A DNA stretch of 64,000 nucleotides, taken from contig CAZTCF010000002.1 of assembly GCA_964612685.1 (NCBI GenBank), forward strand, positions 212 to 64,211. The letters are read 5' to 3'. How positions within the stretch are numbered: the stretch's first letter is position 1; every line of letters starts with the position of its first letter. The translations under genes were made by a program, and so were the position numbers. Positions 1 to 64,000 of the stretch are shown piece after piece. This DNA comes from Candidatus Woesearchaeota archaeon. Its GTDB lineage: Archaea > Nanobdellota > Nanobdellia > Pacearchaeales > GW2011-AR1. Below the pieces are notes generated by a model. The model was not told the DNA's origin. It was given only the letters and a program-made list of their open reading frames with translations, and made no database searches.

Positions 1-3000
1 TATTCTGGGTTATTGTAAAGTTGAAAATATTACTATCATTTGTATATCCGCTCTTATTTGCAAATATTGAATAATTATTATAATAACTTCTTGTTCCAGC
101 ATTATTAACATACTCAGTAACTTCTTGTCTTGCTATCCAACCAGATGCATTTGTTTGTGCAGTGGACTGAAGAACACCTGTTGCATTATAAGCTGAAACA
201 TTTGCGTCTGAAACTGCACTTCCAGAACTATCATTTACATACGCCTGATAATACCATTTTCTTATTAATTCGTTGTCTGTTCCTCCAACAGTTTCACTAT
301 CATAAGAACAATTTATGAAAGTGTTATTCTTGCTTAAAGGAGTTGAAAATAAGTTTACATCAAATGTGGTTCCAGATATATCTATGCAGTCTCTGAAAGT
401 TGTCCAATTTACATTAACCATAAAAATACCTAGATTTCCTGATGCTCTCTGATTGATAAAAGTGTTATTGTAGTTAGAAAAAAGGTAAATTCCTTGCCCT
501 ATACTTGAAATTCCAGTATTATTTATTAAAGTATTATTGTTTGAAGAACCTGCAACATATATTCCAATTCCATTATTTACATTCATACCAGTATTATTTA
601 TCAAGATATTATTGCTGGAAGTTCCTAATACAATTCCAAAATTATCGGCAGCATAACTAGTTCCGTTATTTGATGTTAAAGTGTTATTATCTGAAGATTC
701 TTCTATGTAAATACCACTCGAGGAAGTACTTGTTGCTTTGTTTTCAGTTAAATTCATATATGAAGAATTGTAAATATAAATTGCCTGGCCACTAACCGAA
801 TTAGTTGTAGCATTGTTTCTAAGAAGAGTATTATTATTTGAAAATGCTAAAATGTAAATTCCTGATCCGGTATTTGAAGTTGCATTGTTGCCTATCAAAG
901 TATTATTAGAAGAGTAAGAATTGATAACAATGCCGCCAGAAGAACTACTTGTTGCATTATTACTTATTAAAGTATTATTAGTACTATTTCTAAGATAAAT
1001 TCCGTGGTTTAAATTAGAACTTGCATTACACCCAGAAATAAGATTATTGGATGCAGAGTCTATATAAAATCCATAACCATCATAAGTAGACTGGCCTGTA
1101 GAGTTATAAATAGAATTATTATTTCCATATATACCTTTCCCAGCGCTCGTGTTTGAGATTCCTGTAGAATTTATAATAGTTATATTTGAAGTATCAGTCC
1201 AGATTATAATTCCATGATACTCTTTTGTTCTGCCTGTTGAATTAACAACCCTTATTCCAGAACCGCCATTAATATCAATACCATGACAATTGCTAACATT
1301 GGTAGACACATTCTGTATTAATCCATAATCTGCCCCAATAGTAAAGAAAACCCCTGCTCTCCAAGGGTCTGCATTAGTCCAATTACCATCCAAGATTCTA
1401 CAATTTTTAACAGTTGTATTAAATTGATTTGTATAAACTCCCCTGGTCCCTATGGCTCCTCCTGTTGAGAAAGTTATCCAGTATCCATTACAATCAACGG
1501 TTACATTAGCAGCAGAAACTGTAAGGCATGTTCCCTGAGAGGAAATATTTTCAGTTAAAGTATATGTTTGCCCCTCGACATCTAATGTTCCAGAATTTCC
1601 AATTGTTGTACAATCTGCAGGACCTGGAATCTCTAAAGTCATGAAATCATCAACCTTATTCTGAGTTATTGTAAAATTAAACTCATTACTATCGTTAATA
1701 TATCCTATCTTACTTGCATTAACAGTATAATTATTGTAATAGCTTACTGTCCCAGAAGTATTCACATATTCGGTAATGTTTTGAACTAAAATATGTCCAG
1801 TTAAATTTGTTAAAGCAGTGAATTGAATATCTCCGGTAGTGTTGTATGCTGTAATATTTGCCCCCTCAACTGCATTTCCAGAACTATCATTTACATACGC
1901 TTTATAATACCATCTCCTTATAATCTGATTTCCTTCCCCCGTAGTATTTTCAGAATCATAAGAACAATTCAAGAAAATATTTCCAGTAGAACTAATTGTC
2001 TCAAATTCAGCATACACGTCATTAGTGCTTCCACTTACATAAATACAATCTGTTATGTTATTATAACTGCTGTCCTCAAAATGAAAACCATATCTTCCGG
2101 AAGTATTTGTATTTATAAAAATATTATTGTTTGAACTAGACTCAAAACGTATTGAATCTGAAGTAGCAATTGCAGTATGATTTATCAAAGTATTATTGCT
2201 TGAACCACTTGTTAACGCAGTGGCATATTGGGAAGATGAGATTACATTATTATTTATAAGAATATTTCTTGAAGAAGAAGAAATCCTTATTCCCTGATTA
2301 GAAGAAGCAAATGCACTATTATTTGTAAGATTAACATAATCTGAGCTAGATAAATAAATTGCCTGAGAATTACTTGTATTTACATAATTATTAAACAATG
2401 TAGAATTATCCCCATTATCTAGATAAATACCTCTTCTAGATAGATACCCTCCAGATCTATTCCCATCAATTATATTACAATTCCTTATTGTTGTATTAAA
2501 CTGATTTGTATAAATTCCATAACGTGCATCAACTCCATTTATGGAATAGTTAATCAATCCATTAGCACAATCAAAAGTATTATTCTGCCCACGGTCTATA
2601 TAAATTCCATGAGCACTACTGTTTATGTTTATATCTGTAAATGTATTGCCATGAGAATTATTTGTAACTAAAATACCTGCAATTGTAATATTATTAAAAG
2701 ATATGTACGTAAAATTACTATTAGTTGTTCCATTAACAATTAAACCATATTCACTTCCACCCGTTATGTTGTATAAAGTTATATTATCTGCATTTTCAAC
2801 ATATACATCTATTGGAAAATTAGAAAACTTACAATCTCTAATAGTAATATTTGAACTATTTATCAAAATACCTTTAGAATTTTCAACATTATCTCCGATT
2901 ATGTAGTATCCTCCACAATCTAAAGTTATATTTTGAGCTGTTATATTAAAACCATTTTCCAAGGAAGAAATATTTCCTGTTAAGGTACATGATTTATTTT

Positions 3001-3060
3001 CAATATCTAGAGAACCACATTCAGAACTTCCAGCACCAGGATTCAATATTATTCTTCTGT
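1..3060 (-). repeat. Intragenic tandem duplication of a roughly 1.5-1.65 kb beta-helix module within the giant gene, seen as two diverged copies (about 1640..3060 and about 1..1640)
   Basis: Parallel peptide landmarks sit about 1650 nt apart. NCSYDSE...RWYY(K/Q)AYVNDSSG appears near 1950 and near 300. (N/Y)xNDSN(E/I)FNFTITQN appears near 1650 and near 10. PG(P/A)...C...TLT(E/G)NISS appears near 3050 and near 1600. Confidence 0.6.
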
Positions 3061-6000
3061 CTTCTGTATTATTATCAAGAACATTGGAATTTCCATAGCT
3101 TGAATTAAATAAAACATCCAACAAGTATTCTTGATTGGGGGTTGTTGATGTAACGTTTATTGTCCAGTTCGGATAAAAAGATTCTCCCTCATTAAGAACT
3201 GCTGAAGATGTTTGTGGATTTGAGGCTCCTCTAGAACCATTGACTTTGATTTCAATAAAATCAACTTCGATAGAAGTAGTAAGAGAATCACTATTACCTT
3301 TTACAAGAATCTGAATTATTCCATCAGAACCAATTATATCATCTATTTTTAGGGAAGTAGTTTTGTTAAAGGTTAAATTATGATATTGGAAACCCTCTAA
3401 ATTAATTGAAGATACTTGCTTCCATGGATCACCCATGATGCCTCCGCTATAATTATATACAAAAACAGTAAATTGATAATCTGAACTAGAATATGATCTT
3501 CCATATATTGAGAGATTTATCTCATTTATGGAATCTTTTGACTCTAAAATTTTAAAATCAAATTTCTCATAAGGTTTATTCGATCCAAATCCAGATGGAA
3601 GGGAAGTTTTTGTAACAAATCCATCAATAAAAACTAGATTAGAATAACCTTCATTATAAAACTCATATTGATTATTAGGTTGAAATGAGACAAATGAAGA
3701 ACATGAGCCATTAGTAGCTTTATGTGTTGAAGAAGGATTAGTTATCCCACTAAAATTATAGACATATATATCCTCTCCACCACTTCCAAGGTTATAAAAA
3801 GGAGATCCTCCTTCACTAATATTAATATTTGTATCGGGAGAAGCACTTGAAAGATTATATCTCGCTGTCGCACTTACTGTTCCGCAATATGCTCCACCCA
3901 CACAAGTCACACTTGCATTTATTGTTAAATTAGTATTTCCAGTAAAGTATCCAGAATCATTTGCAGGAAGAATTATGCTAACATTTAAGATACCATAATA
4001 AGGAGTCGTTGTCAAAGTATAAACAGGTGTTGAATTATAATTTGGTGTTGAATAAGAATCTTTGAAATACCACCTATAACCTATAATCGCCCCACTAGTT
4101 GAATTCAATGTTTTTGTAACATTTGCCCAGGAAGGAGTTGAGGTGAAATTAACTGCACTATCATTCACCCAAGCCCCAGTATTATTAGTTGAGAAAATAT
4201 ATTGCCCATTTGGATGCAATGCAATATTATCAGTCACATTTATTGCAAAATTAGTTATTTGCCCTGCAAGAGTGTTATTAACTGAAACAGAATTATACTG
4301 GGGAGAAGTTAAATCAACAGGCTCTGCATATGTTATTTTTAACATACCTTGTGCTCCTGTTCCTCCAACCCCATTAGTTCCCCCTGCTTTTTCTCCTCCA
4401 CCTCCAGCTCCACCATAATTAAGTCCAGCATCTCCACTTGCGTCTGTGTTACCTGCACCTCCATCTCCTCCCCCAATTGAAGTTCCTATTCCTCCTGTAG
4501 CACTTGTACTATTTCCACCCCAACCAGTTGTTCCAGAACCTCCTCCTCCTCCTCCTCCTGATGAACTCCCAGTGTATCCATTTCCGCCCCCATAAATTGT
4601 GGTACCCACACCTCCAGAAATAGAACCTAAGCCTCCAGCCCCTGCAGCTTTATTAATTCCTCCTTTACCTCCTTCACCACCCATTGCAACAACATAATTT
4701 CCTGTAGAATTGAAGAAACTTGTATTATATCCTTGTGAACCATCACCTGTACCCCCCGTTATTGATGAAGCAATAAAAATGTTAAAAGTAGTCGAAGGAG
4801 TTACAGTTAAATTACGTTTAGCATACTGGCCACCTGCTCCGCCTCCTCCACCATAACCACTCGATATAGAACCTCCACCTGCTCCGCCTCCTCCCCAAGC
4901 TTCAATCATTATTTCAGTAACTTCGGTAGGAACCTGCCATGTGTTTGCACCAGTTGTAATATTAAATACTGCTATACATGTTCCTGAAACGCAACTTAAG
5001 TAATCTGGAGGATCAACAATATAATCAAACTCAACACTTCCTCCAATAATTCTCAAATCAAATGTATCTTGCTCTCCAATCAGACTTGTCAAGAATCTTT
5101 TGTTATAAGAATTATTAATAATTGGATTAAATTCGGCAATCAATGTGCTTTCATTCACTTCATAAATCTCAATCCTTGGTGTTCCCGAAACTATTCTTGG
5201 ATATACTGTTATATCCCTATCACTTGTCAAATTACTCTCAAAAGTAACTCTAACATAATCTCCATCAGGAATTTCCTCACTCCAAATATCATCTAATAGA
5301 ACAACCTCTTGGTAGATATCCGAAATAAAGTCTCTAGTTGAGTTAAGATGATGTGCAAAGATTATTACAATAACTTCTGCAAAAGCAGGATCTTCTGGAT
5401 TTAAAGTGAAATTATAAGTCTCTCCAGGAGTGATATCCATAACTTTAATCCATTCCCCATAACATGTTTGTTCAGTGAAATTCCAATCCTGACATTTGTA
5501 TAATTCATTACCCGTTGCAAATACAGTTACTGTAGCATTTGTATTTAAATGAGGATTTAATGCATAAACATTAGTAAAATTTTCTACTTCGGAAGGCTGA
5601 TCAATATCAATTATTCCTTCAGTGTAGTTTTCAATTAAAGTATTTTCATATTCAATTTGGAATATGGGATTTCCAACAGGATTTATTAAAATATCTTTCT
5701 CCCCTTCTTCAACAGATATTAATTCTGATTCAGTCATAGTTGAATTCATTTCAACTTCCTGACTTTCAGTATTATAGATTATAACTTCAGCTTCCTGAAA
5801 ATTTCCTTGTGCATCATTTAAAGACACATTCATCAATACAAGCGGAGGTAGAACTGTAATATTTCCTATTATTGAACCTAGATTATCTGAGCTATCATTT
5901 GCAAAAATTGTATAAGTGTAATTTCCTGCAGATAATCCAGAAGTATTAATTGTCCCGTTCCATAAATCATTGCTTGCAGGAGTTGTATAATTTACTTCAA

Positions 6001-9000
6001 ACCAAACTTCATATATCTTTAATGTTGACTCTGAATTATTAAGATGTATTTCTGTAAGAAGATTGAAATCTGCAAAACTCCAGTCCCTTTCTGATGTAAC
6101 ATCAAATTCTGTTATCTCTGGTGTTTCACTTGTTGAATTAAATTCATGGGTTAAACCTTGCTCTTCTCCTCCATTAGAGCTTGCCCAATGTAAATACCCT
6201 ATTGTGTCATAACTTAATTTAGAATGAATAACTTTTACCTTTACTGAATTTATTATACCTGCTACGCTCACTCCAGAAGTTTTTATTGTTAAGAGAGGAT
6301 TAACTGCATTTATTCCTGAAGAAGTATCATTATTATTATCATAAGAGTTAAGATAATTAACCACCCTGTTAGTTTCAATTGTACCTTTTGCAGCAGGCCT
6401 TATTATTGCAACATTTGAGATTGTTTGAGGATTTTGTCCTAATGAATAATTTAAATTATCTATCTCAATTATTGCTCCCTCAACTTCCAAATTATCTGTA
6501 ATATTTGCTGTTAAACTTAGGTTTTCTCCTTCTCTAATTGTTGACGGAATACTCACTGAATTTATTACAGGAACTTGAGATTCATTATAAGTTATGTTTA
6601 ACTGAGGTCTGATTGTAGCGTTAATATTATCACTTGAAGGGAAATGCCATTGTCCATGTCCGTTTTCACCATAAAGTATAATCCCATAATTTTCGTAAGT
6701 TCCATTAACCCAGTTCTGTACTAACTGAGTTATATCCAATGTATAATAAGTTCCTGCTGTTGTTAAATTTCTAATTGCCCATACTCTTGAATCAAAATCC
6801 CCTCCAGGGATATCCCAACTTTCTGTTCCGCTTCTGTTAGTCCAGGTTACTCCATCATAAGTATTCTGGCTATCCCCTGTACCCTCAATCCAGCTGTTAT
6901 TTATCCTATAAACACTTATGGGATTAGTTCCTGTTCCTGCAGAAGATAAATAGAAAGTAAGATTTGCATTAACAATATTTGCTGTTTCTGTTACATCGGA
7001 TAAATCAAATTCTAGCAACATTCTTTCTGTGTTACTTATTATCATAGAAGTAGATGCGCCAAAATTTCTGTTTGGAGTTGAACTATCAATATGAGCATCT
7101 TTTCCTTCTGTCCCTAATTGGATAGTTATCAAAAATGTCTGATTGGATAAATGAGGAACAATCCATTCAACATAATCATAAAATCCGTTATTATCTTTGT
7201 CTTCAACCCTCTCTGCAGGAAGGTAAACTTCTTCTTCAATCCAATATATTTTCAGTTCAGAAGGACTTCTTATATCCAAACTTTCACTTAAATTTGTAAA
7301 TGCTAAAACATTTTCATAATGAACCTCTTCAGAACCTGCAATTATTACTTTCTTTCCTTTTTCAGTTTCTTCTTCAGAAGAGTATGGTGCAGGAGTTTCA
7401 TACTCAATTTCATATAAGTCAGAATTATCTTCAATCAATACTTCTATTGAGTTTGATCTTTCTTTAATTTTTTTATTTTCAGTAAGAAGCTTCCCTTGGG
7501 AAGGACTCGACTCTTCTTTTTGAGAAGCTTCTTTTTCTGAATATGATTCCCTATCAATAATCTTGCTAACACTAATTTTCTCAGAACCCTTTGGAAGTTC
7601 AATTTTAACATTCCCTTTTTCAGGAAGTTCAATTTGCTTTTTCCATTTTACTGGCTGTCCAAGAACTGCATCATACTGAATAGTGTTTATTGTAATATTT
7701 TCCAAGATAATAGGAACTTCTTCCAGAATAATAGAATAATCAATACTCCCTAGCCTTAGTGTAGCATTTCCTTCTATCTCCACCCTTAAAGTATAAGAAG
7801 AATTTGTTAAACTCAATTTTTCAAGATTGCATGTATCTTCACAAACCCCATTAAAGATATTTTCAGTTAGAGACTCCTCCTGGGAAGGACTCGACTCTTC
7901 TTTTGAAGGAGTCTCTGTTTCTGAATATGATATATTGGATTGTGTTTCATTGCTTTCCTGTTCATAAGTAACATTTGTTTGAACTTCTCTCTCATTAGTT
8001 TCAATATCTTCTGTTTGATTTCTCTGGGGGTATGATTGATTTGTTTCAGTTAGAGACTCCTCCTGGGAAGGACTCGACTCTTCTTTTGAAGGAGTCTCTG
8101 TTTCTGAATATGAAATCGATTCGTTTTCTGTTTGAGGCGTATCATCCAAAGTCTTATCTAAACTTTCAGAAGCTTGAGGTTCCTCCTGGGAAGGACTCGA
8201 CTCTTCTTGCAAAGGAACCTCGCTCTCTATCTTCTCTTCTGAATATGATACTTCTGATGAAATTGTTTGAGAATTTGTAGTTTCAGTTAGAGACTCCTCC
8301 TGGGAAGGACTCGAATCTTCTTTTGAAGGAGTCTCTGTTTCTGAATATGAATCTTCTGAAGTAGTTGTCTGAGAATCTGTTGTTATTGTTTCGGTTTCTT
8401 CAATAATCATTCCGGTTAAAGGAGAATTATATTTTGGAGAACTTGATTTCGATTTAATCTTTGAACTATCCAATATTAACAAATCATTGAGATAAACTTT
8501 AATCTCTCCCTCTCCTTTTATCTCACCATTAATTTTAACTGAACTTAATTGTCCAGGATTTTCTAAGTTCAATTCATAATTTGTAGATTCATTAGTTATC
8601 AGTCCAATTATCTGTGAATACTCTTGTTCCTGAAATCCTTCACCCACAAAAAATCCTGTTAACCCAATACTAGAATAATCTAAAGAAAGAGCAGCAAAAA
8701 TAAACCCTCCTAAAAATAGAACTCCAAAAAATAAAGCTAAAACTCTGTTCCTTATTACCTTTGCCTTTTGTCTCTCGATCGCCTTTTCGCAGTTCTTAGA
8801 ATAATTTTCATAATAATCAACCCACTCTTTTATGTTTCTTCCATTGGTTTTTTTCGTGAGCGTCTCTACATATTTTGCCCCAGAAATCTGTTTATTTGCA
8901 TGTGCTTGATTTAATCTTTTTAAATAATCAACAAGCTCATTTTTTCTGCTTTGAGAAGCCTCTTTATTTCTTTGTAAACTACTAACTAGTGCCTTTGCTA

Positions 9001-9016
9001 ATCGAGTCCTTCCCAT
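1..9016 (-). CDS. Giant cell-surface protein (more than 3005 aa in window; C-terminus lies beyond the window start). Has N-terminal cytoplasmic region plus one TM helix, acidic tandem repeats, a Gly-rich tract and tandem parallel beta-helix (PbH1-like) modules
   Basis: Manual translation of the minus strand from ATG at 9016..9014 (preceded by in-frame TAA at 9022..9020) runs with no stop to position 2, in the frame whose top base is 1 mod 3. The protein begins MGRTRLAKALVSSLQRNKEAS..., with a hydrophobic helix VLALFFGVLFLGGFIFAALSL. Repeats of SYSETETPSKEESSPSQEESLTE follow, then a Gly-rich block (GGGGAGGGSISSGYGGGGGAGG), then many N-x-[ST]-rich beta-helix-like repeats (NITLYNITGGSEYGLIVNGTTNSNFTYISFNNITIAG...). 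All listed ORFs in 1..9000 are short and fall in other frames. It is absent from the ORF track because it is incomplete. Confidence 0.8.
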   Translation of the reverse strand, partial: MGRTRLAKALVSSLQRNKEASQSRKNELVDYLKRLNQAHANKQISGAKYVETLTKKTNGRNIKEWVDYYENYSKNCEKAIERQKAKVIRNRVLALFFGVLFLGGFIFAALSLDYSSIGLTGFFVGEGFQEQEYSQIIGLITNESTNYELNLENPGQLSSVKINGEIKGEGEIKVYLNDLLILDSSKIKSKSSSPKYNSPLTGMIIEETETITTDSQTTTSEDSYSETETPSKEDSSPSQEESLTETTNSQTISSEVSYSEEKIESEVPLQEESSPSQEEPQASESLDKTLDDTPQTENESISYSETETPSKEESSPSQEESLTETNQSYPQRNQTEDIETNEREVQTNVTYEQESNETQSNISYSETETPSKEESSPSQEESLTENIFNGVCEDTCNLEKLSLTNSSYTLRVEIEGNATLRLGSIDYSIILEEVPIILENITINTIQYDAVLGQPVKWKKQIELPEKGNVKIELPKGSEKISVSKIIDRESYSEKEASQKEESSPSQGKLLTENKKIKERSNSIEVLIEDNSDLYEIEYETPAPYSSEEETEKGKKVIIAGSEEVHYENVLAFTNLSESLDIRSPSELKIYWIEEEVYLPAERVEDKDNNGFYDYVEWIVPHLSNQTFLITIQLGTEGKDAHIDSSTPNRNFGASTSMIISNTERMLLEFDLSDVTETANIVNANLTFYLSSAGTGTNPISVYRINNSWIEGTGDSQNTYDGVTWTNRSGTESWDIPGGDFDSRVWAIRNLTTAGTYYTLDITQLVQNWVNGTYENYGIILYGENGHGQWHFPSSDNINATIRPQLNITYNESQVPVINSVSIPSTIREGENLSLTANITDNLEVEGAIIEIDNLNYSLGQNPQTISNVAIIRPAAKGTIETNRVVNYLNSYDNNNDTSSGINAVNPLLTIKTSGVSVAGIINSVKVKVIHSKLSYDTIGYLHWASSNGGEEQGLTHEFNSTSETPEITEFDVTSERDWSFADFNLLTEIHLNNSESTLKIYEVWFEVNYTTPASNDLWNGTINTSGLSAGNYTYTIFANDSSDNLGSIIGNITVLPPLVLMNVSLNDAQGNFQEAEVIIYNTESQEVEMNSTMTESELISVEEGEKDILINPVGNPIFQIEYENTLIENYTEGIIDIDQPSEVENFTNVYALNPHLNTNATVTVFATGNELYKCQDWNFTEQTCYGEWIKVMDITPGETYNFTLNPEDPAFAEVIVIIFAHHLNSTRDFISDIYQEVVLLDDIWSEEIPDGDYVRVTFESNLTSDRDITVYPRIVSGTPRIEIYEVNESTLIAEFNPIINNSYNKRFLTSLIGEQDTFDLRIIGGSVEFDYIVDPPDYLSCVSGTCIAVFNITTGANTWQVPTEVTEIMIEAWGGGGAGGGSISSGYGGGGGAGGQYAKRNLTVTPSTTFNIFIASSITGGTGDGSQGYNTSFFNSTGNYVVAMGGEGGKGGINKAAGAGGLGSISGGVGTTIYGGGNGYTGSSSGGGGGGGSGTTGWGGNSTSATGGIGTSIGGGDGGAGNTDASGDAGLNYGGAGGGGEKAGGTNGVGGTGAQGMLKITYAEPVDLTSPQYNSVSVNNTLAGQITNFAINVTDNIALHPNGQYIFSTNNTGAWVNDSAVNFTSTPSWANVTKTLNSTSGAIIGYRWYFKDSYSTPNYNSTPVYTLTTTPYYGILNVSIILPANDSGYFTGNTNLTINASVTCVGGAYCGTVSATARYNLSSASPDTNINISEGGSPFYNLGSGGEDIYVYNFSGITNPSSTHKATNGSCSSFVSFQPNNQYEFYNEGYSNLVFIDGFVTKTSLPSGFGSNKPYEKFDFKILESKDSINEINLSIYGRSYSSSDYQFTVFVYNYSGGIMGDPWKQVSSINLEGFQYHNLTFNKTTSLKIDDIIGSDGIIQILVKGNSDSLTTSIEVDFIEIKVNGSRGASNPQTSSAVLNEGESFYPNWTINVTSTTPNQEYLLDVLFNSSYGNSNVLDNNTEDRRIILNPGAGSSECGSLDIENKSCTLTGNISSLENGFNITAQNITLDCGGYYIIGDNVENSKGILINSSNITIRDCKFSNFPIDVYVENADNITLYNITGGSEYGLIVNGTTNSNFTYISFNNITIAGILVTNNSHGNTFTDININSSAHGIYIDRGQNNTFDCANGLINYSINGVDARYGIYTNQFNTTIRNCNIIDGNRSGGYLSRRGIYLDNGDNSTLFNNYVNTSNSQAIYLSSSDYVNLTNNSAFASSNQGIRISSSSRNILINNNVISSSQYATALTSGSSNNTLINHTAIATSDSIRFESSSNNNIFINTNTSGRYGFHFEDSSYNNITDCIYVSGSTNDVYAEFETISSTGNIFLNCSYDSENTTGEGNQIIRRWYYKAYVNDSSGNAVEGANITAYNTTGDIQFTALTNLTGHILVQNITEYVNTSGTVSYYNNYTVNASKIGYINDSNEFNFTITQNKVDDFMTLEIPGPADCTTIGNSGTLDVEGQTYTLTENISSQGTCLTVSAANVTVDCNGYWITFSTGGAIGTRGVYTNQFNTTVKNCRILDGNWTNADPWRAGVFFTIGADYGLIQNVSTNVSNCHGIDINGGSGIRVVNSTGRTKEYHGIIIWTDTSNITIINSTGISNTSAGKGIYGNNNSIYNSTGQSTYDGYGFYIDSASNNLISGCNASSNLNHGIYLRNSTNNTLISNNATSSSSGGIVINSYSSNNTLIGNNATSNTGSGIYILAFSNNNTLLRNNATTNSVSGQAIYIYNSSYMNLTENKATSTSSSGIYIEESSDNNTLTSNNGTSYAADNFGIVLGTSSNNILINNTGMNVNNGIGIYVAGSSNNNTLINNTGISSIGQGIYLFSNYNNTFINQRASGNLGIFMVNVNWTTFRDCIDISGTTFDVNLFSTPLSKNNTFINCSYDSETVGGTDNELIRKWYYQAYVNDSSGSAVSDANVSAYNATGVLQSTAQTNASGWIARQEVTEYVNNAGTRSYYNNYSIFANKSGYTNDSNIFNFTITQN
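7480..8350 (-). repeat. In-frame tandem coding repeats (about 66-nt conserved core, at least 5 copies, variable spacing) inside the giant gene, encoding an acidic Ser/Glu/Thr/Pro-rich unit
   Basis: The core ...agactcctcctgggaaggactcgactcttcttttgaaggagtctctgtttctgaatatga... recurs near 7491, 7861, 8041, 8181 and 8281. Each copy translates to ISYSETETPSKEESSPSQEESLTE on the minus strand. Confidence 0.8.
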
Positions 9017-9119
9017 TACTTATTATTTATGTAATATACCTTATAAATATATCTATTATTTATTAAAAATACTTATTATATATGTATAAATAATAAACAG
9101 AAATTTGTAGTTATAATAA

Positions 9120-9132
9120 CATTTATAAAACA
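9120..9132 (+). promoter_or_regulatory. Putative archaeal TATA box for a leaderless glyS transcript; the giant gene diverges from the same AT-rich region
   Basis: tttataaaa lies about 25 nt upstream of the GlyRS ATG at 9151. Additional TATA-like ttataaat boxes at 9040-9060 face the minus-strand giant gene. Confidence 0.3.
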
Positions 9133-9150
9133 AAATGTAGTTATCAAAAC

Positions 9151-10872
9151 ATGGCTTATATTGTTAAGCAAAAAATAAATGGAAAGGATTATTTTTATCT
9201 AAGAAAAAGTGTCAGAAGCGGAAATAAAGTAACGAGCAAACACGTTGCATATTTAGGGACAAACAGAGAAGAGGCTGAGAAAAAATATGCAGAAATGATT
9301 AAAAACATTGATTTGAATAAAAAAGAAATTAAAATGGAAAATGAAGAAAAAAACTCAGAAGAAATTGTTGAAGAAAGAGAAGTAAAACCAGAAGAAAAAT
9401 TAAATGAAATAAATTCAATTGCAAGCAAAAGAGGAATCTTTTTTCAAACAGCAAATATTTATGGAGGAAAAGCGGGATTTTTCACTTATGGGCATCTTGG
9501 AAAAATTTTAAAAATGAATTGGGAGAATCTTTGGAGAAAAAATATCTTGGCACTAAACGATAATTTTTATGAAATACAAGGAAATAATATTCTTCCAGAG
9601 CCAGTATTTAAGGCATCTGGACATATAGAAAACTTTAATGATCCAATGACTGAATGTAAAAAATGCCATTTTAGATTCAGAGCAGATACTTTCTTAGAAG
9701 ATAATGGAGTTGAAAATGCAGGATCTATTTCAATCGAGAAAATGAATGAGAAAATGGATGAATTAAAGCTTAAATGCCCAAAATGCGGTGGAGAATTAAT
9801 TCCAATAAAACAGTTTAACATGATGTTTCCGGTAAATATAGGATTCAATGAAGAAAAAGCATATCTTAGCCCAGAAACTGCACAGGCAGCTTATCTTGCA
9901 TTTAAAGAAGAATTCCAGGCAACAAGGAATAAACTTCCTCTGGGGTTAGCAATTATAGATAAAGCATACAGAAATGAAATATCCCCAAGACAAATGTTCT
10001 TCAGATTAAGAGAATTCTCACAAGCAGAATTACAAATATTCTTTGATCCAGATAAAATAAATGAACATGAACAATGGGAAGAAGTTAAAAAGGGTAAATT
10101 AAGAATTAAATTTGCAGATAAAGAATCTGTTGAGGAAGTTGAATGTGAAGAATTAAACAAAAAATTTGAGATTCCTAAATTCTATTTATTCCACGCTTTA
10201 AAAGTCCAAAATTTTTATTTGAAAATTCTTAAGATTCCTAAAGAAAAATTCAGGTTAAGAGAATTAAACAAAGAAGAAAGAGCATTTTATAATAAGTTAC
10301 ATTTTGATGTAGAAGTTCTTTTAGACACTCTGGGAGGATTTAAAGAAGTTGGAGGAATACACTATAGAACAGATCATGATTTACTAGGACATAGCAAGAT
10401 TTCTGGAAAAGATTTAACTGTTTCCTACGAAGATAAAAAGATTCTTCCACATATTTTAGAATTAAGTTTTGGTGTGGATAGAAATGTCTGGACTTTACTT
10501 GATATTTTCTATTCTTTAGGAAAAGAGGGAAGCATGTTTAAATTTCCTCCAAGAATCTCTCCAGTAAAAGCAGCGGTCTTTCCCTTAGTTAAAAGAGAGG
10601 ACTTTGAAAAGATTGCAGATGAAATTGTAAAAGATTTAAGAGAAGAATTTAATATTGCATATGATAAATCTGGAAGCATTGGTAGAAGGTATGCTAGAAA
10701 TGATGAGATAGGAACCCCTTTTTGTATAACAATAGACGATGATTCTTTGAAAAACAAAGATATAACAATTCGAGATAGAAATTCAAGAGTTCAAAAAAGA
10801 GTTAAAATTGAAAAACTAAGAGAGATTTTAAGAAATTTGGTAAACGAAAAGATTTCTTTTAAAGAAATATAA
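9151..10872 (+). CDS. glyS: Glycyl-tRNA synthetase, archaeal/eukaryotic alpha2 type (class II)
   Basis: 573 aa. Class II motif 2-like FRLREFSQAELQIFF, motif 3-like GRRYARNDEIGTPFCITID, and an anticodon-binding C-terminal region. The antisense ORFs 9195-10757 are spurious. Confidence 0.85.
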   Translation: MAYIVKQKINGKDYFYLRKSVRSGNKVTSKHVAYLGTNREEAEKKYAEMIKNIDLNKKEIKMENEEKNSEEIVEEREVKPEEKLNEINSIASKRGIFFQTANIYGGKAGFFTYGHLGKILKMNWENLWRKNILALNDNFYEIQGNNILPEPVFKASGHIENFNDPMTECKKCHFRFRADTFLEDNGVENAGSISIEKMNEKMDELKLKCPKCGGELIPIKQFNMMFPVNIGFNEEKAYLSPETAQAAYLAFKEEFQATRNKLPLGLAIIDKAYRNEISPRQMFFRLREFSQAELQIFFDPDKINEHEQWEEVKKGKLRIKFADKESVEEVECEELNKKFEIPKFYLFHALKVQNFYLKILKIPKEKFRLRELNKEERAFYNKLHFDVEVLLDTLGGFKEVGGIHYRTDHDLLGHSKISGKDLTVSYEDKKILPHILELSFGVDRNVWTLLDIFYSLGKEGSMFKFPPRISPVKAAVFPLVKREDFEKIADEIVKDLREEFNIAYDKSGSIGRRYARNDEIGTPFCITIDDDSLKNKDITIRDRNSRVQKRVKIEKLREILRNLVNEKISFKEI

Positions 10873-10971
10873 TTAATTTTATCGAGGATAAATATTAATA
10901 TTTAATTAATTTGCAAAACACTTATAAAGTTTTAAGGATTTACAATACCAATTAAACATGAGGTGATAAGA

Positions 10972-11049
10972 ATGGCTAAGAAAAAAGCTGCAAAAAAAGT
11001 AGCTAAAAAACCAGCTAAGAAAAAAGCTGCGAAGAAAAAGAGAAAGTAA
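10972..11049 (+). CDS. Unlisted 25-aa lysine/alanine-rich basic peptide (MAKKKAAKKVAKKPAKKKAAKKKRK), possibly a nucleic-acid-binding small protein
   Basis: Strong SD GAGGTGA sits 8 nt upstream of ATG 10972. The TAA stop at 11047 is followed directly by an oligo-T run (tctcttttttttctatttctttattttttaattttt), a typical archaeal terminator. It is shorter than the ORF-track cutoff. Confidence 0.45.
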   Translation: MAKKKAAKKVAKKPAKKKAAKKKRK

Positions 11050-11121
11050 ATCTCTTTTTTTCTATTTCTTTATTTTTTAATTTTTGATTAGTAAGATTTA
11101 TTAAATCAATTCTTCTTTTCA

Positions 11122-12117
11122 TTGTATAAAAAGATGGTAAAAATAGCAATTAATGGTTTAGGAAGAATTGGTAGAGCTGTTTTGAAAATAGCAATTGAAA
11201 AGGGAATAAATGTTGTAGCAATAAATGATTTAGCTAGCATTGAATCAATTGTATACTTGATGAAACACGATTCTGTATATGGGAACTATGAAGGAAAAAT
11301 AGAATTTGGTGAGAATTTCATAAAAATAAACAGGAAAAAGATACTTGTCTTCTCAGAAAAAGAACCTGAAAATTTACCCTGGGGAGAATTGGGAGTAGAT
11401 GTGGTTGTTGAATCAACAGGAAAATTTACAGATAGAGAGGGGGCAAACAAGCACCTTTGGGGAGGAGCAAAGAAAGTTTTAATTTCTGCTCCAGGAAAAA
11501 ATCCGGATATCACAGTGGTTTTAGGGGTTAATGAAAACCAACTAAAAAAAGAACACAAAATAATCTCTATGGCATCCTGTACAACTAATTGCCTAGCCCC
11601 AATTGTTAAGGTTCTTAATGATAATTTCAAAATTGAAAGAGGATATATGACGACAGTACATGCATATACCAATGACCAGGTTATTTTAGATGTTCCCCAT
11701 AAAAAATTAAGAAGGGGGAGAGCAGGAGCAGTAAACCTTATACCTACAACTTCTGGAGCAGCAACTTCTGTTGTTGAAGTAATTCCAGAACTAAAAGGAA
11801 AACTAGATGGATTAGCAATAAGAGCTCCAGTTCCTTGCGGGAGTATAACCGACTTTGTAGCGGTATTAAATGCTCAAGTTACAAAAGAGCAAGTTAATAC
11901 AGCCTTAAAGAATGCTTCAGAAAAAGAATTAAAAGGAATATTAGAATACTCTGAAGAAGAACTAGTCTCATCAGACATAATAAAAAATCCAAGTTCTTCA
12001 ATTGTTGATTCTATCCTAACCCAAGCCAATGGAAACCTGGTTAAAGTTCTCTCTTGGTATGATAATGAGTACGGGTATTCAAATAGAATAGTTGAACTCA
12101 TCAAACGTTTAAGATAA
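11122..12117 (+). CDS. gap: Glyceraldehyde-3-phosphate dehydrogenase, type I (bacterial/eukaryotic GapA-like)
   Basis: N-terminal Rossmann motif VKIAINGLGRIGR and the catalytic ASCTTNCLAP (Cys active site), in a 331-aa protein. The true start is probably MVKIAING at 11134. Confidence 0.9.
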   Translation: MYKKMVKIAINGLGRIGRAVLKIAIEKGINVVAINDLASIESIVYLMKHDSVYGNYEGKIEFGENFIKINRKKILVFSEKEPENLPWGELGVDVVVESTGKFTDREGANKHLWGGAKKVLISAPGKNPDITVVLGVNENQLKKEHKIISMASCTTNCLAPIVKVLNDNFKIERGYMTTVHAYTNDQVILDVPHKKLRRGRAGAVNLIPTTSGAATSVVEVIPELKGKLDGLAIRAPVPCGSITDFVAVLNAQVTKEQVNTALKNASEKELKGILEYSEEELVSSDIIKNPSSSIVDSILTQANGNLVKVLSWYDNEYGYSNRIVELIKRLR

Positions 12118-12150
12118 GACTTAATTAAAGTCCCTAAGCATAAAACAAAA

Positions 12151-13269
12151 ATGAAAACTCTAAATGATTTTGATTTCAAAGGAAAAACGGTCTTGCTTAG
12201 ATCTGATTTAAATTCTGATGTTCAGAATAAAAAACTTCTAAAATCAGAAAGAATAAAAGAAGCCTCAATAACAATAAATGAATTAAAGAAAAAGAAAGCA
12301 AAATTAGTAATTCTTGCACACCAAGGAAGACCGGGGGATGAGGATTTTATCTCATTAAAGCAACACTGCAAACAATTAAACAAATATTCTAAAGTTACGT
12401 TTGTTGAAGACATTATTGGAGAAAAAGCAGAAAAGAAAATAAAAGAATTGAAGGAAGGGGAAGCAATACTCCTAGAAAACGTTAGAAATCTTAAAGAAGA
12501 ATTTGATACAAAACCAAACGCACTTACAAATTTCTTTTCTAAAAACTTTGAAATTTATGTTAATGATGCCTTCTCTGTATGCCATAGACCTCAAGCTTCT
12601 ATACTCCTACCAAAATACATTAAAAAAAGTTGTGCTGGAAGAATATTAGAAAGAGAAGTTAATGCTTTAAAAAAATTAAAATTAAACGGAACCCTTTATA
12701 TCTTAGGGGGAGCAAAGCCGGAAGATAACGTTAAACTTCTTGGAAAAAATAAAGTTTTAAGTTGTGGGCTGTTTGGACAAGTATGTTTAATGAATAAAGG
12801 TAAAAAATTAGGAGAACAAGAGAACTATCTTAGAAGCAGAAAAATATTCATAGATATCCCAAAAGAAAAATTAACCCAAGTTGAAACCCCCTCGGACTTT
12901 GCAGTTAATATAAAAGGTAAGAGAAAAGAAATTCCTGTTGAAAACTTCCCAAATGAAAATGAAATATTTGACATAGGAGAAATAACTCAAAAGAAGTATG
13001 TTCAAGAAATAAAAAATGCAGGTGCAATATACATGAAGGGACCTGCTGGAGATTGCAGTAAAAAACAATTTACAAAAGGAACATTTACAATTCTAAATGC
13101 AGTTGCAAATAGCAAGGCATTTTCGGTTATCGGGGGAGGACATTTAAGCGATGCAATTAAAGCCTCTAAAGTAGATGTAAAAAAATTTGGACATATAAGT
13201 TTAAGCGGGGGAGCTTTATTGAATTACATTGCAGGTGAAAAACTCCCAGGACTTGAAGTTTTAAAATAA
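12151..13269 (+). CDS. pgk: Phosphoglycerate kinase
   Basis: 372 aa. Signature region LLENVRNLKEE and GGGHLSDAIKASK (hinge/ATP region). Adjacent to gap. Confidence 0.8.
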   Translation: MKTLNDFDFKGKTVLLRSDLNSDVQNKKLLKSERIKEASITINELKKKKAKLVILAHQGRPGDEDFISLKQHCKQLNKYSKVTFVEDIIGEKAEKKIKELKEGEAILLENVRNLKEEFDTKPNALTNFFSKNFEIYVNDAFSVCHRPQASILLPKYIKKSCAGRILEREVNALKKLKLNGTLYILGGAKPEDNVKLLGKNKVLSCGLFGQVCLMNKGKKLGEQENYLRSRKIFIDIPKEKLTQVETPSDFAVNIKGKRKEIPVENFPNENEIFDIGEITQKKYVQEIKNAGAIYMKGPAGDCSKKQFTKGTFTILNAVANSKAFSVIGGGHLSDAIKASKVDVKKFGHISLSGGALLNYIAGEKLPGLEVLK

Positions 13270-13291
13270 AAAAGATGATAAAAAAACAAAT

Positions 13292-13969
13292 ATGAAAATA
13301 ATCCAAGCTAGAAATTATAAAGAGCTCTCAAAAATATCTTCAGAGATTATTCTTGAAGAGATAAAAAACAAACCTAATCTAACTCTTGGATTTGCAACTG
13401 GAAAAACCCCCTTACAAACCTACAAAAATCTGGTAAACGCTTACAAAAACAAAAAAGTGGATTTTTCTAAGATAAATACATTCAATTTAGATGAGTTTTA
13501 TCCAATAAAAAGCACAAATAAAAAAAGTTATTCATATTATATGTTCAACAACCTTTTCAACAAAACTAATTTCCAAAGAAAGAACATCAATCTATTAAAC
13601 GGAGAAACAAAATACCCCGAAAAAGAATCTAAGGATTATGAAGCTAAAATAAAAAAACACCCAATAGATTTACAGATTTTAGGAATAGGTTTAAACGGAC
13701 ATATTGGGTTCAATGAACCAAACACTCCTCCAAACTCAAAAACCCATTTAACAGAATTAACCCATATCAAAGGAAAAGCCCTAACGATGGGAATTTCTAC
13801 AATCCTTAAATCAAAAAAACTCCTTTTACTAGCTTCTGGTAAAAAGAAGGCAAAAATAATAAAAGATTTAATGAATTCCAAACCAAACAAAAAACTCCCA
13901 GCAAGCTTCCTTAAAAACCACAAAGATTTAACAATAATTATTGATAATGATGCAGGTTCATTATTATAA
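13292..13969 (+). CDS. nagB: Glucosamine-6-phosphate deaminase / 6-phosphogluconolactonase family protein (NagB-like)
   Basis: 225 aa. LGFATGKTP near the N-terminus and the LGIGLNGHIGFNEP motif typical of NagB/Pgl-fold isomerases. Confidence 0.65.
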   Translation: MKIIQARNYKELSKISSEIILEEIKNKPNLTLGFATGKTPLQTYKNLVNAYKNKKVDFSKINTFNLDEFYPIKSTNKKSYSYYMFNNLFNKTNFQRKNINLLNGETKYPEKESKDYEAKIKKHPIDLQILGIGLNGHIGFNEPNTPPNSKTHLTELTHIKGKALTMGISTILKSKKLLLLASGKKKAKIIKDLMNSKPNKKLPASFLKNHKDLTIIIDNDAGSLL

Positions 13970-14139
13970 AGAGATTAACTCTTAAATTTTTAGTATTTAT
14001 CCAAAAAAATAACTTTACTCCTAATTATTAAGTACTCATATTTACAATCCTGTTACAGATAACTTAATTTAATAAGAGATTATTCATAACTTAATATTTA
14101 AAAACTATCGAGGATATATTATTTTAGAGGTAGTAAAAT

Positions 14140-15285
14140 ATGAAAAAAGGGGCAAAATTACTAATAACACCAGAAATGATTAAACCTTCTTCAAAGGAAT
14201 TAGAGGTAATTGGAACAATCAACCCTGCAGCTGCAAGGGGGAGAGATGGAAAAGTAATTCTGTACGTGAGAGTTATAGAAAGGCTAAAGGTGTTAGAAGA
14301 TAAAAAATACTTTTATTCTCCAAGGATGGTGGGAGAAAAAGATTATGAAATTAAAATAGATAAATTTCCAAGGGAAGAAGTTGCAACAAATTCCGAGTTC
14401 GATATAATATTTCATGATTCAACAAAAAGACTCACATTTATCTCCCATTTAAGAAGAGTAGTTATGGATGAATCAGGATTAAATATACTCTCAATAGACA
14501 AAAAACCTACTTTCTATGGTATATCTAGTGATTCAGAATTGGGAGTAGAAGATCCAAGAATAGTTGAGATAGAAGGAAAATATGTTATGACTTATGTAAG
14601 CCTATCAAGAAAAGAAAACATCTCAACCTCTATTGCATTCTCAGACGATTTAATTAACTGGGAGAGAAAAGGAATAATCTTTGGGGAGCAAGATAAAGAT
14701 GTAGTTTTATTCCCTGAGAAAATAAAGGGATGGTATATTGCTTTTGATAGACCAGAGGGAAATTTTCAATTTACCCCTCCGCATATATGGATAGCACAAT
14801 CTGATGATTTGCTCTGCTGGGGAAAGTTAAAATCTATAAGCATATCTAAAAAAGAAGATAAAGATTATGGAAGAATAGGCCCAGGATGCCCTCCTGTAAA
14901 AACAAATAAAGGATGGTTATTAATCTACCACTCGGTAAGAAGTGAAGATAACACTCAAAAAGAAGAAGATAAACTCTATATTTATTCTGGCTCCGCTGCA
15001 TTATTTGATTTAAAAAATCCAATAAAATTATTAGCAAAATCAGAACCCATTATATTACCCGACCAAGAATATGAACTTGAATTATACCAAAAGAAGAGAG
15101 TAGTTTTTCCCACAGGAATTGTTGTAGATAAAAATGGAAAAGATTTGTTAATTTATTCTGGAGGAAGAGATGTTGTAACAAGTGTAAGAAAGATTTCAAT
15201 GGAAAAGATAATGGATGCCTTAAAAGAAGTGAATAAAAACAACAAGAAAGAAAAATCCAAAAGTAAACCAAAAAAGAAAAAATGA
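14140..15285 (+). CDS. GH130-family glycoside phosphorylase/hydrolase (beta-mannoside phosphorylase-like, 5-bladed beta-propeller)
   Basis: 381 aa. GVEDPRIVEIEGKYVMTYV and later DRPEG / GPGCPP segments are typical of GH130/GH43-like propellers. C-terminal Lys-rich tail. Confidence 0.5.
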   Translation: MKKGAKLLITPEMIKPSSKELEVIGTINPAAARGRDGKVILYVRVIERLKVLEDKKYFYSPRMVGEKDYEIKIDKFPREEVATNSEFDIIFHDSTKRLTFISHLRRVVMDESGLNILSIDKKPTFYGISSDSELGVEDPRIVEIEGKYVMTYVSLSRKENISTSIAFSDDLINWERKGIIFGEQDKDVVLFPEKIKGWYIAFDRPEGNFQFTPPHIWIAQSDDLLCWGKLKSISISKKEDKDYGRIGPGCPPVKTNKGWLLIYHSVRSEDNTQKEEDKLYIYSGSAALFDLKNPIKLLAKSEPIILPDQEYELELYQKKRVVFPTGIVVDKNGKDLLIYSGGRDVVTSVRKISMEKIMDALKEVNKNNKKEKSKSKPKKKK

Positions 15286-16400
15286 AAGACAATACCAAAC
15301 TAGCCTATCAAAAAGCAGTATCCTGCTTAAAAGCATGCTCAACCCCAAATGGAATGTTTGCATCCGGAGCTAAAGATGGATATGATGCAATCTGGTCAAG
15401 AGATTCCATGATAAGTTCTTTAGGAGCAAGTCTGATAAAAACAAAAAAAGAAAAACAAACATTAAAGAATACTTTCAAGGAAAGCATAAAAACCTTAAAA
15501 TACGGACAAAGTAAAAATGGACAGATACCAAATTGTGTTGATAAATTTTCAAAAAGAGACCCACATGTAGATTTCAAGACAATAGATTCTTCTTTATGGT
15601 ATATAATCGGAAATTACATTTACAAAGAAAGATATAATGCTAATTTATTCTTCCTATCAAAAAAGTGTTCAATAAAAAAGACCCTGAAATGGTTAAGATG
15701 CCAAGATACTGGAGAAAATGGACTTCCCACACAACTTCCAACCTCAGACTGGCAGGATGCTTTCCCCCATAGATATGGATATACAATAAACACTCAAGCA
15801 CTTTATTACAAAGTATTGAACCTTCTTGGAAAAACAAAAGAAGCAGAAAAACTAAAAAAGATAATCAATGAAGATAAAGAAGATGGATTATGGGAAGGGG
15901 ATTTTTATCTTCCCTACAGATGGAAGAACCATGGAGTTTATAGAGAAGTAGGAGATTGGTTTGATTCTCTTGGAAATCTTCTAGCAATAATATTTGATTT
16001 AGCTGACAAAAAAAGAGCTGAAAAAATACTAAGCTATATTGAAAAAAATAAAATAAATCAACCTTATCCTGTGAGAGTTATTTACCCTCCTATAACTGAA
16101 GATAGTCCACACTGGCAAAGTTATTTTTTAGATTGTGATGCAGGTACTCCCCATCATTATAGCAATGGAGGAATCTGGGGATATGTTGGAGGATTCTATA
16201 TTCTTGCATTAATCAAAATGAATAAAATGAAAAGAGCAGAAGAAGAATTGAAAAAGTTAGCTGAAAGAAACTTAAATGGAGATTTTCCTGAATGGACAAA
16301 CCCCTTAACTAAAGAACACCATGGAAATGTTCAAGCTTGGGAAGCAGGAATGTATATTCTTGCATACGAATCACTTAAAGCGAAAAAGGTTTTGATTTAG
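15282..16400 (+). CDS. Six-hairpin (alpha/alpha)6 glycoside hydrolase-like protein (glycogen-debranching GDE_C / GH63-like)
   Basis: 372 aa. GAKDGYDAIWSRDS near the N-terminus, with Trp/Tyr-rich helical repeats. Start overlaps the upstream stop (ATGA coupling). Confidence 0.4.
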   Translation: MKDNTKLAYQKAVSCLKACSTPNGMFASGAKDGYDAIWSRDSMISSLGASLIKTKKEKQTLKNTFKESIKTLKYGQSKNGQIPNCVDKFSKRDPHVDFKTIDSSLWYIIGNYIYKERYNANLFFLSKKCSIKKTLKWLRCQDTGENGLPTQLPTSDWQDAFPHRYGYTINTQALYYKVLNLLGKTKEAEKLKKIINEDKEDGLWEGDFYLPYRWKNHGVYREVGDWFDSLGNLLAIIFDLADKKRAEKILSYIEKNKINQPYPVRVIYPPITEDSPHWQSYFLDCDAGTPHHYSNGGIWGYVGGFYILALIKMNKMKRAEEELKKLAERNLNGDFPEWTNPLTKEHHGNVQAWEAGMYILAYESLKAKKVLI

Positions 16401-17428
16401 AATTCTTTTGGAAGTAGTTTTTTCAATTCATTTGTATTAATTTTATATGCTCTTATAAAAGAATCGTTAACATGTGCATACAATATCCCTTCATCTTTTC
16501 CACTTCTTAAAAAATCTGAACTAAATGTAATTGTTCTTGCATCGGGATCCTCAAATAAACATTCGGGTGCAATCCAAGGAACTTTTCCAGTTTCAGGATT
16601 ATAAATTATCAATCCAGGCCTAAATTTTCCATGAACTTTTTCTCCATTAACAATCTTTTTGACTTCCCTCCCATTTATTATACCCACGACTAAATCTTTA
16701 TTTTTAAGAGAAATAAAATCCCTAGGAAAAAGAATCATTGGAGAAGTTTCCCCCTTACACCAAGAATATTTCATTTTTCTAGGATCTAAAACAATCTCCT
16801 TAAATTTCCACTCCCCTCCAAGTTCTTTTCCTTCAGCCGAAATAGTTACTGACAATTCATCATTATTAATCACAAGTTGAGCTTCACTTAAATTAATCCT
16901 ATATCCTTTTTTATTTATAGGGGAGATTGTAACTTCCTTAAATCCTCTGAATTCTCCAACAGGAGATAAAACGGGTTCCGTTGCAGTTAATTTTTCTATT
17001 GAAGCCCCTTGAGCATGTCCCAAATAAACTGCATATCCCACTTTTTCTTTGTACTTAAAAGCAATCGTAAAATAAACATGCTTAATTTTTCCCTCATTTA
17101 TTATATCGGGATCTTCTAACCCAATAAAATATTTATCCTTCCCGGATAATTTTCTTATTACCTCGTTAATTCCCTTTATCTCCAAATCCCCTCTCTTTTT
17201 CCATTTTAACCCCTCCTTGCTTTCAACAACTATTAATTTACTCTCATCAATAAATCCTGGCTTATCTGGAGTTCCCTGACTCTTAGTAATCTCCCTTGCT
17301 AAACCAAGATAAGGATTCTTTGTTTCCTTATCAATTGAAATCGCCATTACTCTCTGTTCAGCTTTAACTGTCCCAAAAACAGGTTCAGAATACATAGAAA
17401 CAGCATTATTTAATTTCACCAATTTCAT
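16397..17428 (-). CDS. GH130/DUF377-like beta-propeller glycosidase-related protein
   Basis: 343 aa. GLEDPDIINEGKIKHVYFTIAF and ILYAHVNDSF motifs resemble the GH130 family. Convergent with the six-hairpin GH. Confidence 0.4.
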   Translation of the reverse strand: MKLVKLNNAVSMYSEPVFGTVKAEQRVMAISIDKETKNPYLGLAREITKSQGTPDKPGFIDESKLIVVESKEGLKWKKRGDLEIKGINEVIRKLSGKDKYFIGLEDPDIINEGKIKHVYFTIAFKYKEKVGYAVYLGHAQGASIEKLTATEPVLSPVGEFRGFKEVTISPINKKGYRINLSEAQLVINNDELSVTISAEGKELGGEWKFKEIVLDPRKMKYSWCKGETSPMILFPRDFISLKNKDLVVGIINGREVKKIVNGEKVHGKFRPGLIIYNPETGKVPWIAPECLFEDPDARTITFSSDFLRSGKDEGILYAHVNDSFIRAYKINTNELKKLLPKEF

Positions 17429-17458
17429 TATTAATTAAATATAGAGAGTTATTTAAAA

Positions 17459-18652
17459 TTACTCTTTTAATTCTAGAACTTCTTGTTCATCAGATTCTTC
17501 TTCAGATTCTTCCTCGTTCATATCAAATTCTTCTTTTATTATATCAAGCATCCTCTTAGCTATAACATTGTAATCAAAATTAGCAACGGCATGTTCTCTT
17601 CCTGCCATTCCCATCTCTTCTCTTAAATTTTTATCCATCAATAACATTTGAGTATATTTCTTCAAATCATCCACATTAGCCCTATATCCAAATGTTTTTG
17701 GGACTGTGAATTTCATCTTGCTTTGTTCATTAAATCCCATATAAGGATAAACCCATTCCTCACTCAGCTTAACTTCCTCTGCAACTCCGGCTAAAAATCC
17801 TGTCTTCCCATGAATTATTGTCTCTGCAGGCCCTCCCACATTTATTGAAATAACCGGTTTACCACAAGCCATTGCCTCAACCTGTATCATCCCAAACCCT
17901 TCTATTCTTGAAGGAGCTGCATAAATATCACACGCGTTAAGCATATTAGCTACAAATTCTGGTGAAAAGGTATCATCTAAGAATATTATTTTTTCCCTTA
18001 TATCTAATTCTTCGGCAAGAATCTCCTCAAATTCCCTCCATTTTTCTGCACACTCACTTGGCCAGGATTTACACACATAAACCCAATCTTTGAATTCTTT
18101 GTTTATTTCAGCTAAAGCTTTCATCATCTCCTGAGCACCCTTTGAGGTAACATCTCCTCCCATAGTTAAAATCATTGTTTCATTATCCTTTACTCCTAAA
18201 AGTCTTCTTAATTTAAGATTCTCTTCAGGATTATTGTTTGGTTTGAAAAGTTTTGTATCAATACCTATATGCATTGGAATAATTTTAGATACATCCACCC
18301 CATCTCTTTCATAAATACTTCTTACCCAGGCACTTGTTGTGAACATTAATCTTAATTTTTCAAATTCTTCTCTGTAATTAGCAACCCATCCATCTGCATT
18401 AAACCAAGGAATCACAATATGTCCGTAATGTTGTGTGTCTTGAACAATTTCAGGAACATTTCCCCAGAAACCTATTCCAATAACAAAATCAGGTTTTAAG
18501 TATTTTAAATAAAATTCTTTCTGAATACTTTCTTTGTAATGACATTCAAAAACTTCTACTCCAAGATTTCTTAATCCACGAGCCAAATAATGCCCTTGAA
18601 GACTTACCCCGTCAGATTCAACAGGATAAGGATAAAGTAATAAACATCTCAT
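17459..18652 (-). CDS. GT4-family glycosyltransferase (group 1)
   Basis: 397 aa. EX7E-type motif region RIEGFGMIQVEAMACGKPVIS. Acidic C-terminal tail. Confidence 0.75.
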   Translation of the reverse strand: MRCLLLYPYPVESDGVSLQGHYLARGLRNLGVEVFECHYKESIQKEFYLKYLKPDFVIGIGFWGNVPEIVQDTQHYGHIVIPWFNADGWVANYREEFEKLRLMFTTSAWVRSIYERDGVDVSKIIPMHIGIDTKLFKPNNNPEENLKLRRLLGVKDNETMILTMGGDVTSKGAQEMMKALAEINKEFKDWVYVCKSWPSECAEKWREFEEILAEELDIREKIIFLDDTFSPEFVANMLNACDIYAAPSRIEGFGMIQVEAMACGKPVISINVGGPAETIIHGKTGFLAGVAEEVKLSEEWVYPYMGFNEQSKMKFTVPKTFGYRANVDDLKKYTQMLLMDKNLREEMGMAGREHAVANFDYNVIAKRMLDIIKEEFDMNEEESEEESDEQEVLELKE

Positions 18653-18660
18653 TTTAATTT

Positions 18661-19287
18661 TTATTTTCTCAAATCAAATGCTTCGATTTCTTTGCAAGAT
18701 TCTTCTTCAAATCCTCCCTTCTTGTATCCATAAACCTCTTCAATTATCATTTTCTTCATTTTAAGATAAGGTTTTTTTAATTTTATAAGTTTATCTGCAT
18801 TAGAGTTGTATATTGCATATCCCTGATACTTATTTTTAATTTTCTTGTAAGAGAAAAAATAAATTTCCTCTGCAAGCAATAATCCTCTACGCAACATCTC
18901 CTCTACAGCTTTGTGCACATCCAAGTGTCTTACATGTCCATATTCACCTTTTTTCCCATGTGTATAAAGAGCATCATATAACTTATTCTGGGTTACTTCT
19001 AAAATTCTTTTTATTATCTCTTCTGAAGAAACTTCTTTGTATACTCCTGATTCTTCTCCATCATCTAAATCAAAAATATATCCTTTAACCCCTAAAACCT
19101 CACAGGCTTTTTTGAATTTAGGGTATCTATCCTTATCCTCCTTTCTGCATAAAGAAATGACTGTAATATTAAATCCTCCTTTCTCCTTCATCTTCAACAA
19201 AGTTCCTCCCATCCAAATTGTCTCATCGTCTGGATGAGCAACAACAACAAGAACTTCTTTATTTTTATTCACAACACTCCTCACCAT
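18661..19287 (-). CDS. PIG-L/LmbE family N-acetylglucosaminyl deacetylase
   Basis: N-terminal VVVAHPDDETIWMGG motif (zinc-binding HPDDE). Confidence 0.75.
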   Translation of the reverse strand: MVRSVVNKNKEVLVVVAHPDDETIWMGGTLLKMKEKGGFNITVISLCRKEDKDRYPKFKKACEVLGVKGYIFDLDDGEESGVYKEVSSEEIIKRILEVTQNKLYDALYTHGKKGEYGHVRHLDVHKAVEEMLRRGLLLAEEIYFFSYKKIKNKYQGYAIYNSNADKLIKLKKPYLKMKKMIIEEVYGYKKGGFEEESCKEIEAFDLRK

Positions 19288-19375
19288 TTCTCCAACAGGA
19301 AAGTTTTTAATTAAATAAATCTTTCTACAAGGATAAAAAGAGGATGAATAAAGAGGTTATAGTTAATAATAAAAA

Positions 19376-20305
19376 ATGAATTTTGATGTTGTAAGTTTTG
19401 GTTCTGCTGTTGTGGATGTGTTCATTCACACAGATGTATCTGAAAAAAGAGGATTCATGAATTATCCAATAGGAGAAAAAATACTCATAAAAGATTTAAA
19501 ATTTGATGTTGGGGGAGCAGGAACAAATACTGCTGTTGCATTTTCAAGATTAGGATTAAAAACAGGATGTATATGCGAATTTGGAGATGATGAGAATGGG
19601 AGAAGAATAAAAGATTTGCTTAAAAAAGAGAAGGTTAAGTTTTTAGGAAAGACAGTGAAAGGAGAATTAACGGGATATTCTGTTGTTTTAGATAGTAAAG
19701 GGGGAGATAGAACCATTCTTACATATAAAGGAGCAAATGATGAAGTAAGTTTAAGTGATATAAGTAAGTTCAAGGCGAGATGGTTGTATTTTAGTTCTCT
19801 TTTAGGAAAGAGTTTTGAAACTCAAAAACAAATTGCAATTAAATCAAAAGAGAAAAGAGGAACTAAAATTGCCTACAACCCAAGCAGTTATCAAATAAAA
19901 AATTTAAACATCCTCCCCTTACTAAAAATAACTGATATCTTAATATTAAACAAAGAAGAGGCAGAGATGCTCTTAAAAAAATATAAACCAAATGAAAACA
20001 ATTTACTTTTAGGGCTATATAAGATTACGAAAGGGATCATTGTTATAACAGACAAAAACAAACCAATCTCCTGTTATGATGGAAATAGAAAATACTCAAT
20101 AAAACCCCACAATGAAATTAAAGTTGTTGAAAGAACAGGTGCTGGAGATGCATTTGCTTCAGGATTCGTTGGGGGACAGATAGCAGAAAAAACAATTACT
20201 CGCTCTTTAGAATTAGGAATAAAAAATTCTGAATCAGTTATACAACACTTTGGAGCTAAAAACAATTTAATCCGAATGAAATTAAAAGAAAAAGAACAGC
20301 TATAA
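19376..20305 (+). CDS. PfkB-family carbohydrate kinase (ribokinase-like; candidate phosphofructokinase/sugar kinase)
   Basis: DVGGAGTNTAVAFSRLG N-terminal motif and C-terminal TGAGDAFASGFV PfkB signature. Sits immediately upstream of FBA and TIM. Confidence 0.8.
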   Translation: MNFDVVSFGSAVVDVFIHTDVSEKRGFMNYPIGEKILIKDLKFDVGGAGTNTAVAFSRLGLKTGCICEFGDDENGRRIKDLLKKEKVKFLGKTVKGELTGYSVVLDSKGGDRTILTYKGANDEVSLSDISKFKARWLYFSSLLGKSFETQKQIAIKSKEKRGTKIAYNPSSYQIKNLNILPLLKITDILILNKEEAEMLLKKYKPNENNLLLGLYKITKGIIVITDKNKPISCYDGNRKYSIKPHNEIKVVERTGAGDAFASGFVGGQIAEKTITRSLELGIKNSESVIQHFGAKNNLIRMKLKEKEQL

Positions 20306-20353
20306 AAATAAATAAAAAAATAAACTAAAAGAAAAGATAACCTAAAAAATAAA

Positions 20354-21109
20354 ATGAAACCAATCAACCTAAAAAAACTAACAACAAAAGGAAAAGCGCT
20401 TTATCTTGCATATGACCAGGGTTTAGAACACGGACCAAGCGATTTCAATGATAAAAATGTCGATCCTAGATATATAATTGATATTGCTAAGAAAGGAAAA
20501 TACAATGGAATTGTATTCCAGAAAGGAATAGCAGAGAAATACAACAAAGAAATCAAAGCAAGTAAAATACCCCTCATAGTAAAGCTTAATGGAAAAACTA
20601 ATTTATTCAAGGGAGAACCTATATCTAGACAACTATGTACTGTTGATGAAGCGATAAAACTGGGAGCATCCGCAGTTGGATATACTATTTACATTGGAAG
20701 CGATTCTGAAGATGAATCTTTCCAGGAATTTGAAGGGATACAAAGAGAAGCTCACAAGAAAGGACTTCCAGTAATAACCTGGATATATCCAAGAGGAAAA
20801 TCCCTCAAAGGTAAAAAACCAGAAGAGTTAATGGTATATGCAACACGAACAGCCTTAGAGATTGGAGCAGATATTGTTAAAATTCAATACGCAGGAAAAT
20901 TAAAAGACCTCCAATGGGCTGTTAAGTCTGCAGGTAAAACTAAAGTTGTTGTTGCAGGTGGAACAAAGAAAGGAGAAAAAGAACTCATCAAACAAATTCA
21001 TGAAATTATGGAAGCTGGATGTATTGGACTTGCAATTGGAAGAAATGTTTGGCAACATCCTAAGCCACTTGAAATTACAAAGAAGATAAAGGATATAGTG
21101 TTTAAATAA
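20354..21109 (+). CDS. fba: Class I fructose-bisphosphate aldolase, archaeal DhnA type
   Basis: 251 aa TIM-barrel. LIVKLNGKTN, VKIQYAG and GLAIGRNVWQ regions match the archaeal FbaB/DhnA family. Confidence 0.65.
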   Translation: MKPINLKKLTTKGKALYLAYDQGLEHGPSDFNDKNVDPRYIIDIAKKGKYNGIVFQKGIAEKYNKEIKASKIPLIVKLNGKTNLFKGEPISRQLCTVDEAIKLGASAVGYTIYIGSDSEDESFQEFEGIQREAHKKGLPVITWIYPRGKSLKGKKPEELMVYATRTALEIGADIVKIQYAGKLKDLQWAVKSAGKTKVVVAGGTKKGEKELIKQIHEIMEAGCIGLAIGRNVWQHPKPLEITKKIKDIVFK

Positions 21110-21208
21110 ATAATAAAAAATTAAATTATAATAACTAACCTAGCTCATCATCATAATCAACCTACATTAAGGAGTTGTATAGATAACTAAACCTTACTCA
21201 AACAAAAA

Positions 21209-21844
21209 ATGAAAAAACCAATCATTGTAATAAATCTTAAAACATATCAACAAGGTGAAAAATCAGTTAAAATTGCAAAGGAAATTGAGAGAGTTGATAA
21301 AAATATAATTCTGGGAGTTCAAGCAAGTGATATTTATGAGATTGCAAAGAAAACAAAACTTAAAGTTTATGCACAACATGTTGATCCCTTTGAACCCGGC
21401 AGAAATACTGGATATATCCTGCCGGAAGCTGTAAAGAAAGACAAAGCAATAGGAGCTTTCCTTAATCATTCGGAACACAAGCTAACTCTAGATGTAATAA
21501 AAAAAACCATTGCACGTTGTAAAAAAATAAAACTAAAGACAATGGTTTTTGTGAAAGATATTAAACAAGCTAAAGAAATTGAAAAACTCCACCCAGACTA
21601 TCTTATATACGAACCTCCAGAACTTGTAGCAGGAAATATTTCCATTAGCTCAGCAAAGCCTGAAATAATTAAGAATCTTTCAAAGAAGTTAAAGAAAACA
21701 ACACCCTTCCTGGTTGGTGCTGGAATAAAAACCCGAGAAGACATAACCCTATCAATGAAGTTAGGAGCATCAGGCATTGCAGTCTCTTCAGCAATAACAC
21801 AGGCTAAGATACCTGGAAAGAAATTGAAGGAACTTATAGCTTAA
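21209..21844 (+). CDS. tpiA: Triosephosphate isomerase, short archaeal type
   Basis: 211 aa. PIIVINLKTY, NHSEHK and IYEPPELVAGNISISSAKPE match the archaeal TIM signature (EPPELIGTG variant). Confidence 0.8.
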   Translation: MKKPIIVINLKTYQQGEKSVKIAKEIERVDKNIILGVQASDIYEIAKKTKLKVYAQHVDPFEPGRNTGYILPEAVKKDKAIGAFLNHSEHKLTLDVIKKTIARCKKIKLKTMVFVKDIKQAKEIEKLHPDYLIYEPPELVAGNISISSAKPEIIKNLSKKLKKTTPFLVGAGIKTREDITLSMKLGASGIAVSSAITQAKIPGKKLKELIA

Positions 21845-22176
21845 TACTTAAATCTCTTTTCGTATGTTTTATGATCCATCCATTCTAGAACAATTGAGAG
21901 AACTTCAATTCCATCTCTACCTACAGAATAAATAAGTCTCCATCCTCTTGGTAAATCATATTTCCATAAATTATCTATATTATATTTTGAAACATAAATT
22001 GGAGGTATTAATCTCTTGGGTATTTGTATGCCTGAGAAAGCATTTAATTTTAAGTTATCCAAAGCTTGTTTTACATGATTATACAATTGTTGTTCTTCTA
22101 ATTTACCTTTTTTTAGTTCTTCTAGACTTTTTCTAAGACTTTCTTCTGCAAAAAATACTTTAGATTTTATTTCCAT
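21841..22176 (-). CDS. RelE/ParE-superfamily toxin-like protein with N-terminal extension
   Basis: C-terminal half LPRGWRLIYSVGRDGIEVLSIVLEWMDHKTYEKRF resembles the RelE/YoeB core (yRiiYei...H.K.Y). Overlaps the upstream partner ORF by 10 nt. Confidence 0.5.
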   Translation of the reverse strand: MEIKSKVFFAEESLRKSLEELKKGKLEEQQLYNHVKQALDNLKLNAFSGIQIPKRLIPPIYVSKYNIDNLWKYDLPRGWRLIYSVGRDGIEVLSIVLEWMDHKTYEKRFKY

Positions 22177-22436
22177 TCTAAATTCTGTTTTTTAAGATAT
22201 TTTTTTACCAGTATTGGATTCCAAATCCAACCTATTTTTCCTTCTCTGTCTACGGCTATCCTATTGGAATAAAGCAGATAATCAATAATAACTGAAAATG
22301 TTTGGTACATCATCTTTTTTGGGAGTCTTAACCAGAGTTGTTTTTTGGTAAATTCTCCGCTAGTTTGATAAATTAATCTTTCTACCATTAATACACTATC
22401 TAAACGAGGATAGTGCAATATTTTTTGAATATCCAT
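22167..22436 (-). CDS. Hypothetical 89-aa protein, upstream partner of the RelE-like gene (candidate antitoxin of unrecognised family)
   Basis: Co-oriented, overlapping the toxin-like gene, TATA-like tttataaattt upstream. No recognisable RHH/HTH motif seen. Confidence 0.35.
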   Translation of the reverse strand: MDIQKILHYPRLDSVLMVERLIYQTSGEFTKKQLWLRLPKKMMYQTFSVIIDYLLYSNRIAVDREGKIGWIWNPILVKKYLKKQNLEWK

Positions 22437-22505
22437 GGTTATATATACTTATATACCTTTATAAATTTTATTATTCTATATTTTAAGAAGAAACTTTAAA
22501 ATCAT

Positions 22506-23171
22506 TTGATTCTTGGAAAGAGTATGCCTTACAAATTATCTCCATCATCTTTATCTTTAATGAATGAATGTCCAAGATGTTTCTGGCTAGATAAGCATAA
22601 TGTCTGGAAAAGACCCTCAGGTATTTTCCCCTCTCTTCCTTCTGGAATGGATGGAATATTGAAAACTCATTTTGATAAGTTCAGAGATAAAGGAATATTA
22701 CCTCCTGAGCTGTGCGATAATGGAGAGTGCACAAATATGAAATTATTCAATGAACCTGAATTAATGAAATCCTGGAGAAATAATCTTAAAGGAATAAGAT
22801 GGGAAGATAAAAAAGGGAATATATTATTTGGAGCAGTTGATAATATACTCCAGAAAGGAGAAAAGTTAATTGTTTTAGATTATAAAACAAGAGGATACCC
22901 TGTAAAAGATGATACAGCAGAACATTACCAGAATCAGTTAGACATTTACAATTTCTTGCTTAGAAAAAACGGATATAAAACAGAAGATTATGCTTTTTTG
23001 TTGTTTTATATTCCTAAAGAAGTCGCAGATACAGGAGAAATAATTTTTGATACAACATTAAAGAAGATGAAAATATATGTGAAGAATGCAGAGGATATAT
23101 TCAACAAAGCAATTAAGCTATTAGATGAAGATTGTCCAACTAAAACTTGTGAGTGGTGTGAGGGAAGATAA
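22506..23171 (+). CDS. Cas4-like PD-(D/E)XK nuclease with Fe-S cysteine cluster (RecB-family, DUF83-like). No cas/CRISPR context
   Basis: N-terminal CPRC, C-terminal C-x4-C-x2-C (CPTKTCEWC), D...DYK motif (LIVLDYKTRG) and QNQLDIY (QxxxY) motif, in that order as in Cas4/AddB nuclease domains. Confidence 0.6.
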   Translation: MILGKSMPYKLSPSSLSLMNECPRCFWLDKHNVWKRPSGIFPSLPSGMDGILKTHFDKFRDKGILPPELCDNGECTNMKLFNEPELMKSWRNNLKGIRWEDKKGNILFGAVDNILQKGEKLIVLDYKTRGYPVKDDTAEHYQNQLDIYNFLLRKNGYKTEDYAFLLFYIPKEVADTGEIIFDTTLKKMKIYVKNAEDIFNKAIKLLDEDCPTKTCEWCEGR

Positions 23172-23847
23172 GATGATAAAGGCCATCCTCTTTGATATTG
23201 ATAACACTCTAATTGATTTCATGAAAATGAAAGAAAAGAGCTGCGAAGCAGCTGTTGAAGCAATGATTTCTAAAGGGTTAAAAATGAAGAAGCAAGAAGC
23301 TATGAAAGAGATTTATAGCATATATGATAAAAGAGGAATGGAGTATAGAGATGTTTTTGAGAAAATAATAAAGAAAGGAAATGGAAAAATAGATTACAAA
23401 ATAATGGCTTCTGGTGTTCTTGCATATAGAAAGGCCAAGGAAAATCATCTTATCACATATCCTGGAGTTACAAGTACATTAACTAAACTGAAAAAGAAGT
23501 ATAAATTAGCAATTGTAAGTGATGCTCCAAGTATGAAAGCCTGGACAAGACTAATTTCAACGGATATTGATAAATTCTTTGATGTAATTATAACAAGAGG
23601 GGATGTTAAGAAGCAAAAGAATTCTTTTGTTCCATTTAATGCTGCATTGAAAAGATTGAACATTAAACCAGAAGAAGCTATTATGGTTGGAGATAGAATT
23701 GAAAGAGATATTCACACTGCAAAGAAGCTTGGAATAAACACATGCCTCGCAAGATATGGTATAGAAAATCCTCCCGCACGAGGGGAAAGCGGAGCGGATT
23801 TTGAAATTGATGATGTTAGGGAGTTGGTGAGAGTTGTTGAAAAGTAG
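23172..23847 (+). CDS. HAD-superfamily hydrolase (phosphatase-like)
   Basis: Motif I FDIDNTLIDF right after the proposed start MIKAIL, motif II IVSDAP, motif IV VGDRIERDIHTAKKLG. The track ORF start at 23125 overlaps the upstream gene; 23172 is the likelier start. Confidence 0.75.
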
Positions 23848-23860
23848 ATAATTAATTTAG

Positions 23861-23903
23861 AACTTATCCCTCTTCCCATACCTCGTATGCAGCAACTTCT
23901 TCA
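23861..23903 (-). repeat. Copy 1 of a conserved 3-prime-end element (consensus on + strand about aattaatt...T(A/C)TCCCTCTTCCCATAC(C/T)T(C/T)GTATGCAGCA(A/G)CTT)
   Basis: Lies directly after the TGA stop of the 23901..25100 gene, in the 53-nt gap between convergent genes. Confidence 0.8.
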
Positions 23904-25100
23904 GAACCTCTCCCTCAACACAAACGCCAATATAACAAACCCCGCAACTATCGCAATACCTATTATTAAACTAGGTAAAAGCAAATTATTTTTTAGATTA
24001 GATTCCTGTTCAGAAGTAACTTCTCCAGTAATTGTAGGTTTATTTCCAGGAGGTATTTGAATTGGAGTTGATTCAGTTGTAACTTTTGTATTTGTATATT
24101 CTGTAGTTTCTGTATATTCTTCAGTTTCAGGAGGTTCTTCTTGAATTAATATTTTCTGTTTTTGAGGCTCTGGTAATGAGGTTATATAAAATAAATCTAA
24201 CCCCTCTGTAGCAGTTGTTCCAGAAGTTCTATCCCTTGCACTTCTAGAAAACTTAACCATTACATTGATTCCTGCAGATTGCCTAATATTAGTTGCTGCT
24301 TCTATCAATTCATTTCCTATTATGACTCCAATTTCTATATTTGAAGATTTTATGTATTCTATTATCTTTGAAGGAGCATTATCTTCTTCTATAAGGATAA
24401 GTACGTTTTTTCCCTGCATTATTTCTTTTTCTATAAATTCTCCACTGCTTAAAATTACTTGAGCTATTGAACCAACTTTTTCGTATTTTTTTACAATTTC
24501 TATATTATTTTCAAATTTATCTCCAGTATCTATTCTTTCTGGATTGTATTTGGATAATTGGTTTGTAATTTCCGGATCAAGATATCCATAAATAAGCAAG
24601 TTATTTACATTTCTGCTTGAGAGTATTGTATCTATTTCATTTATATTATCTTTATTTGCTAAGAATACCCAGGAGTTTGTTTCAAAAGCATAAGCAACTA
24701 CTGCCATTGCATTATATCCATAAGAATCTTCAACAACAATGAAATTTTTTATTCCATATAATTCCTCAATAAGATCCAAGTTTGCTGAAGAAACATCTAT
24801 CTCCTCGACTGAATTAAAACCATTTGAAATTGCTAATGAAGAATAATCTTGAATAATTGGATTATATCTTGAGGTGATAATTAGTAAATCATAATCTTTA
24901 TCTATATCTTGGAGTAAAGCTAATCCATTATCCGAATTAACTAAAAAATCTGAATCTAACCCCATAAAATTTGAATATAATATTGAAGAATAAACATCCC
25001 TCCAATCTGCTGAATTTGAAATAACATAATTCTCTGCACTAACAAAGTTTAAGGTAAAAAGTATAAATAAGAAAGGGATAATCATTAACTTATTTTTCAT
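23901..25100 (-). CDS. Secreted protein with N-terminal signal peptide, Thr/Glu/Pro-rich linker and C-terminal TM anchor. Ends ...LRERF
   Basis: MKNKLMIIPFLFILFTLNFVSAENYV signal. C-terminus LLLPSLIIGIAIVAGFVILAFVLRERF. Confidence 0.55.
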   Translation of the reverse strand: MKNKLMIIPFLFILFTLNFVSAENYVISNSADWRDVYSSILYSNFMGLDSDFLVNSDNGLALLQDIDKDYDLLIITSRYNPIIQDYSSLAISNGFNSVEEIDVSSANLDLIEELYGIKNFIVVEDSYGYNAMAVVAYAFETNSWVFLANKDNINEIDTILSSRNVNNLLIYGYLDPEITNQLSKYNPERIDTGDKFENNIEIVKKYEKVGSIAQVILSSGEFIEKEIMQGKNVLILIEEDNAPSKIIEYIKSSNIEIGVIIGNELIEAATNIRQSAGINVMVKFSRSARDRTSGTTATEGLDLFYITSLPEPQKQKILIQEEPPETEEYTETTEYTNTKVTTESTPIQIPPGNKPTITGEVTSEQESNLKNNLLLPSLIIGIAIVAGFVILAFVLRERF

Positions 25101-25217
25101 ATTCTTTTTAATATAAAGAATTATTTAAGGTTTATTGCAGTTAAAAAAGTCTCTTTCTAAAACCTCTCCTCTCCCCACAACAACAATCCTTAAAAATGGT
25201 TTTGGTATGATTTTTCT

Positions 25218-25415
25218 ATGAATAAAAAAACATTAAAGAGATTTGATTTAGAAAAATATGTTGCAGGAGGCACTCTTAAAGTTAGTTTAGGAAATCATAT
25301 TGATTTAGATAATATTGTTTTACCTGCTAATCAGGAAGGATATTTAATTTATATTAAGTATAATAAAGAAGAAAAGAAATACAAATTCTCAGTTTATGAA
25401 AAGAAGAAAGAATAA
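25218..25415 (+). CDS. Hypothetical small protein (65 aa)
   Basis: An ORF only, antisense-oriented between two minus-strand genes, no recognisable motif. Confidence 0.25.
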   Translation: MNKKTLKRFDLEKYVAGGTLKVSLGNHIDLDNIVLPANQEGYLIYIKYNKEEKKYKFSVYEKKKE

Positions 25416-25485
25416 TTATTATTTTTAAGTCATCTAACTCATTTTAAAATAATGGAATTGCTGTGATAGATAATTTAATTTCTTA

Positions 25486-25530
25486 GAATTTATCCCTCTT
25501 CCCATACTTTGTATGCAGCAGCTTTTCTTA
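25486..25530 (-). repeat. Copy 2 of the conserved 3-prime-end element
   Basis: gaatttatccctcttcccatactttgtatgcagcagcttttctta lies directly after the serpin TAA stop (25535) and is preceded by gataatttaattt, as in copy 1. Confidence 0.8.
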
Positions 25531-25534
25531 AAAT

Positions 25535-27133
25535 TTATCTGGGATCAACAACTTTTCCAATGAACAGAATATTTCCAGTTTCCTTTTCCTGAATTATAAA
25601 TATAAACGGATGATCTGCCCTAAACTCTATAAATCTTGGCATTGCAGCTCCAAAACCCATACTGACTATAGTTGCTGCAGCTGCTTCTGTGCCTTCTTCA
25701 TAAACATCAATGTAAGCCTTGTGCAGGACTTCATCAATGTAAAGCATTTCTGTTCCATCTATTCCTGAAAAATCTGCACCTGGCCAGACAAAAGGAAGGC
25801 TCATCCCCATACTTTTTAGATAATCTGTTAATGAATAAGTTGTTTCAAAATGATATTTTGGAAGATAAATAAAAACTATTTCAGGTTCCATTTCGCTTCT
25901 CCACTCCTTGAGTTTTTCTTCACTTAAAATTGATTCTAAGTGTGTAATGTTGCTGAGAGAGAGGTTTTCATTTAATCCAAATTCATATTTATAGTAATTG
26001 TATTCATCATCTTCAGAAGCTTCTGTTCTTGGAAGAAGTACTAGCATGGATATTTTGTCTCCCTTATAAGGCATTTCAAGTATCTGAATTCCATCAGATT
26101 CGCAGTAGTTGAATTTCAATTCATCATCCCTAAGTTGCATCGTAGGAATTTGTACTTTTTTACCTGATTCAAGAGTAAAATCTTTTTGTTTTGTATCTTT
26201 TTTATCAAACTGATGTTCCCACTTTCCTTTGAAATAAATAGCATTAGTCAGAACAGCGCGTGTTAAAGGATCAAACATGTTAGGAGAAGCTATATTCTTT
26301 ATTTTATTGTTTGTATTCTTTGAGACCCAATTATTTATTTCAGAACTTGCTTGCCCGGGATTTTTTACAAAATCAAGAGTATTAACGTTTCCTAGATAAT
26401 ACCTGCTTATTGTATCTTTGTACTCCTGTAAAAAAGGATAATCTTCCTGTAACCAGATTGCATTTGCTGTACTTAATTGGTATTTTCCTCCTCCTTTATT
26501 TATTGTGTTTAACATATTTGCATAAGAAGATCTTCTTAAAGAATCCTCTTCAGGGAAATAGAATACATTTTGGATTTCATTAGCTGTTTCTCCTCTGGCC
26601 CCTTCATATACCATTGCCATTGCGTTCGATATACTCCATGGAGAAAAAAAGATATTTCCTTCAGAATCATCTTTTATTTTAGAATATAAATCAATAGAAA
26701 ACTGATTGTTCGCTCTTACTGCCTCTTCTACTCCTTCTGCTGTTGCTCCTCTATCATCTGCAGCTTTAACAAAAATATCACTCATTCCAAGATTAAAAAA
26801 ACTATACAACAAAATTCCTATTAATATTATTAAACTTAAAACAATCAATTTCTTTTTATTCCAGTTTATCTTGTTTTCGAGGATCCCAAAAAATGCAATT
26901 AAGCTACAAGAAATAAGATAAAACCAAAGAATATCTAATATTAATCCAAGAAGCATTCCAATTATTCCAAACATGCCAAAGAAAAATATAGGAAATATCA
27001 TTATATATAATATAATAAGGGGTATTTTTGTCAACCCCGTACTTTCAGATTTGAAAAACAAAAAAACCGCAAAAGCCAAAAGAAGAATTGTCAAAGCTAT
27101 TTTTTTCCAGTTACATTTAAAGAATTCACCCAT
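25535..27133 (-). CDS. Serpin (inhibitory-type serine protease inhibitor) fused to an N-terminal polytopic membrane domain (about 3-4 TM helices)
   Basis: Serpin core motifs NAIYFKGKWEHQFDKKDT, a hinge/RCL EEGTEAAAATIVSMGFGAAMPRF and a C-terminal FRADHPFIFIIQEKETGNILFIGKVVDP. The N-terminal 120 aa is strongly hydrophobic (IALTILLLAFAVFLFF, IPLIILYIMIFPIFFFGMFGIIGMLLGLIL, LIVLSLIILIGILLYSFF). Confidence 0.8.
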   Translation of the reverse strand: MGEFFKCNWKKIALTILLLAFAVFLFFKSESTGLTKIPLIILYIMIFPIFFFGMFGIIGMLLGLILDILWFYLISCSLIAFFGILENKINWNKKKLIVLSLIILIGILLYSFFNLGMSDIFVKAADDRGATAEGVEEAVRANNQFSIDLYSKIKDDSEGNIFFSPWSISNAMAMVYEGARGETANEIQNVFYFPEEDSLRRSSYANMLNTINKGGGKYQLSTANAIWLQEDYPFLQEYKDTISRYYLGNVNTLDFVKNPGQASSEINNWVSKNTNNKIKNIASPNMFDPLTRAVLTNAIYFKGKWEHQFDKKDTKQKDFTLESGKKVQIPTMQLRDDELKFNYCESDGIQILEMPYKGDKISMLVLLPRTEASEDDEYNYYKYEFGLNENLSLSNITHLESILSEEKLKEWRSEMEPEIVFIYLPKYHFETTYSLTDYLKSMGMSLPFVWPGADFSGIDGTEMLYIDEVLHKAYIDVYEEGTEAAAATIVSMGFGAAMPRFIEFRADHPFIFIIQEKETGNILFIGKVVDPR

Positions 27134-27214
27134 AGTTATTATAATATTTTTATCTTTAAAAAATGTTTTATTACAGATATCTTGGATAAATATACTTTAC
27201 AATTAATTATTTCC

Positions 27215-27260
27215 CTAAAACCTCTCCCTCTTCCCATACTTCGTATGCAGCAACTTTTCT
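27215..27260 (-). repeat. Copy 3 of the conserved 3-prime-end element, here inside the coding 3-prime end of hydA (encodes ...LLHTKYGKRERF*)
   Basis: cctctccctcttcccatacttcgtatgcagcaacttttctgc with aattaatt upstream. About 90% identical to copies 1 and 2 over about 35 nt. Confidence 0.8.
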
Positions 27261-28921
27261 GCTTTCTTGCTAAGTGGCTGTCCTAGATACTTCTTGTAAA
27301 TATCTTTCACAATTGGATTTTCATGAGAACGTCTGTATTCACGCATACTGTCTTGCTTGTAAAGTGCTTGAGCTCTAAGTGTTAGCACTTTATCATCAGA
27401 GTATATTGGTTGTCCTCCTCCACCCACACATCCTCCAGGACAAGCCATCATTTCAATGAAATCATATTTGTCTTTATTTCTTAGAAGCTTTCTTATATTT
27501 GCTCCTCCAGACGCTGTAGCATAACGTATTTTTCTTCCATTAAGCATTATTGTCCCCTCTCTTATACTGCTATCTTTTGTTCTTAGATTTTGAAATTCAA
27601 CTTTTTCGAGACGTTTTTTTGTTGAGAGTTCATATGCTGTTCTTAATGCAGCTTCCATAACCCCTCCAGCTGCCCCAAAAATATCTCCTGCCCCACTTGC
27701 TAATCCCAGTGTTGGATCAAAATTGGAATCTTCTAGATTTGCAAAATCAATATTTTTTTGTTTTATTAATCTTCCAAGCTCTCTTGTTGTTAAAACATAA
27801 TCAACTCCTGTTTCTAATTCTGGTCTTGTTGACTCAAACTTCTTTGCTGTACATGGCATTATGCTCACCACGATTATATCCTTAGGATTAATCTTTGCAA
27901 GTTCTGCATAATAACTTTTTATTAACATCCCAGACATTTCATGAGGAGATTTACATGTTGACATATTAGGTATTAATTCTGGATAAAAGAATTCCATCAT
28001 TAATATCCAAGATGGACAGCAAGTTGTAATTAAAGGAAGCACTGCTTTTTTCCCCTGTTTCAATCTTTTAAGAAGTTCAGCTGATTCTTCCATTATTGTC
28101 ATATCTGCTCCTAAGTCAACATCAAAAACTTTATTGAAACCACATTTCTTTAAAGCAGAAACCATTTTTCCTGTAACTAAAGTTCCTGCAGGCATATCAA
28201 ATAATTCTCCTAGGCTTGCCCTTACTGCAGGAGCTGTCTGAGCTACAACATGCTTTTTAGGATTGTTTAATGCTTTGATAACTTCAGGAAGATGTGTACG
28301 TTCACTTATAGCCCCAACAGGACAATTAATTAAACACTGTCCACATTCAATACATGCAACATCTTCTAATTTCTTTTCATCGTATGGGGTTACATGTTCA
28401 TTATGAGCTCTACTTGAAAAGTCAATAGCATATATTTCTTGAATTTTACCACACACCTGAACACATTTACCACAATTAATACATTTATTGTTGTCTCTTA
28501 TTATTGCAGCACCTAAATCTGGATGATAATCTTTAATTGATTTGAATCTTTCATATTCAATTCCAATCTGGTCATACACTTCCTTTGCTTCAAAATCCCC
28601 TCCTAATTCTTTATATTCGATATCTGGACTCATTAATTCAAGATTGATTTTTCTTGATTTGATTATTTTTTCAGAATTAGTTACAATTACTGCATTCTCA
28701 ATAGGCTTTGTTGAACAAGACGTAACTAATTTTCCATTCATCTCAACTAAACACACCCTACATCTTGCTTCAGGAAAAAGATTTTTGTGGAAGCAGAGGG
28801 TTGGAATTTTGATATCGTTTTCTTTACAAATTGTTAAAATTGTTTTATTTGGGTCCACATCAAGTTGTTTGTTGTCTAGGGTTATTTTCATTTTAATGTT
28901 TGTAAAACTCTCCTTGCCCAT
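27215..28921 (-). CDS. hydA: [FeFe]-hydrogenase catalytic subunit HydA, multi-cluster form (N-terminal 2Fe-2S + His-ligated 4Fe-4S + 2x4Fe-4S + H-cluster domain)
   Basis: H-cluster motifs L1 ITTCCPSW, L2 IMPCTAKKFE and L3 IEMMACPGGCVGGGGQP. N-terminal plant-ferredoxin-like C-x11-C-x2-C...C, NuoG-like H-x3-C-x2-C-x5-C (HPDLG...CINCGKCVQVC), and CIECGQCLINCP ferredoxin motif. Confidence 0.85.
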   Translation of the reverse strand: MGKESFTNIKMKITLDNKQLDVDPNKTILTICKENDIKIPTLCFHKNLFPEARCRVCLVEMNGKLVTSCSTKPIENAVIVTNSEKIIKSRKINLELMSPDIEYKELGGDFEAKEVYDQIGIEYERFKSIKDYHPDLGAAIIRDNNKCINCGKCVQVCGKIQEIYAIDFSSRAHNEHVTPYDEKKLEDVACIECGQCLINCPVGAISERTHLPEVIKALNNPKKHVVAQTAPAVRASLGELFDMPAGTLVTGKMVSALKKCGFNKVFDVDLGADMTIMEESAELLKRLKQGKKAVLPLITTCCPSWILMMEFFYPELIPNMSTCKSPHEMSGMLIKSYYAELAKINPKDIIVVSIMPCTAKKFESTRPELETGVDYVLTTRELGRLIKQKNIDFANLEDSNFDPTLGLASGAGDIFGAAGGVMEAALRTAYELSTKKRLEKVEFQNLRTKDSSIREGTIMLNGRKIRYATASGGANIRKLLRNKDKYDFIEMMACPGGCVGGGGQPIYSDDKVLTLRAQALYKQDSMREYRRSHENPIVKDIYKKYLGQPLSKKAEKLLHTKYGKRERF

Positions 28922-29106
28922 TTTCTATCAGACTCTTTTTCTTTTTCAGATAATTTTGAATAAGGTTGTTTTATTTGTTTTTTCCATCTTTCTATATTTT
29001 CTTTTGTAAGATTCTTAAGCATATAATTAGTCCAGTGGGCCCATTGCTTATGTTCTAGATTAGCTAACTTTTCTATTAACGTTTTATCTTCTTGATTTAT
29101 TTTCAT
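28888..29106 (-). CDS. Small Trp/Lys/Glu-rich protein (72 aa from MKINQEDKTL...) encoded between hydB and hydA, translationally coupled
   Basis: ATG at 29106..29104 overlaps the hydB TGA stop (29105..29103) as ATGA. Its 3-prime end overlaps the hydA start by 34 nt. The track's longer 28888..29190 ORF extends into the hydB coding region. Confidence 0.4.
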   Translation of the reverse strand: MKINQEDKTLIEKLANLEHKQWAHWTNYMLKNLTKENIERWKKQIKQPYSKLSEKEKESDRKWARRVLQTLK

Positions 29107-30239
29107 TTTTTGATATACTCCATGTAATCCCCTTTGAAGTGTTCTAATGAAGTGAGTATATGAGCTGTTGAAGATTGTCCTAACCCGCACAAGCTAGTTT
29201 CTTTTATATGATATGAAAGCTCTTTCAACATCTCTAAATCTTTTTCATTTGCTTTTCTATCTCTAATCTTTTTTAGAATATTCAATACTCTGATTGTCCC
29301 CTCTCTACATGGAGTGCATTTTCCACATGATTCGTAAGTGTAAAATTTAGCTATACTTAAACAAATATCCACAATATTCCTATTTTTTCCTATAAAGATA
29401 ATTGTAAATGCTCCGTGCTGACAATCTTCTTTACATATCGTTTCAGTTGTTACCAACGAATTCTTATCTATAGGCATTATCCCACCAAAACATCCAAAGG
29501 AGAGAGCTTTTATTTCCTGAGTTGGTTTAACCGTATCAAGAATTGTTGACATCTTAACTCCTAACTCCCATTCATATATACCTGGATTTTCAACATCCCC
29601 TGAAATTGAAAAAAGCCTCAGATTTGGATTCCAATCTTTGTAAAGTAAAGCTTGTGCAACACAAGTAAGTGTTTCAACATTATTCAAAACAGTTGGACTC
29701 TCCCATAATCCCTCTTCAGTAGGGTAAGGGGGTTTGTACATTGATTGTCCTCTATATCCCATAATTGATTGCATTATTGCAGTCTCCTCCCCACAAATAT
29801 ATGCTCCTGCCCCTCTTACTATTTCAATCTCAACCTTATTTTGCATTTTAGATTTTTTAATTACTTCTTGAATTGTGTTTTCTAAATCTTCTCTTAAAAA
29901 TTCATACTCATTTCTTAAGTAAATAAATGCTCTTTTTACGCCTAGGACATAAGAAGCAATTAAGATGCCCTCAATTAAAGTTTCTGGATTATTTTTTAAA
30001 ATAAATCTATCCTTGAATGTTCCAGGTTCTCCCTCATCAGCATTACATATAAGATAAATTTCTTTAGATTTATTCTTTTTTTTACTATTAAGAGCAAGCT
30101 TCCACTTTTTTGCGAGTGGAAAGCTTGCACCACCTCTTCCTACCAAAGATTTTTTTTCAAGAATTTGTAGTACTTTTTCTGGCCCTAATTCTTTTGCAAG
30201 TTTCAATGCTTCAAGGTTTGTTTCTCTTAATATTTGCAT
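29103..30239 (-). CDS. hydB: NuoF-like NAD(P)H-binding flavoprotein subunit of the hydrogenase (HydB, minimal 378-aa form)
   Basis: GRGGASFPLAKKW (FMN/NADH region, like the NuoF GRGGAGFPTG.KW) and the 4Fe-4S motif ESCGKCTPCREGT. Confidence 0.8.
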   Translation of the reverse strand: MQILRETNLEALKLAKELGPEKVLQILEKKSLVGRGGASFPLAKKWKLALNSKKKNKSKEIYLICNADEGEPGTFKDRFILKNNPETLIEGILIASYVLGVKRAFIYLRNEYEFLREDLENTIQEVIKKSKMQNKVEIEIVRGAGAYICGEETAIMQSIMGYRGQSMYKPPYPTEEGLWESPTVLNNVETLTCVAQALLYKDWNPNLRLFSISGDVENPGIYEWELGVKMSTILDTVKPTQEIKALSFGCFGGIMPIDKNSLVTTETICKEDCQHGAFTIIFIGKNRNIVDICLSIAKFYTYESCGKCTPCREGTIRVLNILKKIRDRKANEKDLEMLKELSYHIKETSLCGLGQSSTAHILTSLEHFKGDYMEYIKK

Positions 30240-30275
30240 TTTTTGTATTATTTTATTTGTTAATTTTTAATTTGA

Positions 30276-30722
30276 CTATTTCTTCTTCAATTCATTTAAT
30301 AGCTTCTTTACTCTTTCGATAGTTAATTTGGTAAGGGGTTTTCCATTAAGAAGCATTGCAGGAGGTTCATCACAACATCCTATGCATGAAGTTTTATACA
30401 CTGAGAATTTCTTGTCTTTTGTTGTTTCACCAATTTTAATTTTGAGTTCTTTCTCAATGAACCTCTCTATATCCCTGCTTTCATTTAACACGCAAGTAGG
30501 TGAACCGCACAACTCAATTATGTATTTTCCTTGAGGTTCTGTTCTGAACATAGTGTAGAATTTAACAACCCCATATATTCTAGATATAGGAATTTGATAT
30601 TTGGTGCTAATTTGTTTCATTGCATCCACAGAAATATATCCTTTTTTATCCTGCTCCTCATGAAGAATGTTAAGCAAGATATCCTCTTTTTTCTCCCCTT
30701 TTTTTTCTTGTTTTTTCATCAT
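30276..30722 (-). CDS. hydC: NuoE-like thioredoxin-fold 2Fe-2S subunit (HydC)
   Basis: 148 aa, CGSPTCVLNESRD ... SCIGCCDEPP cysteine pattern of NuoE/HoxE. First gene of the hydC-hydB-x-hydA string. Confidence 0.75.
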   Translation of the reverse strand: MMKKQEKKGEKKEDILLNILHEEQDKKGYISVDAMKQISTKYQIPISRIYGVVKFYTMFRTEPQGKYIIELCGSPTCVLNESRDIERFIEKELKIKIGETTKDKKFSVYKTSCIGCCDEPPAMLLNGKPLTKLTIERVKKLLNELKKK

Positions 30723-30807
30723 CTTCTTTATTATAGTATGATTAGGTTGTTTTTAAAATTTTAGAAGCCATCATAAACTATTTAAAACGCTTTTAACTTT
30801 TTAAAGT

Positions 30808-31140
30808 ATGAAAGTGGTGAAAAGACCCTGGGGAATATTTAAACAATTTGCGCTTAATGAAAAATGTACTGTCAAAATTCTTGAAGTTAAACCAATGCAG
30901 GAATTAAGTTTACAGAAGCATAAAAACAGAGAAGAAAAATGGTATTTCATTACCCCAGGAATTGTTCAGATTGGGAAAAACATAAAGAAAATAAAAGAAG
31001 GAGAGATGGTAAAGATAAAAAAGAACACCCCACATAGACTTTTGGCAGGAGTAAATAAAGTTAAGGTTCTTGAGATATCATTTGGAAAATTCGATGAACA
31101 TGATGAAGTAAGGTTGGAGGATAAATATAATCGTAAATAG
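30808..31140 (+). CDS. Cupin-domain protein (mannose-6-phosphate isomerase type II C-terminal-like)
   Basis: 110 aa. LSLQKHKNREEKWYFITPGIVQIGK cupin motif 1-like and a PHRL region. Confidence 0.55.
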   Translation: MKVVKRPWGIFKQFALNEKCTVKILEVKPMQELSLQKHKNREEKWYFITPGIVQIGKNIKKIKEGEMVKIKKNTPHRLLAGVNKVKVLEISFGKFDEHDEVRLEDKYNRK

Positions 31141-31145
31141 ATAAA

Positions 31146-31961
31146 ATGACAAAAGTTATAGCAATTGATTTGGGGGGAACAAACCTTAGAGTTTCTCTAG
31201 TTAAAAACAACAAGATAATAAAATATGTAAAAAACAAAACCCCAAAAACCTCCAAAGAACTTATTGATTTAATGTTCAAAAACATTGAATTCCTAATGGA
31301 AAAGGATGTTGAGGGTATAGGAGTTGCAAGTGCTGGACCATTAGAAAAGGGGATAATAAAAAACCCTCCTAATCTTCCTTTAAGAAATTATAATCTTAAG
31401 GGAGCTCTTGAAAAAAGATTCAAAAAGAAAGTTGAAATATGTAATGATGCTCACTCAGTTGCTATTGCCGAATTAAAATTAGGTGTAAAGAAAAAGAACT
31501 TCATTGTCTTAACTCTTGGAACAGGGGTTGGAGGAGGAATAATTATCAATGGGCAATTATATGAAGGACAAGGATACGGGGGAGAGATGGGACATATTAT
31601 TCTTGACAATGGAAAAACATTTGAGAAATTAGTTGGATGGAAATACACAAAAGAATTATCCAGAAAAGCTTTTGGAAAAGAATTACTGATTAATGATTTA
31701 ATAAAGATGGATAATAAAAAAGCAAAAGAGATATTACACACAATAACAACTCATCTTGCACAAGGAATTGGAAGTTTAATCAATGTATTTGATCCAGAAG
31801 TTGTTGTTTTAGCAGGAGGGGTAAGAGAAACAGGTTCTGCCTATCTTAACCTTATTAAAAAAGAAGCTAAAAAATATTCAATCCTTCCAAGAAACACCCC
31901 TATTCAATGGAGTAAACTTGAACACCCTGGAACCTTGGGAGCAAGTTTGTTGATAAAATAA
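31146..31961 (+). CDS. ROK-family sugar kinase (glucokinase-like)
   Basis: IAIDLGGTNLRVSLV N-terminal ATPase motif, with GVGGGIIINGQLYEGQGYGGEMGHI (ROK Gly-rich/His region). Confidence 0.75.
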   Translation: MTKVIAIDLGGTNLRVSLVKNNKIIKYVKNKTPKTSKELIDLMFKNIEFLMEKDVEGIGVASAGPLEKGIIKNPPNLPLRNYNLKGALEKRFKKKVEICNDAHSVAIAELKLGVKKKNFIVLTLGTGVGGGIIINGQLYEGQGYGGEMGHIILDNGKTFEKLVGWKYTKELSRKAFGKELLINDLIKMDNKKAKEILHTITTHLAQGIGSLINVFDPEVVVLAGGVRETGSAYLNLIKKEAKKYSILPRNTPIQWSKLEHPGTLGASLLIK

Positions 31962-31962
31962 A

Positions 31963-32832
31963 ATGCCAAAACATCATATAAAAGCAAAAAGAATAATCTC
32001 TCCAGTAAGAATTGACTTTGCCGGAGGAACTACTGATATCTCTCCATTCAAAGATAAATACGGGGGGTGCGTATTAAATGCAACAATAAACAGATATGTG
32101 GAAGGAGAACTTATTGTTAACGACAAAAAAACTCATCTCGAATACACTGGAAATATCCCTACTTCCTCAGGATTAGGAACTTCTGGAGTTATGAACCTGG
32201 TCTGGTTAAGTTTAATCTCACAGAAAATTAACAAATTAGATGATAATGCAAGAAAAAAATTATCTGAAACTGTTTACAAAATGGAACAAGCAATGGGATT
32301 GGTAGGCGGGAAACAAGATCAGTATGCAAGTGCTTTTGGAGGAATAAACCTAATGAGATTCAATAAAGACAATGTTGAGGTAGAAAAATTAAAACTAAGA
32401 AAAGAATTCATTAAAAAATTAGAAAGTAAACTGGTTTTAGTTTATACGGGAAAACCACATTTTTCAGGAAACACTAATGGGGCAATGATGGATAATCTAA
32501 GAAAAGGAAAAAACAACTCTAATCTACTTAGAATAAAAAAAATTGCACTTGAAATGAAAGATGCTCTACTTAAAGAAGACCTGGAAAAATTTGCAGAATT
32601 AATGAATCAAGAAACTGGTGAAAGAAAGAAGCTTCACAAAAGCATTGTTCCAGAAAGCACACAAAAAATAATTTCCCAGGCAATGGAAAACGGAGCAATT
32701 GCAGCAAAAGTCTGCGGTTCAGGAGGAGGAGGAAGCATACTTTTTTTCGGAGACAAACAAAAGCTAAAACAAAAATTTAAGGATAAAGTAATTGATTTCA
32801 AATTTGACTTTCAGGGTTTAAGAATTTTGTAG
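31963..32832 (+). CDS. GHMP-family sugar/sugar-phosphate kinase
   Basis: GHMP motif IPTSSGLGTSGV and C-terminal KVCGSGGGGSILFF. Confidence 0.65.
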   Translation: MPKHHIKAKRIISPVRIDFAGGTTDISPFKDKYGGCVLNATINRYVEGELIVNDKKTHLEYTGNIPTSSGLGTSGVMNLVWLSLISQKINKLDDNARKKLSETVYKMEQAMGLVGGKQDQYASAFGGINLMRFNKDNVEVEKLKLRKEFIKKLESKLVLVYTGKPHFSGNTNGAMMDNLRKGKNNSNLLRIKKIALEMKDALLKEDLEKFAELMNQETGERKKLHKSIVPESTQKIISQAMENGAIAAKVCGSGGGGSILFFGDKQKLKQKFKDKVIDFKFDFQGLRIL

Positions 32833-32995
32833 AGTTTAATTAGCATATAACTAGATAAAACCTTGTTCAAATTATAATTTTTAATTATCTTAAGATCATT
32901 AATTATTGAATAAGTTACAGTTATAGAGTAAAATCATAAAATTGTTCAAATTACAATATATTGATAGATTATTAAGGATAACTAAATTATCATAA

Positions 32996-35221
32996 TCAAA
33001 CAATCGCCTTTCCTTTCTTTATCTCTTCAAGCATTAATCTTGAAATTAAGTATTCAATAGTTGACTCTGCACCCTGATTAAGATTTATTGAGCTCTTAGA
33101 TAGCCCATCATGACATCCGCCCGTAACATCATTATAAATCATTTGTTTTAAATGATTCTTTCCTAAAAACCAATTAAATGCAAGCACAGCGTTATTGTAA
33201 TAATCCTCCTTACCCGTAATCGCATATGCTGTTAAGTATGTTTGAACCATTGAAGATGCGTCTATAGGCTGTTGGTCAAAGAAACTCCTTACCCCATGTC
33301 TATTATACCACCCGTTCTGTCCAATAGGAGACAACTCATCCTTAACAAAAACCAAATTTGTTAAAAACTTCAAACTTTTCTCAGCAATCTCAAGATATTC
33401 TGGATTCTTTGTTAAATTATAAGCCAAAAAAAGAACCTCTGGAAGTTTTGAATTTGAATAAGTTAAATACCCTTCAAACCAATTCCACTCTTCTGTTGCC
33501 TCATTTTTGTAAGACTCTACCAAAGCATCTACTAGTTTAACTATCTTAGCTAATATCTGCTCATTCTTATATTTTTGATAATAATGATACATTCCAATCA
33601 AAGAAAATGCTTTAGCTCTTGGAGAACTATCCTCTTCAATATGAACATGAGATTTATCAAACATCTCTCTTGCCCTATTAATATGCTCTTCATTCCCCCC
33701 ATAATTTATTAAATGCCCTAATGCCCACAAAGTTCTTCCTATAGCATCCTCACTTGTAGATATAAGATTTTTACTCTCATACTCCATATCATTAAATCTA
33801 CCCTCTCCATCATGAACCTTTTCCAAGAAATCCAAATAAATCTTTGAAAGCTCTTTTGAAATCTCTGAGTTATATAATCTATCATGAATTGTAGCAACGA
33901 TTAATGCCCTGGCATTATCATCAACAGTATATCCTGATGAACTATCCGGAACAGCAAGCTTTGAAAATTGTATACATCCAACATGATCTGTAAGTGTCTT
34001 TAAATGATTCAATTTTATCTTAGGATATTTCTCTGTTGTTTCCTCTCTTAATTTAACAACTTTATTGAAAAGATGCAAATAACTAGAAGCAACATTTGGC
34101 CATATCATTGACCTTGCAAAAGCATAAGCATTTTGTTCTATTCTTTTTCTTAAATCAGGATTAGATAAAAGTTTATCTATACACTCTGCATAGGATTTTG
34201 GATTTTGTAATCCTGCCACAAGCCCCCTCTCTCCACTCAAAACTTCCTCTGCATATAAATTTGGAGTTGAAACAACTGCCTTCCCACACCCCATAGCATA
34301 AGACAATGTCCCAGAAACAATCTGATTTCTCTCTAAATTAGTCATAATATAGATGTCAGATGCAAGAAGATATTCTATTATCTCTTCTATATCAAGATAT
34401 TTATTGTAAAACTTAACGTTATCCTGCAACTTAAGTTTCTTAACCAAGTCCATTAAATAATTTCTATATTCTTCTCCCTCCCTCTTTCTTATAACAGGAT
34501 GCGTCTCACCTATAACCACATATAATATATTTGGATATTTCTTTACAAGATAAGGAAGAGCCTTAATCATATACTCAATACCTTTACCTCTGCTCAACAA
34601 TCCAAAAGTTGAAAGAACAATCTTATTGTCTAATCTCAATTTCTTCTTAAATGGCTCTGCATCCTTCAAGGGAGTATCTGGGATACCATGTCTTATCACA
34701 TGTATCTTGCTCTTAGGAACCCCATAATCATTATGGAGGATATCTATTGCACTCTCAGCCATTACTATCGTGGCAGCACACTTATCACATATAAACTTCA
34801 CCACATTCTTTCTCAAATTATTTGGCTGAGGAAGAACGCTATGAAAAGTTACTACAACCGGTTTAGTTACCGCCTCTAAAAAAGGAATAATATAACTCCC
34901 ATACTCTCCCCCAAATATCCCAAACTCGTGCTGTATACAAACTAATTTTATCTTATCCGAACGATTTATTTTCTTAGCCATATTTATGTAATCCTCAAGA
35001 TAATCTTTGTTCATCTGAAGAATAACTCTGCTATCATAATTGTAAATACTAGACTCCTCGTTCAATGCAATAACTCTTGATTTGACTTTAGGATTAAATT
35101 TCTTGTTTAAAGAAGTGATTAAATCTTGTGTAAAAGTTGCAATCCCACATTCCTTCGGGGGAAAATTACTAAGAAAACATATTTTTGAATCTTTAAATCC
35201 TTCCAGCTCTTTTTCATCCAT
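32996..35221 (-). CDS. Fusion protein: N-terminal GT4 glycosyltransferase plus C-terminal six-hairpin (alpha/alpha)6 glycosidase-like domain
   Basis: 741 aa. N-terminal half has a GT-B/GT4-like layout (GIPDTP, FGLLSRGKGIEYMIKAL, E..E-like region). C-terminal half is rich in aromatic helical repeats (VDDNARALIVATIHD...WNWFEGYLTYSN...) like GDE_C/GH63-type barrels. Confidence 0.5.
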   Translation of the reverse strand: MDEKELEGFKDSKICFLSNFPPKECGIATFTQDLITSLNKKFNPKVKSRVIALNEESSIYNYDSRVILQMNKDYLEDYINMAKKINRSDKIKLVCIQHEFGIFGGEYGSYIIPFLEAVTKPVVVTFHSVLPQPNNLRKNVVKFICDKCAATIVMAESAIDILHNDYGVPKSKIHVIRHGIPDTPLKDAEPFKKKLRLDNKIVLSTFGLLSRGKGIEYMIKALPYLVKKYPNILYVVIGETHPVIRKREGEEYRNYLMDLVKKLKLQDNVKFYNKYLDIEEIIEYLLASDIYIMTNLERNQIVSGTLSYAMGCGKAVVSTPNLYAEEVLSGERGLVAGLQNPKSYAECIDKLLSNPDLRKRIEQNAYAFARSMIWPNVASSYLHLFNKVVKLREETTEKYPKIKLNHLKTLTDHVGCIQFSKLAVPDSSSGYTVDDNARALIVATIHDRLYNSEISKELSKIYLDFLEKVHDGEGRFNDMEYESKNLISTSEDAIGRTLWALGHLINYGGNEEHINRAREMFDKSHVHIEEDSSPRAKAFSLIGMYHYYQKYKNEQILAKIVKLVDALVESYKNEATEEWNWFEGYLTYSNSKLPEVLFLAYNLTKNPEYLEIAEKSLKFLTNLVFVKDELSPIGQNGWYNRHGVRSFFDQQPIDASSMVQTYLTAYAITGKEDYYNNAVLAFNWFLGKNHLKQMIYNDVTGGCHDGLSKSSINLNQGAESTIEYLISRLMLEEIKKGKAIV

Positions 35222-35360
35222 CTCAACTACCTTAGGTAATAGTTAAATTAAAAAATTAAAGTTTATAAAAGCAACGCTTTTTCTTGGACCAACACACTTG
35301 TGCGCAAAATAAACCAAAGCTACAAATAAACTAAAGAAAACTTAATCCCCGACGATAAAA

Positions 35361-35738
35361 TCATATTTTTTTATAAAAACTTACAATCTTAAGTGTTAAG
35401 ATTGCGCTCAAGCTCCCGATTAAATCAACCCCCACATCTTTCACGCTCGCAAATCTCCCAACAACAAAGAGTTGATGAATCTCATCCGAGATTGCATAAG
35501 CCAATGAAATGAAAACAACAAATAAAACAGCATTTCTATCTAATCTCCCCCCTTTAAAAGAAAGCGAAAGGAAAAAAGTGAACATAAAAAAAACTCCAAA
35601 ATGATATATCGTTGATAGAATAGAACCCCCCACCCCCCCTTCTGGATTTGGAACACTAGAAAATAAGAATATAATCGCCCCCACAAGTACAGTCATAAAC
35701 AAATAAAATATTTTTATACCTTGATTTTTTTTCCTCAT
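35361..35738 (-). CDS. VanZ-like small membrane protein
   Basis: Four hydrophobic segments and a YAISDEIHQLFVVGRFASVKDVGVDLIG motif resembling the VanZ family. Confidence 0.45.
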   Translation of the reverse strand: MRKKNQGIKIFYLFMTVLVGAIIFLFSSVPNPEGGVGGSILSTIYHFGVFFMFTFFLSLSFKGGRLDRNAVLFVVFISLAYAISDEIHQLFVVGRFASVKDVGVDLIGSLSAILTLKIVSFYKKI

Positions 35739-35799
35739 TTAACTTCTTGAATAAACGGGTTTTTAAAATTAGAGATTCTCAACAAGACAAATTAAAAAA

Positions 35800-35873
35800 T
35801 GGCTTTGGGGAGATTCTAACTCCCGACCTCGGCCTCATGAGAGCCGCGCTCTAAACAACTGAGCTACAAAGCC
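35800..35873 (-). tRNA. tRNA-Met (anticodon CAT; elongator-type G1-C72; could be Ile2/CAU)
   Basis: Minus-strand 74-nt cloverleaf GGCTTTG-TA-GCTC-AGTTGTTTA-GAGC-G-CGGCT-CTCATGA-GGCCG-AGGTC-GGGAG-TTAGAAT-CTCCC-CAAAGCC-A. No encoded CCA. All stems pair. Confidence 0.85.
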
Positions 35874-35955
35874 ATAACAATCGATGTTGTTTTACCTTCA
35901 GATTTTAAACAACTAAACCATTTAAAAGTTTAACTTTTAGAAAAATATAACTTAA

Positions 35956-36159
35956 TTAAGCACTCATCTCGAGCTTAGCTTTCTCTTCCTGTCTTTTTAG
36001 CCTTGAAATTAACCCTGCAAGTCTATTTCTTATTCTCTTACTTGGCATCTCTCTTCCAAGTATTGCCTTATTCTTTTCAAAGTCTTTACTAAAACCCAAA
36101 TCCTCTTTTACAAGAGCATTTGCTGTCTTTCTTACTACCTTGGACTTTATTTTTCCCAT
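35956..36159 (-). CDS. rps17e: Ribosomal protein eS17 (S17e)
   Basis: 67 aa, MGKIKSKVVRKTA...SKRIRNRLAGLISRL matches the S17e N-terminal consensus. TATA-like tttaaaaa about 25 nt upstream, so leaderless. Confidence 0.75.
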   Translation of the reverse strand: MGKIKSKVVRKTANALVKEDLGFSKDFEKNKAILGREMPSKRIRNRLAGLISRLKRQEEKAKLEMSA

Positions 36160-36266
36160 CCTAATCCTTGTAAAAATTTGTTTTTAAAGGTTTTGATTAC
36201 CCTCTCCTCCTTCTTACTCCCTCCCCTCCCAAAACCCTTAAATATCCCTCCTGCCCAAATTATCCA

Positions 36267-36674
36267 ATGAAAAACACCCCTAAATACTCCCTAATACTTG
36301 TAATCTTCCTACTGTCAATACTGGCTTCAGGTATACTAACTTTTGTATCTGTTGAGGAAGCGTGCGGAGGAGTTCAAACAACCTGTTACGCAGTTCAAAC
36401 TTCCCAATATGAGACAACTTTAGGAATAAAAAATGCACATATAGGATTATTTGCATTCTCAATTATGGCAATATTAATATTCTTACACATAAAAAAACCC
36501 TCAAAAAACAAGAAACAACTTATTACAATTGGAATAATAGGGGCAACAATCTTTGCACTTTATTTCCTTTATCTTCAGTTTTTCGTTCTAGATGCATTAT
36601 GTAAATATTGTATGGTTATAGATATAGGAATGATTATAAATTTAGGAATGATGATATTCTGGAAAGATAAATAA
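36267..36674 (+). CDS. VKOR-family (vitamin K epoxide reductase-like) membrane thiol oxidoreductase
   Basis: Loop cysteines CGGVQTTCYAVQTSQY (C-x6-C...S.Y) and a membrane-embedded CKYC (CxxC) motif. Four TM segments. Confidence 0.6.
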   Translation: MKNTPKYSLILVIFLLSILASGILTFVSVEEACGGVQTTCYAVQTSQYETTLGIKNAHIGLFAFSIMAILIFLHIKKPSKNKKQLITIGIIGATIFALYFLYLQFFVLDALCKYCMVIDIGMIINLGMMIFWKDK

Positions 36675-36691
36675 ACCTTCCCTAGATTTTA

Positions 36692-37372
36692 TTACTCCTC
36701 TTTTAATCTACCCTCTAAAGAACCCTCTTTTCCTTTTTTAACATTAAGGAACTTAGTTGAAAATCCAAGTATAACAAATCTACTATCCTTCTCGATAACC
36801 GTCATCTCAATCGGATAAGGAAAATGAAAATCATCCCCTAGTTCAAATTTAATTGCGCCCTTTAAACTAGAAGAATAAAATGCAGTATCTCCTCTCTTTT
36901 CCTTTTCAATTTCCAAAGAATAAGGTAAACCCATAAGAAAGAAATGCAAACTATCCTTATCCTCAAACCCAGTTTCTCTAAAATCTCTCAGGATTTCAGG
37001 AAAAGTCTTATATTTCTCATCAAGTCTTTTATTAACTAGCTTCTCTTTAGCCTCTCTAAGCTTCCCCCTATCGACATAATAATCTAAAAGAGTATATCCA
37101 GACCCCTTAGAATAATCAAAAAATTCTTTTTTAAATATAAAATTCTTAGTTTCATTATAAATAGAATCATTAACCTGATCAAATTTCATAGAATAAATTC
37201 CCAACAAAAAAGAAAAATCTATTTCCTTCTCACCCAGATTAATAAAACTCATTGTAGAAGGAAATCCTCCTCCTTTAGTACGTACCTCATAATTCAGTTT
37301 ATCCTGAGAAAAAGAAGGCGACACACTTGAAAAAAGAAGCGCTCCTGCAAGGAAAATATCCTTAAATTTCAT
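36692..37372 (-). CDS. Secreted hypothetical protein (signal peptide)
   Basis: MKFKDIFLAGALLFSSVSPSFSQ signal-like N-terminus. No recognisable domain. Confidence 0.4.
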   Translation of the reverse strand: MKFKDIFLAGALLFSSVSPSFSQDKLNYEVRTKGGGFPSTMSFINLGEKEIDFSFLLGIYSMKFDQVNDSIYNETKNFIFKKEFFDYSKGSGYTLLDYYVDRGKLREAKEKLVNKRLDEKYKTFPEILRDFRETGFEDKDSLHFFLMGLPYSLEIEKEKRGDTAFYSSSLKGAIKFELGDDFHFPYPIEMTVIEKDSRFVILGFSTKFLNVKKGKEGSLEGRLKEE

Positions 37373-37461
37373 AAAAAAGGAATTTAAAATAGGTATAAAA
37401 GCATTTATATTAAATGATATAACAGGATAAAACTTAAAACTTCGAATAATTTAAGATACTA

Positions 37462-38076
37462 ATGAAAACAAAACAAATACAACAGGGAGCAGAAGCAAAA
37501 ATATTCCTTGATGAAAAAAATAAATTGATAATAAAAGATAGAATATCAAAATCTTACAGAATCTCTGAATTAGATAAAAAAATAATAAAACAAAGAACAA
37601 AAGCAGAAACAAAATTATTAACAAAGGCAAACCAAATAATAAGCGCCCCCTTACCTGAAAATTCTAAAGAATTTAACAAGATAATAATGCCATTTATTGA
37701 TGGAGAAAAGCTTTCGGCTTCTCTCAATGATTTTCCTTTGGAAAAACAAATAAAAATAATGAATAAAGCAGGGGAATCAGTTGCCCTGCTTCACAAATCA
37801 GACATAATTCATGGAGATTTAACCACCTCCAATATTATTTTAAAAGATGAAAAGGTATTCTTCATAGACTTTGGTTTAGGATATATCTCAAAGAAGGTTG
37901 AGGATAAAGCAGTGGATTTACATCTCCTAAAACAAGCTCTTGAAGCCAAGCATTTCCAAAATTGCAAGAAATTATTTGAAGAATTTCAAAAAAACTATTC
38001 TAAAGACTACAAAGAATCTAAGCAAATCTTTGATAGGATGGTATCAATTGAAAGACGTGGAAGATACAGACACTAG
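37462..38076 (+). CDS. bud32: KEOPS complex kinase Bud32/PRPK (Kae1-associated kinase)
   Basis: 204 aa RIO-like minimal kinase. GAEAKIF, catalytic IIHGDLTTSNIIL and IDFGLG (DFG) motifs. Confidence 0.75.
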   Translation: MKTKQIQQGAEAKIFLDEKNKLIIKDRISKSYRISELDKKIIKQRTKAETKLLTKANQIISAPLPENSKEFNKIIMPFIDGEKLSASLNDFPLEKQIKIMNKAGESVALLHKSDIIHGDLTTSNIILKDEKVFFIDFGLGYISKKVEDKAVDLHLLKQALEAKHFQNCKKLFEEFQKNYSKDYKESKQIFDRMVSIERRGRYRH

Positions 38077-38129
38077 AATATCTTAAACTAGTACACATAA
38101 ACTTATAATATATTCTGATTAAAAGAGGT

Positions 38130-38987
38130 GTGATGAAAAAAAATCTAATTTCCATTCTTCTTGCAGGAACAATGTTAACAACCCCTTCATACAATAAAAA
38201 AACAAATAACCTGCCAATAAACAATATTAAAATTAAACAAGACACTCAAAACGTATCTTTAAAGAAAAAAGAATCTATAAATTCAGAAGAATTGAAATAT
38301 ATGAAAATAATATTCGATGAAGTTGGTAAAAGAGATGAAGAATACCTTAATGAAAACCTCTCCAACACAAATATAACGGAGGATGAAGAATCCTTAAAAA
38401 AATATCTAATAAATAGGTTAAAAGAAAAACAGCACACCCCCAGAACAAATAATTCTCCGGCAAGTGAAGAGTATTCCCAAATAAATGAACTTTCAATAAC
38501 TCAAAACAAAATTGTTTATTTGATGCTAAACTCACTTAAAGATTCCTCTTTCTGTAATGAAATTGGAAAGATTATAGAAGAAGATATAAAAAACAAATAC
38601 TCTGAAATTGGAGGGATAGTAACCTTCAAAGAAAAAAATAAAATAAATTTAAAATGTATTGAAAGCGAACTCTCCAAATTTAAAGAAGAGGAAAACGATG
38701 GGCAATACCTTCTCCCTTCTGATGAACACTTTTCAAAAAAAATAGCCTATTTTCATTTACACTCGAGCAAACATAATGAAAAAGAATTTGCTGGACCAAG
38801 CACAACAGATTTGTTTATACTGGAAGCCCATTCTACATTTTCAATTTTAACAAGTGAATTTATAATAACATCTCTAGAAAAAGGAATGTTTAATGTAGAC
38901 TATACCGGAGTTGACAAAAGAAAAGACAAGAAGGCAAAAGTAATAGATCTTGGAAATTATTTTTATGATACCTTGAGTATAAAATAA
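38130..38987 (+). CDS. Secreted hypothetical protein
   Basis: N-terminal hydrophobic signal (ISILLAGTMLTT). No recognisable domain. Confidence 0.35.
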   Translation: MMKKNLISILLAGTMLTTPSYNKKTNNLPINNIKIKQDTQNVSLKKKESINSEELKYMKIIFDEVGKRDEEYLNENLSNTNITEDEESLKKYLINRLKEKQHTPRTNNSPASEEYSQINELSITQNKIVYLMLNSLKDSSFCNEIGKIIEEDIKNKYSEIGGIVTFKEKNKINLKCIESELSKFKEEENDGQYLLPSDEHFSKKIAYFHLHSSKHNEKEFAGPSTTDLFILEAHSTFSILTSEFIITSLEKGMFNVDYTGVDKRKDKKAKVIDLGNYFYDTLSIK

Positions 38988-39029
38988 ATATTTAAGAATA
39001 TTTAAATAATCAAAATAAATAATTTATCT

Positions 39030-39977
39030 ATGATTAAAATTTTTTCTATGTCAAGGGGGAAATTAACCGAAATAAATCCAAAAGAAATAAAGAATGATAA
39101 AAGAACCCAATACTGGATAGACTTAGCATATTCAAATATAGAAGAAATAAAAATAATAAAAGAGATATTTGAAATACACCCTGCTACAGAAGAAGATATT
39201 CTTTCGAACCAAACAAGAACAAAATATGAGGAATTTGAAGAAAATACTGCAGTTATTATACATAGCATAAAGGGACTTGAAGCAACAAACATAAAGACAT
39301 ACAACCTTTCCTTTATACTTGGAGAGAATTATCTTATAACCTCTCACCTAGAAATAAACGAGAACATAGATTCTCTTATAAATTCCCAAAAAAAACTTGA
39401 AAACCTAATGAAAAGGGGAGCAGACTATATTTTTCATTATCTTTTAGACAAAGAGATAGACAAATGTATTCAAATAAAAAGTATATTATTTGAGCAGTTC
39501 AAACAATTAGAAAGAGATTTCATAAACAATCCAGAAAAAGAAGTACTTGAAGACCTATTTGAAAAAGAACTTACCATCTTGGAAATGAGACAGGTAATGG
39601 AATCCCTTACAGACTTATGTCTTAGTCTTACAAAACCAACAGATAACTATCTGGATAACGAACTTCTCCCATATTTCAGAGATATTTATGATCATTCCTT
39701 TAGAACGACTGAATCTCTCAAAAGTATGCTTGGAAGAATAAATGGTATGAGAAATGCATACCAAACAATAACCTCAAACAGACTTAACGAAACAATGAAA
39801 ATTCTTACTATGATAATGGCAATAATGATGCCAATTACAATAATAACTGGATTTTATGGGATGAATGTAAAACTCCCTTTTGAAGACAACCCTAATGCTT
39901 GGATTGTTATCCTTGTATCAATGTTATTTGTGTCTGCAATAATGTATTTTGTTTTCAGAAGAATAAAAATAAATTAA
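39030..39977 (+). CDS. corA: CorA-family magnesium transporter
   Basis: C-terminal two TM helices with the signature GFYGMNVKLPF (GMN motif). Confidence 0.85.
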   Translation: MIKIFSMSRGKLTEINPKEIKNDKRTQYWIDLAYSNIEEIKIIKEIFEIHPATEEDILSNQTRTKYEEFEENTAVIIHSIKGLEATNIKTYNLSFILGENYLITSHLEINENIDSLINSQKKLENLMKRGADYIFHYLLDKEIDKCIQIKSILFEQFKQLERDFINNPEKEVLEDLFEKELTILEMRQVMESLTDLCLSLTKPTDNYLDNELLPYFRDIYDHSFRTTESLKSMLGRINGMRNAYQTITSNRLNETMKILTMIMAIMMPITIITGFYGMNVKLPFEDNPNAWIVILVSMLFVSAIMYFVFRRIKIN

Positions 39978-39980
39978 AAT

Positions 39981-40080
39981 AGCCCCACCAGGATTCGAAC
40001 CTGGGTCCCGGCCTCTCTTCATCTTATCTATTTTCAAGATACCAAAGGGCCGTATACTTGACCACTGTACTATGGGGCTA
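39981..40080 (-). tRNA. tRNA-Gln (anticodon TTG) containing a 27-nt intron at the canonical 37/38 position
   Basis: Minus strand AGCCCCA-TA-GTAC-AGTGGTCAA-GTAT-A-CGGCC-CTTTGG[TATCTTGAAAATAGATAAGATGAAGAG]A-GGCCG-GGAC-CCAGG-TTCGAAT-CCTGG-TGGGGCT-A. The exons give a 73-nt cloverleaf with archaeal A1-U72. Confidence 0.7.
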
Positions 40081-40138
40081 AAGCATTATAGAAAAACAAA
40101 CTTCAAGTAATTTAAAAGGTTTTTGAATGAATATCAAG

Positions 40139-40933
40139 TTATCCAAAAACCCTTTCATAAAATATTTCTCTGTTAATATCCTGCCTCTTAGGAGAAACCC
40201 ATCTTATAACATTCCTAAACCTTACTGGCTTATATTTCTCACCTATTAACGACGCAGCCAACTTTTTATACTCCTCACTAGCTTCAGAACGTGGTTTATA
40301 TTCCACAGATGGCTTAAAATTAGAAAGTGCCCTCAAAAAATCAACATCATGAGGGATAACTGCCATAACCGGGATCTCAAGGGTTGCTTCAACATGTGCT
40401 AAAGGTATTTCAAAGTTCTTATGATGAACCTTATTCAATATTAAACCTGAAATGGGGGTTCCTCTCTGCTTAGCTAGCTTAAGAGCCTTAAGAGTTGTGC
40501 TCAATGTTGGATGATCCGGAGTAGTAACGACTAAAATCTCATCAGAAGCAATCATTGCACTAAGAGTCTCGTTGTCCAAAGAAGGGGAAGAATCAATAAG
40601 AATATAATCATAACTCCTCTTTAGATACCTAAGTTTCTCCTTCATAGAAAATAAATTAGCTTTATAATCTTGGAATATAGAAGCTGGCATTATATCAAAA
40701 TTAGCTAGTTTGTATATAGCCTCAGAAGGATTTGCCTTTTTCTCAAGAACATCTTGTAAAGATATTTCGGGCTCAACAACTTCTAGATGGAGTCCAAGAT
40801 TAGGAGAGGAAATATTTCCATCCACCAATAAAACCTTTTTTCCAAAACTTGCAATTGCAGAACCAAGAGAAACAACCGCAGTTGTCTTCCCAACACCCCC
40901 TTTTAAGGAAACAATCCCTATTGATACACCCAT
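40139..40933 (-). CDS. MinD/ParA-family P-loop ATPase
   Basis: Deviant Walker A GIVSLKGGVGKTT at the N-terminus, with a Walker B-like LIDSSP. Confidence 0.75.
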   Translation of the reverse strand: MGVSIGIVSLKGGVGKTTAVVSLGSAIASFGKKVLLVDGNISSPNLGLHLEVVEPEISLQDVLEKKANPSEAIYKLANFDIMPASIFQDYKANLFSMKEKLRYLKRSYDYILIDSSPSLDNETLSAMIASDEILVVTTPDHPTLSTTLKALKLAKQRGTPISGLILNKVHHKNFEIPLAHVEATLEIPVMAVIPHDVDFLRALSNFKPSVEYKPRSEASEEYKKLAASLIGEKYKPVRFRNVIRWVSPKRQDINREIFYERVFG

Positions 40934-41025
40934 ATCCTATAAAATAAATATTGGTTTAAATAACTTTCACTAATCCTCCAAAAGAGAACAACAAGCTTTA
41001 AAAAACCTTTTTACGAAATACTAAG

Positions 41026-41373
41026 ATGCCAAAAAAGTCAGAAAAAAAGCAAGAAGAAGGAAAAGAAGAAAAGAAGTTAAGTCTAGAAGAGTATGAAAAG
41101 AAGGTTATAGAGCTTGCAAACAAAGGTCTAACTTCCGAAAAAATAGGGGAAGAGTTAAGAAAAAAAGGAATACATCCTAAGGAATATGAAAAAAAGATAT
41201 CAAAAATACTCAAAGATAAATATGTCAGCCCAGATTTGAAAAACACAGAAAAAAAGCTTGAAAATATAGAAGAGCATTTAAAGAATAATAAACAAGATAA
41301 AAAAGCAAAAAGAGAGAGAAGTAGAATATTCTCGCAAGTTAGAAAGATCAAGAAGTACCTGAAAAAATTATAA
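41026..41373 (+). CDS. rps15: Ribosomal protein uS15 (S15P/S13e)
   Basis: GLTSEKIGEELRKKGIHP ... LKNNKQDKKAKRERSRIFSQVRKIKKYLK parallels the S13e/S15P consensus (GLTPSQIG..LRD.HG...NRKDKD..F.L.L.ESRIHRL.RYY). The antisense 40998..41657 ORF is spurious. Confidence 0.65.
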   Translation: MPKKSEKKQEEGKEEKKLSLEEYEKKVIELANKGLTSEKIGEELRKKGIHPKEYEKKISKILKDKYVSPDLKNTEKKLENIEEHLKNNKQDKKAKRERSRIFSQVRKIKKYLKKL

Positions 41374-41391
41374 AACCTTCTTAAATTAAAA

Positions 41392-42738
41392 ATGAGAAAA
41401 GAGGACGAAATTTTAGAAAAAGAAATAAAATTATTTGCTGAAGAATTTATCAAAAAATTGGACAATAAAGAGGCATATATTATAAGCCATTTCGATACAG
41501 ATGGGATAACTTCTGCAAGCATAATGGTAGCAACCCTAAAAAAGTTAGATAAAAAATTCTCTCTAAGAATAGTAAAAAGCCTTGATGAGAAATTTATAAA
41601 CAATCTTCCTAAGGACAAAATGATTGTTTTCTTGGATTTAGCATCAGGAAGTCTCAATCATATAAAAAATGCAAAACTCAAAGATGTTTTCATAATAGAC
41701 CATCATGAAATAACCCAAGAAATACCAGAAAATGTAAAAATAATAAATACTCAATTGTTAAACAAACAAAAAATAAGTGCCTCGGGGTTAACTTATCTTT
41801 TCTCTAAACAAATAAATCCAGAAACAAAAGAACTTTCAAAGCTTGCAATACTTGGGATGATTGGAGATTGTCTTGAAAAAGAAATTGATTCTCTAAACAA
41901 TGGGATTCTTGAAGAAAGCGGAATCCAAAGAAAAAGAGGACTTCTTATTTATCCCTCAACAAGACCTGTAAATAGAGTTTTAGAATATTCTTCTCACCCA
42001 TATATTCCGGAAGTAACCGGGAATATGAAAGGGGTTCTAGAGTTGCTAAGAGAAACAGGACTAACCCCTGAGAAAGGAAAATACAAGAGTTTAATAGAAT
42101 TAGACGAAGGAGAGATGAAAAGCTTAACAACAGCAATTTTATTAAGAAATCCAAAAATAAAGACCAAGGAGCTAGTTGGAGATATATTTCTCATAAAAAT
42201 GTTCAACAAAATAGAAGATGCAAGAGATTTAAGTGCAGTAATAAATGCCTGTTCACGTTCTGGAAAGCCTGAATTGGCCATACAATATTGTCTTGAAATA
42301 TCCTCCTCAAAAAAAGATGTTGAATTAACGCACATTAAATATAAGCAAAACATAGTAACTGGATTAAATTTTGCATATGAAACAGAAAAAATAGAAGGAA
42401 AAGGATTTGTAATAATAAATGCTCAAGAAAACATAAAAGATACAATGATAGGAACCATAGCAAGCATAATATCTAACTCTTCTATTTATGAAGAGGGAAC
42501 AATAATAATAACAATGGCATATTATGATGATAAAATAAAAGTTTCTGCAAGAACTGTAGGAAAAAAAGGAAGGAACTTAAGAGAACTTCTTGAAAGAATA
42601 GTCAACCAAACAGATGGGGAAGTTGGAGGACATGAACATGCTGCAGGATGTTTGATTCACAAAACAAAAGAAAAAGAATTTCTTGATTTGCTTAAAAAAA
42701 ACCTAGAGATAGAAGTAATAAAAATAAGAGATAACTAA
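41392..42738 (+). CDS. DHH/DHHA1 phosphoesterase, archaeal RecJ-like (GAN/Cdc45 homolog)
   Basis: HFDTDGITSASIM (DHH motif I/II), IIDHH (motif III) and C-terminal DHHA1 GGHEHAAG. Confidence 0.7.
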   Translation: MRKEDEILEKEIKLFAEEFIKKLDNKEAYIISHFDTDGITSASIMVATLKKLDKKFSLRIVKSLDEKFINNLPKDKMIVFLDLASGSLNHIKNAKLKDVFIIDHHEITQEIPENVKIINTQLLNKQKISASGLTYLFSKQINPETKELSKLAILGMIGDCLEKEIDSLNNGILEESGIQRKRGLLIYPSTRPVNRVLEYSSHPYIPEVTGNMKGVLELLRETGLTPEKGKYKSLIELDEGEMKSLTTAILLRNPKIKTKELVGDIFLIKMFNKIEDARDLSAVINACSRSGKPELAIQYCLEISSSKKDVELTHIKYKQNIVTGLNFAYETEKIEGKGFVIINAQENIKDTMIGTIASIISNSSIYEEGTIIITMAYYDDKIKVSARTVGKKGRNLRELLERIVNQTDGEVGGHEHAAGCLIHKTKEKEFLDLLKKNLEIEVIKIRDN

Positions 42739-42815
42739 TTCTCGGTAATTATAATAAAAACCAAATCTCAGTAAATCATAACCTTTAAAACCGCATTATT
42801 TCTTGTTAAAATAAG

Positions 42816-43517
42816 ATGGAAGAAGGAGATATGGTTCTTTGCACAGTAGATAGAATATCTGGGACAGTTGTATTTGTAAAAATAGAGGGGGAAGAAAGAG
42901 AAGGTAGCATTATACTAAGCGAAATTGCCCCTGGAAGAATAAGGAACCTAAGAGAATATGTTATCCCTAAGAAAAAGATAGTTTGTAAAGTCCTCAAAAG
43001 CTCAGGAGGAACAATCAGCCTATCTCTTAGAAGAGTTACTCCAAAAGAAAGAAAAGAAGTAATGGATGAATATAATCAGGAAAGAAGTTATATGAGCATT
43101 TTAAGAAGTGTTCTAGGAGAAAAAGCCAATAAAGTCATATCTGAAATAACTCAAGAAGACAGATTATACAAATTCTTTGAAGAATCAAGAACCGATTCAA
43201 AAAAACTTGAAAACCTAATAGGAAAAGAAGACACAAAAAAAGTATTGGATATCATCCTTGAGCAAAAGAAAAAAAAGATAATAATCAAGAGAACAATATA
43301 CTTAAAAACTCAGGAACCTAATGGAATATATACGTTAAAGGACATTTTACACTCTCCAAAAGACATAGAGATAAAATATATCTCTGCGGGAAAATATTCC
43401 CTTAAAATAGAAACAGAAGATGGAAAAAAAGGAGAACAGAAGCTAAAAGTGTTCTTAGACGAAATAGAAAAAAAAGCCAAAGAAGCAGGAGTGCAATTTG
43501 AGGTAAAGGAAAAGTAA
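42816..43517 (+). CDS. eif2a: Translation initiation factor aIF-2 alpha subunit
   Basis: S1 domain with ...FVKIEGEEREGSIILSEIAPGRIRNLREYV...ISLSLRRVT, followed by a helical domain. The true start is probably MVLCTV at 42831. Confidence 0.7.
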   Translation: MEEGDMVLCTVDRISGTVVFVKIEGEEREGSIILSEIAPGRIRNLREYVIPKKKIVCKVLKSSGGTISLSLRRVTPKERKEVMDEYNQERSYMSILRSVLGEKANKVISEITQEDRLYKFFEESRTDSKKLENLIGKEDTKKVLDIILEQKKKKIIIKRTIYLKTQEPNGIYTLKDILHSPKDIEIKYISAGKYSLKIETEDGKKGEQKLKVFLDEIEKKAKEAGVQFEVKEK

Positions 43518-43518
43518 A

Positions 43519-43908
43519 ATGACAGAAAAATTCAAGGTTAAAATTATAGGAATTATGTTTAATCCTAGTGCAAGAAAAATTCTAGTAGGAAGAAATAATG
43601 GAGATAAGCATATGAGTTTTCTTGAAGGGGAGCTAAAATATAACGAAGAGCTTGATGTTGGATTAAAAAGAGTTGCTAAGGAAAAAACAGGATATAAAGT
43701 GCATAATCTGGGGGCAGTTTATGCAGAAAATAAACTAAAGGCAAAAGATGAATTAAGATTATATTTCCTATGTGAAGCGACTGAAGGAAAAGAAAAACCG
43801 GGAAAGAATGTAAAAGAATTGAAATGGATTTCTCCAAAAGAAATAGAAAAACACATAAAACAAAAACTCCCAACCAGATTAAGGGGATATGTCTTTAATT
43901 TAGGATGA
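43519..43908 (+). CDS. NUDIX hydrolase
   Basis: Nudix box-like EGELKYNEELDVGLKRVAKEKTGY (GX5EX7REUXEEXGU pattern). Confidence 0.6.
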   Translation: MTEKFKVKIIGIMFNPSARKILVGRNNGDKHMSFLEGELKYNEELDVGLKRVAKEKTGYKVHNLGAVYAENKLKAKDELRLYFLCEATEGKEKPGKNVKELKWISPKEIEKHIKQKLPTRLRGYVFNLG

Positions 43909-44113
43909 AACTTAAGTTTTACATTAGTTCTGAAGAGAAAAAAATTTATACATTAAAAGATAATTTTGAAAAAAAGAATACTCTTGATGCCCATTATAAA
44001 TTTATAAAAATACGAGACGCCCCAACAAACAATAATAATATCTCTCCAAGAAGATAGAAATATACATTTAGACACAACAATTTTTATAAACAATTTTTAC
44101 AAACCTATAATGT

Positions 44114-44410
44114 ATGGGAAAAATAGAGGTGTATAAAAGAGATTATGAAAAATCAAATGAAGAAGATTATTATAATTTGATTGGAAAAATAAAAAAGAAT
44201 TCATTCATAGGTATGCCCTCAGAAAGAGAATTTCTGACATTTGACGGAGATTTCCTATTAAAAATATCAATGGAGATGTCAAAAAATTACTCGTCAGATA
44301 ATAGACAAGCAAGAATAATGGTTGAAAAAGTAGGTCCAAATACTGAAAAAAATTCAGAAATAGAAAACCTCCTTATAGAAAAAGGATTCAAAAAAGAATC
44401 AAAAAATTAA
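44114..44410 (+). CDS. Hypothetical protein
   Basis: 98-aa ORF, no recognisable motif. Confidence 0.3.
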   Translation: MGKIEVYKRDYEKSNEEDYYNLIGKIKKNSFIGMPSEREFLTFDGDFLLKISMEMSKNYSSDNRQARIMVEKVGPNTEKNSEIENLLIEKGFKKESKN

Positions 44411-44413
44411 TTA

Positions 44414-45019
44414 TCAAAACAATTTAGCTTGATTTTCTTTAACTTCTTTCTTAACAATCTCCATGTCTTTTTCCCACAAGGGGATTAAATCTCGCTTATA
44501 TATTATGGCAGCGGGATGAAAAAGAGGTATGAGTTTTATTTTAATTCCCCCAATATCAACAAATCTAATATTCCCATGTAATGAAGTGATCCCTGGCTGC
44601 TTATCCATATTATCAACATCCCCTCCAGATAAAAAGAATTTAGTTGCATAATTTCCAAGAGAACATATAACCTTAGGTTTTATCTGTTTTATTTGTTCCA
44701 TCAACCAGGGAGTATGTGCTCTTATTTCCTCTGGAAGAGGATCTCTATTTTCAGGAGGACGGCATTTGAGAATATTTGCAATGTAAATATCCTCCAAACT
44801 TAAACCAACTTTAAACAAAAGTTCGTCAAGATTCTTTCCTGCTCTACCAACAAAAGGCAATCCTTGCTCATCTTCATTTTTACCTGGAGCTTCTCCCACA
44901 AATAAAATATCTGCATTAAGATTCCCTTTTCCAACAACAATATTCTTGCAATTCTTACATATCTCTGTCTCTTTTACAAGAGCTATATACTCTGGTTCCA
45001 TACTATAAAAAACAAACAA
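44414..45019 (-). CDS. udg: Uracil-DNA glycosylase, family 4
   Basis: VGEAPGKNEDEQGLPFVGRAGKNLDELL motif A region, N-terminal Cys pair (CKNCKN) for the Fe-S cluster, and later HPAAIIY. Confidence 0.8.
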   Translation of the reverse strand: MFVFYSMEPEYIALVKETEICKNCKNIVVGKGNLNADILFVGEAPGKNEDEQGLPFVGRAGKNLDELLFKVGLSLEDIYIANILKCRPPENRDPLPEEIRAHTPWLMEQIKQIKPKVICSLGNYATKFFLSGGDVDNMDKQPGITSLHGNIRFVDIGGIKIKLIPLFHPAAIIYKRDLIPLWEKDMEIVKKEVKENQAKLF

Positions 45020-45054
45020 AACTTTTTAAACTATATTGTGAAAATATAATTACG

Positions 45055-45507
45055 ATGACAGATGAAAAAGTTTTAGTTTTAATAAAGCCAGATGCAATGG
45101 CAAGAAAATTGTTCGGAATAATTATTTACGATTTAGCACATTTAGATTTAAAGATGATAGGATTAAAGCTTGTAAATGTACAAAAACACCTTGCAGAAAA
45201 GCATTATGAAGTACACAGAGAAAAACCATTCTATCCTGATTTATTAAAGTATATAATGGGAGAATTCCATAATATCCACTCAATTATTGCAATAGCATAC
45301 CAAGGAGAAGATGCAATAAAAAAACTAAGAGAATATGCTGGAAAAACAAACCCAGACGATGCAGATCCCTCAACCCTAAGAGGAAAGTATGGAAAAGTAA
45401 ACTCCAAAACAAATAATTTTGATAATGTTATGCATATTTCAGATTCTCCTGAAAACGGAGAAAAAGAAATTTCAATATGGTTTTCTAAGGAAGAAATAAT
45501 TGAATAA
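45055..45507 (+). CDS. ndk: Nucleoside diphosphate kinase
   Basis: 150 aa. LIKPDAMARKLFG and NVMHISDSPENGEKEISIWF (catalytic His region N.(I/H)HxSDS...E...WF). Confidence 0.8.
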   Translation: MTDEKVLVLIKPDAMARKLFGIIIYDLAHLDLKMIGLKLVNVQKHLAEKHYEVHREKPFYPDLLKYIMGEFHNIHSIIAIAYQGEDAIKKLREYAGKTNPDDADPSTLRGKYGKVNSKTNNFDNVMHISDSPENGEKEISIWFSKEEIIE

Positions 45508-45508
45508 A

Positions 45509-45694
45509 TTACTCTTCAACCTTCTTTTCTAAATCATTTCCTTTATCTTTTTCCAAATCTTTAAAACAATACTTTTTCCCAAGATAAAAAATTGCACTAA
45601 CAGATAAAGCAGCCGTAGCTATAACTGCTAATCCTGCATAAACTGAATTATCTACAGAAGATAAATTTGAATAAATTTCATTAAAGTCTATCAT
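45509..45694 (-). CDS. Small single-TM protein (61 aa)
   Basis: Hydrophobic stretch VYAGLAVIATAALSVSAIFYLG. Confidence 0.3.
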   Translation of the reverse strand: MIDFNEIYSNLSSVDNSVYAGLAVIATAALSVSAIFYLGKKYCFKDLEKDKGNDLEKKVEE

Positions 45695-45757
45695 TTTTTA
45701 TCTTCAATGTAATTTCAGTAATTTTTAAATATATGCCTCTAATTTAATTAATTAGAA

Positions 45758-46045
45758 TTATTTTTTAAATGAGATAAATTTACCTTGATATCTTTCTTCA
45801 AACAAATGCATTTCTTCTCTTTTAATAATAGGATTCCAACCCTTTATCACACCCGTATCTCCTTTTTTTATTAAAGGATTTTCAGAAATAAATAAACCTT
45901 CTAATGAAGAGATAATCCTATTTGATAATGTATCAACATAAACAACTACATCGTAATTATCTTCATCTTTAGGAAAATTAGTTCTTTCATCCTCATAAAA
46001 TTTACCATAAATATAAATATTTTTTTCCAAACTTATTTTTACCAT
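45758..46045 (-). CDS. Hypothetical protein downstream of radA
   Basis: 95-aa ORF, co-oriented and tightly spaced after radA and the Cys-containing ORF. Confidence 0.35.
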   Translation of the reverse strand: MVKISLEKNIYIYGKFYEDERTNFPKDEDNYDVVVYVDTLSNRIISSLEGLFISENPLIKKGDTGVIKGWNPIIKREEMHLFEERYQGKFISFKK

Positions 46046-46050
46046 TTTAT

Positions 46051-46308
46051 TTACAATTCTCTCTTTCCACTTAAATTAAGTAATGCGTCTGTATTATTTA
46101 ACACTTGAATTAATGCGCAATCTTTTCTATCCGTGTCTCTCTTAGCACTACTAAGAATATTTATTGCTCTACAAGAATAACCATCCACAGAACCTCTTAT
46201 AATCAAACTATATTCTGCAGAAGTATTCTTTAAATAATCGTTATAAATCTTACATTCTTTTTCTAATGGACAAAATAAATCTTTAGGCATTTTACTCCTC
46301 CTTATCAC
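46051..46308 (-). CDS. Hypothetical four-cysteine protein overlapping the radA 3-prime end
   Basis: 85 aa, Cys at 13, 19, 46 and 64. Start overlaps the radA stop by 17 nt. Confidence 0.35.
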   Translation of the reverse strand: MIRRSKMPKDLFCPLEKECKIYNDYLKNTSAEYSLIIRGSVDGYSCRAINILSSAKRDTDRKDCALIQVLNNTDALLNLSGKREL

Positions 46309-47320
46309 TTACACCACCAGCAGTTACATAATAAATAGTTTCATTGTCAGGCAAATTTGGACTATCTATTAATTTCGCAACTCTCGAACCTTGTTTTCCT
46401 CTTCTTAAATATAATCTGTAAGTTGAAGCATGCCCAACTATATTCCCTCCAATAGCAGTTGTTGGATCCCCAAACATCTGCGCAGGATTTGCCATAACCT
46501 GATTAGTTACATAAACTGCAAGATTGTACGTTTCAGCCAACTTCATTAAATCATGCATATACCTATTCAATTTCTGCTGTCTATCCGCTAACTGCCCTCT
46601 TCCTGCAAATTCTGCTCTAAAATGGGCTGTAAGTGAATCAACAATAAGAAGTTTTATTGGCTCTCCCCCTTTAACCATTTCTGTAACTTTCTCTAAAAGC
46701 AACATCTGATGATCAGAATTAAATGCTCTTGCAACAAAAATATTTTTAAGGGCTTTTTCAGGATTTGCTCCCAAAGCTTCTACAATCTGCTTTATTCTTG
46801 CTGGCCTGAAAGTCCCTTCTGTATCAATAAAAACTGCTTTACCATTTGCACCACCCTGCTCAACTGGCAACTGAACTCTAACAGCTAAAGTCAACCCCAG
46901 CTGAGTCTTACCAGAACCATAAGCCCCAAAAGCTTCTGTAATGGATCTGCTTTCAATTCCTCTTCCTCCCAAAAGTTCATCAAAATTTTTGCTTCCTGTT
47001 GTTATATATGAAACATTAGACCTTCTCTGAGCATATTCAACCCCATCCTGGAACCCTAAATCGAGCATCTCACGTGCAGCCTGTATAGCTTTCCTAGCAA
47101 CAGCAGGACTTACACCAGAGATATCTGAAATTGTTGCAGGACTTGATACTGCTAAGGACATTAAATCAAAAATCCCTGCCCCCTCTAATTTTGCAGCAAC
47201 AGCCGGCCCTATTCCAGGCAAGTCCATTAATCCTAACTCTTTATCTCCCTTCTTTTTAGATTTCTTTTCTTCTTTCTCCTCTTTTTCCTCTTCTTCCATC
47301 TCGTCTTTCTTTAATGCCAT
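46292..47320 (-). CDS. radA: DNA repair and recombination protein RadA
   Basis: N-terminal HhH GIGPAVAAKLEGAGI, Walker A EAFGAYGSGKTQL, Walker B LLIVDSL. N-terminal Lys/Glu-rich extension. Confidence 0.9.
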   Translation of the reverse strand: MALKKDEMEEEEKEEKEEKKSKKKGDKELGLMDLPGIGPAVAAKLEGAGIFDLMSLAVSSPATISDISGVSPAVARKAIQAAREMLDLGFQDGVEYAQRRSNVSYITTGSKNFDELLGGRGIESRSITEAFGAYGSGKTQLGLTLAVRVQLPVEQGGANGKAVFIDTEGTFRPARIKQIVEALGANPEKALKNIFVARAFNSDHQMLLLEKVTEMVKGGEPIKLLIVDSLTAHFRAEFAGRGQLADRQQKLNRYMHDLMKLAETYNLAVYVTNQVMANPAQMFGDPTTAIGGNIVGHASTYRLYLRRGKQGSRVAKLIDSPNLPDNETIYYVTAGGVSDKEE

Positions 47321-47385
47321 ATTAACTCAAAACTCACCCTCTTTATAAAGATTATTTGAGTAACAAATATATATTAGAAAACTGC

Positions 47386-48318
47386 TCAATTCTTCTCTAG
47401 CTTAGCAATAAGTTCATCTAAATCAACTTCCTTTACAGAATCAACTATAAACTCTTCATTATTAAAAAAATTATTTTTTCTAACGTTACCTGAAAAAATC
47501 ATCTCTTTACCCAAGATACCCTCAATTTGTAAAGATAATCTCTCTGGATTGTCCAAATCTCTTAAACCTAACGAAGAAAGATTCTCGTTAAATAAAACGC
47601 TTCTAATTGATTCGGTTCCATCATCTATAACCAAGTTTATAAGTGCTCTTTTGTCTGTAGGTGCCCCCCTTGCCTTTTCATCTTCGGTTAGTTTTCTTCC
47701 AGTCTCTTTGCTAACCTCAAAAAACCTTGGTTGAAATGCCTGAACAATAAATGCTCTCACAGATAATTGATCTCCTATTTTAAAACTAGATATGCTCTTT
47801 TCTCTTGAAACTCTCTCTGTTCTAACATCCTCAAATTCTTCTGAGCCCTTCTTGAATTCAGAAAAACTTCCAAGATGCATCTCATTCTCCCTCATAGAAC
47901 CATTAACTATATCCGCCGAATCTCCTTCCTTTATCTCTCCTTTTTCTATTAAAGAAATATGATTCGTATCCCATAACACCACTTTGATATTAGAGGTCTC
48001 ATCCGCAAGAACAAGATTCAAAACTTTCCCCTCTTCTCCCTTCTGGGTTTTAAAAGTTCTTACCGGAGAAAGAGATATAATTTTACCAGAGATATTTATC
48101 TTCCTCATCCCGGGCAAAAGCTCTTCAATCTTTAGTTTTTCATTCTCGAAATTTATACCCAATTCTGCTGCCACTATTTGAGCGGCTCCTTCCTTACTTA
48201 TTAATCCAGAAAGTTTAGCTCTCTTAGCCTCAATCTTTCTATCTACCTCCTCCAATTTAAGCCCAGAATGCTTTGATATCTTCTCAATTATCCTCTCATA
48301 ATTACCCATCGCCATCAA
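47386..48318 (-). CDS. rpa: Replication protein A-like ssDNA-binding protein (OB-fold)
   Basis: INISGKIISLSPVRTFKTQKGEEGKVLNLVLADETSNIKVVLWD OB-fold pattern typical of archaeal RPA/SSB. Confidence 0.6.
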   Translation of the reverse strand: MMAMGNYERIIEKISKHSGLKLEEVDRKIEAKRAKLSGLISKEGAAQIVAAELGINFENEKLKIEELLPGMRKINISGKIISLSPVRTFKTQKGEEGKVLNLVLADETSNIKVVLWDTNHISLIEKGEIKEGDSADIVNGSMRENEMHLGSFSEFKKGSEEFEDVRTERVSREKSISSFKIGDQLSVRAFIVQAFQPRFFEVSKETGRKLTEDEKARGAPTDKRALINLVIDDGTESIRSVLFNENLSSLGLRDLDNPERLSLQIEGILGKEMIFSGNVRKNNFFNNEEFIVDSVKEVDLDELIAKLEKN

Positions 48319-48413
48319 ACAAAAAAATTATCATATTTTATAAGTATTGTGATACTTAATTTTATAACAACACTTCTCAAAATATTTATAAACCTGTTTT
48401 TTTACACTAACCT

Positions 48414-48686
48414 ATGGTAGGAATAAACGGAGTAAAATACAAAATTATGCCTGAATCTCCAAGTGTAGATTTAAAAGAAATAGAGAATGCTGCAAGAAAG
48501 ATAGTTGAAGAATTTGGGGGAAATAACAAAGAATATGCTATTGAAGACATTGCATTTGGATTAAAGGCGCTAATAGTATTCTTCTTTTATCCTGATAATA
48601 AAAATATAGACATTATGGAAGAAAAACTTTCAAAAATACCTTATGTTGCATCAGCTCAATTAATAGACATGCGTAAAATTGCATAA
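48414..48686 (+). CDS. ef1b: Elongation factor 1-beta (aEF-1beta)
   Basis: MPESPSVDL...IEDIAFGLKAL...LIDMRKIA matches the aEF-1beta consensus. Confidence 0.8.
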   Translation: MVGINGVKYKIMPESPSVDLKEIENAARKIVEEFGGNNKEYAIEDIAFGLKALIVFFFYPDNKNIDIMEEKLSKIPYVASAQLIDMRKIA

Positions 48687-48717
48687 AACTTATTAACAGG
48701 CTTTTTCTTAAAATATT

Positions 48718-49344
48718 ATGGACATGTCTAAAGAAAAAATTGAAGAACTCAAGAAGCAAATAATCCTTCAGATACAATCAAATTATCCAGAAGATCAGAA
48801 AGAGTATGCAATAAAGAGAATAACCTCGATGAGCGATGATGAGTTTATAGAATTTCTTGAAAAAAATAAACGAACATCTTCAGAAAAAGAAATAGAATCT
48901 GAAAGCCCTTTTAGATTAATCGTATCTGGAAAAATCCCTTCATACAAAATACAAGAAAATAAACTTTGCATTGCAGTACTTGAAATAAACCCCATATCAA
49001 AAGGACACATAATAATAATCCCAAAAAAACCCCTACTCGAATCAGAAAAAATACCAAAAAGTATTTTATCTTTAGCAAACAACATCTCAAAAAGAATACA
49101 ATCAAATCTCAAACCAAAAGAAGTGTTAATTTCTTCAAACAATTCACTTGGAGAAATAATTATGAATATACTTCCAATATATTCCAATGAAAAAATTTCC
49201 TCCCCCAGAAAACAAGCCTCTAAAGAAGAATTAGAAAATTTAAAGAATATTCTTGAAAAGAAAATTGCTCCAAAAAGAGAAAAGAAACCTAAGATAAATA
49301 AAATTGAAGAATCCAAAATGTGGTTTCCAAAAAGAATACCCTAA
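48718..49344 (+). CDS. HIT-like domain protein apparently lacking the histidine triad
   Basis: NKLCIAVLEINPISKGHIIIIPK matches the HIT N-terminal motif. The expected HxHxHxx segment reads NSLGEIIMNILPIY (no His). Lys-rich C-terminal tail. Confidence 0.45.
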   Translation: MDMSKEKIEELKKQIILQIQSNYPEDQKEYAIKRITSMSDDEFIEFLEKNKRTSSEKEIESESPFRLIVSGKIPSYKIQENKLCIAVLEINPISKGHIIIIPKKPLLESEKIPKSILSLANNISKRIQSNLKPKEVLISSNNSLGEIIMNILPIYSNEKISSPRKQASKEELENLKNILEKKIAPKREKKPKINKIEESKMWFPKRIP

Positions 49345-50180
49345 AATAAATAAAAATTATGAAAGACAATAATATAAATTAGTGCAAGATAACTAATAAG
49401 GAAAACTGGGCTGAAAGGAATTCCTTGTCTTATTAATATATACTTTTTTTTCTTTCTTAAGAAGATTATCTCTTCCTTACTAACTCCGCTCCACCTAGCT
49501 TCTATAAATCTTTTTCCAATTCTCAAATTATTGTATAACCAATCTCCCTCAGTTAAATCCCTTGTATTTATTTTTTTAACCATGCATGCCTCATCAATAG
49601 ACTTTGCAGAAAAATAAACATATGGAGAAATAAATGCCAAAACCCCAAGATACAAAAAAATATTTTCAATAAATGCAAATATAATCAAAACTACTGCAAG
49701 CAAAGTTGAAATATAAAATACACTTTTTCTTTTCTTAAACTGACTTGAAAATTCCCTTATGAATCTCTTTCTATTTTTAATTCCTAAATAGATTCCTATG
49801 ACTACCCCATAAAAAGCCCCTGCAACAAGGAAAAACAAAAGAAAAACAAGTGCAGAATTAATATTTACAAGAAACGTCTCCGAAAAAGGTATAACTGCTC
49901 CCAAAGAAATCATTAACTTTGCATCTCCTCCAGCAAACACTTTCCCATAATATAACATATTGCCAACTAAAAAGAATATTCCAAATCCTACAACCCCTTG
50001 CAAAAAGAAAGAAAACCCTTCCTGTCCAAATAAAGAATAAAAAAATCTGAATCCCAATGCAAAGATTGCAAGAGAAAAATTAAGCCAATTTGCAATTTCT
50101 CTTTTCCTTAAATCTTGTACAACAGCAAATATTATCCATATCAAACCCAAGATAATTAAAAACAAATTTCCAACCCCCAT
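49341..50180 (-). CDS. Prepilin peptidase (A24 family; archaeal PibD/FlaK-like)
   Basis: Polytopic membrane protein with the first catalytic Asp context AVVQDLRKREIANWLN and the second GGDAKL. Confidence 0.65.
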   Translation of the reverse strand: MGVGNLFLIILGLIWIIFAVVQDLRKREIANWLNFSLAIFALGFRFFYSLFGQEGFSFFLQGVVGFGIFFLVGNMLYYGKVFAGGDAKLMISLGAVIPFSETFLVNINSALVFLLFFLVAGAFYGVVIGIYLGIKNRKRFIREFSSQFKKRKSVFYISTLLAVVLIIFAFIENIFLYLGVLAFISPYVYFSAKSIDEACMVKKINTRDLTEGDWLYNNLRIGKRFIEARWSGVSKEEIIFLRKKKKYILIRQGIPFSPVFLISYLALIYIIVFHNFYLF

Positions 50181-50344
50181 TAACAGAATTAGTAAATTTA
50201 ATTTATAAACTTAGCCAATTTTGACAACCCGATATTTTCCACCTTTTTTATAAGGATGTTTTTTCTTTTCTTTTCTCTTTTCCTTACTTTTATTTCTTTT
50301 CTCAGAACAAGCATAATTTGACATATTACCTATTTTAAAAAAAT

Positions 50345-50677
50345 TTAATTAGCACACAAGCCTGGACAGGGTTCTACCCCATATTGTCTTGAGATATAAT
50401 TCTGCTTGGTAGCCAAATCATTACAAGTAGCCTCAAACTTAGGATTGGTTCCATCCTTAACTTCTCTAGGGACAGCACAGAAATCATATTGTGCGCCTGT
50501 AGAACAAGCAACCCCACAAGAATTCTTCACTGTATCTAAATTGGTAGAACTTACCCATGGAAGAAGTTTGCTCCACCCCATAGTAAATCCTAAAATTAAC
50601 ACAACAAGTATAACTAATCCTAAAATAAGCAAAATCACCGTACTAATACTCATCCCTTGAGCCTTTTTGTTTATCAT
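50345..50677 (-). CDS. Type IV pilin-like protein (class III signal peptide), Cys-rich C-terminal domain
   Basis: MINKKAQG|MSISTVILLILGLVILVVLILG N-terminus. Eight Cys in the mature part. Confidence 0.5.
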   Translation of the reverse strand: MINKKAQGMSISTVILLILGLVILVVLILGFTMGWSKLLPWVSSTNLDTVKNSCGVACSTGAQYDFCAVPREVKDGTNPKFEATCNDLATKQNYISRQYGVEPCPGLCAN

Positions 50678-50733
50678 CTTCTCTTTTTGTTATTTAGTAA
50701 TTAAATAAATTAACACCTATTTAAAAATCTTTC

Positions 50734-51006
50734 TTATGAAGGATTATACTCCACAGAAAACACAATCACTTCCTTAAACCAATTAAAACCCCACTCTGGA
50801 GAGAATTTTGTAGCTTTCTCATTTAAATAAATATGATCAAGATTATGTGACTCAATCTGAATATTTGCTTTTTCTATTATTTCCACTCCTATAAAAGATG
50901 TATTAAGTTGATGAGAAGAATAAATAAAACTAAAAATAGCCAAAGTACAAACTGCAAAGACTCCTATCACCAAAATAGTCAAAGGCAAATCTCCTCTTTT
51001 ATCCAT
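50734..51006 (-). CDS. Type IV pilin-like protein
   Basis: MDKRG|DLPLTILVIGVFAVCTLAIFSF. Confidence 0.45.
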   Translation of the reverse strand: MDKRGDLPLTILVIGVFAVCTLAIFSFIYSSHQLNTSFIGVEIIEKANIQIESHNLDHIYLNEKATKFSPEWGFNWFKEVIVFSVEYNPS

Positions 51007-51268
51007 TTTCTCCAGCCTGAGATATCCATCCCTGAATTCTGTTTTTATTCATTGAACTTATAGTATATGCAAACTGTGTCTTTGAAGTTACCCAATCCAC
51101 TGATTCTCCGGAATCGTCAGATAAATTTACTTTAAGATATTTTGTTGCAGAAAGTATAGATGAAGCGTAAATAAAAATTATTAAAACTACTATCAAAACA
51201 ATAGTAGCTATAACCCATGTCAAAAATTCCCCTACCTGAGCTTTTTTATTATTTTTATTGTTTAGCAT
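50999..51268 (-). CDS. Type IV pilin-like protein
   Basis: MLNNKNNKKAQVG|EFLTWVIATIVLIVVLIIF. Confidence 0.45.
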   Translation of the reverse strand: MLNNKNNKKAQVGEFLTWVIATIVLIVVLIIFIYASSILSATKYLKVNLSDDSGESVDWVTSKTQFAYTISSMNKNRIQGWISQAGENG

Positions 51269-51791
51269 TTTTTTCAGACTTGCCTATTACAGACAAAATT
51301 TTAATTAAGTGTTGATTTTTATCTTCATCCAAAGCATAAAATCTTTTTTCAGTACATTTTGCAAGTTTCCTATACTCTTTACTATTTTCTTTTTTTATAT
51401 AACAATCCATCTCCCAATTATTATTCCCACCATAAAAACTAAAAACTGGATACTCTAAATCCGTAACTTCATAAAACTCCACCTTATAGAAATATTGTAT
51501 TTCATCTCCATATCCTTCCTCAACATTAAAATTAAAATTACAATCTTCGCTGAAAGTATTCCCTATCTCTTGATTAAATCCTTCTTCTACAAACAAATTT
51601 GGATTTAACGTACCTTGCCTTGATAGGCAATCGGCAATTCTCCCTGCAAATATCTCTGATTCTATCTCTCTAACATCATAAGGGGGACCATAAAAAACAT
51701 AAACCATAGCAAAAACCCCTCCTCCAATAAGTGTTAAAACAACAAACCAGTATATTGAAAGAATTTTATCTGTGCCGCGTTTATCTCTCAT
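51255..51791 (-). CDS. Type IV pilin-like protein
   Basis: MRDKRG|TDKILSIYWFVVLTLIGGGVFAMV. Confidence 0.45.
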   Translation of the reverse strand: MRDKRGTDKILSIYWFVVLTLIGGGVFAMVYVFYGPPYDVREIESEIFAGRIADCLSRQGTLNPNLFVEEGFNQEIGNTFSEDCNFNFNVEEGYGDEIQYFYKVEFYEVTDLEYPVFSFYGGNNNWEMDCYIKKENSKEYRKLAKCTEKRFYALDEDKNQHLIKILSVIGKSEKNAKQ

Positions 51792-52198
51792 GTTCCTCTC
51801 CTATCTTCTTTAATTCTAAATACATACATCCCCGTGTACTCTCCCATATTATCTTTTTCAGCATTTGCTGAGACAACAACATCATTAAAAAAAGCATAAG
51901 TGTAACCCTTCCCTTCACCAAACTTAACTGTAACAAAATTTCCAGTTATTATTACAGCATTTCCAAAATCAACCCCGCTTTTCTCTGTAAGCTTTTTTCC
52001 TTTTTCCATATCTAATTTTACCTCCATCCCAGAAATTGAAGAATCAACAAACATAGCAATCTCTTTTGAATAAACTTGCTCCAAAACAAGTGTTCCACTT
52101 CCTTGCTTCAACAGAAAAAGAATAAGAATTGATAAAAAAAGAACATTCAAAATTATAAAAACAATGTTCTCAACAAGAATCGTCCCCTTTTTTTTCAT
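51788..52198 (-). CDS. Type IV pilin-like protein (G|TILVE: Glu at +5)
   Basis: MKKKG|TILVENIVFIILNVLFLSILILF. Confidence 0.5.
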   Translation of the reverse strand: MKKKGTILVENIVFIILNVLFLSILILFLLKQGSGTLVLEQVYSKEIAMFVDSSISGMEVKLDMEKGKKLTEKSGVDFGNAVIITGNFVTVKFGEGKGYTYAFFNDVVVSANAEKDNMGEYTGMYVFRIKEDRRGT

Positions 52199-52232
52199 AT
52201 ATAGTTTATGGAAATATGATTAATAAAATTAT

Positions 52233-53186
52233 CTAAGTGGAAGTTAAAATATCTGCACAATTAAGCAATTCAAATTCCTCTGAGCTTGCTTCTGTTATTG
52301 TTGGAGCCATAAATTTATTGCCTACCCCATCTCCCTCAACAACTATTGCTCCTATTTTAGGAGAAATTAAATCGGATAAGACTAATTCTCCAGCAATACC
52401 TGCTCCCGCACCAGCAACCTCTCCCACAAGAACAGTAGAAACAAGTGCTGGAGCTATTCCTCCTGTTGCAACTGAAACAGCCCCGATTCCTGCAATTAAT
52501 GCTCCTCCCAACGCCCAAGTAAGGGTGTTTGACTCACTTGTAATTCCCATAACTACAAAATACTGTTTTCCGAATTCTATTGAACCAAAATTAACATCCT
52601 CTCCCACTCTTCTTGATAAATCTCTTTTCAATCTATCCACATCATTAGTTCTTAAAAGATATGATGCATAAGTTCCCTCTCCCTCGGGTAAAGAAGTCTT
52701 AGAAAGATACTCATAAAGTTTATCCTGACTTATCTCTTCCCCAACCCCCTCAATATCTTTTACACTATCATCTAAAACAAACTGGGTACATATAGAACAA
52801 TAATTACGCGGGACTCCCGTAGGATTGACATAGCTTATTCTCCCCTCCCCAAACATCCACCAACAATCTGCCATTTCTTTAGCCAGGGCAGCATAAATTT
52901 CTTCTTCAGATTTTACTTTAACTATCTCTGGACTAGTCATCCTCTCACAACTACCATCCTTGCTTAAACAAATATAAGTCCTTGAACATTTTAATGGGGT
53001 TGCAGCATCTGGAAGAACCGTCCCCTTCAATACAACAGAATTATGGCATATCTCTTTATCTGTTTCTTCTGCAGGATTTAATCTAAAAATAAAAAATAAT
53101 ATAACGGCAAAGCTAATCAAAAGTATAATCAACAAAACTATCTGTTGTGTAGTTATCTCCCCTTTATTATCAATATTTTTTTTCAT
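52233..53186 (-). CDS. Pilin-like protein with C-terminal Gly/Ala-rich hydrophobic region
   Basis: MKKNIDNKG|EITTQQIVLLIILLISFAVILFF. C-terminal ALGGALIAGIGAVSVATGGIAPALVSTVLVGEVAGAGAGIAGELV. Confidence 0.4.
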   Translation of the reverse strand: MKKNIDNKGEITTQQIVLLIILLISFAVILFFIFRLNPAEETDKEICHNSVVLKGTVLPDAATPLKCSRTYICLSKDGSCERMTSPEIVKVKSEEEIYAALAKEMADCWWMFGEGRISYVNPTGVPRNYCSICTQFVLDDSVKDIEGVGEEISQDKLYEYLSKTSLPEGEGTYASYLLRTNDVDRLKRDLSRRVGEDVNFGSIEFGKQYFVVMGITSESNTLTWALGGALIAGIGAVSVATGGIAPALVSTVLVGEVAGAGAGIAGELVLSDLISPKIGAIVVEGDGVGNKFMAPTITEASSEEFELLNCADILTST

Positions 53187-53290
53187 TTAAAGTCAAAGCA
53201 CTCCTGTTCTTTTAAGCATAAAAAATAATCCTGTTAAAGCCACCCCAAAAAAGATTATCCAAATTAAATACTTTATCATCTCATCAATAT

Positions 53291-53782
53291 TCATCTTGAC
53301 TCCTCCAAAAAGATTTTCCCGTTTTGATTTTTAATTCCAACAAATAAAAGATTGTCCGCACCATTTATTTTAAAATCAAATTCATCTATAGCAAGATTTT
53401 CAACGATTAAACATTCCCCTGTTTTATCACACTTAGCTGCCTGAGACCTCAAAAGCTCTATCTGCGATTTCGCGCAAATACAAACGCATTTTTCGTTTAA
53501 ACAAGAATTAGGTTTTTCCTCTCCTACAAAACTATACACATGCCATCCTACAGGCTGAGGAACATCCTGTCTTTCACTCCCTCCCTCAATTAAAGAAGAG
53601 ATTATTACTTCTAATCTAGATAGAGAATCTCTAGCTTGTTCTAATTTCTTTTCAGAAGTGCTAGAATTATAAACTGCTATTAAAAGATAAATTAAAAAAA
53701 CTATACAAATAACCGCAATAATTATCTTCAAGGTTTCCTCAGCTAAAAGAAACCCCTTTTTATTTTTATTAAAAATATTCAT
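53291..53782 (-). CDS. Type IV pilin/pseudopilin-like protein with bacterial-style G|FxxxE signal
   Basis: Proposed start MNIFNKNKKG|FLLAEETLKIIIAVICIVFL, i.e. the internal Met of the track ORF 53291..53845. ATG 53782 sits 2 nt after the stop of the upstream sORF. Confidence 0.5.
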   Translation of the reverse strand: MNIFNKNKKGFLLAEETLKIIIAVICIVFLIYLLIAVYNSSTSEKKLEQARDSLSRLEVIISSLIEGGSERQDVPQPVGWHVYSFVGEEKPNSCLNEKCVCICAKSQIELLRSQAAKCDKTGECLIVENLAIDEFDFKINGADNLLFVGIKNQNGKIFLEESR

Positions 53783-53783
53783 C

Positions 53784-53945
53784 TTAATATAATCCCATAA
53801 AAAATTTAACTGTCTCTCCTCCCCCAAAATTCCTAAAAAAGTCAATTACATTATTCTTAAAAAAATAATAAACTGCAAAAACAACCACCCCCACGACCAC
53901 CAACCCTATAATTATTTTTATTATATTTTCTATTGTAAGTTCCAT
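53784..53945 (-). CDS. Unlisted small membrane sORF (53 aa) in the pilin string
   Basis: MELTIENIIKIIIGLVVVGVVVFAVYYFFKNNVIDFFRNFGGGETVKFFMGLY. GGAGGT SD 5 nt upstream. Confidence 0.4.
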   Translation of the reverse strand: MELTIENIIKIIIGLVVVGVVVFAVYYFFKNNVIDFFRNFGGGETVKFFMGLY

Positions 53946-53947
53946 TA

Positions 53948-54103
53948 CTACCTCCTAAAAAGGTTAGAAATTTTATCTATTAAGGATGTCCCTTCTTGTT
54001 TAAGAAAAAATATAGATATTACAATAATTACTAAAAGTGCGAGAGCGATTAAAAGCCAGGGAAGATATTCCATAGCCACCCCTTTCTTATTCCTCTTTGC
54101 CAT
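53948..54103 (-). CDS. Unlisted pilin-like sORF (51 aa) with class III signal
   Basis: MAKRNKKG|VAMEYLPWLLIALALLVIIVISIFFLKQEGTSLIDKISNLFRR. Stop TAG 53950-53948 precedes the next ATG by 2 nt. Confidence 0.45.
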   Translation of the reverse strand: MAKRNKKGVAMEYLPWLLIALALLVIIVISIFFLKQEGTSLIDKISNLFRR

Positions 54104-54152
54104 TTATAATACAAAAAAAGAGAGTTAATAAAATTTACTTAAATCCTTCATT

Positions 54153-56351
54153 CTAAGAAAGAACCCCTCCAAGAACAACTGTAGAAAGTACAAATAATGC
54201 TATTGAACAAAGCAAGGCAGTGAAAAAGTAAAACAACATTCCAGTTTTTAGATTTTCTCCAATCTTTCTTGTTCTCTCAAGCTTATCCTCTCCTGAATCT
54301 ATTGTGACTAGAGTTCCTGTAAGTATAAAGATAACTTCTATTAGATATATCCCTATCGCAATCTGAAGGAAATAGGGAGGGATCATCTCATTCATCTTAA
54401 ATACCCCCTCTGGACCAAGTAAATTGGCCAAATTACCATAACTAGAAAGATCCGCCCCCTCTTCAGAGAAAGCATTAGATAAATTGTTAAGAATAGATGC
54501 AATCATCATTGCCAGCCCAATAACTATACCAGATAATAATGGTGCAAGGAAAGTCATATTACTCTTCATTTCCGAAACAATCTCCGCAAGAATATCTTTC
54601 AAACGTTCTGTTATCTTTTGAATATTTTTAACGTACTCTGAAATACTCATTAAACTGACAGCAGCAATCTTAAGCCCTTTCTTAGAAGACTCTACAAGAA
54701 CTTTCATACTTGTAGCGATTAAATCTGAAGGGTAAAAAAGAATAACCCCCCGACGAGAATCAAAAATAGCCTTTTCAACACTCATACCCATTTGCTGGAT
54801 GTTATAATTTACTCTCTTAAAAAATTCTCCAGTCACAAGTCCTTTAGAAGATTCAGCAACTTTACCAAAAACAAGCTCAGGAGGTGTCCCATCTCCTAAC
54901 CGATTACCAATCTGAAACAAAGAGTTGTTGAATTCTGATTCAAGTTGTTTAGTTCTATTTCTTTCTTCAATAATATTACTTGTACGGTCTTTGAAAGCAA
55001 TAGAAAAAAACAATGCAACCCCAAGGGGGATACACAAACTCATAATCAAGGCTACAAAGCCAAATGGGCCCACAATACCCTTCTCTGTTTCCTTAAACTC
55101 AAAAAGGCTTGTATCAAAAATTCCGCCCTCCCCTTCAAATGGGAGTAAATCGCCAATCATAGGATTGCTTGATATCCCCAAAGCATCGGGTAAAGGGGTG
55201 TATTGGAAAATTAAAGGAAGCAAACCAATAATAAACAAAGGAAGACAAATTAAAAATGCTGCAAAATATGGTTGCTTAGATTTATATTGGGGATAAAGCG
55301 GGTTTTTTTCCAAATAAGATGTTTCTCCATACCCTCCTGGCCTTAACAACATAATTTTATCCATCATAAAAAAAGCTAAAAAAGGGATTATCAGAGTATA
55401 AAGTACGAAAATATGTGTCCATTTTATCATTCCTCCCATCATTGCAGAAGCAAGAGGGATAAGAGCTATCCCTAAAACAGGCAACATTATTGCAAGCATA
55501 TAAACATTAGTCATAGGAGCTTTAACATCATGAGTAAACTTAAGCATCTTTTCATAAACCCCATCAAGAACAACTTGTATTGCTTTCTCAAGGGTGGCAA
55601 TTCTTCTAACTTTATTCGGTTCATACAAACTACTCTCAATCAAATGAAAAGATTCTATAAACTCAACAGAATAATCTCTCCATCCCTCAAGATAATTATC
55701 TAGACTTTCTTTTATCGTCGGAAACTTACCTATTGCAACATTATAAAATATCTTTTTAAAATCCAACGCTAAAGGATATTGCAAATGTTCCGAAGCAAAG
55801 GCTATTGCCTTTTCTAAATTAGGAGTATGCCTCATATAAACAACAACATAGAGTATAGCAGGAACCATCTGAGAAGAAGCCTTTAATCTCCATTTGCTAG
55901 CATATCTCGAAGGATAATTATTGAAATAATAAAACAAAAATATAGAAAGAGTTGTTATAAGAAAAAAGAATAAAGTTGGGAAAGCGCTAAATCCATACTT
56001 GTTAAAAACAGAGTAAATTACAGAAGAAATTATCCCAAAAAAGAAAACCGAAATAAAAACAACAACGCTAAAAGTAATTGCTTGCCAGGGTTCTATATTC
56101 ATATGGGAAATTTCTATATCTTTTTGCATCTTTTCTGAATCTTTCTTTGAAGGGGTTAACCTCACAACATTTCCCACTCTCCTACACCAAGTTTCATAGC
56201 CAGTCAATTCTCTTTCAGTTTCACCAATAAATTTAGAATAAGATTTACTATCTTTAACCACCCCAAGATCTGAAGTTTTTATCTCTCCCTCAATTTTACT
56301 TCCATATTTATTAAGAATTTCATCTACAGTGGGTTTTCTATAAGGTTGCAT
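54153..56351 (-). CDS. Polytopic membrane platform protein of the pilus system (GspF/TadC/FlaJ-like)
   Basis: 732 aa with more than 8 hydrophobic helices in two blocks. Sits immediately downstream of the secretion ATPase and upstream of the pilin genes. Family call is from topology and synteny only. Confidence 0.5.
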   Translation of the reverse strand: MQPYRKPTVDEILNKYGSKIEGEIKTSDLGVVKDSKSYSKFIGETERELTGYETWCRRVGNVVRLTPSKKDSEKMQKDIEISHMNIEPWQAITFSVVVFISVFFFGIISSVIYSVFNKYGFSAFPTLFFFLITTLSIFLFYYFNNYPSRYASKWRLKASSQMVPAILYVVVYMRHTPNLEKAIAFASEHLQYPLALDFKKIFYNVAIGKFPTIKESLDNYLEGWRDYSVEFIESFHLIESSLYEPNKVRRIATLEKAIQVVLDGVYEKMLKFTHDVKAPMTNVYMLAIMLPVLGIALIPLASAMMGGMIKWTHIFVLYTLIIPFLAFFMMDKIMLLRPGGYGETSYLEKNPLYPQYKSKQPYFAAFLICLPLFIIGLLPLIFQYTPLPDALGISSNPMIGDLLPFEGEGGIFDTSLFEFKETEKGIVGPFGFVALIMSLCIPLGVALFFSIAFKDRTSNIIEERNRTKQLESEFNNSLFQIGNRLGDGTPPELVFGKVAESSKGLVTGEFFKRVNYNIQQMGMSVEKAIFDSRRGVILFYPSDLIATSMKVLVESSKKGLKIAAVSLMSISEYVKNIQKITERLKDILAEIVSEMKSNMTFLAPLLSGIVIGLAMMIASILNNLSNAFSEEGADLSSYGNLANLLGPEGVFKMNEMIPPYFLQIAIGIYLIEVIFILTGTLVTIDSGEDKLERTRKIGENLKTGMLFYFFTALLCSIALFVLSTVVLGGVLS

Positions 56352-56479
56352 TTTTTCCTCTTTTTTAAAATCTTAAAAATATTACAAATTTACATTTGCT
56401 ATTTTATAATTATTCCAATAAAATAAAAAGAATTAATAAATGTTTAGAATAAACCCTAAAAACTAAATTAACTTACAAC

Positions 56480-58768
56480 TTAGATGGATTTTTTCTTAAC
56501 CTCATTATTTAACCAGCTTTGCCATACAGGAAAAACCCTCTCTCCCAATGGCAACCCCACCTCTTGAATTACCTCTTCAGATATTCTATGGAAAACATGA
56601 TTTGATAGTGTATTAAACTTTGACTCCAAAAGGGCAGGATTTCCTGATTTTTTTGATACATCCACAAGTTCTTTTTTTATTTTTGATCTTAAAAGAATAT
56701 TATCATAAACAGCATCCCAATTTCCAGCCCACCCCTTAACATTAGAAGCAACATCTTTTATTATTTCGCTATCTCCATTTATTAAATCTTCAGTAGGTTC
56801 TACTTCATCTTTACTGATATTATATTTCATTAAATCAACAAAACCCTTCTCAACCATTGGGTCTTTAGTCCAATGTTTTCTAACCTCAGAAAGTTGAATT
56901 AATCTTTTCCAGGCGTGTAATCCATCTGGAGATTTTATTGGATTACATACTACAATAGAATCTGTTGCTTTAAAACTGGTAACAGGCACACCCAAGTCAT
57001 TAACAACCCTATCAAAAACTCCATAAGGAGAAGCTCCATGAATAGTACCTGCAACAACATTCGCTAATGCGCCTACCCTCATAGCCTCATAAAGTGCTTT
57101 AGCCTCGACACTCCTTACCTCCCCAATAATAAGACAACTATCTCCCAACCTCAAACTAGTCCTTATTCCGTCGTCAGCTGAAACCTCGCTAGTTGTTTTT
57201 AAAAGTGCTGAACGAACTTTCATTCTTAAAATATCATAATTTAATTTTCTTAAAGATTCAACAGGCAATTCTAAAGAATCCTCAATAACAATTATCCTAT
57301 GCTTAGGAACAATTTCTAACATCAGACTTCCTAAAAGAGAAGTCTTACCTGAACTTCTTGTTCCAGCAACCAAAAGCGTTCTTGCTCCATCTATCAAAAA
57401 ACTAAGTAATCCTGCAGCAAAAGGATTAAGCATTTTATTATCTACAAAAAGAGGAAGAGTCCAGGGGCTTTCTCTATGTCGTCTTATTGAATATGCCAAC
57501 CCGTCACAAGAAAGAGGGGGCTGTACAATTGAAATTCTAGCTCTTAAATTTCCTATTTCCAATTGTGTATCTAAAATGGGATTAGCTTCATCAAGAGGCC
57601 TTCCAGATATCATTCTAAACTTTGCAGCCCAAGAGTCAGCATCTTCCTGGCTTGGAAGAATATTTGTAATACATTCATCATAATCTTGGTGTCTAACAAA
57701 AATTGGAGTTTGTGGGATTGGAGCATTTAAAGAAATATCCTGAAGATTCTTATCCTGAAGTAGAACTTCAACAATCCCAAAACCAATTGTATGTCTAACC
57801 AATATTGCTGCAAGCTTGTTAAGAGAAGAGTAATCTAATCTAATCCCTTTACTCTCAGACAGATCACGAATCAAATCTCTTGAAATGTTCATGAAAACTT
57901 GCCTTATCCTCTCAGTATCGGTAAACTCTTCCGCTTTTGGTTGATGTTCAATTAAAACCCCTCTTGCAAGATTTAGAAGTGAACTCTGGTCTTCACTTAA
58001 GGTGTTTTCTGGAGGAACAATATGATATATCAATTTAGATTCATCCTTCTTTTTCAAAATTGTAACAAAAGATTCGTCATGCTCTCCATTAGATATCATG
58101 TATTGTGAGATTATCTCTGCGTCATCGGGAAGATCTGAAACTAGACGAGTAAATGTAAAATTAGAGATAATATCTGCCCTAAAAAATTTGTTATAAATTT
58201 CTCTATCTCCTCTTCTATATTCTGGGGCATATTGTTGGAAATGTTGAATGAAACTTGTTTTGGAGAAAATAACCCAAATCTTATCAAGAAGAGAAAGATA
58301 ATTTTTTTGATCCGATTTAATTATCCCCTCCATCTTATCCAGAAGTATTTTTCCCTCTAAGATAATCTTCCTAAGTTGGAAATACGCTGCAAGGGGATCC
58401 TTCTTCAGCAAATACAAAAAAGAAAAAACTTCGTTATATCTTTTTGGAAAAAAATCCGGATTTGTTGTTACCAATCTTTCCTGACTTAAAACTTTTTCTT
58501 GTTTAAGAAGAGACATATAAAGTTGTGCTATCTCCAGAAGATAACCGGTTTCTCTTAAATCATAATTATAATTTTTTTGTTGAACAAAGACAATTCTTGA
58601 AACATTTGGATTTTCAATAAGAGAGTCTATTGTTCTCTCCATCACTTCAGGATAATCCACCAAATTTGGAACATATGGTGCCCCCATATAATTAACATAC
58701 AAAACATCTTCTCCTCCTTCTCTTTTTACTTCATAAGAATAAAGTGCTTCCTCTTTCTCAAATTGCAT
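56480..58768 (-). CDS. Type II/IV secretion-system ATPase (GspE/VirB11/FlaI family) with large N-terminal domain
   Basis: Walker A LLVAGTRSSGKTSLLGSL, Walker B/Asp box RIIVIEDSLELP, and His box-like IHGASPYGVFDR. Confidence 0.75.
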   Translation of the reverse strand: MQFEKEEALYSYEVKREGGEDVLYVNYMGAPYVPNLVDYPEVMERTIDSLIENPNVSRIVFVQQKNYNYDLRETGYLLEIAQLYMSLLKQEKVLSQERLVTTNPDFFPKRYNEVFSFLYLLKKDPLAAYFQLRKIILEGKILLDKMEGIIKSDQKNYLSLLDKIWVIFSKTSFIQHFQQYAPEYRRGDREIYNKFFRADIISNFTFTRLVSDLPDDAEIISQYMISNGEHDESFVTILKKKDESKLIYHIVPPENTLSEDQSSLLNLARGVLIEHQPKAEEFTDTERIRQVFMNISRDLIRDLSESKGIRLDYSSLNKLAAILVRHTIGFGIVEVLLQDKNLQDISLNAPIPQTPIFVRHQDYDECITNILPSQEDADSWAAKFRMISGRPLDEANPILDTQLEIGNLRARISIVQPPLSCDGLAYSIRRHRESPWTLPLFVDNKMLNPFAAGLLSFLIDGARTLLVAGTRSSGKTSLLGSLMLEIVPKHRIIVIEDSLELPVESLRKLNYDILRMKVRSALLKTTSEVSADDGIRTSLRLGDSCLIIGEVRSVEAKALYEAMRVGALANVVAGTIHGASPYGVFDRVVNDLGVPVTSFKATDSIVVCNPIKSPDGLHAWKRLIQLSEVRKHWTKDPMVEKGFVDLMKYNISKDEVEPTEDLINGDSEIIKDVASNVKGWAGNWDAVYDNILLRSKIKKELVDVSKKSGNPALLESKFNTLSNHVFHRISEEVIQEVGLPLGERVFPVWQSWLNNEVKKKSI

Positions 58769-58800
58769 AAAAGAAAAAATTGTTTATACTTTAAAATATT

Positions 58801-59190
58801 TTGTATAATCCAAACAAATTTAAACTAGCTTTGCATTTACCAAATATGGCTGAAGAGGAATATGAAAATCAATATTTTACAGAAACCAGCACAAAAGTAA
58901 GAGATTTGGAAGAAAAACAAAGAATAATCAAAGACAGAATTCTTTTAATTGGACAAAACTTAATAGAAATGAAAGGAGATATACAAAATACATTTTTGAC
59001 CATAAAAAAGGATCTTGAAATAATGAAAAGAGATATTGAAAGATTAAAATCTTTTTTTGAAACTGCTTCTGGAGAATTTTCAAAGTTTGCTAAAAAAGAA
59101 GAGTTAGAAATTCTTTCCAAACAAGCAAAGATGTTTCAGCCTTTAGAATTTGTAACAAGAAAGGATTTAGAAAAATTAAAAAACAACTAA
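58801..59190 (+). CDS. Coiled-coil hypothetical protein
   Basis: 129 aa, heptad-rich (DLEEKQRIIKDRILLIGQNLIEMKGDIQ...). Confidence 0.35.
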   Translation: MYNPNKFKLALHLPNMAEEEYENQYFTETSTKVRDLEEKQRIIKDRILLIGQNLIEMKGDIQNTFLTIKKDLEIMKRDIERLKSFFETASGEFSKFAKKEELEILSKQAKMFQPLEFVTRKDLEKLKNN

Positions 59191-59205
59191 AAACAACAAG
59201 ATAAA

Positions 59206-59946
59206 ATGGGAATACTAGAAGATATAAACAACATGAAAAATCAGGGAATTGAAGACAAAGATATTACTAAAAGGCTACAAGACAAAGGAGCTTCCCCGAA
59301 GGCAATTGAAGATGCGTTTAACCAATTAAGAATAAAACAGGCTGTATCTGCTGAATCCTCTTCTGGAGAAGAAGGAATGGAACCCTCAATAATGAAAGAT
59401 GTATCTAAAGAACCAATTGCCCCCACCCCTCAATTATACATTCCAAAAACACAAGAGATAGAACATGAAACCGAAGAATTTTACTCCCCCTCTCCATCCC
59501 CCCAAGTTCCCCAATTCAATGAAAATACTCAAGCCTCACAATATCAGGGATATCAAGAAGCTTATCCTCCTCAAGAGGGATATGAGGTTCAAGAAGGATA
59601 TTATGATCAGGGAGTAGGAGGAGCATATGATACAGATACAGTTATTGAAATTGCAGAACAAGTTTTCTCTGAGAAAATAAAAAGAGAACAAAAACAAATA
59701 GAGTCTCTTAATGAATTTGCAACCCTTGTTGAAGCAAGGATAACGAACGACCATGAAAGAATAAAAAGGATAGAAGAAATAATAGATAAACTCCAAGCAG
59801 CAATATTAGAAAAAATTGGTTCCTATGGAAGAAACATAGAAACAATAAAAGGAGAAATGGAAATGATGCAAGAATCCTTTGAAAAAATGGTACCTATCCT
59901 ACATGAAAAATCCGAACAAAAAAAGAGTTCAAGACAAAGAAAATAA
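59206..59946 (+). CDS. Hypothetical protein: N-terminal small domain, Pro/Gln/Tyr/Glu-rich low-complexity linker, C-terminal coiled coil
   Basis: 246 aa. Middle segment PTPQLYIPKTQEIEHETEEFYSPSPSPQVPQFNENTQASQYQGYQEAYPPQEGYEVQEGYYDQG. Confidence 0.35.
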   Translation: MGILEDINNMKNQGIEDKDITKRLQDKGASPKAIEDAFNQLRIKQAVSAESSSGEEGMEPSIMKDVSKEPIAPTPQLYIPKTQEIEHETEEFYSPSPSPQVPQFNENTQASQYQGYQEAYPPQEGYEVQEGYYDQGVGGAYDTDTVIEIAEQVFSEKIKREQKQIESLNEFATLVEARITNDHERIKRIEEIIDKLQAAILEKIGSYGRNIETIKGEMEMMQESFEKMVPILHEKSEQKKSSRQRK

Positions 59947-59987
59947 AGGATAAAATTCCTTCTATCCAATACCTAATACAATAAAAA

Positions 59988-60584
59988 TTAATTTCCAGAT
60001 AAATTTCTTAACAAGGCATTCTCAAAAGGAGGTCTATTATTCTTCTTTGTAGAAGTCATGGCCACTATTGCGATAATTATAACCGCAAAGATGATTATTG
60101 CGCTGTATCTATCCCAGAAATAAGAAAATCCTGGTCCTCCAATCCCCCATCCAAATACACTCAAGGAATTAACTATAACAGTTCCGATTATCACAAATAC
60201 AATAACTGCTAAAGCAATCATAAACCAATTTCCTTCCTTATTTGTAGGCATAAACAATCCTCCTAAAATAAGTATCACTAGTATTATTGAAAGAGCAACC
60301 CCAAATCTAGGAAATATTTCAGAAAAAAATGCGGAAACAATATTAAACTGCAAGGCCATAAAAGAAACAGCCAAAGCAATCATCACATTAATTCCTTTAT
60401 TAGGACTATCTTTCGTTGCAAAGATATTCATCTTCATAAGCAAACCAAAAACTAAAGCGAATATCAAAAGGAAAGGTAAAGCATACTGAAAAATTCCTGC
60501 AGCTTCCCATTGAGCAAATAACTCTCCGAGAGCACCTCCTCCATAAGAACTGTATGAAGCTAAAAATATCACCCCGTTCATCAT
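59988..60584 (-). CDS. Four-TM membrane protein, paralog A
   Basis: YALPFLLIFALVFGLLMKMNIFATKD aligns with FVYPFLLIFFIIFAILEKSKIFGEDK in the neighbouring ORF. Confidence 0.45.
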   Translation of the reverse strand: MMNGVIFLASYSSYGGGALGELFAQWEAAGIFQYALPFLLIFALVFGLLMKMNIFATKDSPNKGINVMIALAVSFMALQFNIVSAFFSEIFPRFGVALSIILVILILGGLFMPTNKEGNWFMIALAVIVFVIIGTVIVNSLSVFGWGIGGPGFSYFWDRYSAIIIFAVIIIAIVAMTSTKKNNRPPFENALLRNLSGN

Positions 60585-60623
60585 TTTATAAATTGTTTAA
60601 CATTATTTAAATATGTTTCGTAA

Positions 60624-61127
60624 TTATTTTTTACCCGATTTCAATGCAACAGCCAAAGCAATAGCAACCACCACAATGAATACAAAATTTGTCCAAAAGG
60701 TACTACTCCAAGAGATGTTGAAAAGATTATCCAAAAAGTTACCGACATCAATTCCTGCAGCCCAAAGAACTGCAATAGTAACAGCAACAACTATGAAAAT
60801 ACCTATAGTCCATCTTAATCCCTTAGGCATATTAGCGAATTTCAAACCCTCCTCGCCAGCTACAAATCCCCAAAGAACAAGTATTACAAACATAACAACA
60901 ACCCCGATTGTTAAAAAAAGAATAAGATTTGTGGCCATCTCCTTTGGAAAAACTGCAGTCACAAAAATAAAACCAATGACAAATGCAATCAATGCATTAA
61001 TTTGTTTTTTATCTTCCCCAAAAATCTTAGATTTCTCAAGTATTGCAAAGATTATAAAAAATATTAAAAGAAAAGGATATACAAACTTAGTTAAAACTGG
61101 ACTTTCTAAGAATGTTATTTCTGCCAT
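60624..61127 (-). CDS. Four-TM membrane protein, paralog B
   Basis: Same architecture and shared N-terminal motif as 59988..60584. The antisense 60613..61209 ORF is spurious. Confidence 0.45.
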   Translation of the reverse strand: MAEITFLESPVLTKFVYPFLLIFFIIFAILEKSKIFGEDKKQINALIAFVIGFIFVTAVFPKEMATNLILFLTIGVVVMFVILVLWGFVAGEEGLKFANMPKGLRWTIGIFIVVAVTIAVLWAAGIDVGNFLDNLFNISWSSTFWTNFVFIVVVAIALAVALKSGKK

Positions 61128-61147
61128 TACCTCTTTTACTCCTTTAT

Positions 61148-61417
61148 TTAGTCAGCAACTTCCTCAAACCCAGTGTCCTGGCTTGGTAAAGCTGATTTAC
61201 TTATTATGAAAACATCACTAATGGACTTAACAAACTGGTGAGGGATTATTACTCCTCTCGCACCACCCATCAAAGACAGGACATTCCCACCAACCCTTAT
61301 TCTCCAACCATCAATTTTATTTTCAAACAGGTTAGCTTCCTCAACTTCTCCGAAGAACTCTCCTGAATCAGTAAATACTCTTTTGCCCAAAACCTCTGAG
61401 ATTTTTTTGATTTTCAT
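61148..61417 (-). CDS. PRC-barrel domain protein
   Basis: 89 aa. LGKRVFTDSGEFFGEVEEANLFENKIDGWRI pattern typical of PRC barrels. Confidence 0.5.
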   Translation of the reverse strand: MKIKKISEVLGKRVFTDSGEFFGEVEEANLFENKIDGWRIRVGGNVLSLMGGARGVIIPHQFVKSISDVFIISKSALPSQDTGFEEVAD

Positions 61418-61536
61418 AATAGCAATTACAATACTTTATTTAAATACTTTTCCATAATAGATAGAATATTTTAAAGAAGAGGGTATTAAACTGGGGGATA
61501 CATAAGATTTATAAAAAAAAATATCCTTTAGAAAAG

Positions 61537-62190
61537 ATGGTAAATGGAAAAGAAATTGCTCATATAATTATTGTAACTATAATAACTGCTTTCGCCATCG
61601 CACTCACTAAAACTCTTGCTCTTGATTTAACATTCTTTCTATACGCTCTTTTAGGAGTTTTTATATTGCTATTAGTGAATATGTTTGTAAAAAAAGCTAC
61701 AGCATATCTTCTTGAAGCAGAAATTGAAATAAAAATCTGGGAAATAAAAAGATTTGGATTTAAAACCGGAGATTATTTCAAAAAGGCATTTCCACTTGGT
61801 GCAATAATCCCCTTGATATCAAAAATATTTTTCATAGGATTAAATGGATTTGTATGGATGGCTTCTTTAGTATTTGATGTAAAGGCGAAATCTTATCGTG
61901 CTGCAAAAAGGCATGGAATGTATTCTTTCTCTGAGATGACCGAGGAACATATTGGAAGAATAGCAGCTTCAGGAATATTCGTACACTTGATGCTTGCATT
62001 TATATTTTACTTTGTGGGAGGAGATTTCGGAACCCTGTTTGCCAAGCTCAATATCTGGTTTGCATTCTTTAATATGATTCCAATATCCGACTTAGATGGA
62101 AATAAAATATTCTTTGGTAATCTGGTATTATGGAGTTTCCTAGCAATTGTAACCCTAATTGGATTGGGATATACTTTCTTTTTGATTTGA
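61537..62190 (+). CDS. Polytopic membrane protein with M50/S2P-like NxxPxxxLDG motif (possible intramembrane metalloprotease-like)
   Basis: FFNMIPISDLDG in a late hydrophobic segment, and EEHIGR upstream (also E-E-x-x-x-R as in CPBP motif 1). No canonical HExxH. Confidence 0.3.
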   Translation: MVNGKEIAHIIIVTIITAFAIALTKTLALDLTFFLYALLGVFILLLVNMFVKKATAYLLEAEIEIKIWEIKRFGFKTGDYFKKAFPLGAIIPLISKIFFIGLNGFVWMASLVFDVKAKSYRAAKRHGMYSFSEMTEEHIGRIAASGIFVHLMLAFIFYFVGGDFGTLFAKLNIWFAFFNMIPISDLDGNKIFFGNLVLWSFLAIVTLIGLGYTFFLI

Positions 62191-63042
62191 TTGTCCGTTA
62201 AGATATCCTTTTTGCCTTTTTTTTAAAACAATCTTTTTGATCCCTTCAAAGAGAATTATTAAAATTATCAATCCTCCTAAAATACAAATCATATATAAGA
62301 TTATTTTATTCAAAGAATCTCCATTCAAAGATGATTTAATAAATCCTGAATTGTCTTTTACAACAAACCCTTCCGTTGCCAAATTCGCATAGTCAATATC
62401 AACATTTTTATTTATTACTCGAAATTGTTTTCCTGAATATACTTCTTTATAACCCTCCTTAGAAGCACTAACATTTAAAGAATAAGTCCCAATTTTTTCG
62501 GCTTTGAATGAATAAGGTAAATTAATTTCATCTTTAGTGCCATCGGGATAAATCAAAAAGGTTTTCAAAATAGGATTCTCTACTTCAGAATAATAATCTA
62601 AAATAATTTCTTCTCCCTTAACAAAAACCTTTTTATCTAAAATCACATCAAAATCAAATGAAGAAGTAGTAACGATTGTAAATGGTTTGGATACCACCTT
62701 CTTTACTGGCTCAAAAACAACAACTGAGGCTATGCATTCCTGTGGCCAAATATCCTCCGTTACTTTAAGGTAATTATATCTTCCCTTGACATTTACTCCC
62801 AAATTAACAAATGCGGATTTTGGATTTAACATTGCATGTGGGGCGGTTGGACAATCAACAACCTCCATATAATCAATTGTCTGCCCAAAATCAGAATCTA
62901 TTGTATAATTGAACTGAATTGTATCTCCTGTAAAGAATTCTGGTTCTATATAAATATCAATATCTATTATAGCATATACTTGTGAAAGACAAGCTAAAAA
63001 AATCAAAACAAAAAACAAAACAAAAAATTTATTTGATTTCAT
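62155..63042 (-). CDS. Secreted protein with signal peptide and C-terminal TM anchor
   Basis: MKSNKFFVLFFVLIFLACLSQVYA signal. C-terminal LNKIILYMICILGGLIILIILFEG. Confidence 0.45.
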   Translation of the reverse strand: MKSNKFFVLFFVLIFLACLSQVYAIIDIDIYIEPEFFTGDTIQFNYTIDSDFGQTIDYMEVVDCPTAPHAMLNPKSAFVNLGVNVKGRYNYLKVTEDIWPQECIASVVVFEPVKKVVSKPFTIVTTSSFDFDVILDKKVFVKGEEIILDYYSEVENPILKTFLIYPDGTKDEINLPYSFKAEKIGTYSLNVSASKEGYKEVYSGKQFRVINKNVDIDYANLATEGFVVKDNSGFIKSSLNGDSLNKIILYMICILGGLIILIILFEGIKKIVLKKRQKGYLNGQSNQKESISQSN

Positions 63043-63043
63043 T

Positions 63044-64000
63044 TTAAGTAATATATCCTACCCTATAAGGAGGATTAATATTCAACGTAGGGTCTCCAAT
63101 TAATGTTACCATATATCTCCATCTTTCTTGAATATCTCCAAACACTTTGTTCTTGTATGCGGTTCCCATTGCCTGCCCAAGACTCATACTTGAAGTATAA
63201 GCATCCCCATGATAAACTCCATTTATAAAATCAGAATAAACTGGACCAGTCATAGTCATACTAACCCCAACAGATCCTGCATACCCTATTGCCCCATTCC
63301 TTATGACCCATGCCCAAAAAGAATAATCAGTATATACTGACGCGGTTAAACAAGCATCAGCAACAACTAAAGAGTTTTTTAAGTTGGGAATCTGCCAATA
63401 ATTAATTCCAGCCCAACCCTTGTCCCCGTGATCTGCATAAAAGATTAGATTATAATCATACTTGCTCCACAACGCCGGATCAAAACTAAATGAATCGTAA
63501 ATGTATTTCTCATCTATAGTATATCCCGCATCTTGAAATGAATCCGACATTCTTTTTACACTTTCCATTCCATCCCAAACATCACCCATCTCATAACTGC
63601 TCCCCATAAAAAGAGCATTATCCTCTGGTAATAAAGAGTTATAAAATAAACTCCTTGAAATATAGCTTGAAACATCTGAGATAGTTAAACCCATAATCCT
63701 CCCCACATAAAAATAACTCCCATAATCTGCATATAAATTTTGATCAAGAGCTATGTATATGTCTTCTTTTTGACTTCCTATGCTTATTGGATCGTCAATT
63801 GTCGTATAAGTATACATCCTATGTTCTATGGCATTAGGAGCTGCAACAATAGTAAGATATCTTGGGTTAAGACTTAAATCCTTAGGATATTCATGAACAT
63901 AACTTGCTAAAATAGAATCCCCTCCCACCAAATTTGAAGGCCTTTCTCTTCCGTCCAAAGAAGACCCGTAAGACAAAGCACGACTAGAAGTGAGAATTAA
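63044..64000 (-). CDS. Cysteine peptidase-like protein (C25 gingipain / clostripain-fold His...Cys dyad), partial; N-terminus beyond the window end
   Basis: IFYADHGDKGWAG (His) ... LVVADACLTAS (Cys) spacing as in C25/C11 peptidases. The reading frame stays open past 63976 to the window edge (the track start there is a TTG). Confidence 0.45.
   Translation of the reverse strand, partial: LILTSSRALSYGSSLDGRERPSNLVGGDSILASYVHEYPKDLSLNPRYLTIVAAPNAIEHRMYTYTTIDDPISIGSQKEDIYIALDQNLYADYGSYFYVGRIMGLTISDVSSYISRSLFYNSLLPEDNALFMGSSYEMGDVWDGMESVKRMSDSFQDAGYTIDEKYIYDSFSFDPALWSKYDYNLIFYADHGDKGWAGINYWQIPNLKNSLVVADACLTASVYTDYSFWAWVIRNGAIGYAGSVGVSMTMTGPVYSDFINGVYHGDAYTSSMSLGQAMGTAYKNKVFGDIQERWRYMVTLIGDPTLNINPPYRVGYIT

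Follow-up and report, generated by a model that had tools for sequence, protein, structure and literature searches.

A predicted type IV filament gene set with eight distinct prepilin-like proteins in a DPANN archaeon of the Pacearchaeota/Woesearchaeota group

Pacearchaeota appear to be strongly host-attached (He et al. 2020), and type IV pilus-like loci are already known from this group of archaea, Pacearchaeota included. The stretch of DNA analyzed here (64,000 nucleotides from a Candidatus Woesearchaeota archaeon, hereafter the window) carries on its minus strand, at 49341-58768, genes for an ATPase, a platform protein, an A24 peptidase and nine small proteins that are anchored by their N-termini. 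This raises the question whether these genes make up one filament machine, and what so many small proteins mean. A preliminary description had proposed a complete type IV pilus-like locus whose pilin multiplicity suggests that pilus composition or diversity matters for attachment. All twelve ORFs were found where it had placed them, and the 317-, 136-, 178-, 89- and 90-aa genes are reproduced by independent ENA/JGI gene calls on contigs with an identical protein. Type IV filament systems are defined by a four-part core (Sivabalasarma & Albers 2026). Since all four core components (ATPase, platform, prepilin-like proteins, A24 peptidase) are present and intact, we consider it probable that the locus encodes an archaeal type IV pilus-like filament assembly machine, with attachment to a host or surface as its likely role. 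Judged from its sequence, the proposed completeness is borne out: a small symbiotic DPANN archaeon carries here the full gene set of a type IV pilus-like system (type IV filament). The detail added here is the resolution of eight distinct pilin-type subunits and their predicted processing enzyme.

The features are listed below (window coordinates, strand; a slash marks the predicted cleavage site).

58801-59946, plus: two coiled-coil proteins, divergent from the ATPase, at 58801-59190 (about 114-129 aa) and 59206-59946 (246 aa); position, heptad scores
56480-58768, minus: secretion/assembly ATPase, TadA/FlaI/CpaF type, 762 aa; Pfam T2SSE, NCBIfam and PDB matches, motifs
54153-56351, minus: polytopic membrane platform protein, divergent GspF/PilC/TadC/FlaJ kind, 732 aa; hydrophobic segments, T2SSF matches of relatives
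54125-54132, minus: TATA-like box TTTATTAA, 22-29 nt upstream of the s51 ATG, without SD; equal distance in 96% of 46 loci
53948-54103, minus: s51, prepilin-like, 51 aa (about 43 aa after predicted cleavage, KKG/VAMEYLPW); conserved motif
53784-53945, minus: s53, small membrane protein, 53 aa, MELTIENIIKIIIG...; pilin-like N-terminal helix without class III leader
53291-53782, minus: s164, prepilin-like, 163 aa, KKG/FLLAEE, Phe +1, Glu +5; conserved motif
52233-53186, minus: s317, largest prepilin-like protein, 317 aa, NKG/EITTQQIV; motif in family alignment
52220-52227, minus: TATA-like box TTTATTAA upstream of s136; 66% of 44 loci
51788-52198, minus: s136, prepilin-like, 136 aa, KKKG/TILVEN, Glu +5; conserved motif
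51255-51791, minus: s178, prepilin-like, 178 aa, KRG/TDKILSIYWF; motif in family alignment
50999-51268, minus: s89, prepilin-like, 89 aa, KKA/QVGEFLTW, archaeal-type Gln +1; conserved motif
50734-51006, minus: s90, prepilin-like, 90 aa, KRG/DLPLTILVIGV; motif in 34/36
50345-50677, minus: s110, prepilin-like, 110 aa, KKA/QGMSISTVILL; conserved motif
50202-50209, minus: TATA-like box TTTATAAA upstream of the peptidase gene; 89% of 35 loci
49341-50180, minus: A24-family prepilin (class III signal) peptidase, FlaK/PibD-like, 279 aa; Pfam, PDB, catalytic Asp motifs

Core components and their neighborhood

The ATPase matches Pfam T2SSE (E 1.1e-14), and its best NCBIfam model is TadA (122.9 bits, 1.6e-35), followed by FlaI (118.4 bits, 3.7e-34; aligned at 210-703), the latter against an equivalog cut-off of 550. 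VirB11/TrbB models reach 59-66 bits and the bindosome ATPase model 56 bits. The best solved relative is the GspE-like ATPase of Archaeoglobus fulgidus (2oap, 1.2e-26), ahead of CpaF (6e-25) and FlaI (5.5e-13). The scores for TadA, FlaI, CpaF and afGspE, which are pilus or archaellum assembly ATPases, lie well above those for conjugation ATPases, in support of the earlier reading of the protein as FlaI/GspE-like. Some of its homologues carry the JGI labels 'FlaI' or 'VirB11'. All four catalytic motifs are intact within a core of about residues 300-700: Walker A lies at 469-476, the Asp box at 492-500, Walker B at 546-552 and the His box at 574-578. Compared to the FlaI model, the protein is extended by about 210 residues at the N-terminus and by a tail of about 60 residues at the C-terminus. 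Its nearest annotated relative, from Haloterrigena pHTUR04, is 40% identical over the core and has a Cys-rich N-terminus, and bacterial CpaF/TadA proteins are only 26-29% identical. In 80 related genomes identity is 72-96% at a length of almost always 762 aa. Across the same genome pairs the ATPase (73-76%) is conserved to the same degree as RadA (64-74%; RPA 55-66%), and the locus is under strong purifying selection.

The platform protein has about 9-10 hydrophobic segments. The window's copy itself gives no Pfam (including T2SSF) or PDB sequence match, and its link to the GspF/TadC (T2SSF) family appears only through its full-length relatives P0390 and P0386, which pass Pfam T2SSF with 32.8 and 30.4 bits (cut-off 25.2). 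In an hhalign comparison it aligns to the 'secretion system protein' encoded beside the nearest haloarchaeal ATPase (99.6%, E 1.9e-23). Its AF2 model is mediocre (pLDDT 63). In Foldseek, SpoIIIAB and the cytoplasmic domain of EpsF match locally, but not significantly (TM 0.57-0.63). The peptidase matches Pfam A24 (PF01478, E 1.9e-13) and FlaK of known structure (3s0x, 2.6e-10), with D23 (vvqD23lRkREI) and D86 (GGD; aGGD86aKL) in the catalytic Asp motifs; the NCBIfam FlaK model scores below cut-off (8.8e-12), and the C-terminal half (140-279) is unaligned.

Of 80 species-level genomes of relatives, about 40 have the same genes arranged in the same order. The two coiled-coil genes adjoin the ATPase in 72 and 71 of 80 related loci; their products have heptad scores of 0.86 and 0.79 (controls 0.38-0.69) and neither a signal peptide nor a TM segment. 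By position, they may be accessory or regulatory partners. Conserved position alone is no proof of membership, however, because the nearby housekeeping genes RadA, RPA and EF-1beta are likewise syntenic at this depth. In other genomes the interval between ATPase and platform holds large secreted proteases/adhesins, but also a restriction enzyme and a glycosyltransferase, and thus looks like a general insertion hot spot.

Eight prepilin-like families and a leaderless partner

A K[KR][GA] site precedes the hydrophobic helix in eight of the nine small proteins, with predicted leaders of 6-8 aa and net +3. The preliminary description had counted nine class III-type proteins, which holds for eight and fails for the 53-aa ORF, a protein without leader; the conservation of the cleavage motif on alignment, proposed there as a check, is seen at the same place in all eight families. 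A strict class III pattern is found in 7 of 442 ATG-started ORFs of the whole window, and since six of these 7 fall within this one 3.8-kb stretch, the motifs exceed chance.

The most conserved small protein, s51 (median 60%), has K[KR]G/ in 46 of 47 sequences, followed by [IV]x[ST][ED]YLPW. It is helix-only, has about the size of Flp/EpdE and is a candidate for the shaft pilin. The start of s53, with an SD-like GGAGGT upstream, abuts the s51 stop; s53 begins directly with MELTIEN..., leaving no space for a leader, and a [KR][GA] site is absent from all 33 family sequences, the window copy included. For s164, the ATG at 53782 (163 aa, MNIFNKNKKG/FLLAEE) is a better start than that of the 184-aa TTG ORF, and orthologues agree; its head is Cys-rich. 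In this family G/A is present in 40/46 sequences and Glu +5 (G/FLLAEE) in 33/40, and in the s136 family the motif occurs in 41/45 and Glu +5 (G/xILxEN) in 33/41, so that the Glu +5 earlier noted in at least two pilins is a conserved trait of two families. The AF2 model of s136 (pLDDT 89.4) comprises helix 3-52, helix 65-74 and six beta strands, a predicted pilin-like 'lollipop' layout of a 50-residue N-terminal helix and a beta sheet. Foldseek found no significant PDB match to this model, solved pilins included, and all 112 s136 homologues are 'hypothetical' and without Pfam family.

The Cys-rich head of s317 bears the invariant-looking motif ADEMADCWWMFGEGK, and a variable hydrophobic Gly/Ala-rich insert lies near its C-terminus; it belongs to no Pfam or NCBIfam family and is the best candidate for an adhesin or tip protein. 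In the s178 family a simple rule finds [KR][GA] in 32/43, and PYDVREIE is conserved past the helix. The s89 family has Gln +1 in 21/22 and Trp +8 in 22/22, and its N-terminus is profile-similar to s51 (hhalign 94%). In s110, which has a six-Cys head, family conservation extends to Gln +1 (34/35) and Gly +2 (32/35).

The box at 54125-54132 is predicted to act as promoter for s51-s53-s164(-s317), a leaderless unit, and that at 52220-52227 for an s136-s178-s89-s90 unit, in which the genes overlap by 4-14 nt. Flanked by gaps of 56 nt and 164 nt and preceded by a TATA-like box in 77% of loci, without SD, s110 looks monocistronic with its own predicted promoter, which makes it a second shaft pilin candidate.

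No Pfam pilin family was reached by the nine small proteins or their relatives, the best matches being Flp_Fap in one s51 relative (E 0.044 only) and Flp1_like in one s53 orthologue (E 1.7e-4), both below cut-off. Likewise, none of them is recognizable as a PilA/DUF1628-type pilin or as a minor pilin of the arCOG02911 type, and Pfam and NCBIfam detect no substrate-binding or enzymatic domain. Similarity among the small proteins is confined to the first 30-45 residues, the N-terminal helix, as in pilin families. Each forms its own conserved orthologue family, with the order kept across dozens of species; between platform and peptidase the modal number of prepilin-like proteins is 8 (19/34 loci). 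The idea that multiplicity means pilus diversity is not supported: because the nine genes are not paralogous copies and each is separately conserved in constant order, these comparisons point to a fixed multi-subunit machine and not a diversifying pilin array. By analogy with the 11-gene Epd cluster and bacterial minor-pilin sets, the pattern looks like one or two shaft pilins with minor or tip pilins.

Proposed assembly and alternative readings

In the proposed mechanism, the eight prepilin-like proteins would enter the membrane with the hydrophobic helix at their N-terminus, and the aspartyl peptidase encoded at the locus end would trim the leader behind the conserved Gly/Ala. The ATPase, presumably hexameric, would dock on the cytoplasmic domains of the platform and, using ATP, raise processed subunits out of the membrane, their N-terminal helices stacking into a filament. 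The shaft would be built from one or two abundant subunits, with s51 and the separately promoted s110 as candidates; the other six prepilin-like proteins and s53 may build a priming or tip complex, including s317 as putative adhesin. Attachment to the host cell or a surface would be the likely role.

A T2SS- or competence-like apparatus, with a short pseudopilus or piston that would serve DNA or macromolecule uptake or export in place of a long adhesive pilus, is in our view unlikely. The large number of different pilin-like proteins, encoded in operons of fixed stoichiometry, would suit it, as would Glu +5 in two proteins, a bacterial signature typical of pseudopilins and Com pilins; moreover, DPANN rely on nucleotides from outside, and ultra-small cells have been proposed to use competence-type uptake (PMC9938205). 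The large secreted proteases/adhesins found elsewhere between ATPase and platform genes also point this way, but that interval resembles a hot spot for insertions in general, the locus showed neither a ComEC/DprA-like gene nor a secretin analogue, and the closest characterized archaeal relatives make adhesive pili.

Several small proteins could instead be membrane-anchored or surface proteins on the class III signal route, comparable to the sugar-binding proteins of the Sulfolobus bindosome, the filament itself being simple. Sivabalasarma & Albers (2026) describe archaeal non-pilin proteins with class III signal peptides, the Gly/Ala-rich segment of s317 is unusual in a pilin, and Foldseek recognizes no pilin fold in the heads. 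This reading is nevertheless quite improbable, given small proteins devoid of substrate-binding or enzymatic domains, whose overlapping genes form predicted transcription units and are conserved together with the machine, and an ATPase that gives only 56 bits with the bindosome model. An archaellum or a conjugative type IV secretion system, to which the 'FlaI' and 'VirB11' labels would point, is highly improbable: the FlaI score is 118 against 550, no archaellin, FlaH, FlaF/G or FlaCDE/X family was matched in Pfam or NCBIfam, VirB11/TrbB models (about 60 bits) rank under TadA/FlaI, VirB4, VirD4 and relaxase are absent, and the prepilin set with its A24 peptidase favors a pilus.

Comparison with known systems

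With the archaellum the locus shares homologous classes of ATPase, platform and A24 peptidase, but it lacks archaellins, FlaH, FlaF/G, FlaCDE and FlaX and misses the FlaI and FlaK equivalog cut-offs widely. A TadA-type ATPase, many clustered minor pilins and a dedicated peptidase recall the Epd pilus of Methanococcus maripaludis (System 1) and bacterial Tad/Flp. The very short, helix-only pilin candidate s51 (G/xxx[ED]Y) also resembles Flp (G/xxxxEY), although its Glu-Tyr pair lies one residue nearer the cleavage site. In contrast to these systems, there is one platform gene instead of two (TadB and TadC, or EpdJ and EpdK), the peptidase aligns with that of the FlaK type, s51 falls below the Pfam Flp_Fap cut-off, and identity to bacterial CpaF/TadA is low (26-29%).

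System 2 is described as combining an extended ATPase and one platform gene with pilins of which some carry a class III motif and others lack it (Sivabalasarma & Albers 2026 preprint). By these traits the locus resembles System 2, or ATPase clade 2 (Haloferax volcanii PilB3C3/PilB4; Makarova et al. 2016, PMC4858521), in its N- and C-terminally extended ATPase, one platform gene, and several class III pilins next to one pilin-like protein without motif; it differs in having no recognizable PilA/DUF1628-type pilin or arCOG02911-type minor pilin. A Cys-rich ATPase N-terminus is a trait of subclade 4F (Makarova et al. 2016, PMC4858521), and because the Haloterrigena relative has one, a placement in 4F is as plausible as one in clade 2.

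Type IV pilus-like loci with coiled-coil proteins have been reported in cluster-2 DPANN, including Pacearchaeota and Woesearchaeota (Hamm et al. 2024, Nat Commun 15:6449, PMC11291902). Compared by description, the present locus is like these in its CpaF/TadA-like ATPase, TadC-like platform and adjoining coiled-coil genes. Whereas filament genes are named there only as FlaF/PilA-type and in one locus, the present locus encodes in cis the A24 peptidase, eight prepilin-like families of class III and their leaderless partner, all of them individually conserved. The best fit is thus an archaeal type IV filament system with an N- and C-terminally extended ATPase, a single platform gene and an adjoining coiled-coil pair.

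Machinery genes of the pilus-like locus

The locus consists of 12 consecutive minus-strand ORFs, called from 58768 to 49341 in an AT-rich window (G+C about 29-37%). The names carried by near-identical proteins and loci place the source among DPANN archaea, in the Pacearchaeota/Woesearchaeota (Nanobdellota) group. The small proteins among their products are named by approximate length in amino acids.

ORFs of the locus (ORF calls)
minus strand: ATPase, 762 aa
minus strand: membrane protein (platform), 732 aa
minus strand: nine small proteins of 51, 53, 163, 317, 136, 178, 89, 90 and 110 aa (s51, s53, s164, s317, s136, s178, s89, s90, s110)
minus strand: peptidase, 279 aa

The genes for the 317-, 136-, 178-, 89- and 90-aa proteins are called identically in independent ENA/JGI annotations of contigs carrying the identical 136-aa protein. 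One gene start had to be moved, as the TTG-started ORF of 184 aa belongs at ATG 53782; apart from this and the number of class III proteins, the preliminary observation was confirmed. Its central claim of a complete type IV pilus-like locus is supported, with ATPase, platform, class III proteins and A24 peptidase all present.

The ATPase matches Pfam T2SSE (E 1.1e-14), and its top NCBIfam models are TadA (122.9 bits; E 1.6e-35) and FlaI (118.4 bits), followed by TrbB/VirB11 (59-66 bits), the bindosome ATPase (56), ComGA (42) and PilT (24). Its solved relatives in the PDB are ordered as these scores are, with the GspE-like protein 2oap of A. fulgidus (1.2e-26) ahead of CpaF (6e-25), FlaI (5.5e-13) and VirB11 (1e-6). 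All four catalytic motifs are intact, namely Walker A at 469-476, the Asp box at 492-500, Walker B at 546-552 and the His box at 574-578. Since the FlaI model covers residues 210-703 of 762, the protein extends beyond it by about 210 residues at the N-terminus and about 60 at the C-terminus. Judged by profile scores, the ATPase is thus assigned to the pilus/archaellum assembly ATPases and not to the conjugation ATPases. A grouping with non-pilus secretion ATPases, which had been considered beforehand, was not found, as TadA and FlaI outscore the conjugation ATPase models.

These scores also bear on other machines that employ related ATPases. An archaellum is disfavored by a FlaI score of 118 bits, where the cut-off is 550, and by the absence of Pfam or NCBIfam matches to archaellin, FlaH, FlaF/G, FlaCDE and FlaX in the locus. 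For a conjugative type IV secretion system (T4SS), the VirB11/TrbB scores of 59-66 bits lie below those of TadA and FlaI, and VirB4, VirD4, relaxase and other T4SS families were not found. The bindosome model reaches 56 bits with the ATPase, and the partner genes of that system are missing. We therefore rejected all three.

The peptidase is recognized by Pfam A24 (PF01478; E 1.9e-13), and alignment to FlaK (3s0x; E 2.6e-10) places D23 (vvqDlRkREI) and D86 (aGGDaKL) on the catalytic aspartate motifs. Its residues 140-279 (49341-49760, minus strand) are unaligned to FlaK, Pfam or NCBIfam models; they contain additional hydrophobic segments as well as a charged region some 60 residues long.

The platform protein, with about 9-10 hydrophobic segments, itself matches nothing in Pfam, in NCBIfam or, by sequence, in the PDB. 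A profile built from 23 homologues retrieved 1164 cluster representatives. Two of ten divergent full-length relatives, both with E <= 1e-71 to the family profile, exceed the Pfam T2SSF cut-off of 25.2 bits (32.8 and 30.4 bits) with their N-terminal half; among the same ten, one falls barely under the cut-off and others match weakly with the C-terminal half. Moreover, the profile aligns with a 604-aa 'secretion system protein' of Haloterrigena turkmenica plasmid pHTUR04 (hhalign 99.6%, E 1.9e-23, 485 columns), which likewise has no Pfam match and adjoins the closest annotated (T2SSE) ATPase. A T2SSF-family platform beside the ATPase is hence found via relatives, not by the window protein directly. 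The AF2 model is of moderate quality (pLDDT 63). In Foldseek, SpoIIIAB and the EpsF cytoplasmic domain match it best locally; these matches are non-significant, and as weak support they would be consistent with a GspF-like cytoplasmic domain. Comparing the N-terminal with the C-terminal half by hhalign revealed no internal duplication in a shallow alignment (Neff 1.6). We accept the 732-aa protein as a divergent platform protein, encoded by a single gene in the window and in all 66 of the 66 related loci that include it.

Small proteins and predicted transcription units

Orthologues of each small protein were drawn from 80 related loci. Eight families share a conserved K[KR][GA] directly before a hydrophobic helix, preceded by a leader of 6-8 aa with a net charge of +3.

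Class III sites in the orthologue alignments (slash, cleavage point)
s51 family: KKG/[IV]x[ST][ED]YLPW
s164 family: KKG/FLLAEE
s317 family: KKG/E[LI]TTQQIV
s136 family: K[KR]G/xIL[VT]EN
s178 family: K[KR]G/(T)DK[IV]
s89 family: KKA/Q[VI]GET
s90 family: K[KR]G/D[IL]P
s110 family: K[KR]G/QG[LM]S

The s53 family, whose N-terminus reads M(A)ELTIxQLIKIILG, has a leader in 0 of 33 sequences, and the s53 start codon abuts the s51 stop. The nine prepilins proposed initially are thus eight with leader and Gly/Ala site plus one leaderless protein, whereas the Glu at +5 reported for at least two of them is indeed conserved (s164, 33/40; s136, 33/41). A strict class III pattern occurs in 7 of 442 ATG-started ORFs of the window, six of them inside the locus; the remaining match starts from an ATG inside a membrane protein gene.

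Mutual likeness of the nine proteins is confined to the first 30-45 residues, the closest pair being s51 and s89 (hhalign 94% over 31 columns), and hhalign found no matches among their head domains. Each protein forms its own family with a median identity of 41-60%, and about 40 loci share the order platform-s51-s53-s164-s317-s136-s178-s89-s90-s110-peptidase. Among 34 loci with both platform and peptidase, eight class-III-like ORFs is the modal number (19 loci), followed by seven (7 loci); a divergent locus, L040, has seven whose sequences are quite different. Taken together, likeness at the N-terminus only, separate families and fixed order fit a set in which one or two pilins form the shaft and the others are minor or tip pilins. 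The earlier suggestion that the multiplicity of pilins reflects diversity is therefore not upheld: the proteins are separate conserved families in fixed order with heads that do not match one another, a pattern at odds with antigenic or functional diversification.

Neither the nine proteins nor the 28 family members scanned reach any Pfam pilin family (Class_III_signal, Pilin_N, Flp_Fap, N_methyl, archaellin). Below the cut-off, one s51 relative out of 14 family members scanned matches Flp_Fap (E 0.044) and one s53 relative matches Flp1_like (E 1.7e-4). The AF2 model of s136, computed from 36 database homologues, has a pLDDT of 89.4 and shows an N-terminal helix (3-52) kinked at the conserved Gly33/Gly35, which leads through a short helix into six beta strands. 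This predicted layout would be that of type IV pilins in general; Foldseek yielded no significant PDB match (best E 0.14).

Upstream regions were anchored at start codons and compared across loci. In this comparison, s51, the peptidase gene, s110 and s136 lack a Shine-Dalgarno (SD) sequence and show a conserved TATA-like box 22-29 nt before the start codon (in 96%, 89%, 77% and 66% of loci, respectively).

Predicted TATA-like boxes
54125-54132
52220-52227
50700-50707
50202-50209

The ATPase gene is preceded by a conserved AAAtattTTAAAct element, and the internal genes have no TATA-like box and show SD-like sequences in 40-50% of cases. Together with gene overlaps of 4-14 nt, this pattern suggests leaderless transcription units, which would be ATPase / platform / s51-s53-s164(-s317) / s136-s178-s89-s90 / s110 / peptidase. 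Both s51, which is helix-only and about 43 aa long after the predicted cleavage, and s110 are the first gene of their own predicted unit, and we regard them as candidates for the shaft subunit.

Conservation and genomic neighbourhood

The ATPase is present in 475 stretches of a one-genome-per-species collection, nearly always with exactly 762 aa, and is 72-97% identical across relatives. In the same genome pairs, identity amounts to 73-76% for the ATPase, 64-74% for RadA, 55-66% for RPA, 36-46% for EF-1beta and 59-65% for the platform protein. The ATPase values imply strong purifying selection.

Divergent genes adjoining the ATPase gene
58801-59190: coiled-coil protein, present in 72/80 loci
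59206-59946: coiled-coil protein, present in 71/80 loci

Both products show strong heptad periodicity and lack a signal peptide or transmembrane segment; no homology between the two was found. The other flank, with genes for a HIT protein, EF-1beta, RPA and RadA, is equally syntenic, so that position alone is weak evidence for a link between the coiled-coil genes and the locus.

Two genes kept beside the coiled-coil pair in 68/80 related loci (59988-60584 and 60624-61127, minus strand) encode polytopic membrane proteins of 198 and 167 aa with no assigned function and no Pfam match. For some related loci, the two hit one another in tblastn, a hint at paralogy. In many related genomes, 0.1-9.8 kb of unrelated cargo separates the ATPase gene from the platform gene. 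The 128-nt gap of the window (56352-56479) is elsewhere an insertion hot spot of 31 nt to 9.8 kb (L005, L013, L016, L037, L049, L056 and L071 among others). The inserts encode, among others, the R subunit of a type I restriction enzyme, a glycosyltransferase, a Big_7/LamG protein of 1859 aa, an S8 subtilase of 1584 aa that bears FG-GAP repeats, a papain-like protease of 913 aa and a beta-helix protein resembling chondroitinase B.

Further genes of the window
2-9019, minus strand: ORF of >3006 aa running off the window start, probably for a giant protein that is adhesin-like or located at the surface; it has right-handed beta-helix, NosD, disaggregatase-repeat and glycine-rich domains
25535-27133, minus strand: 532-aa serpin (Pfam Serpin, E 1.6e-115), extended at the N-terminus by about 140 aa and unusual for an archaeon whose genome is reduced
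27215-28921, minus strand: 568-aa [FeFe]-hydrogenase-like protein with large-subunit C domain (1e-90), small-subunit domain, 2Fe-2S and 4Fe-4S domains
32996-35221, minus strand: 741-aa fusion of a GT4/GT1 glycosyltransferase with a C5-epimerase/GH88-like C-terminal region
39980-40079, minus strand: 100-nt tRNA by Rfam, missed by ARAGORN in bacterial mode; probably an intron-containing archaeal tRNA
63044-63976, minus strand: protein with a peptidase C25 (gingipain-like) domain

Possible role and relation to known systems

Pacearchaeota have a very reduced metabolism, and attachment to hosts is the likeliest, though inferred, role of the locus. An order kept across dozens of species and an ATPase conserved like RadA make it a concrete candidate for an attachment apparatus, with a defined parts list of eight prepilin-like families, a leaderless partner and a peptidase. 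In size-fractionation data, Pacearchaeota appeared strongly host-associated or attached (He et al. 2020).

A more far-reaching reading, which we consider rather improbable, takes the ultraconserved locus as the essential host-attachment organelle of Pacearchaeota and as a distinct type IV filament subtype. Here, the helix-only pilin s51 of about 43 residues would form the shaft, s53 would be a leaderless pilin-like partner entering the filament without peptidase processing, and the tip would comprise a fixed complement of six minor pilins, two of them with the bacterial-type Glu at +5. If true, this would be a minimal Tad/Epd-like design with pilin families invisible to current domain libraries, and such invisibility would explain earlier reports of missing type IV pili in DPANN. 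Type IV pilus components were indeed said to be missing from DPANN (He et al. 2020); as the libraries miss the platform and all pilin-like proteins of the present locus, this statement could be explained thereby. Surveys that rely on standard domain libraries may accordingly score DPANN genomes as devoid of pili.

We compared the locus, read as a type IV pilus-like system, with those already described. In the preprint by Sivabalasarma & Albers (2026), the core of an archaeal type IV filament is made up of an ATPase, a platform, a filament protein and a class III peptidase, and all four parts are present here. System 2 of the same authors combines ATPases extended at both termini, a single platform gene and pilins with or without a class III motif; the locus matches it in its extended ATPase, one platform gene and eight class III proteins plus the leaderless s53, while the small proteins do not match Pfam Pilin_N/DUF1628. 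In contrast, System 1 (Epd) has two platform genes, and the locus differs from both Epd and bacterial Tad/Flp systems in having one 732-aa platform gene instead of EpdJ+EpdK or TadB+TadC. The s51 motif G/xxx[ED]Y is one residue short of the G/XXXXEY of Flp pilins. ATPases of clade 2 and of subclade 4F are noted for 'nanoarchaea' (Makarova et al. 2016, PMC4858521), and a Cys-rich N-terminus, a trait described for 4F in the same paper, is found in the nearest annotated relative, the ATPase-platform pair of the Haloterrigena plasmid. Both clade 2 and 4F are candidate placements.

In cluster-2 DPANN, in lineages that include Pacearchaeota and Woesearchaeota, two conserved type IV pilus-like loci (CpaF, TadC, once FlaF/PilA) with coiled-coil proteins were reported (Hamm et al. 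2024, PMC11291902). Compared by description, the present locus is alike in architecture and taxon. Thus, the locus fits a kind of system that is already known, of which it is a well-resolved further example.
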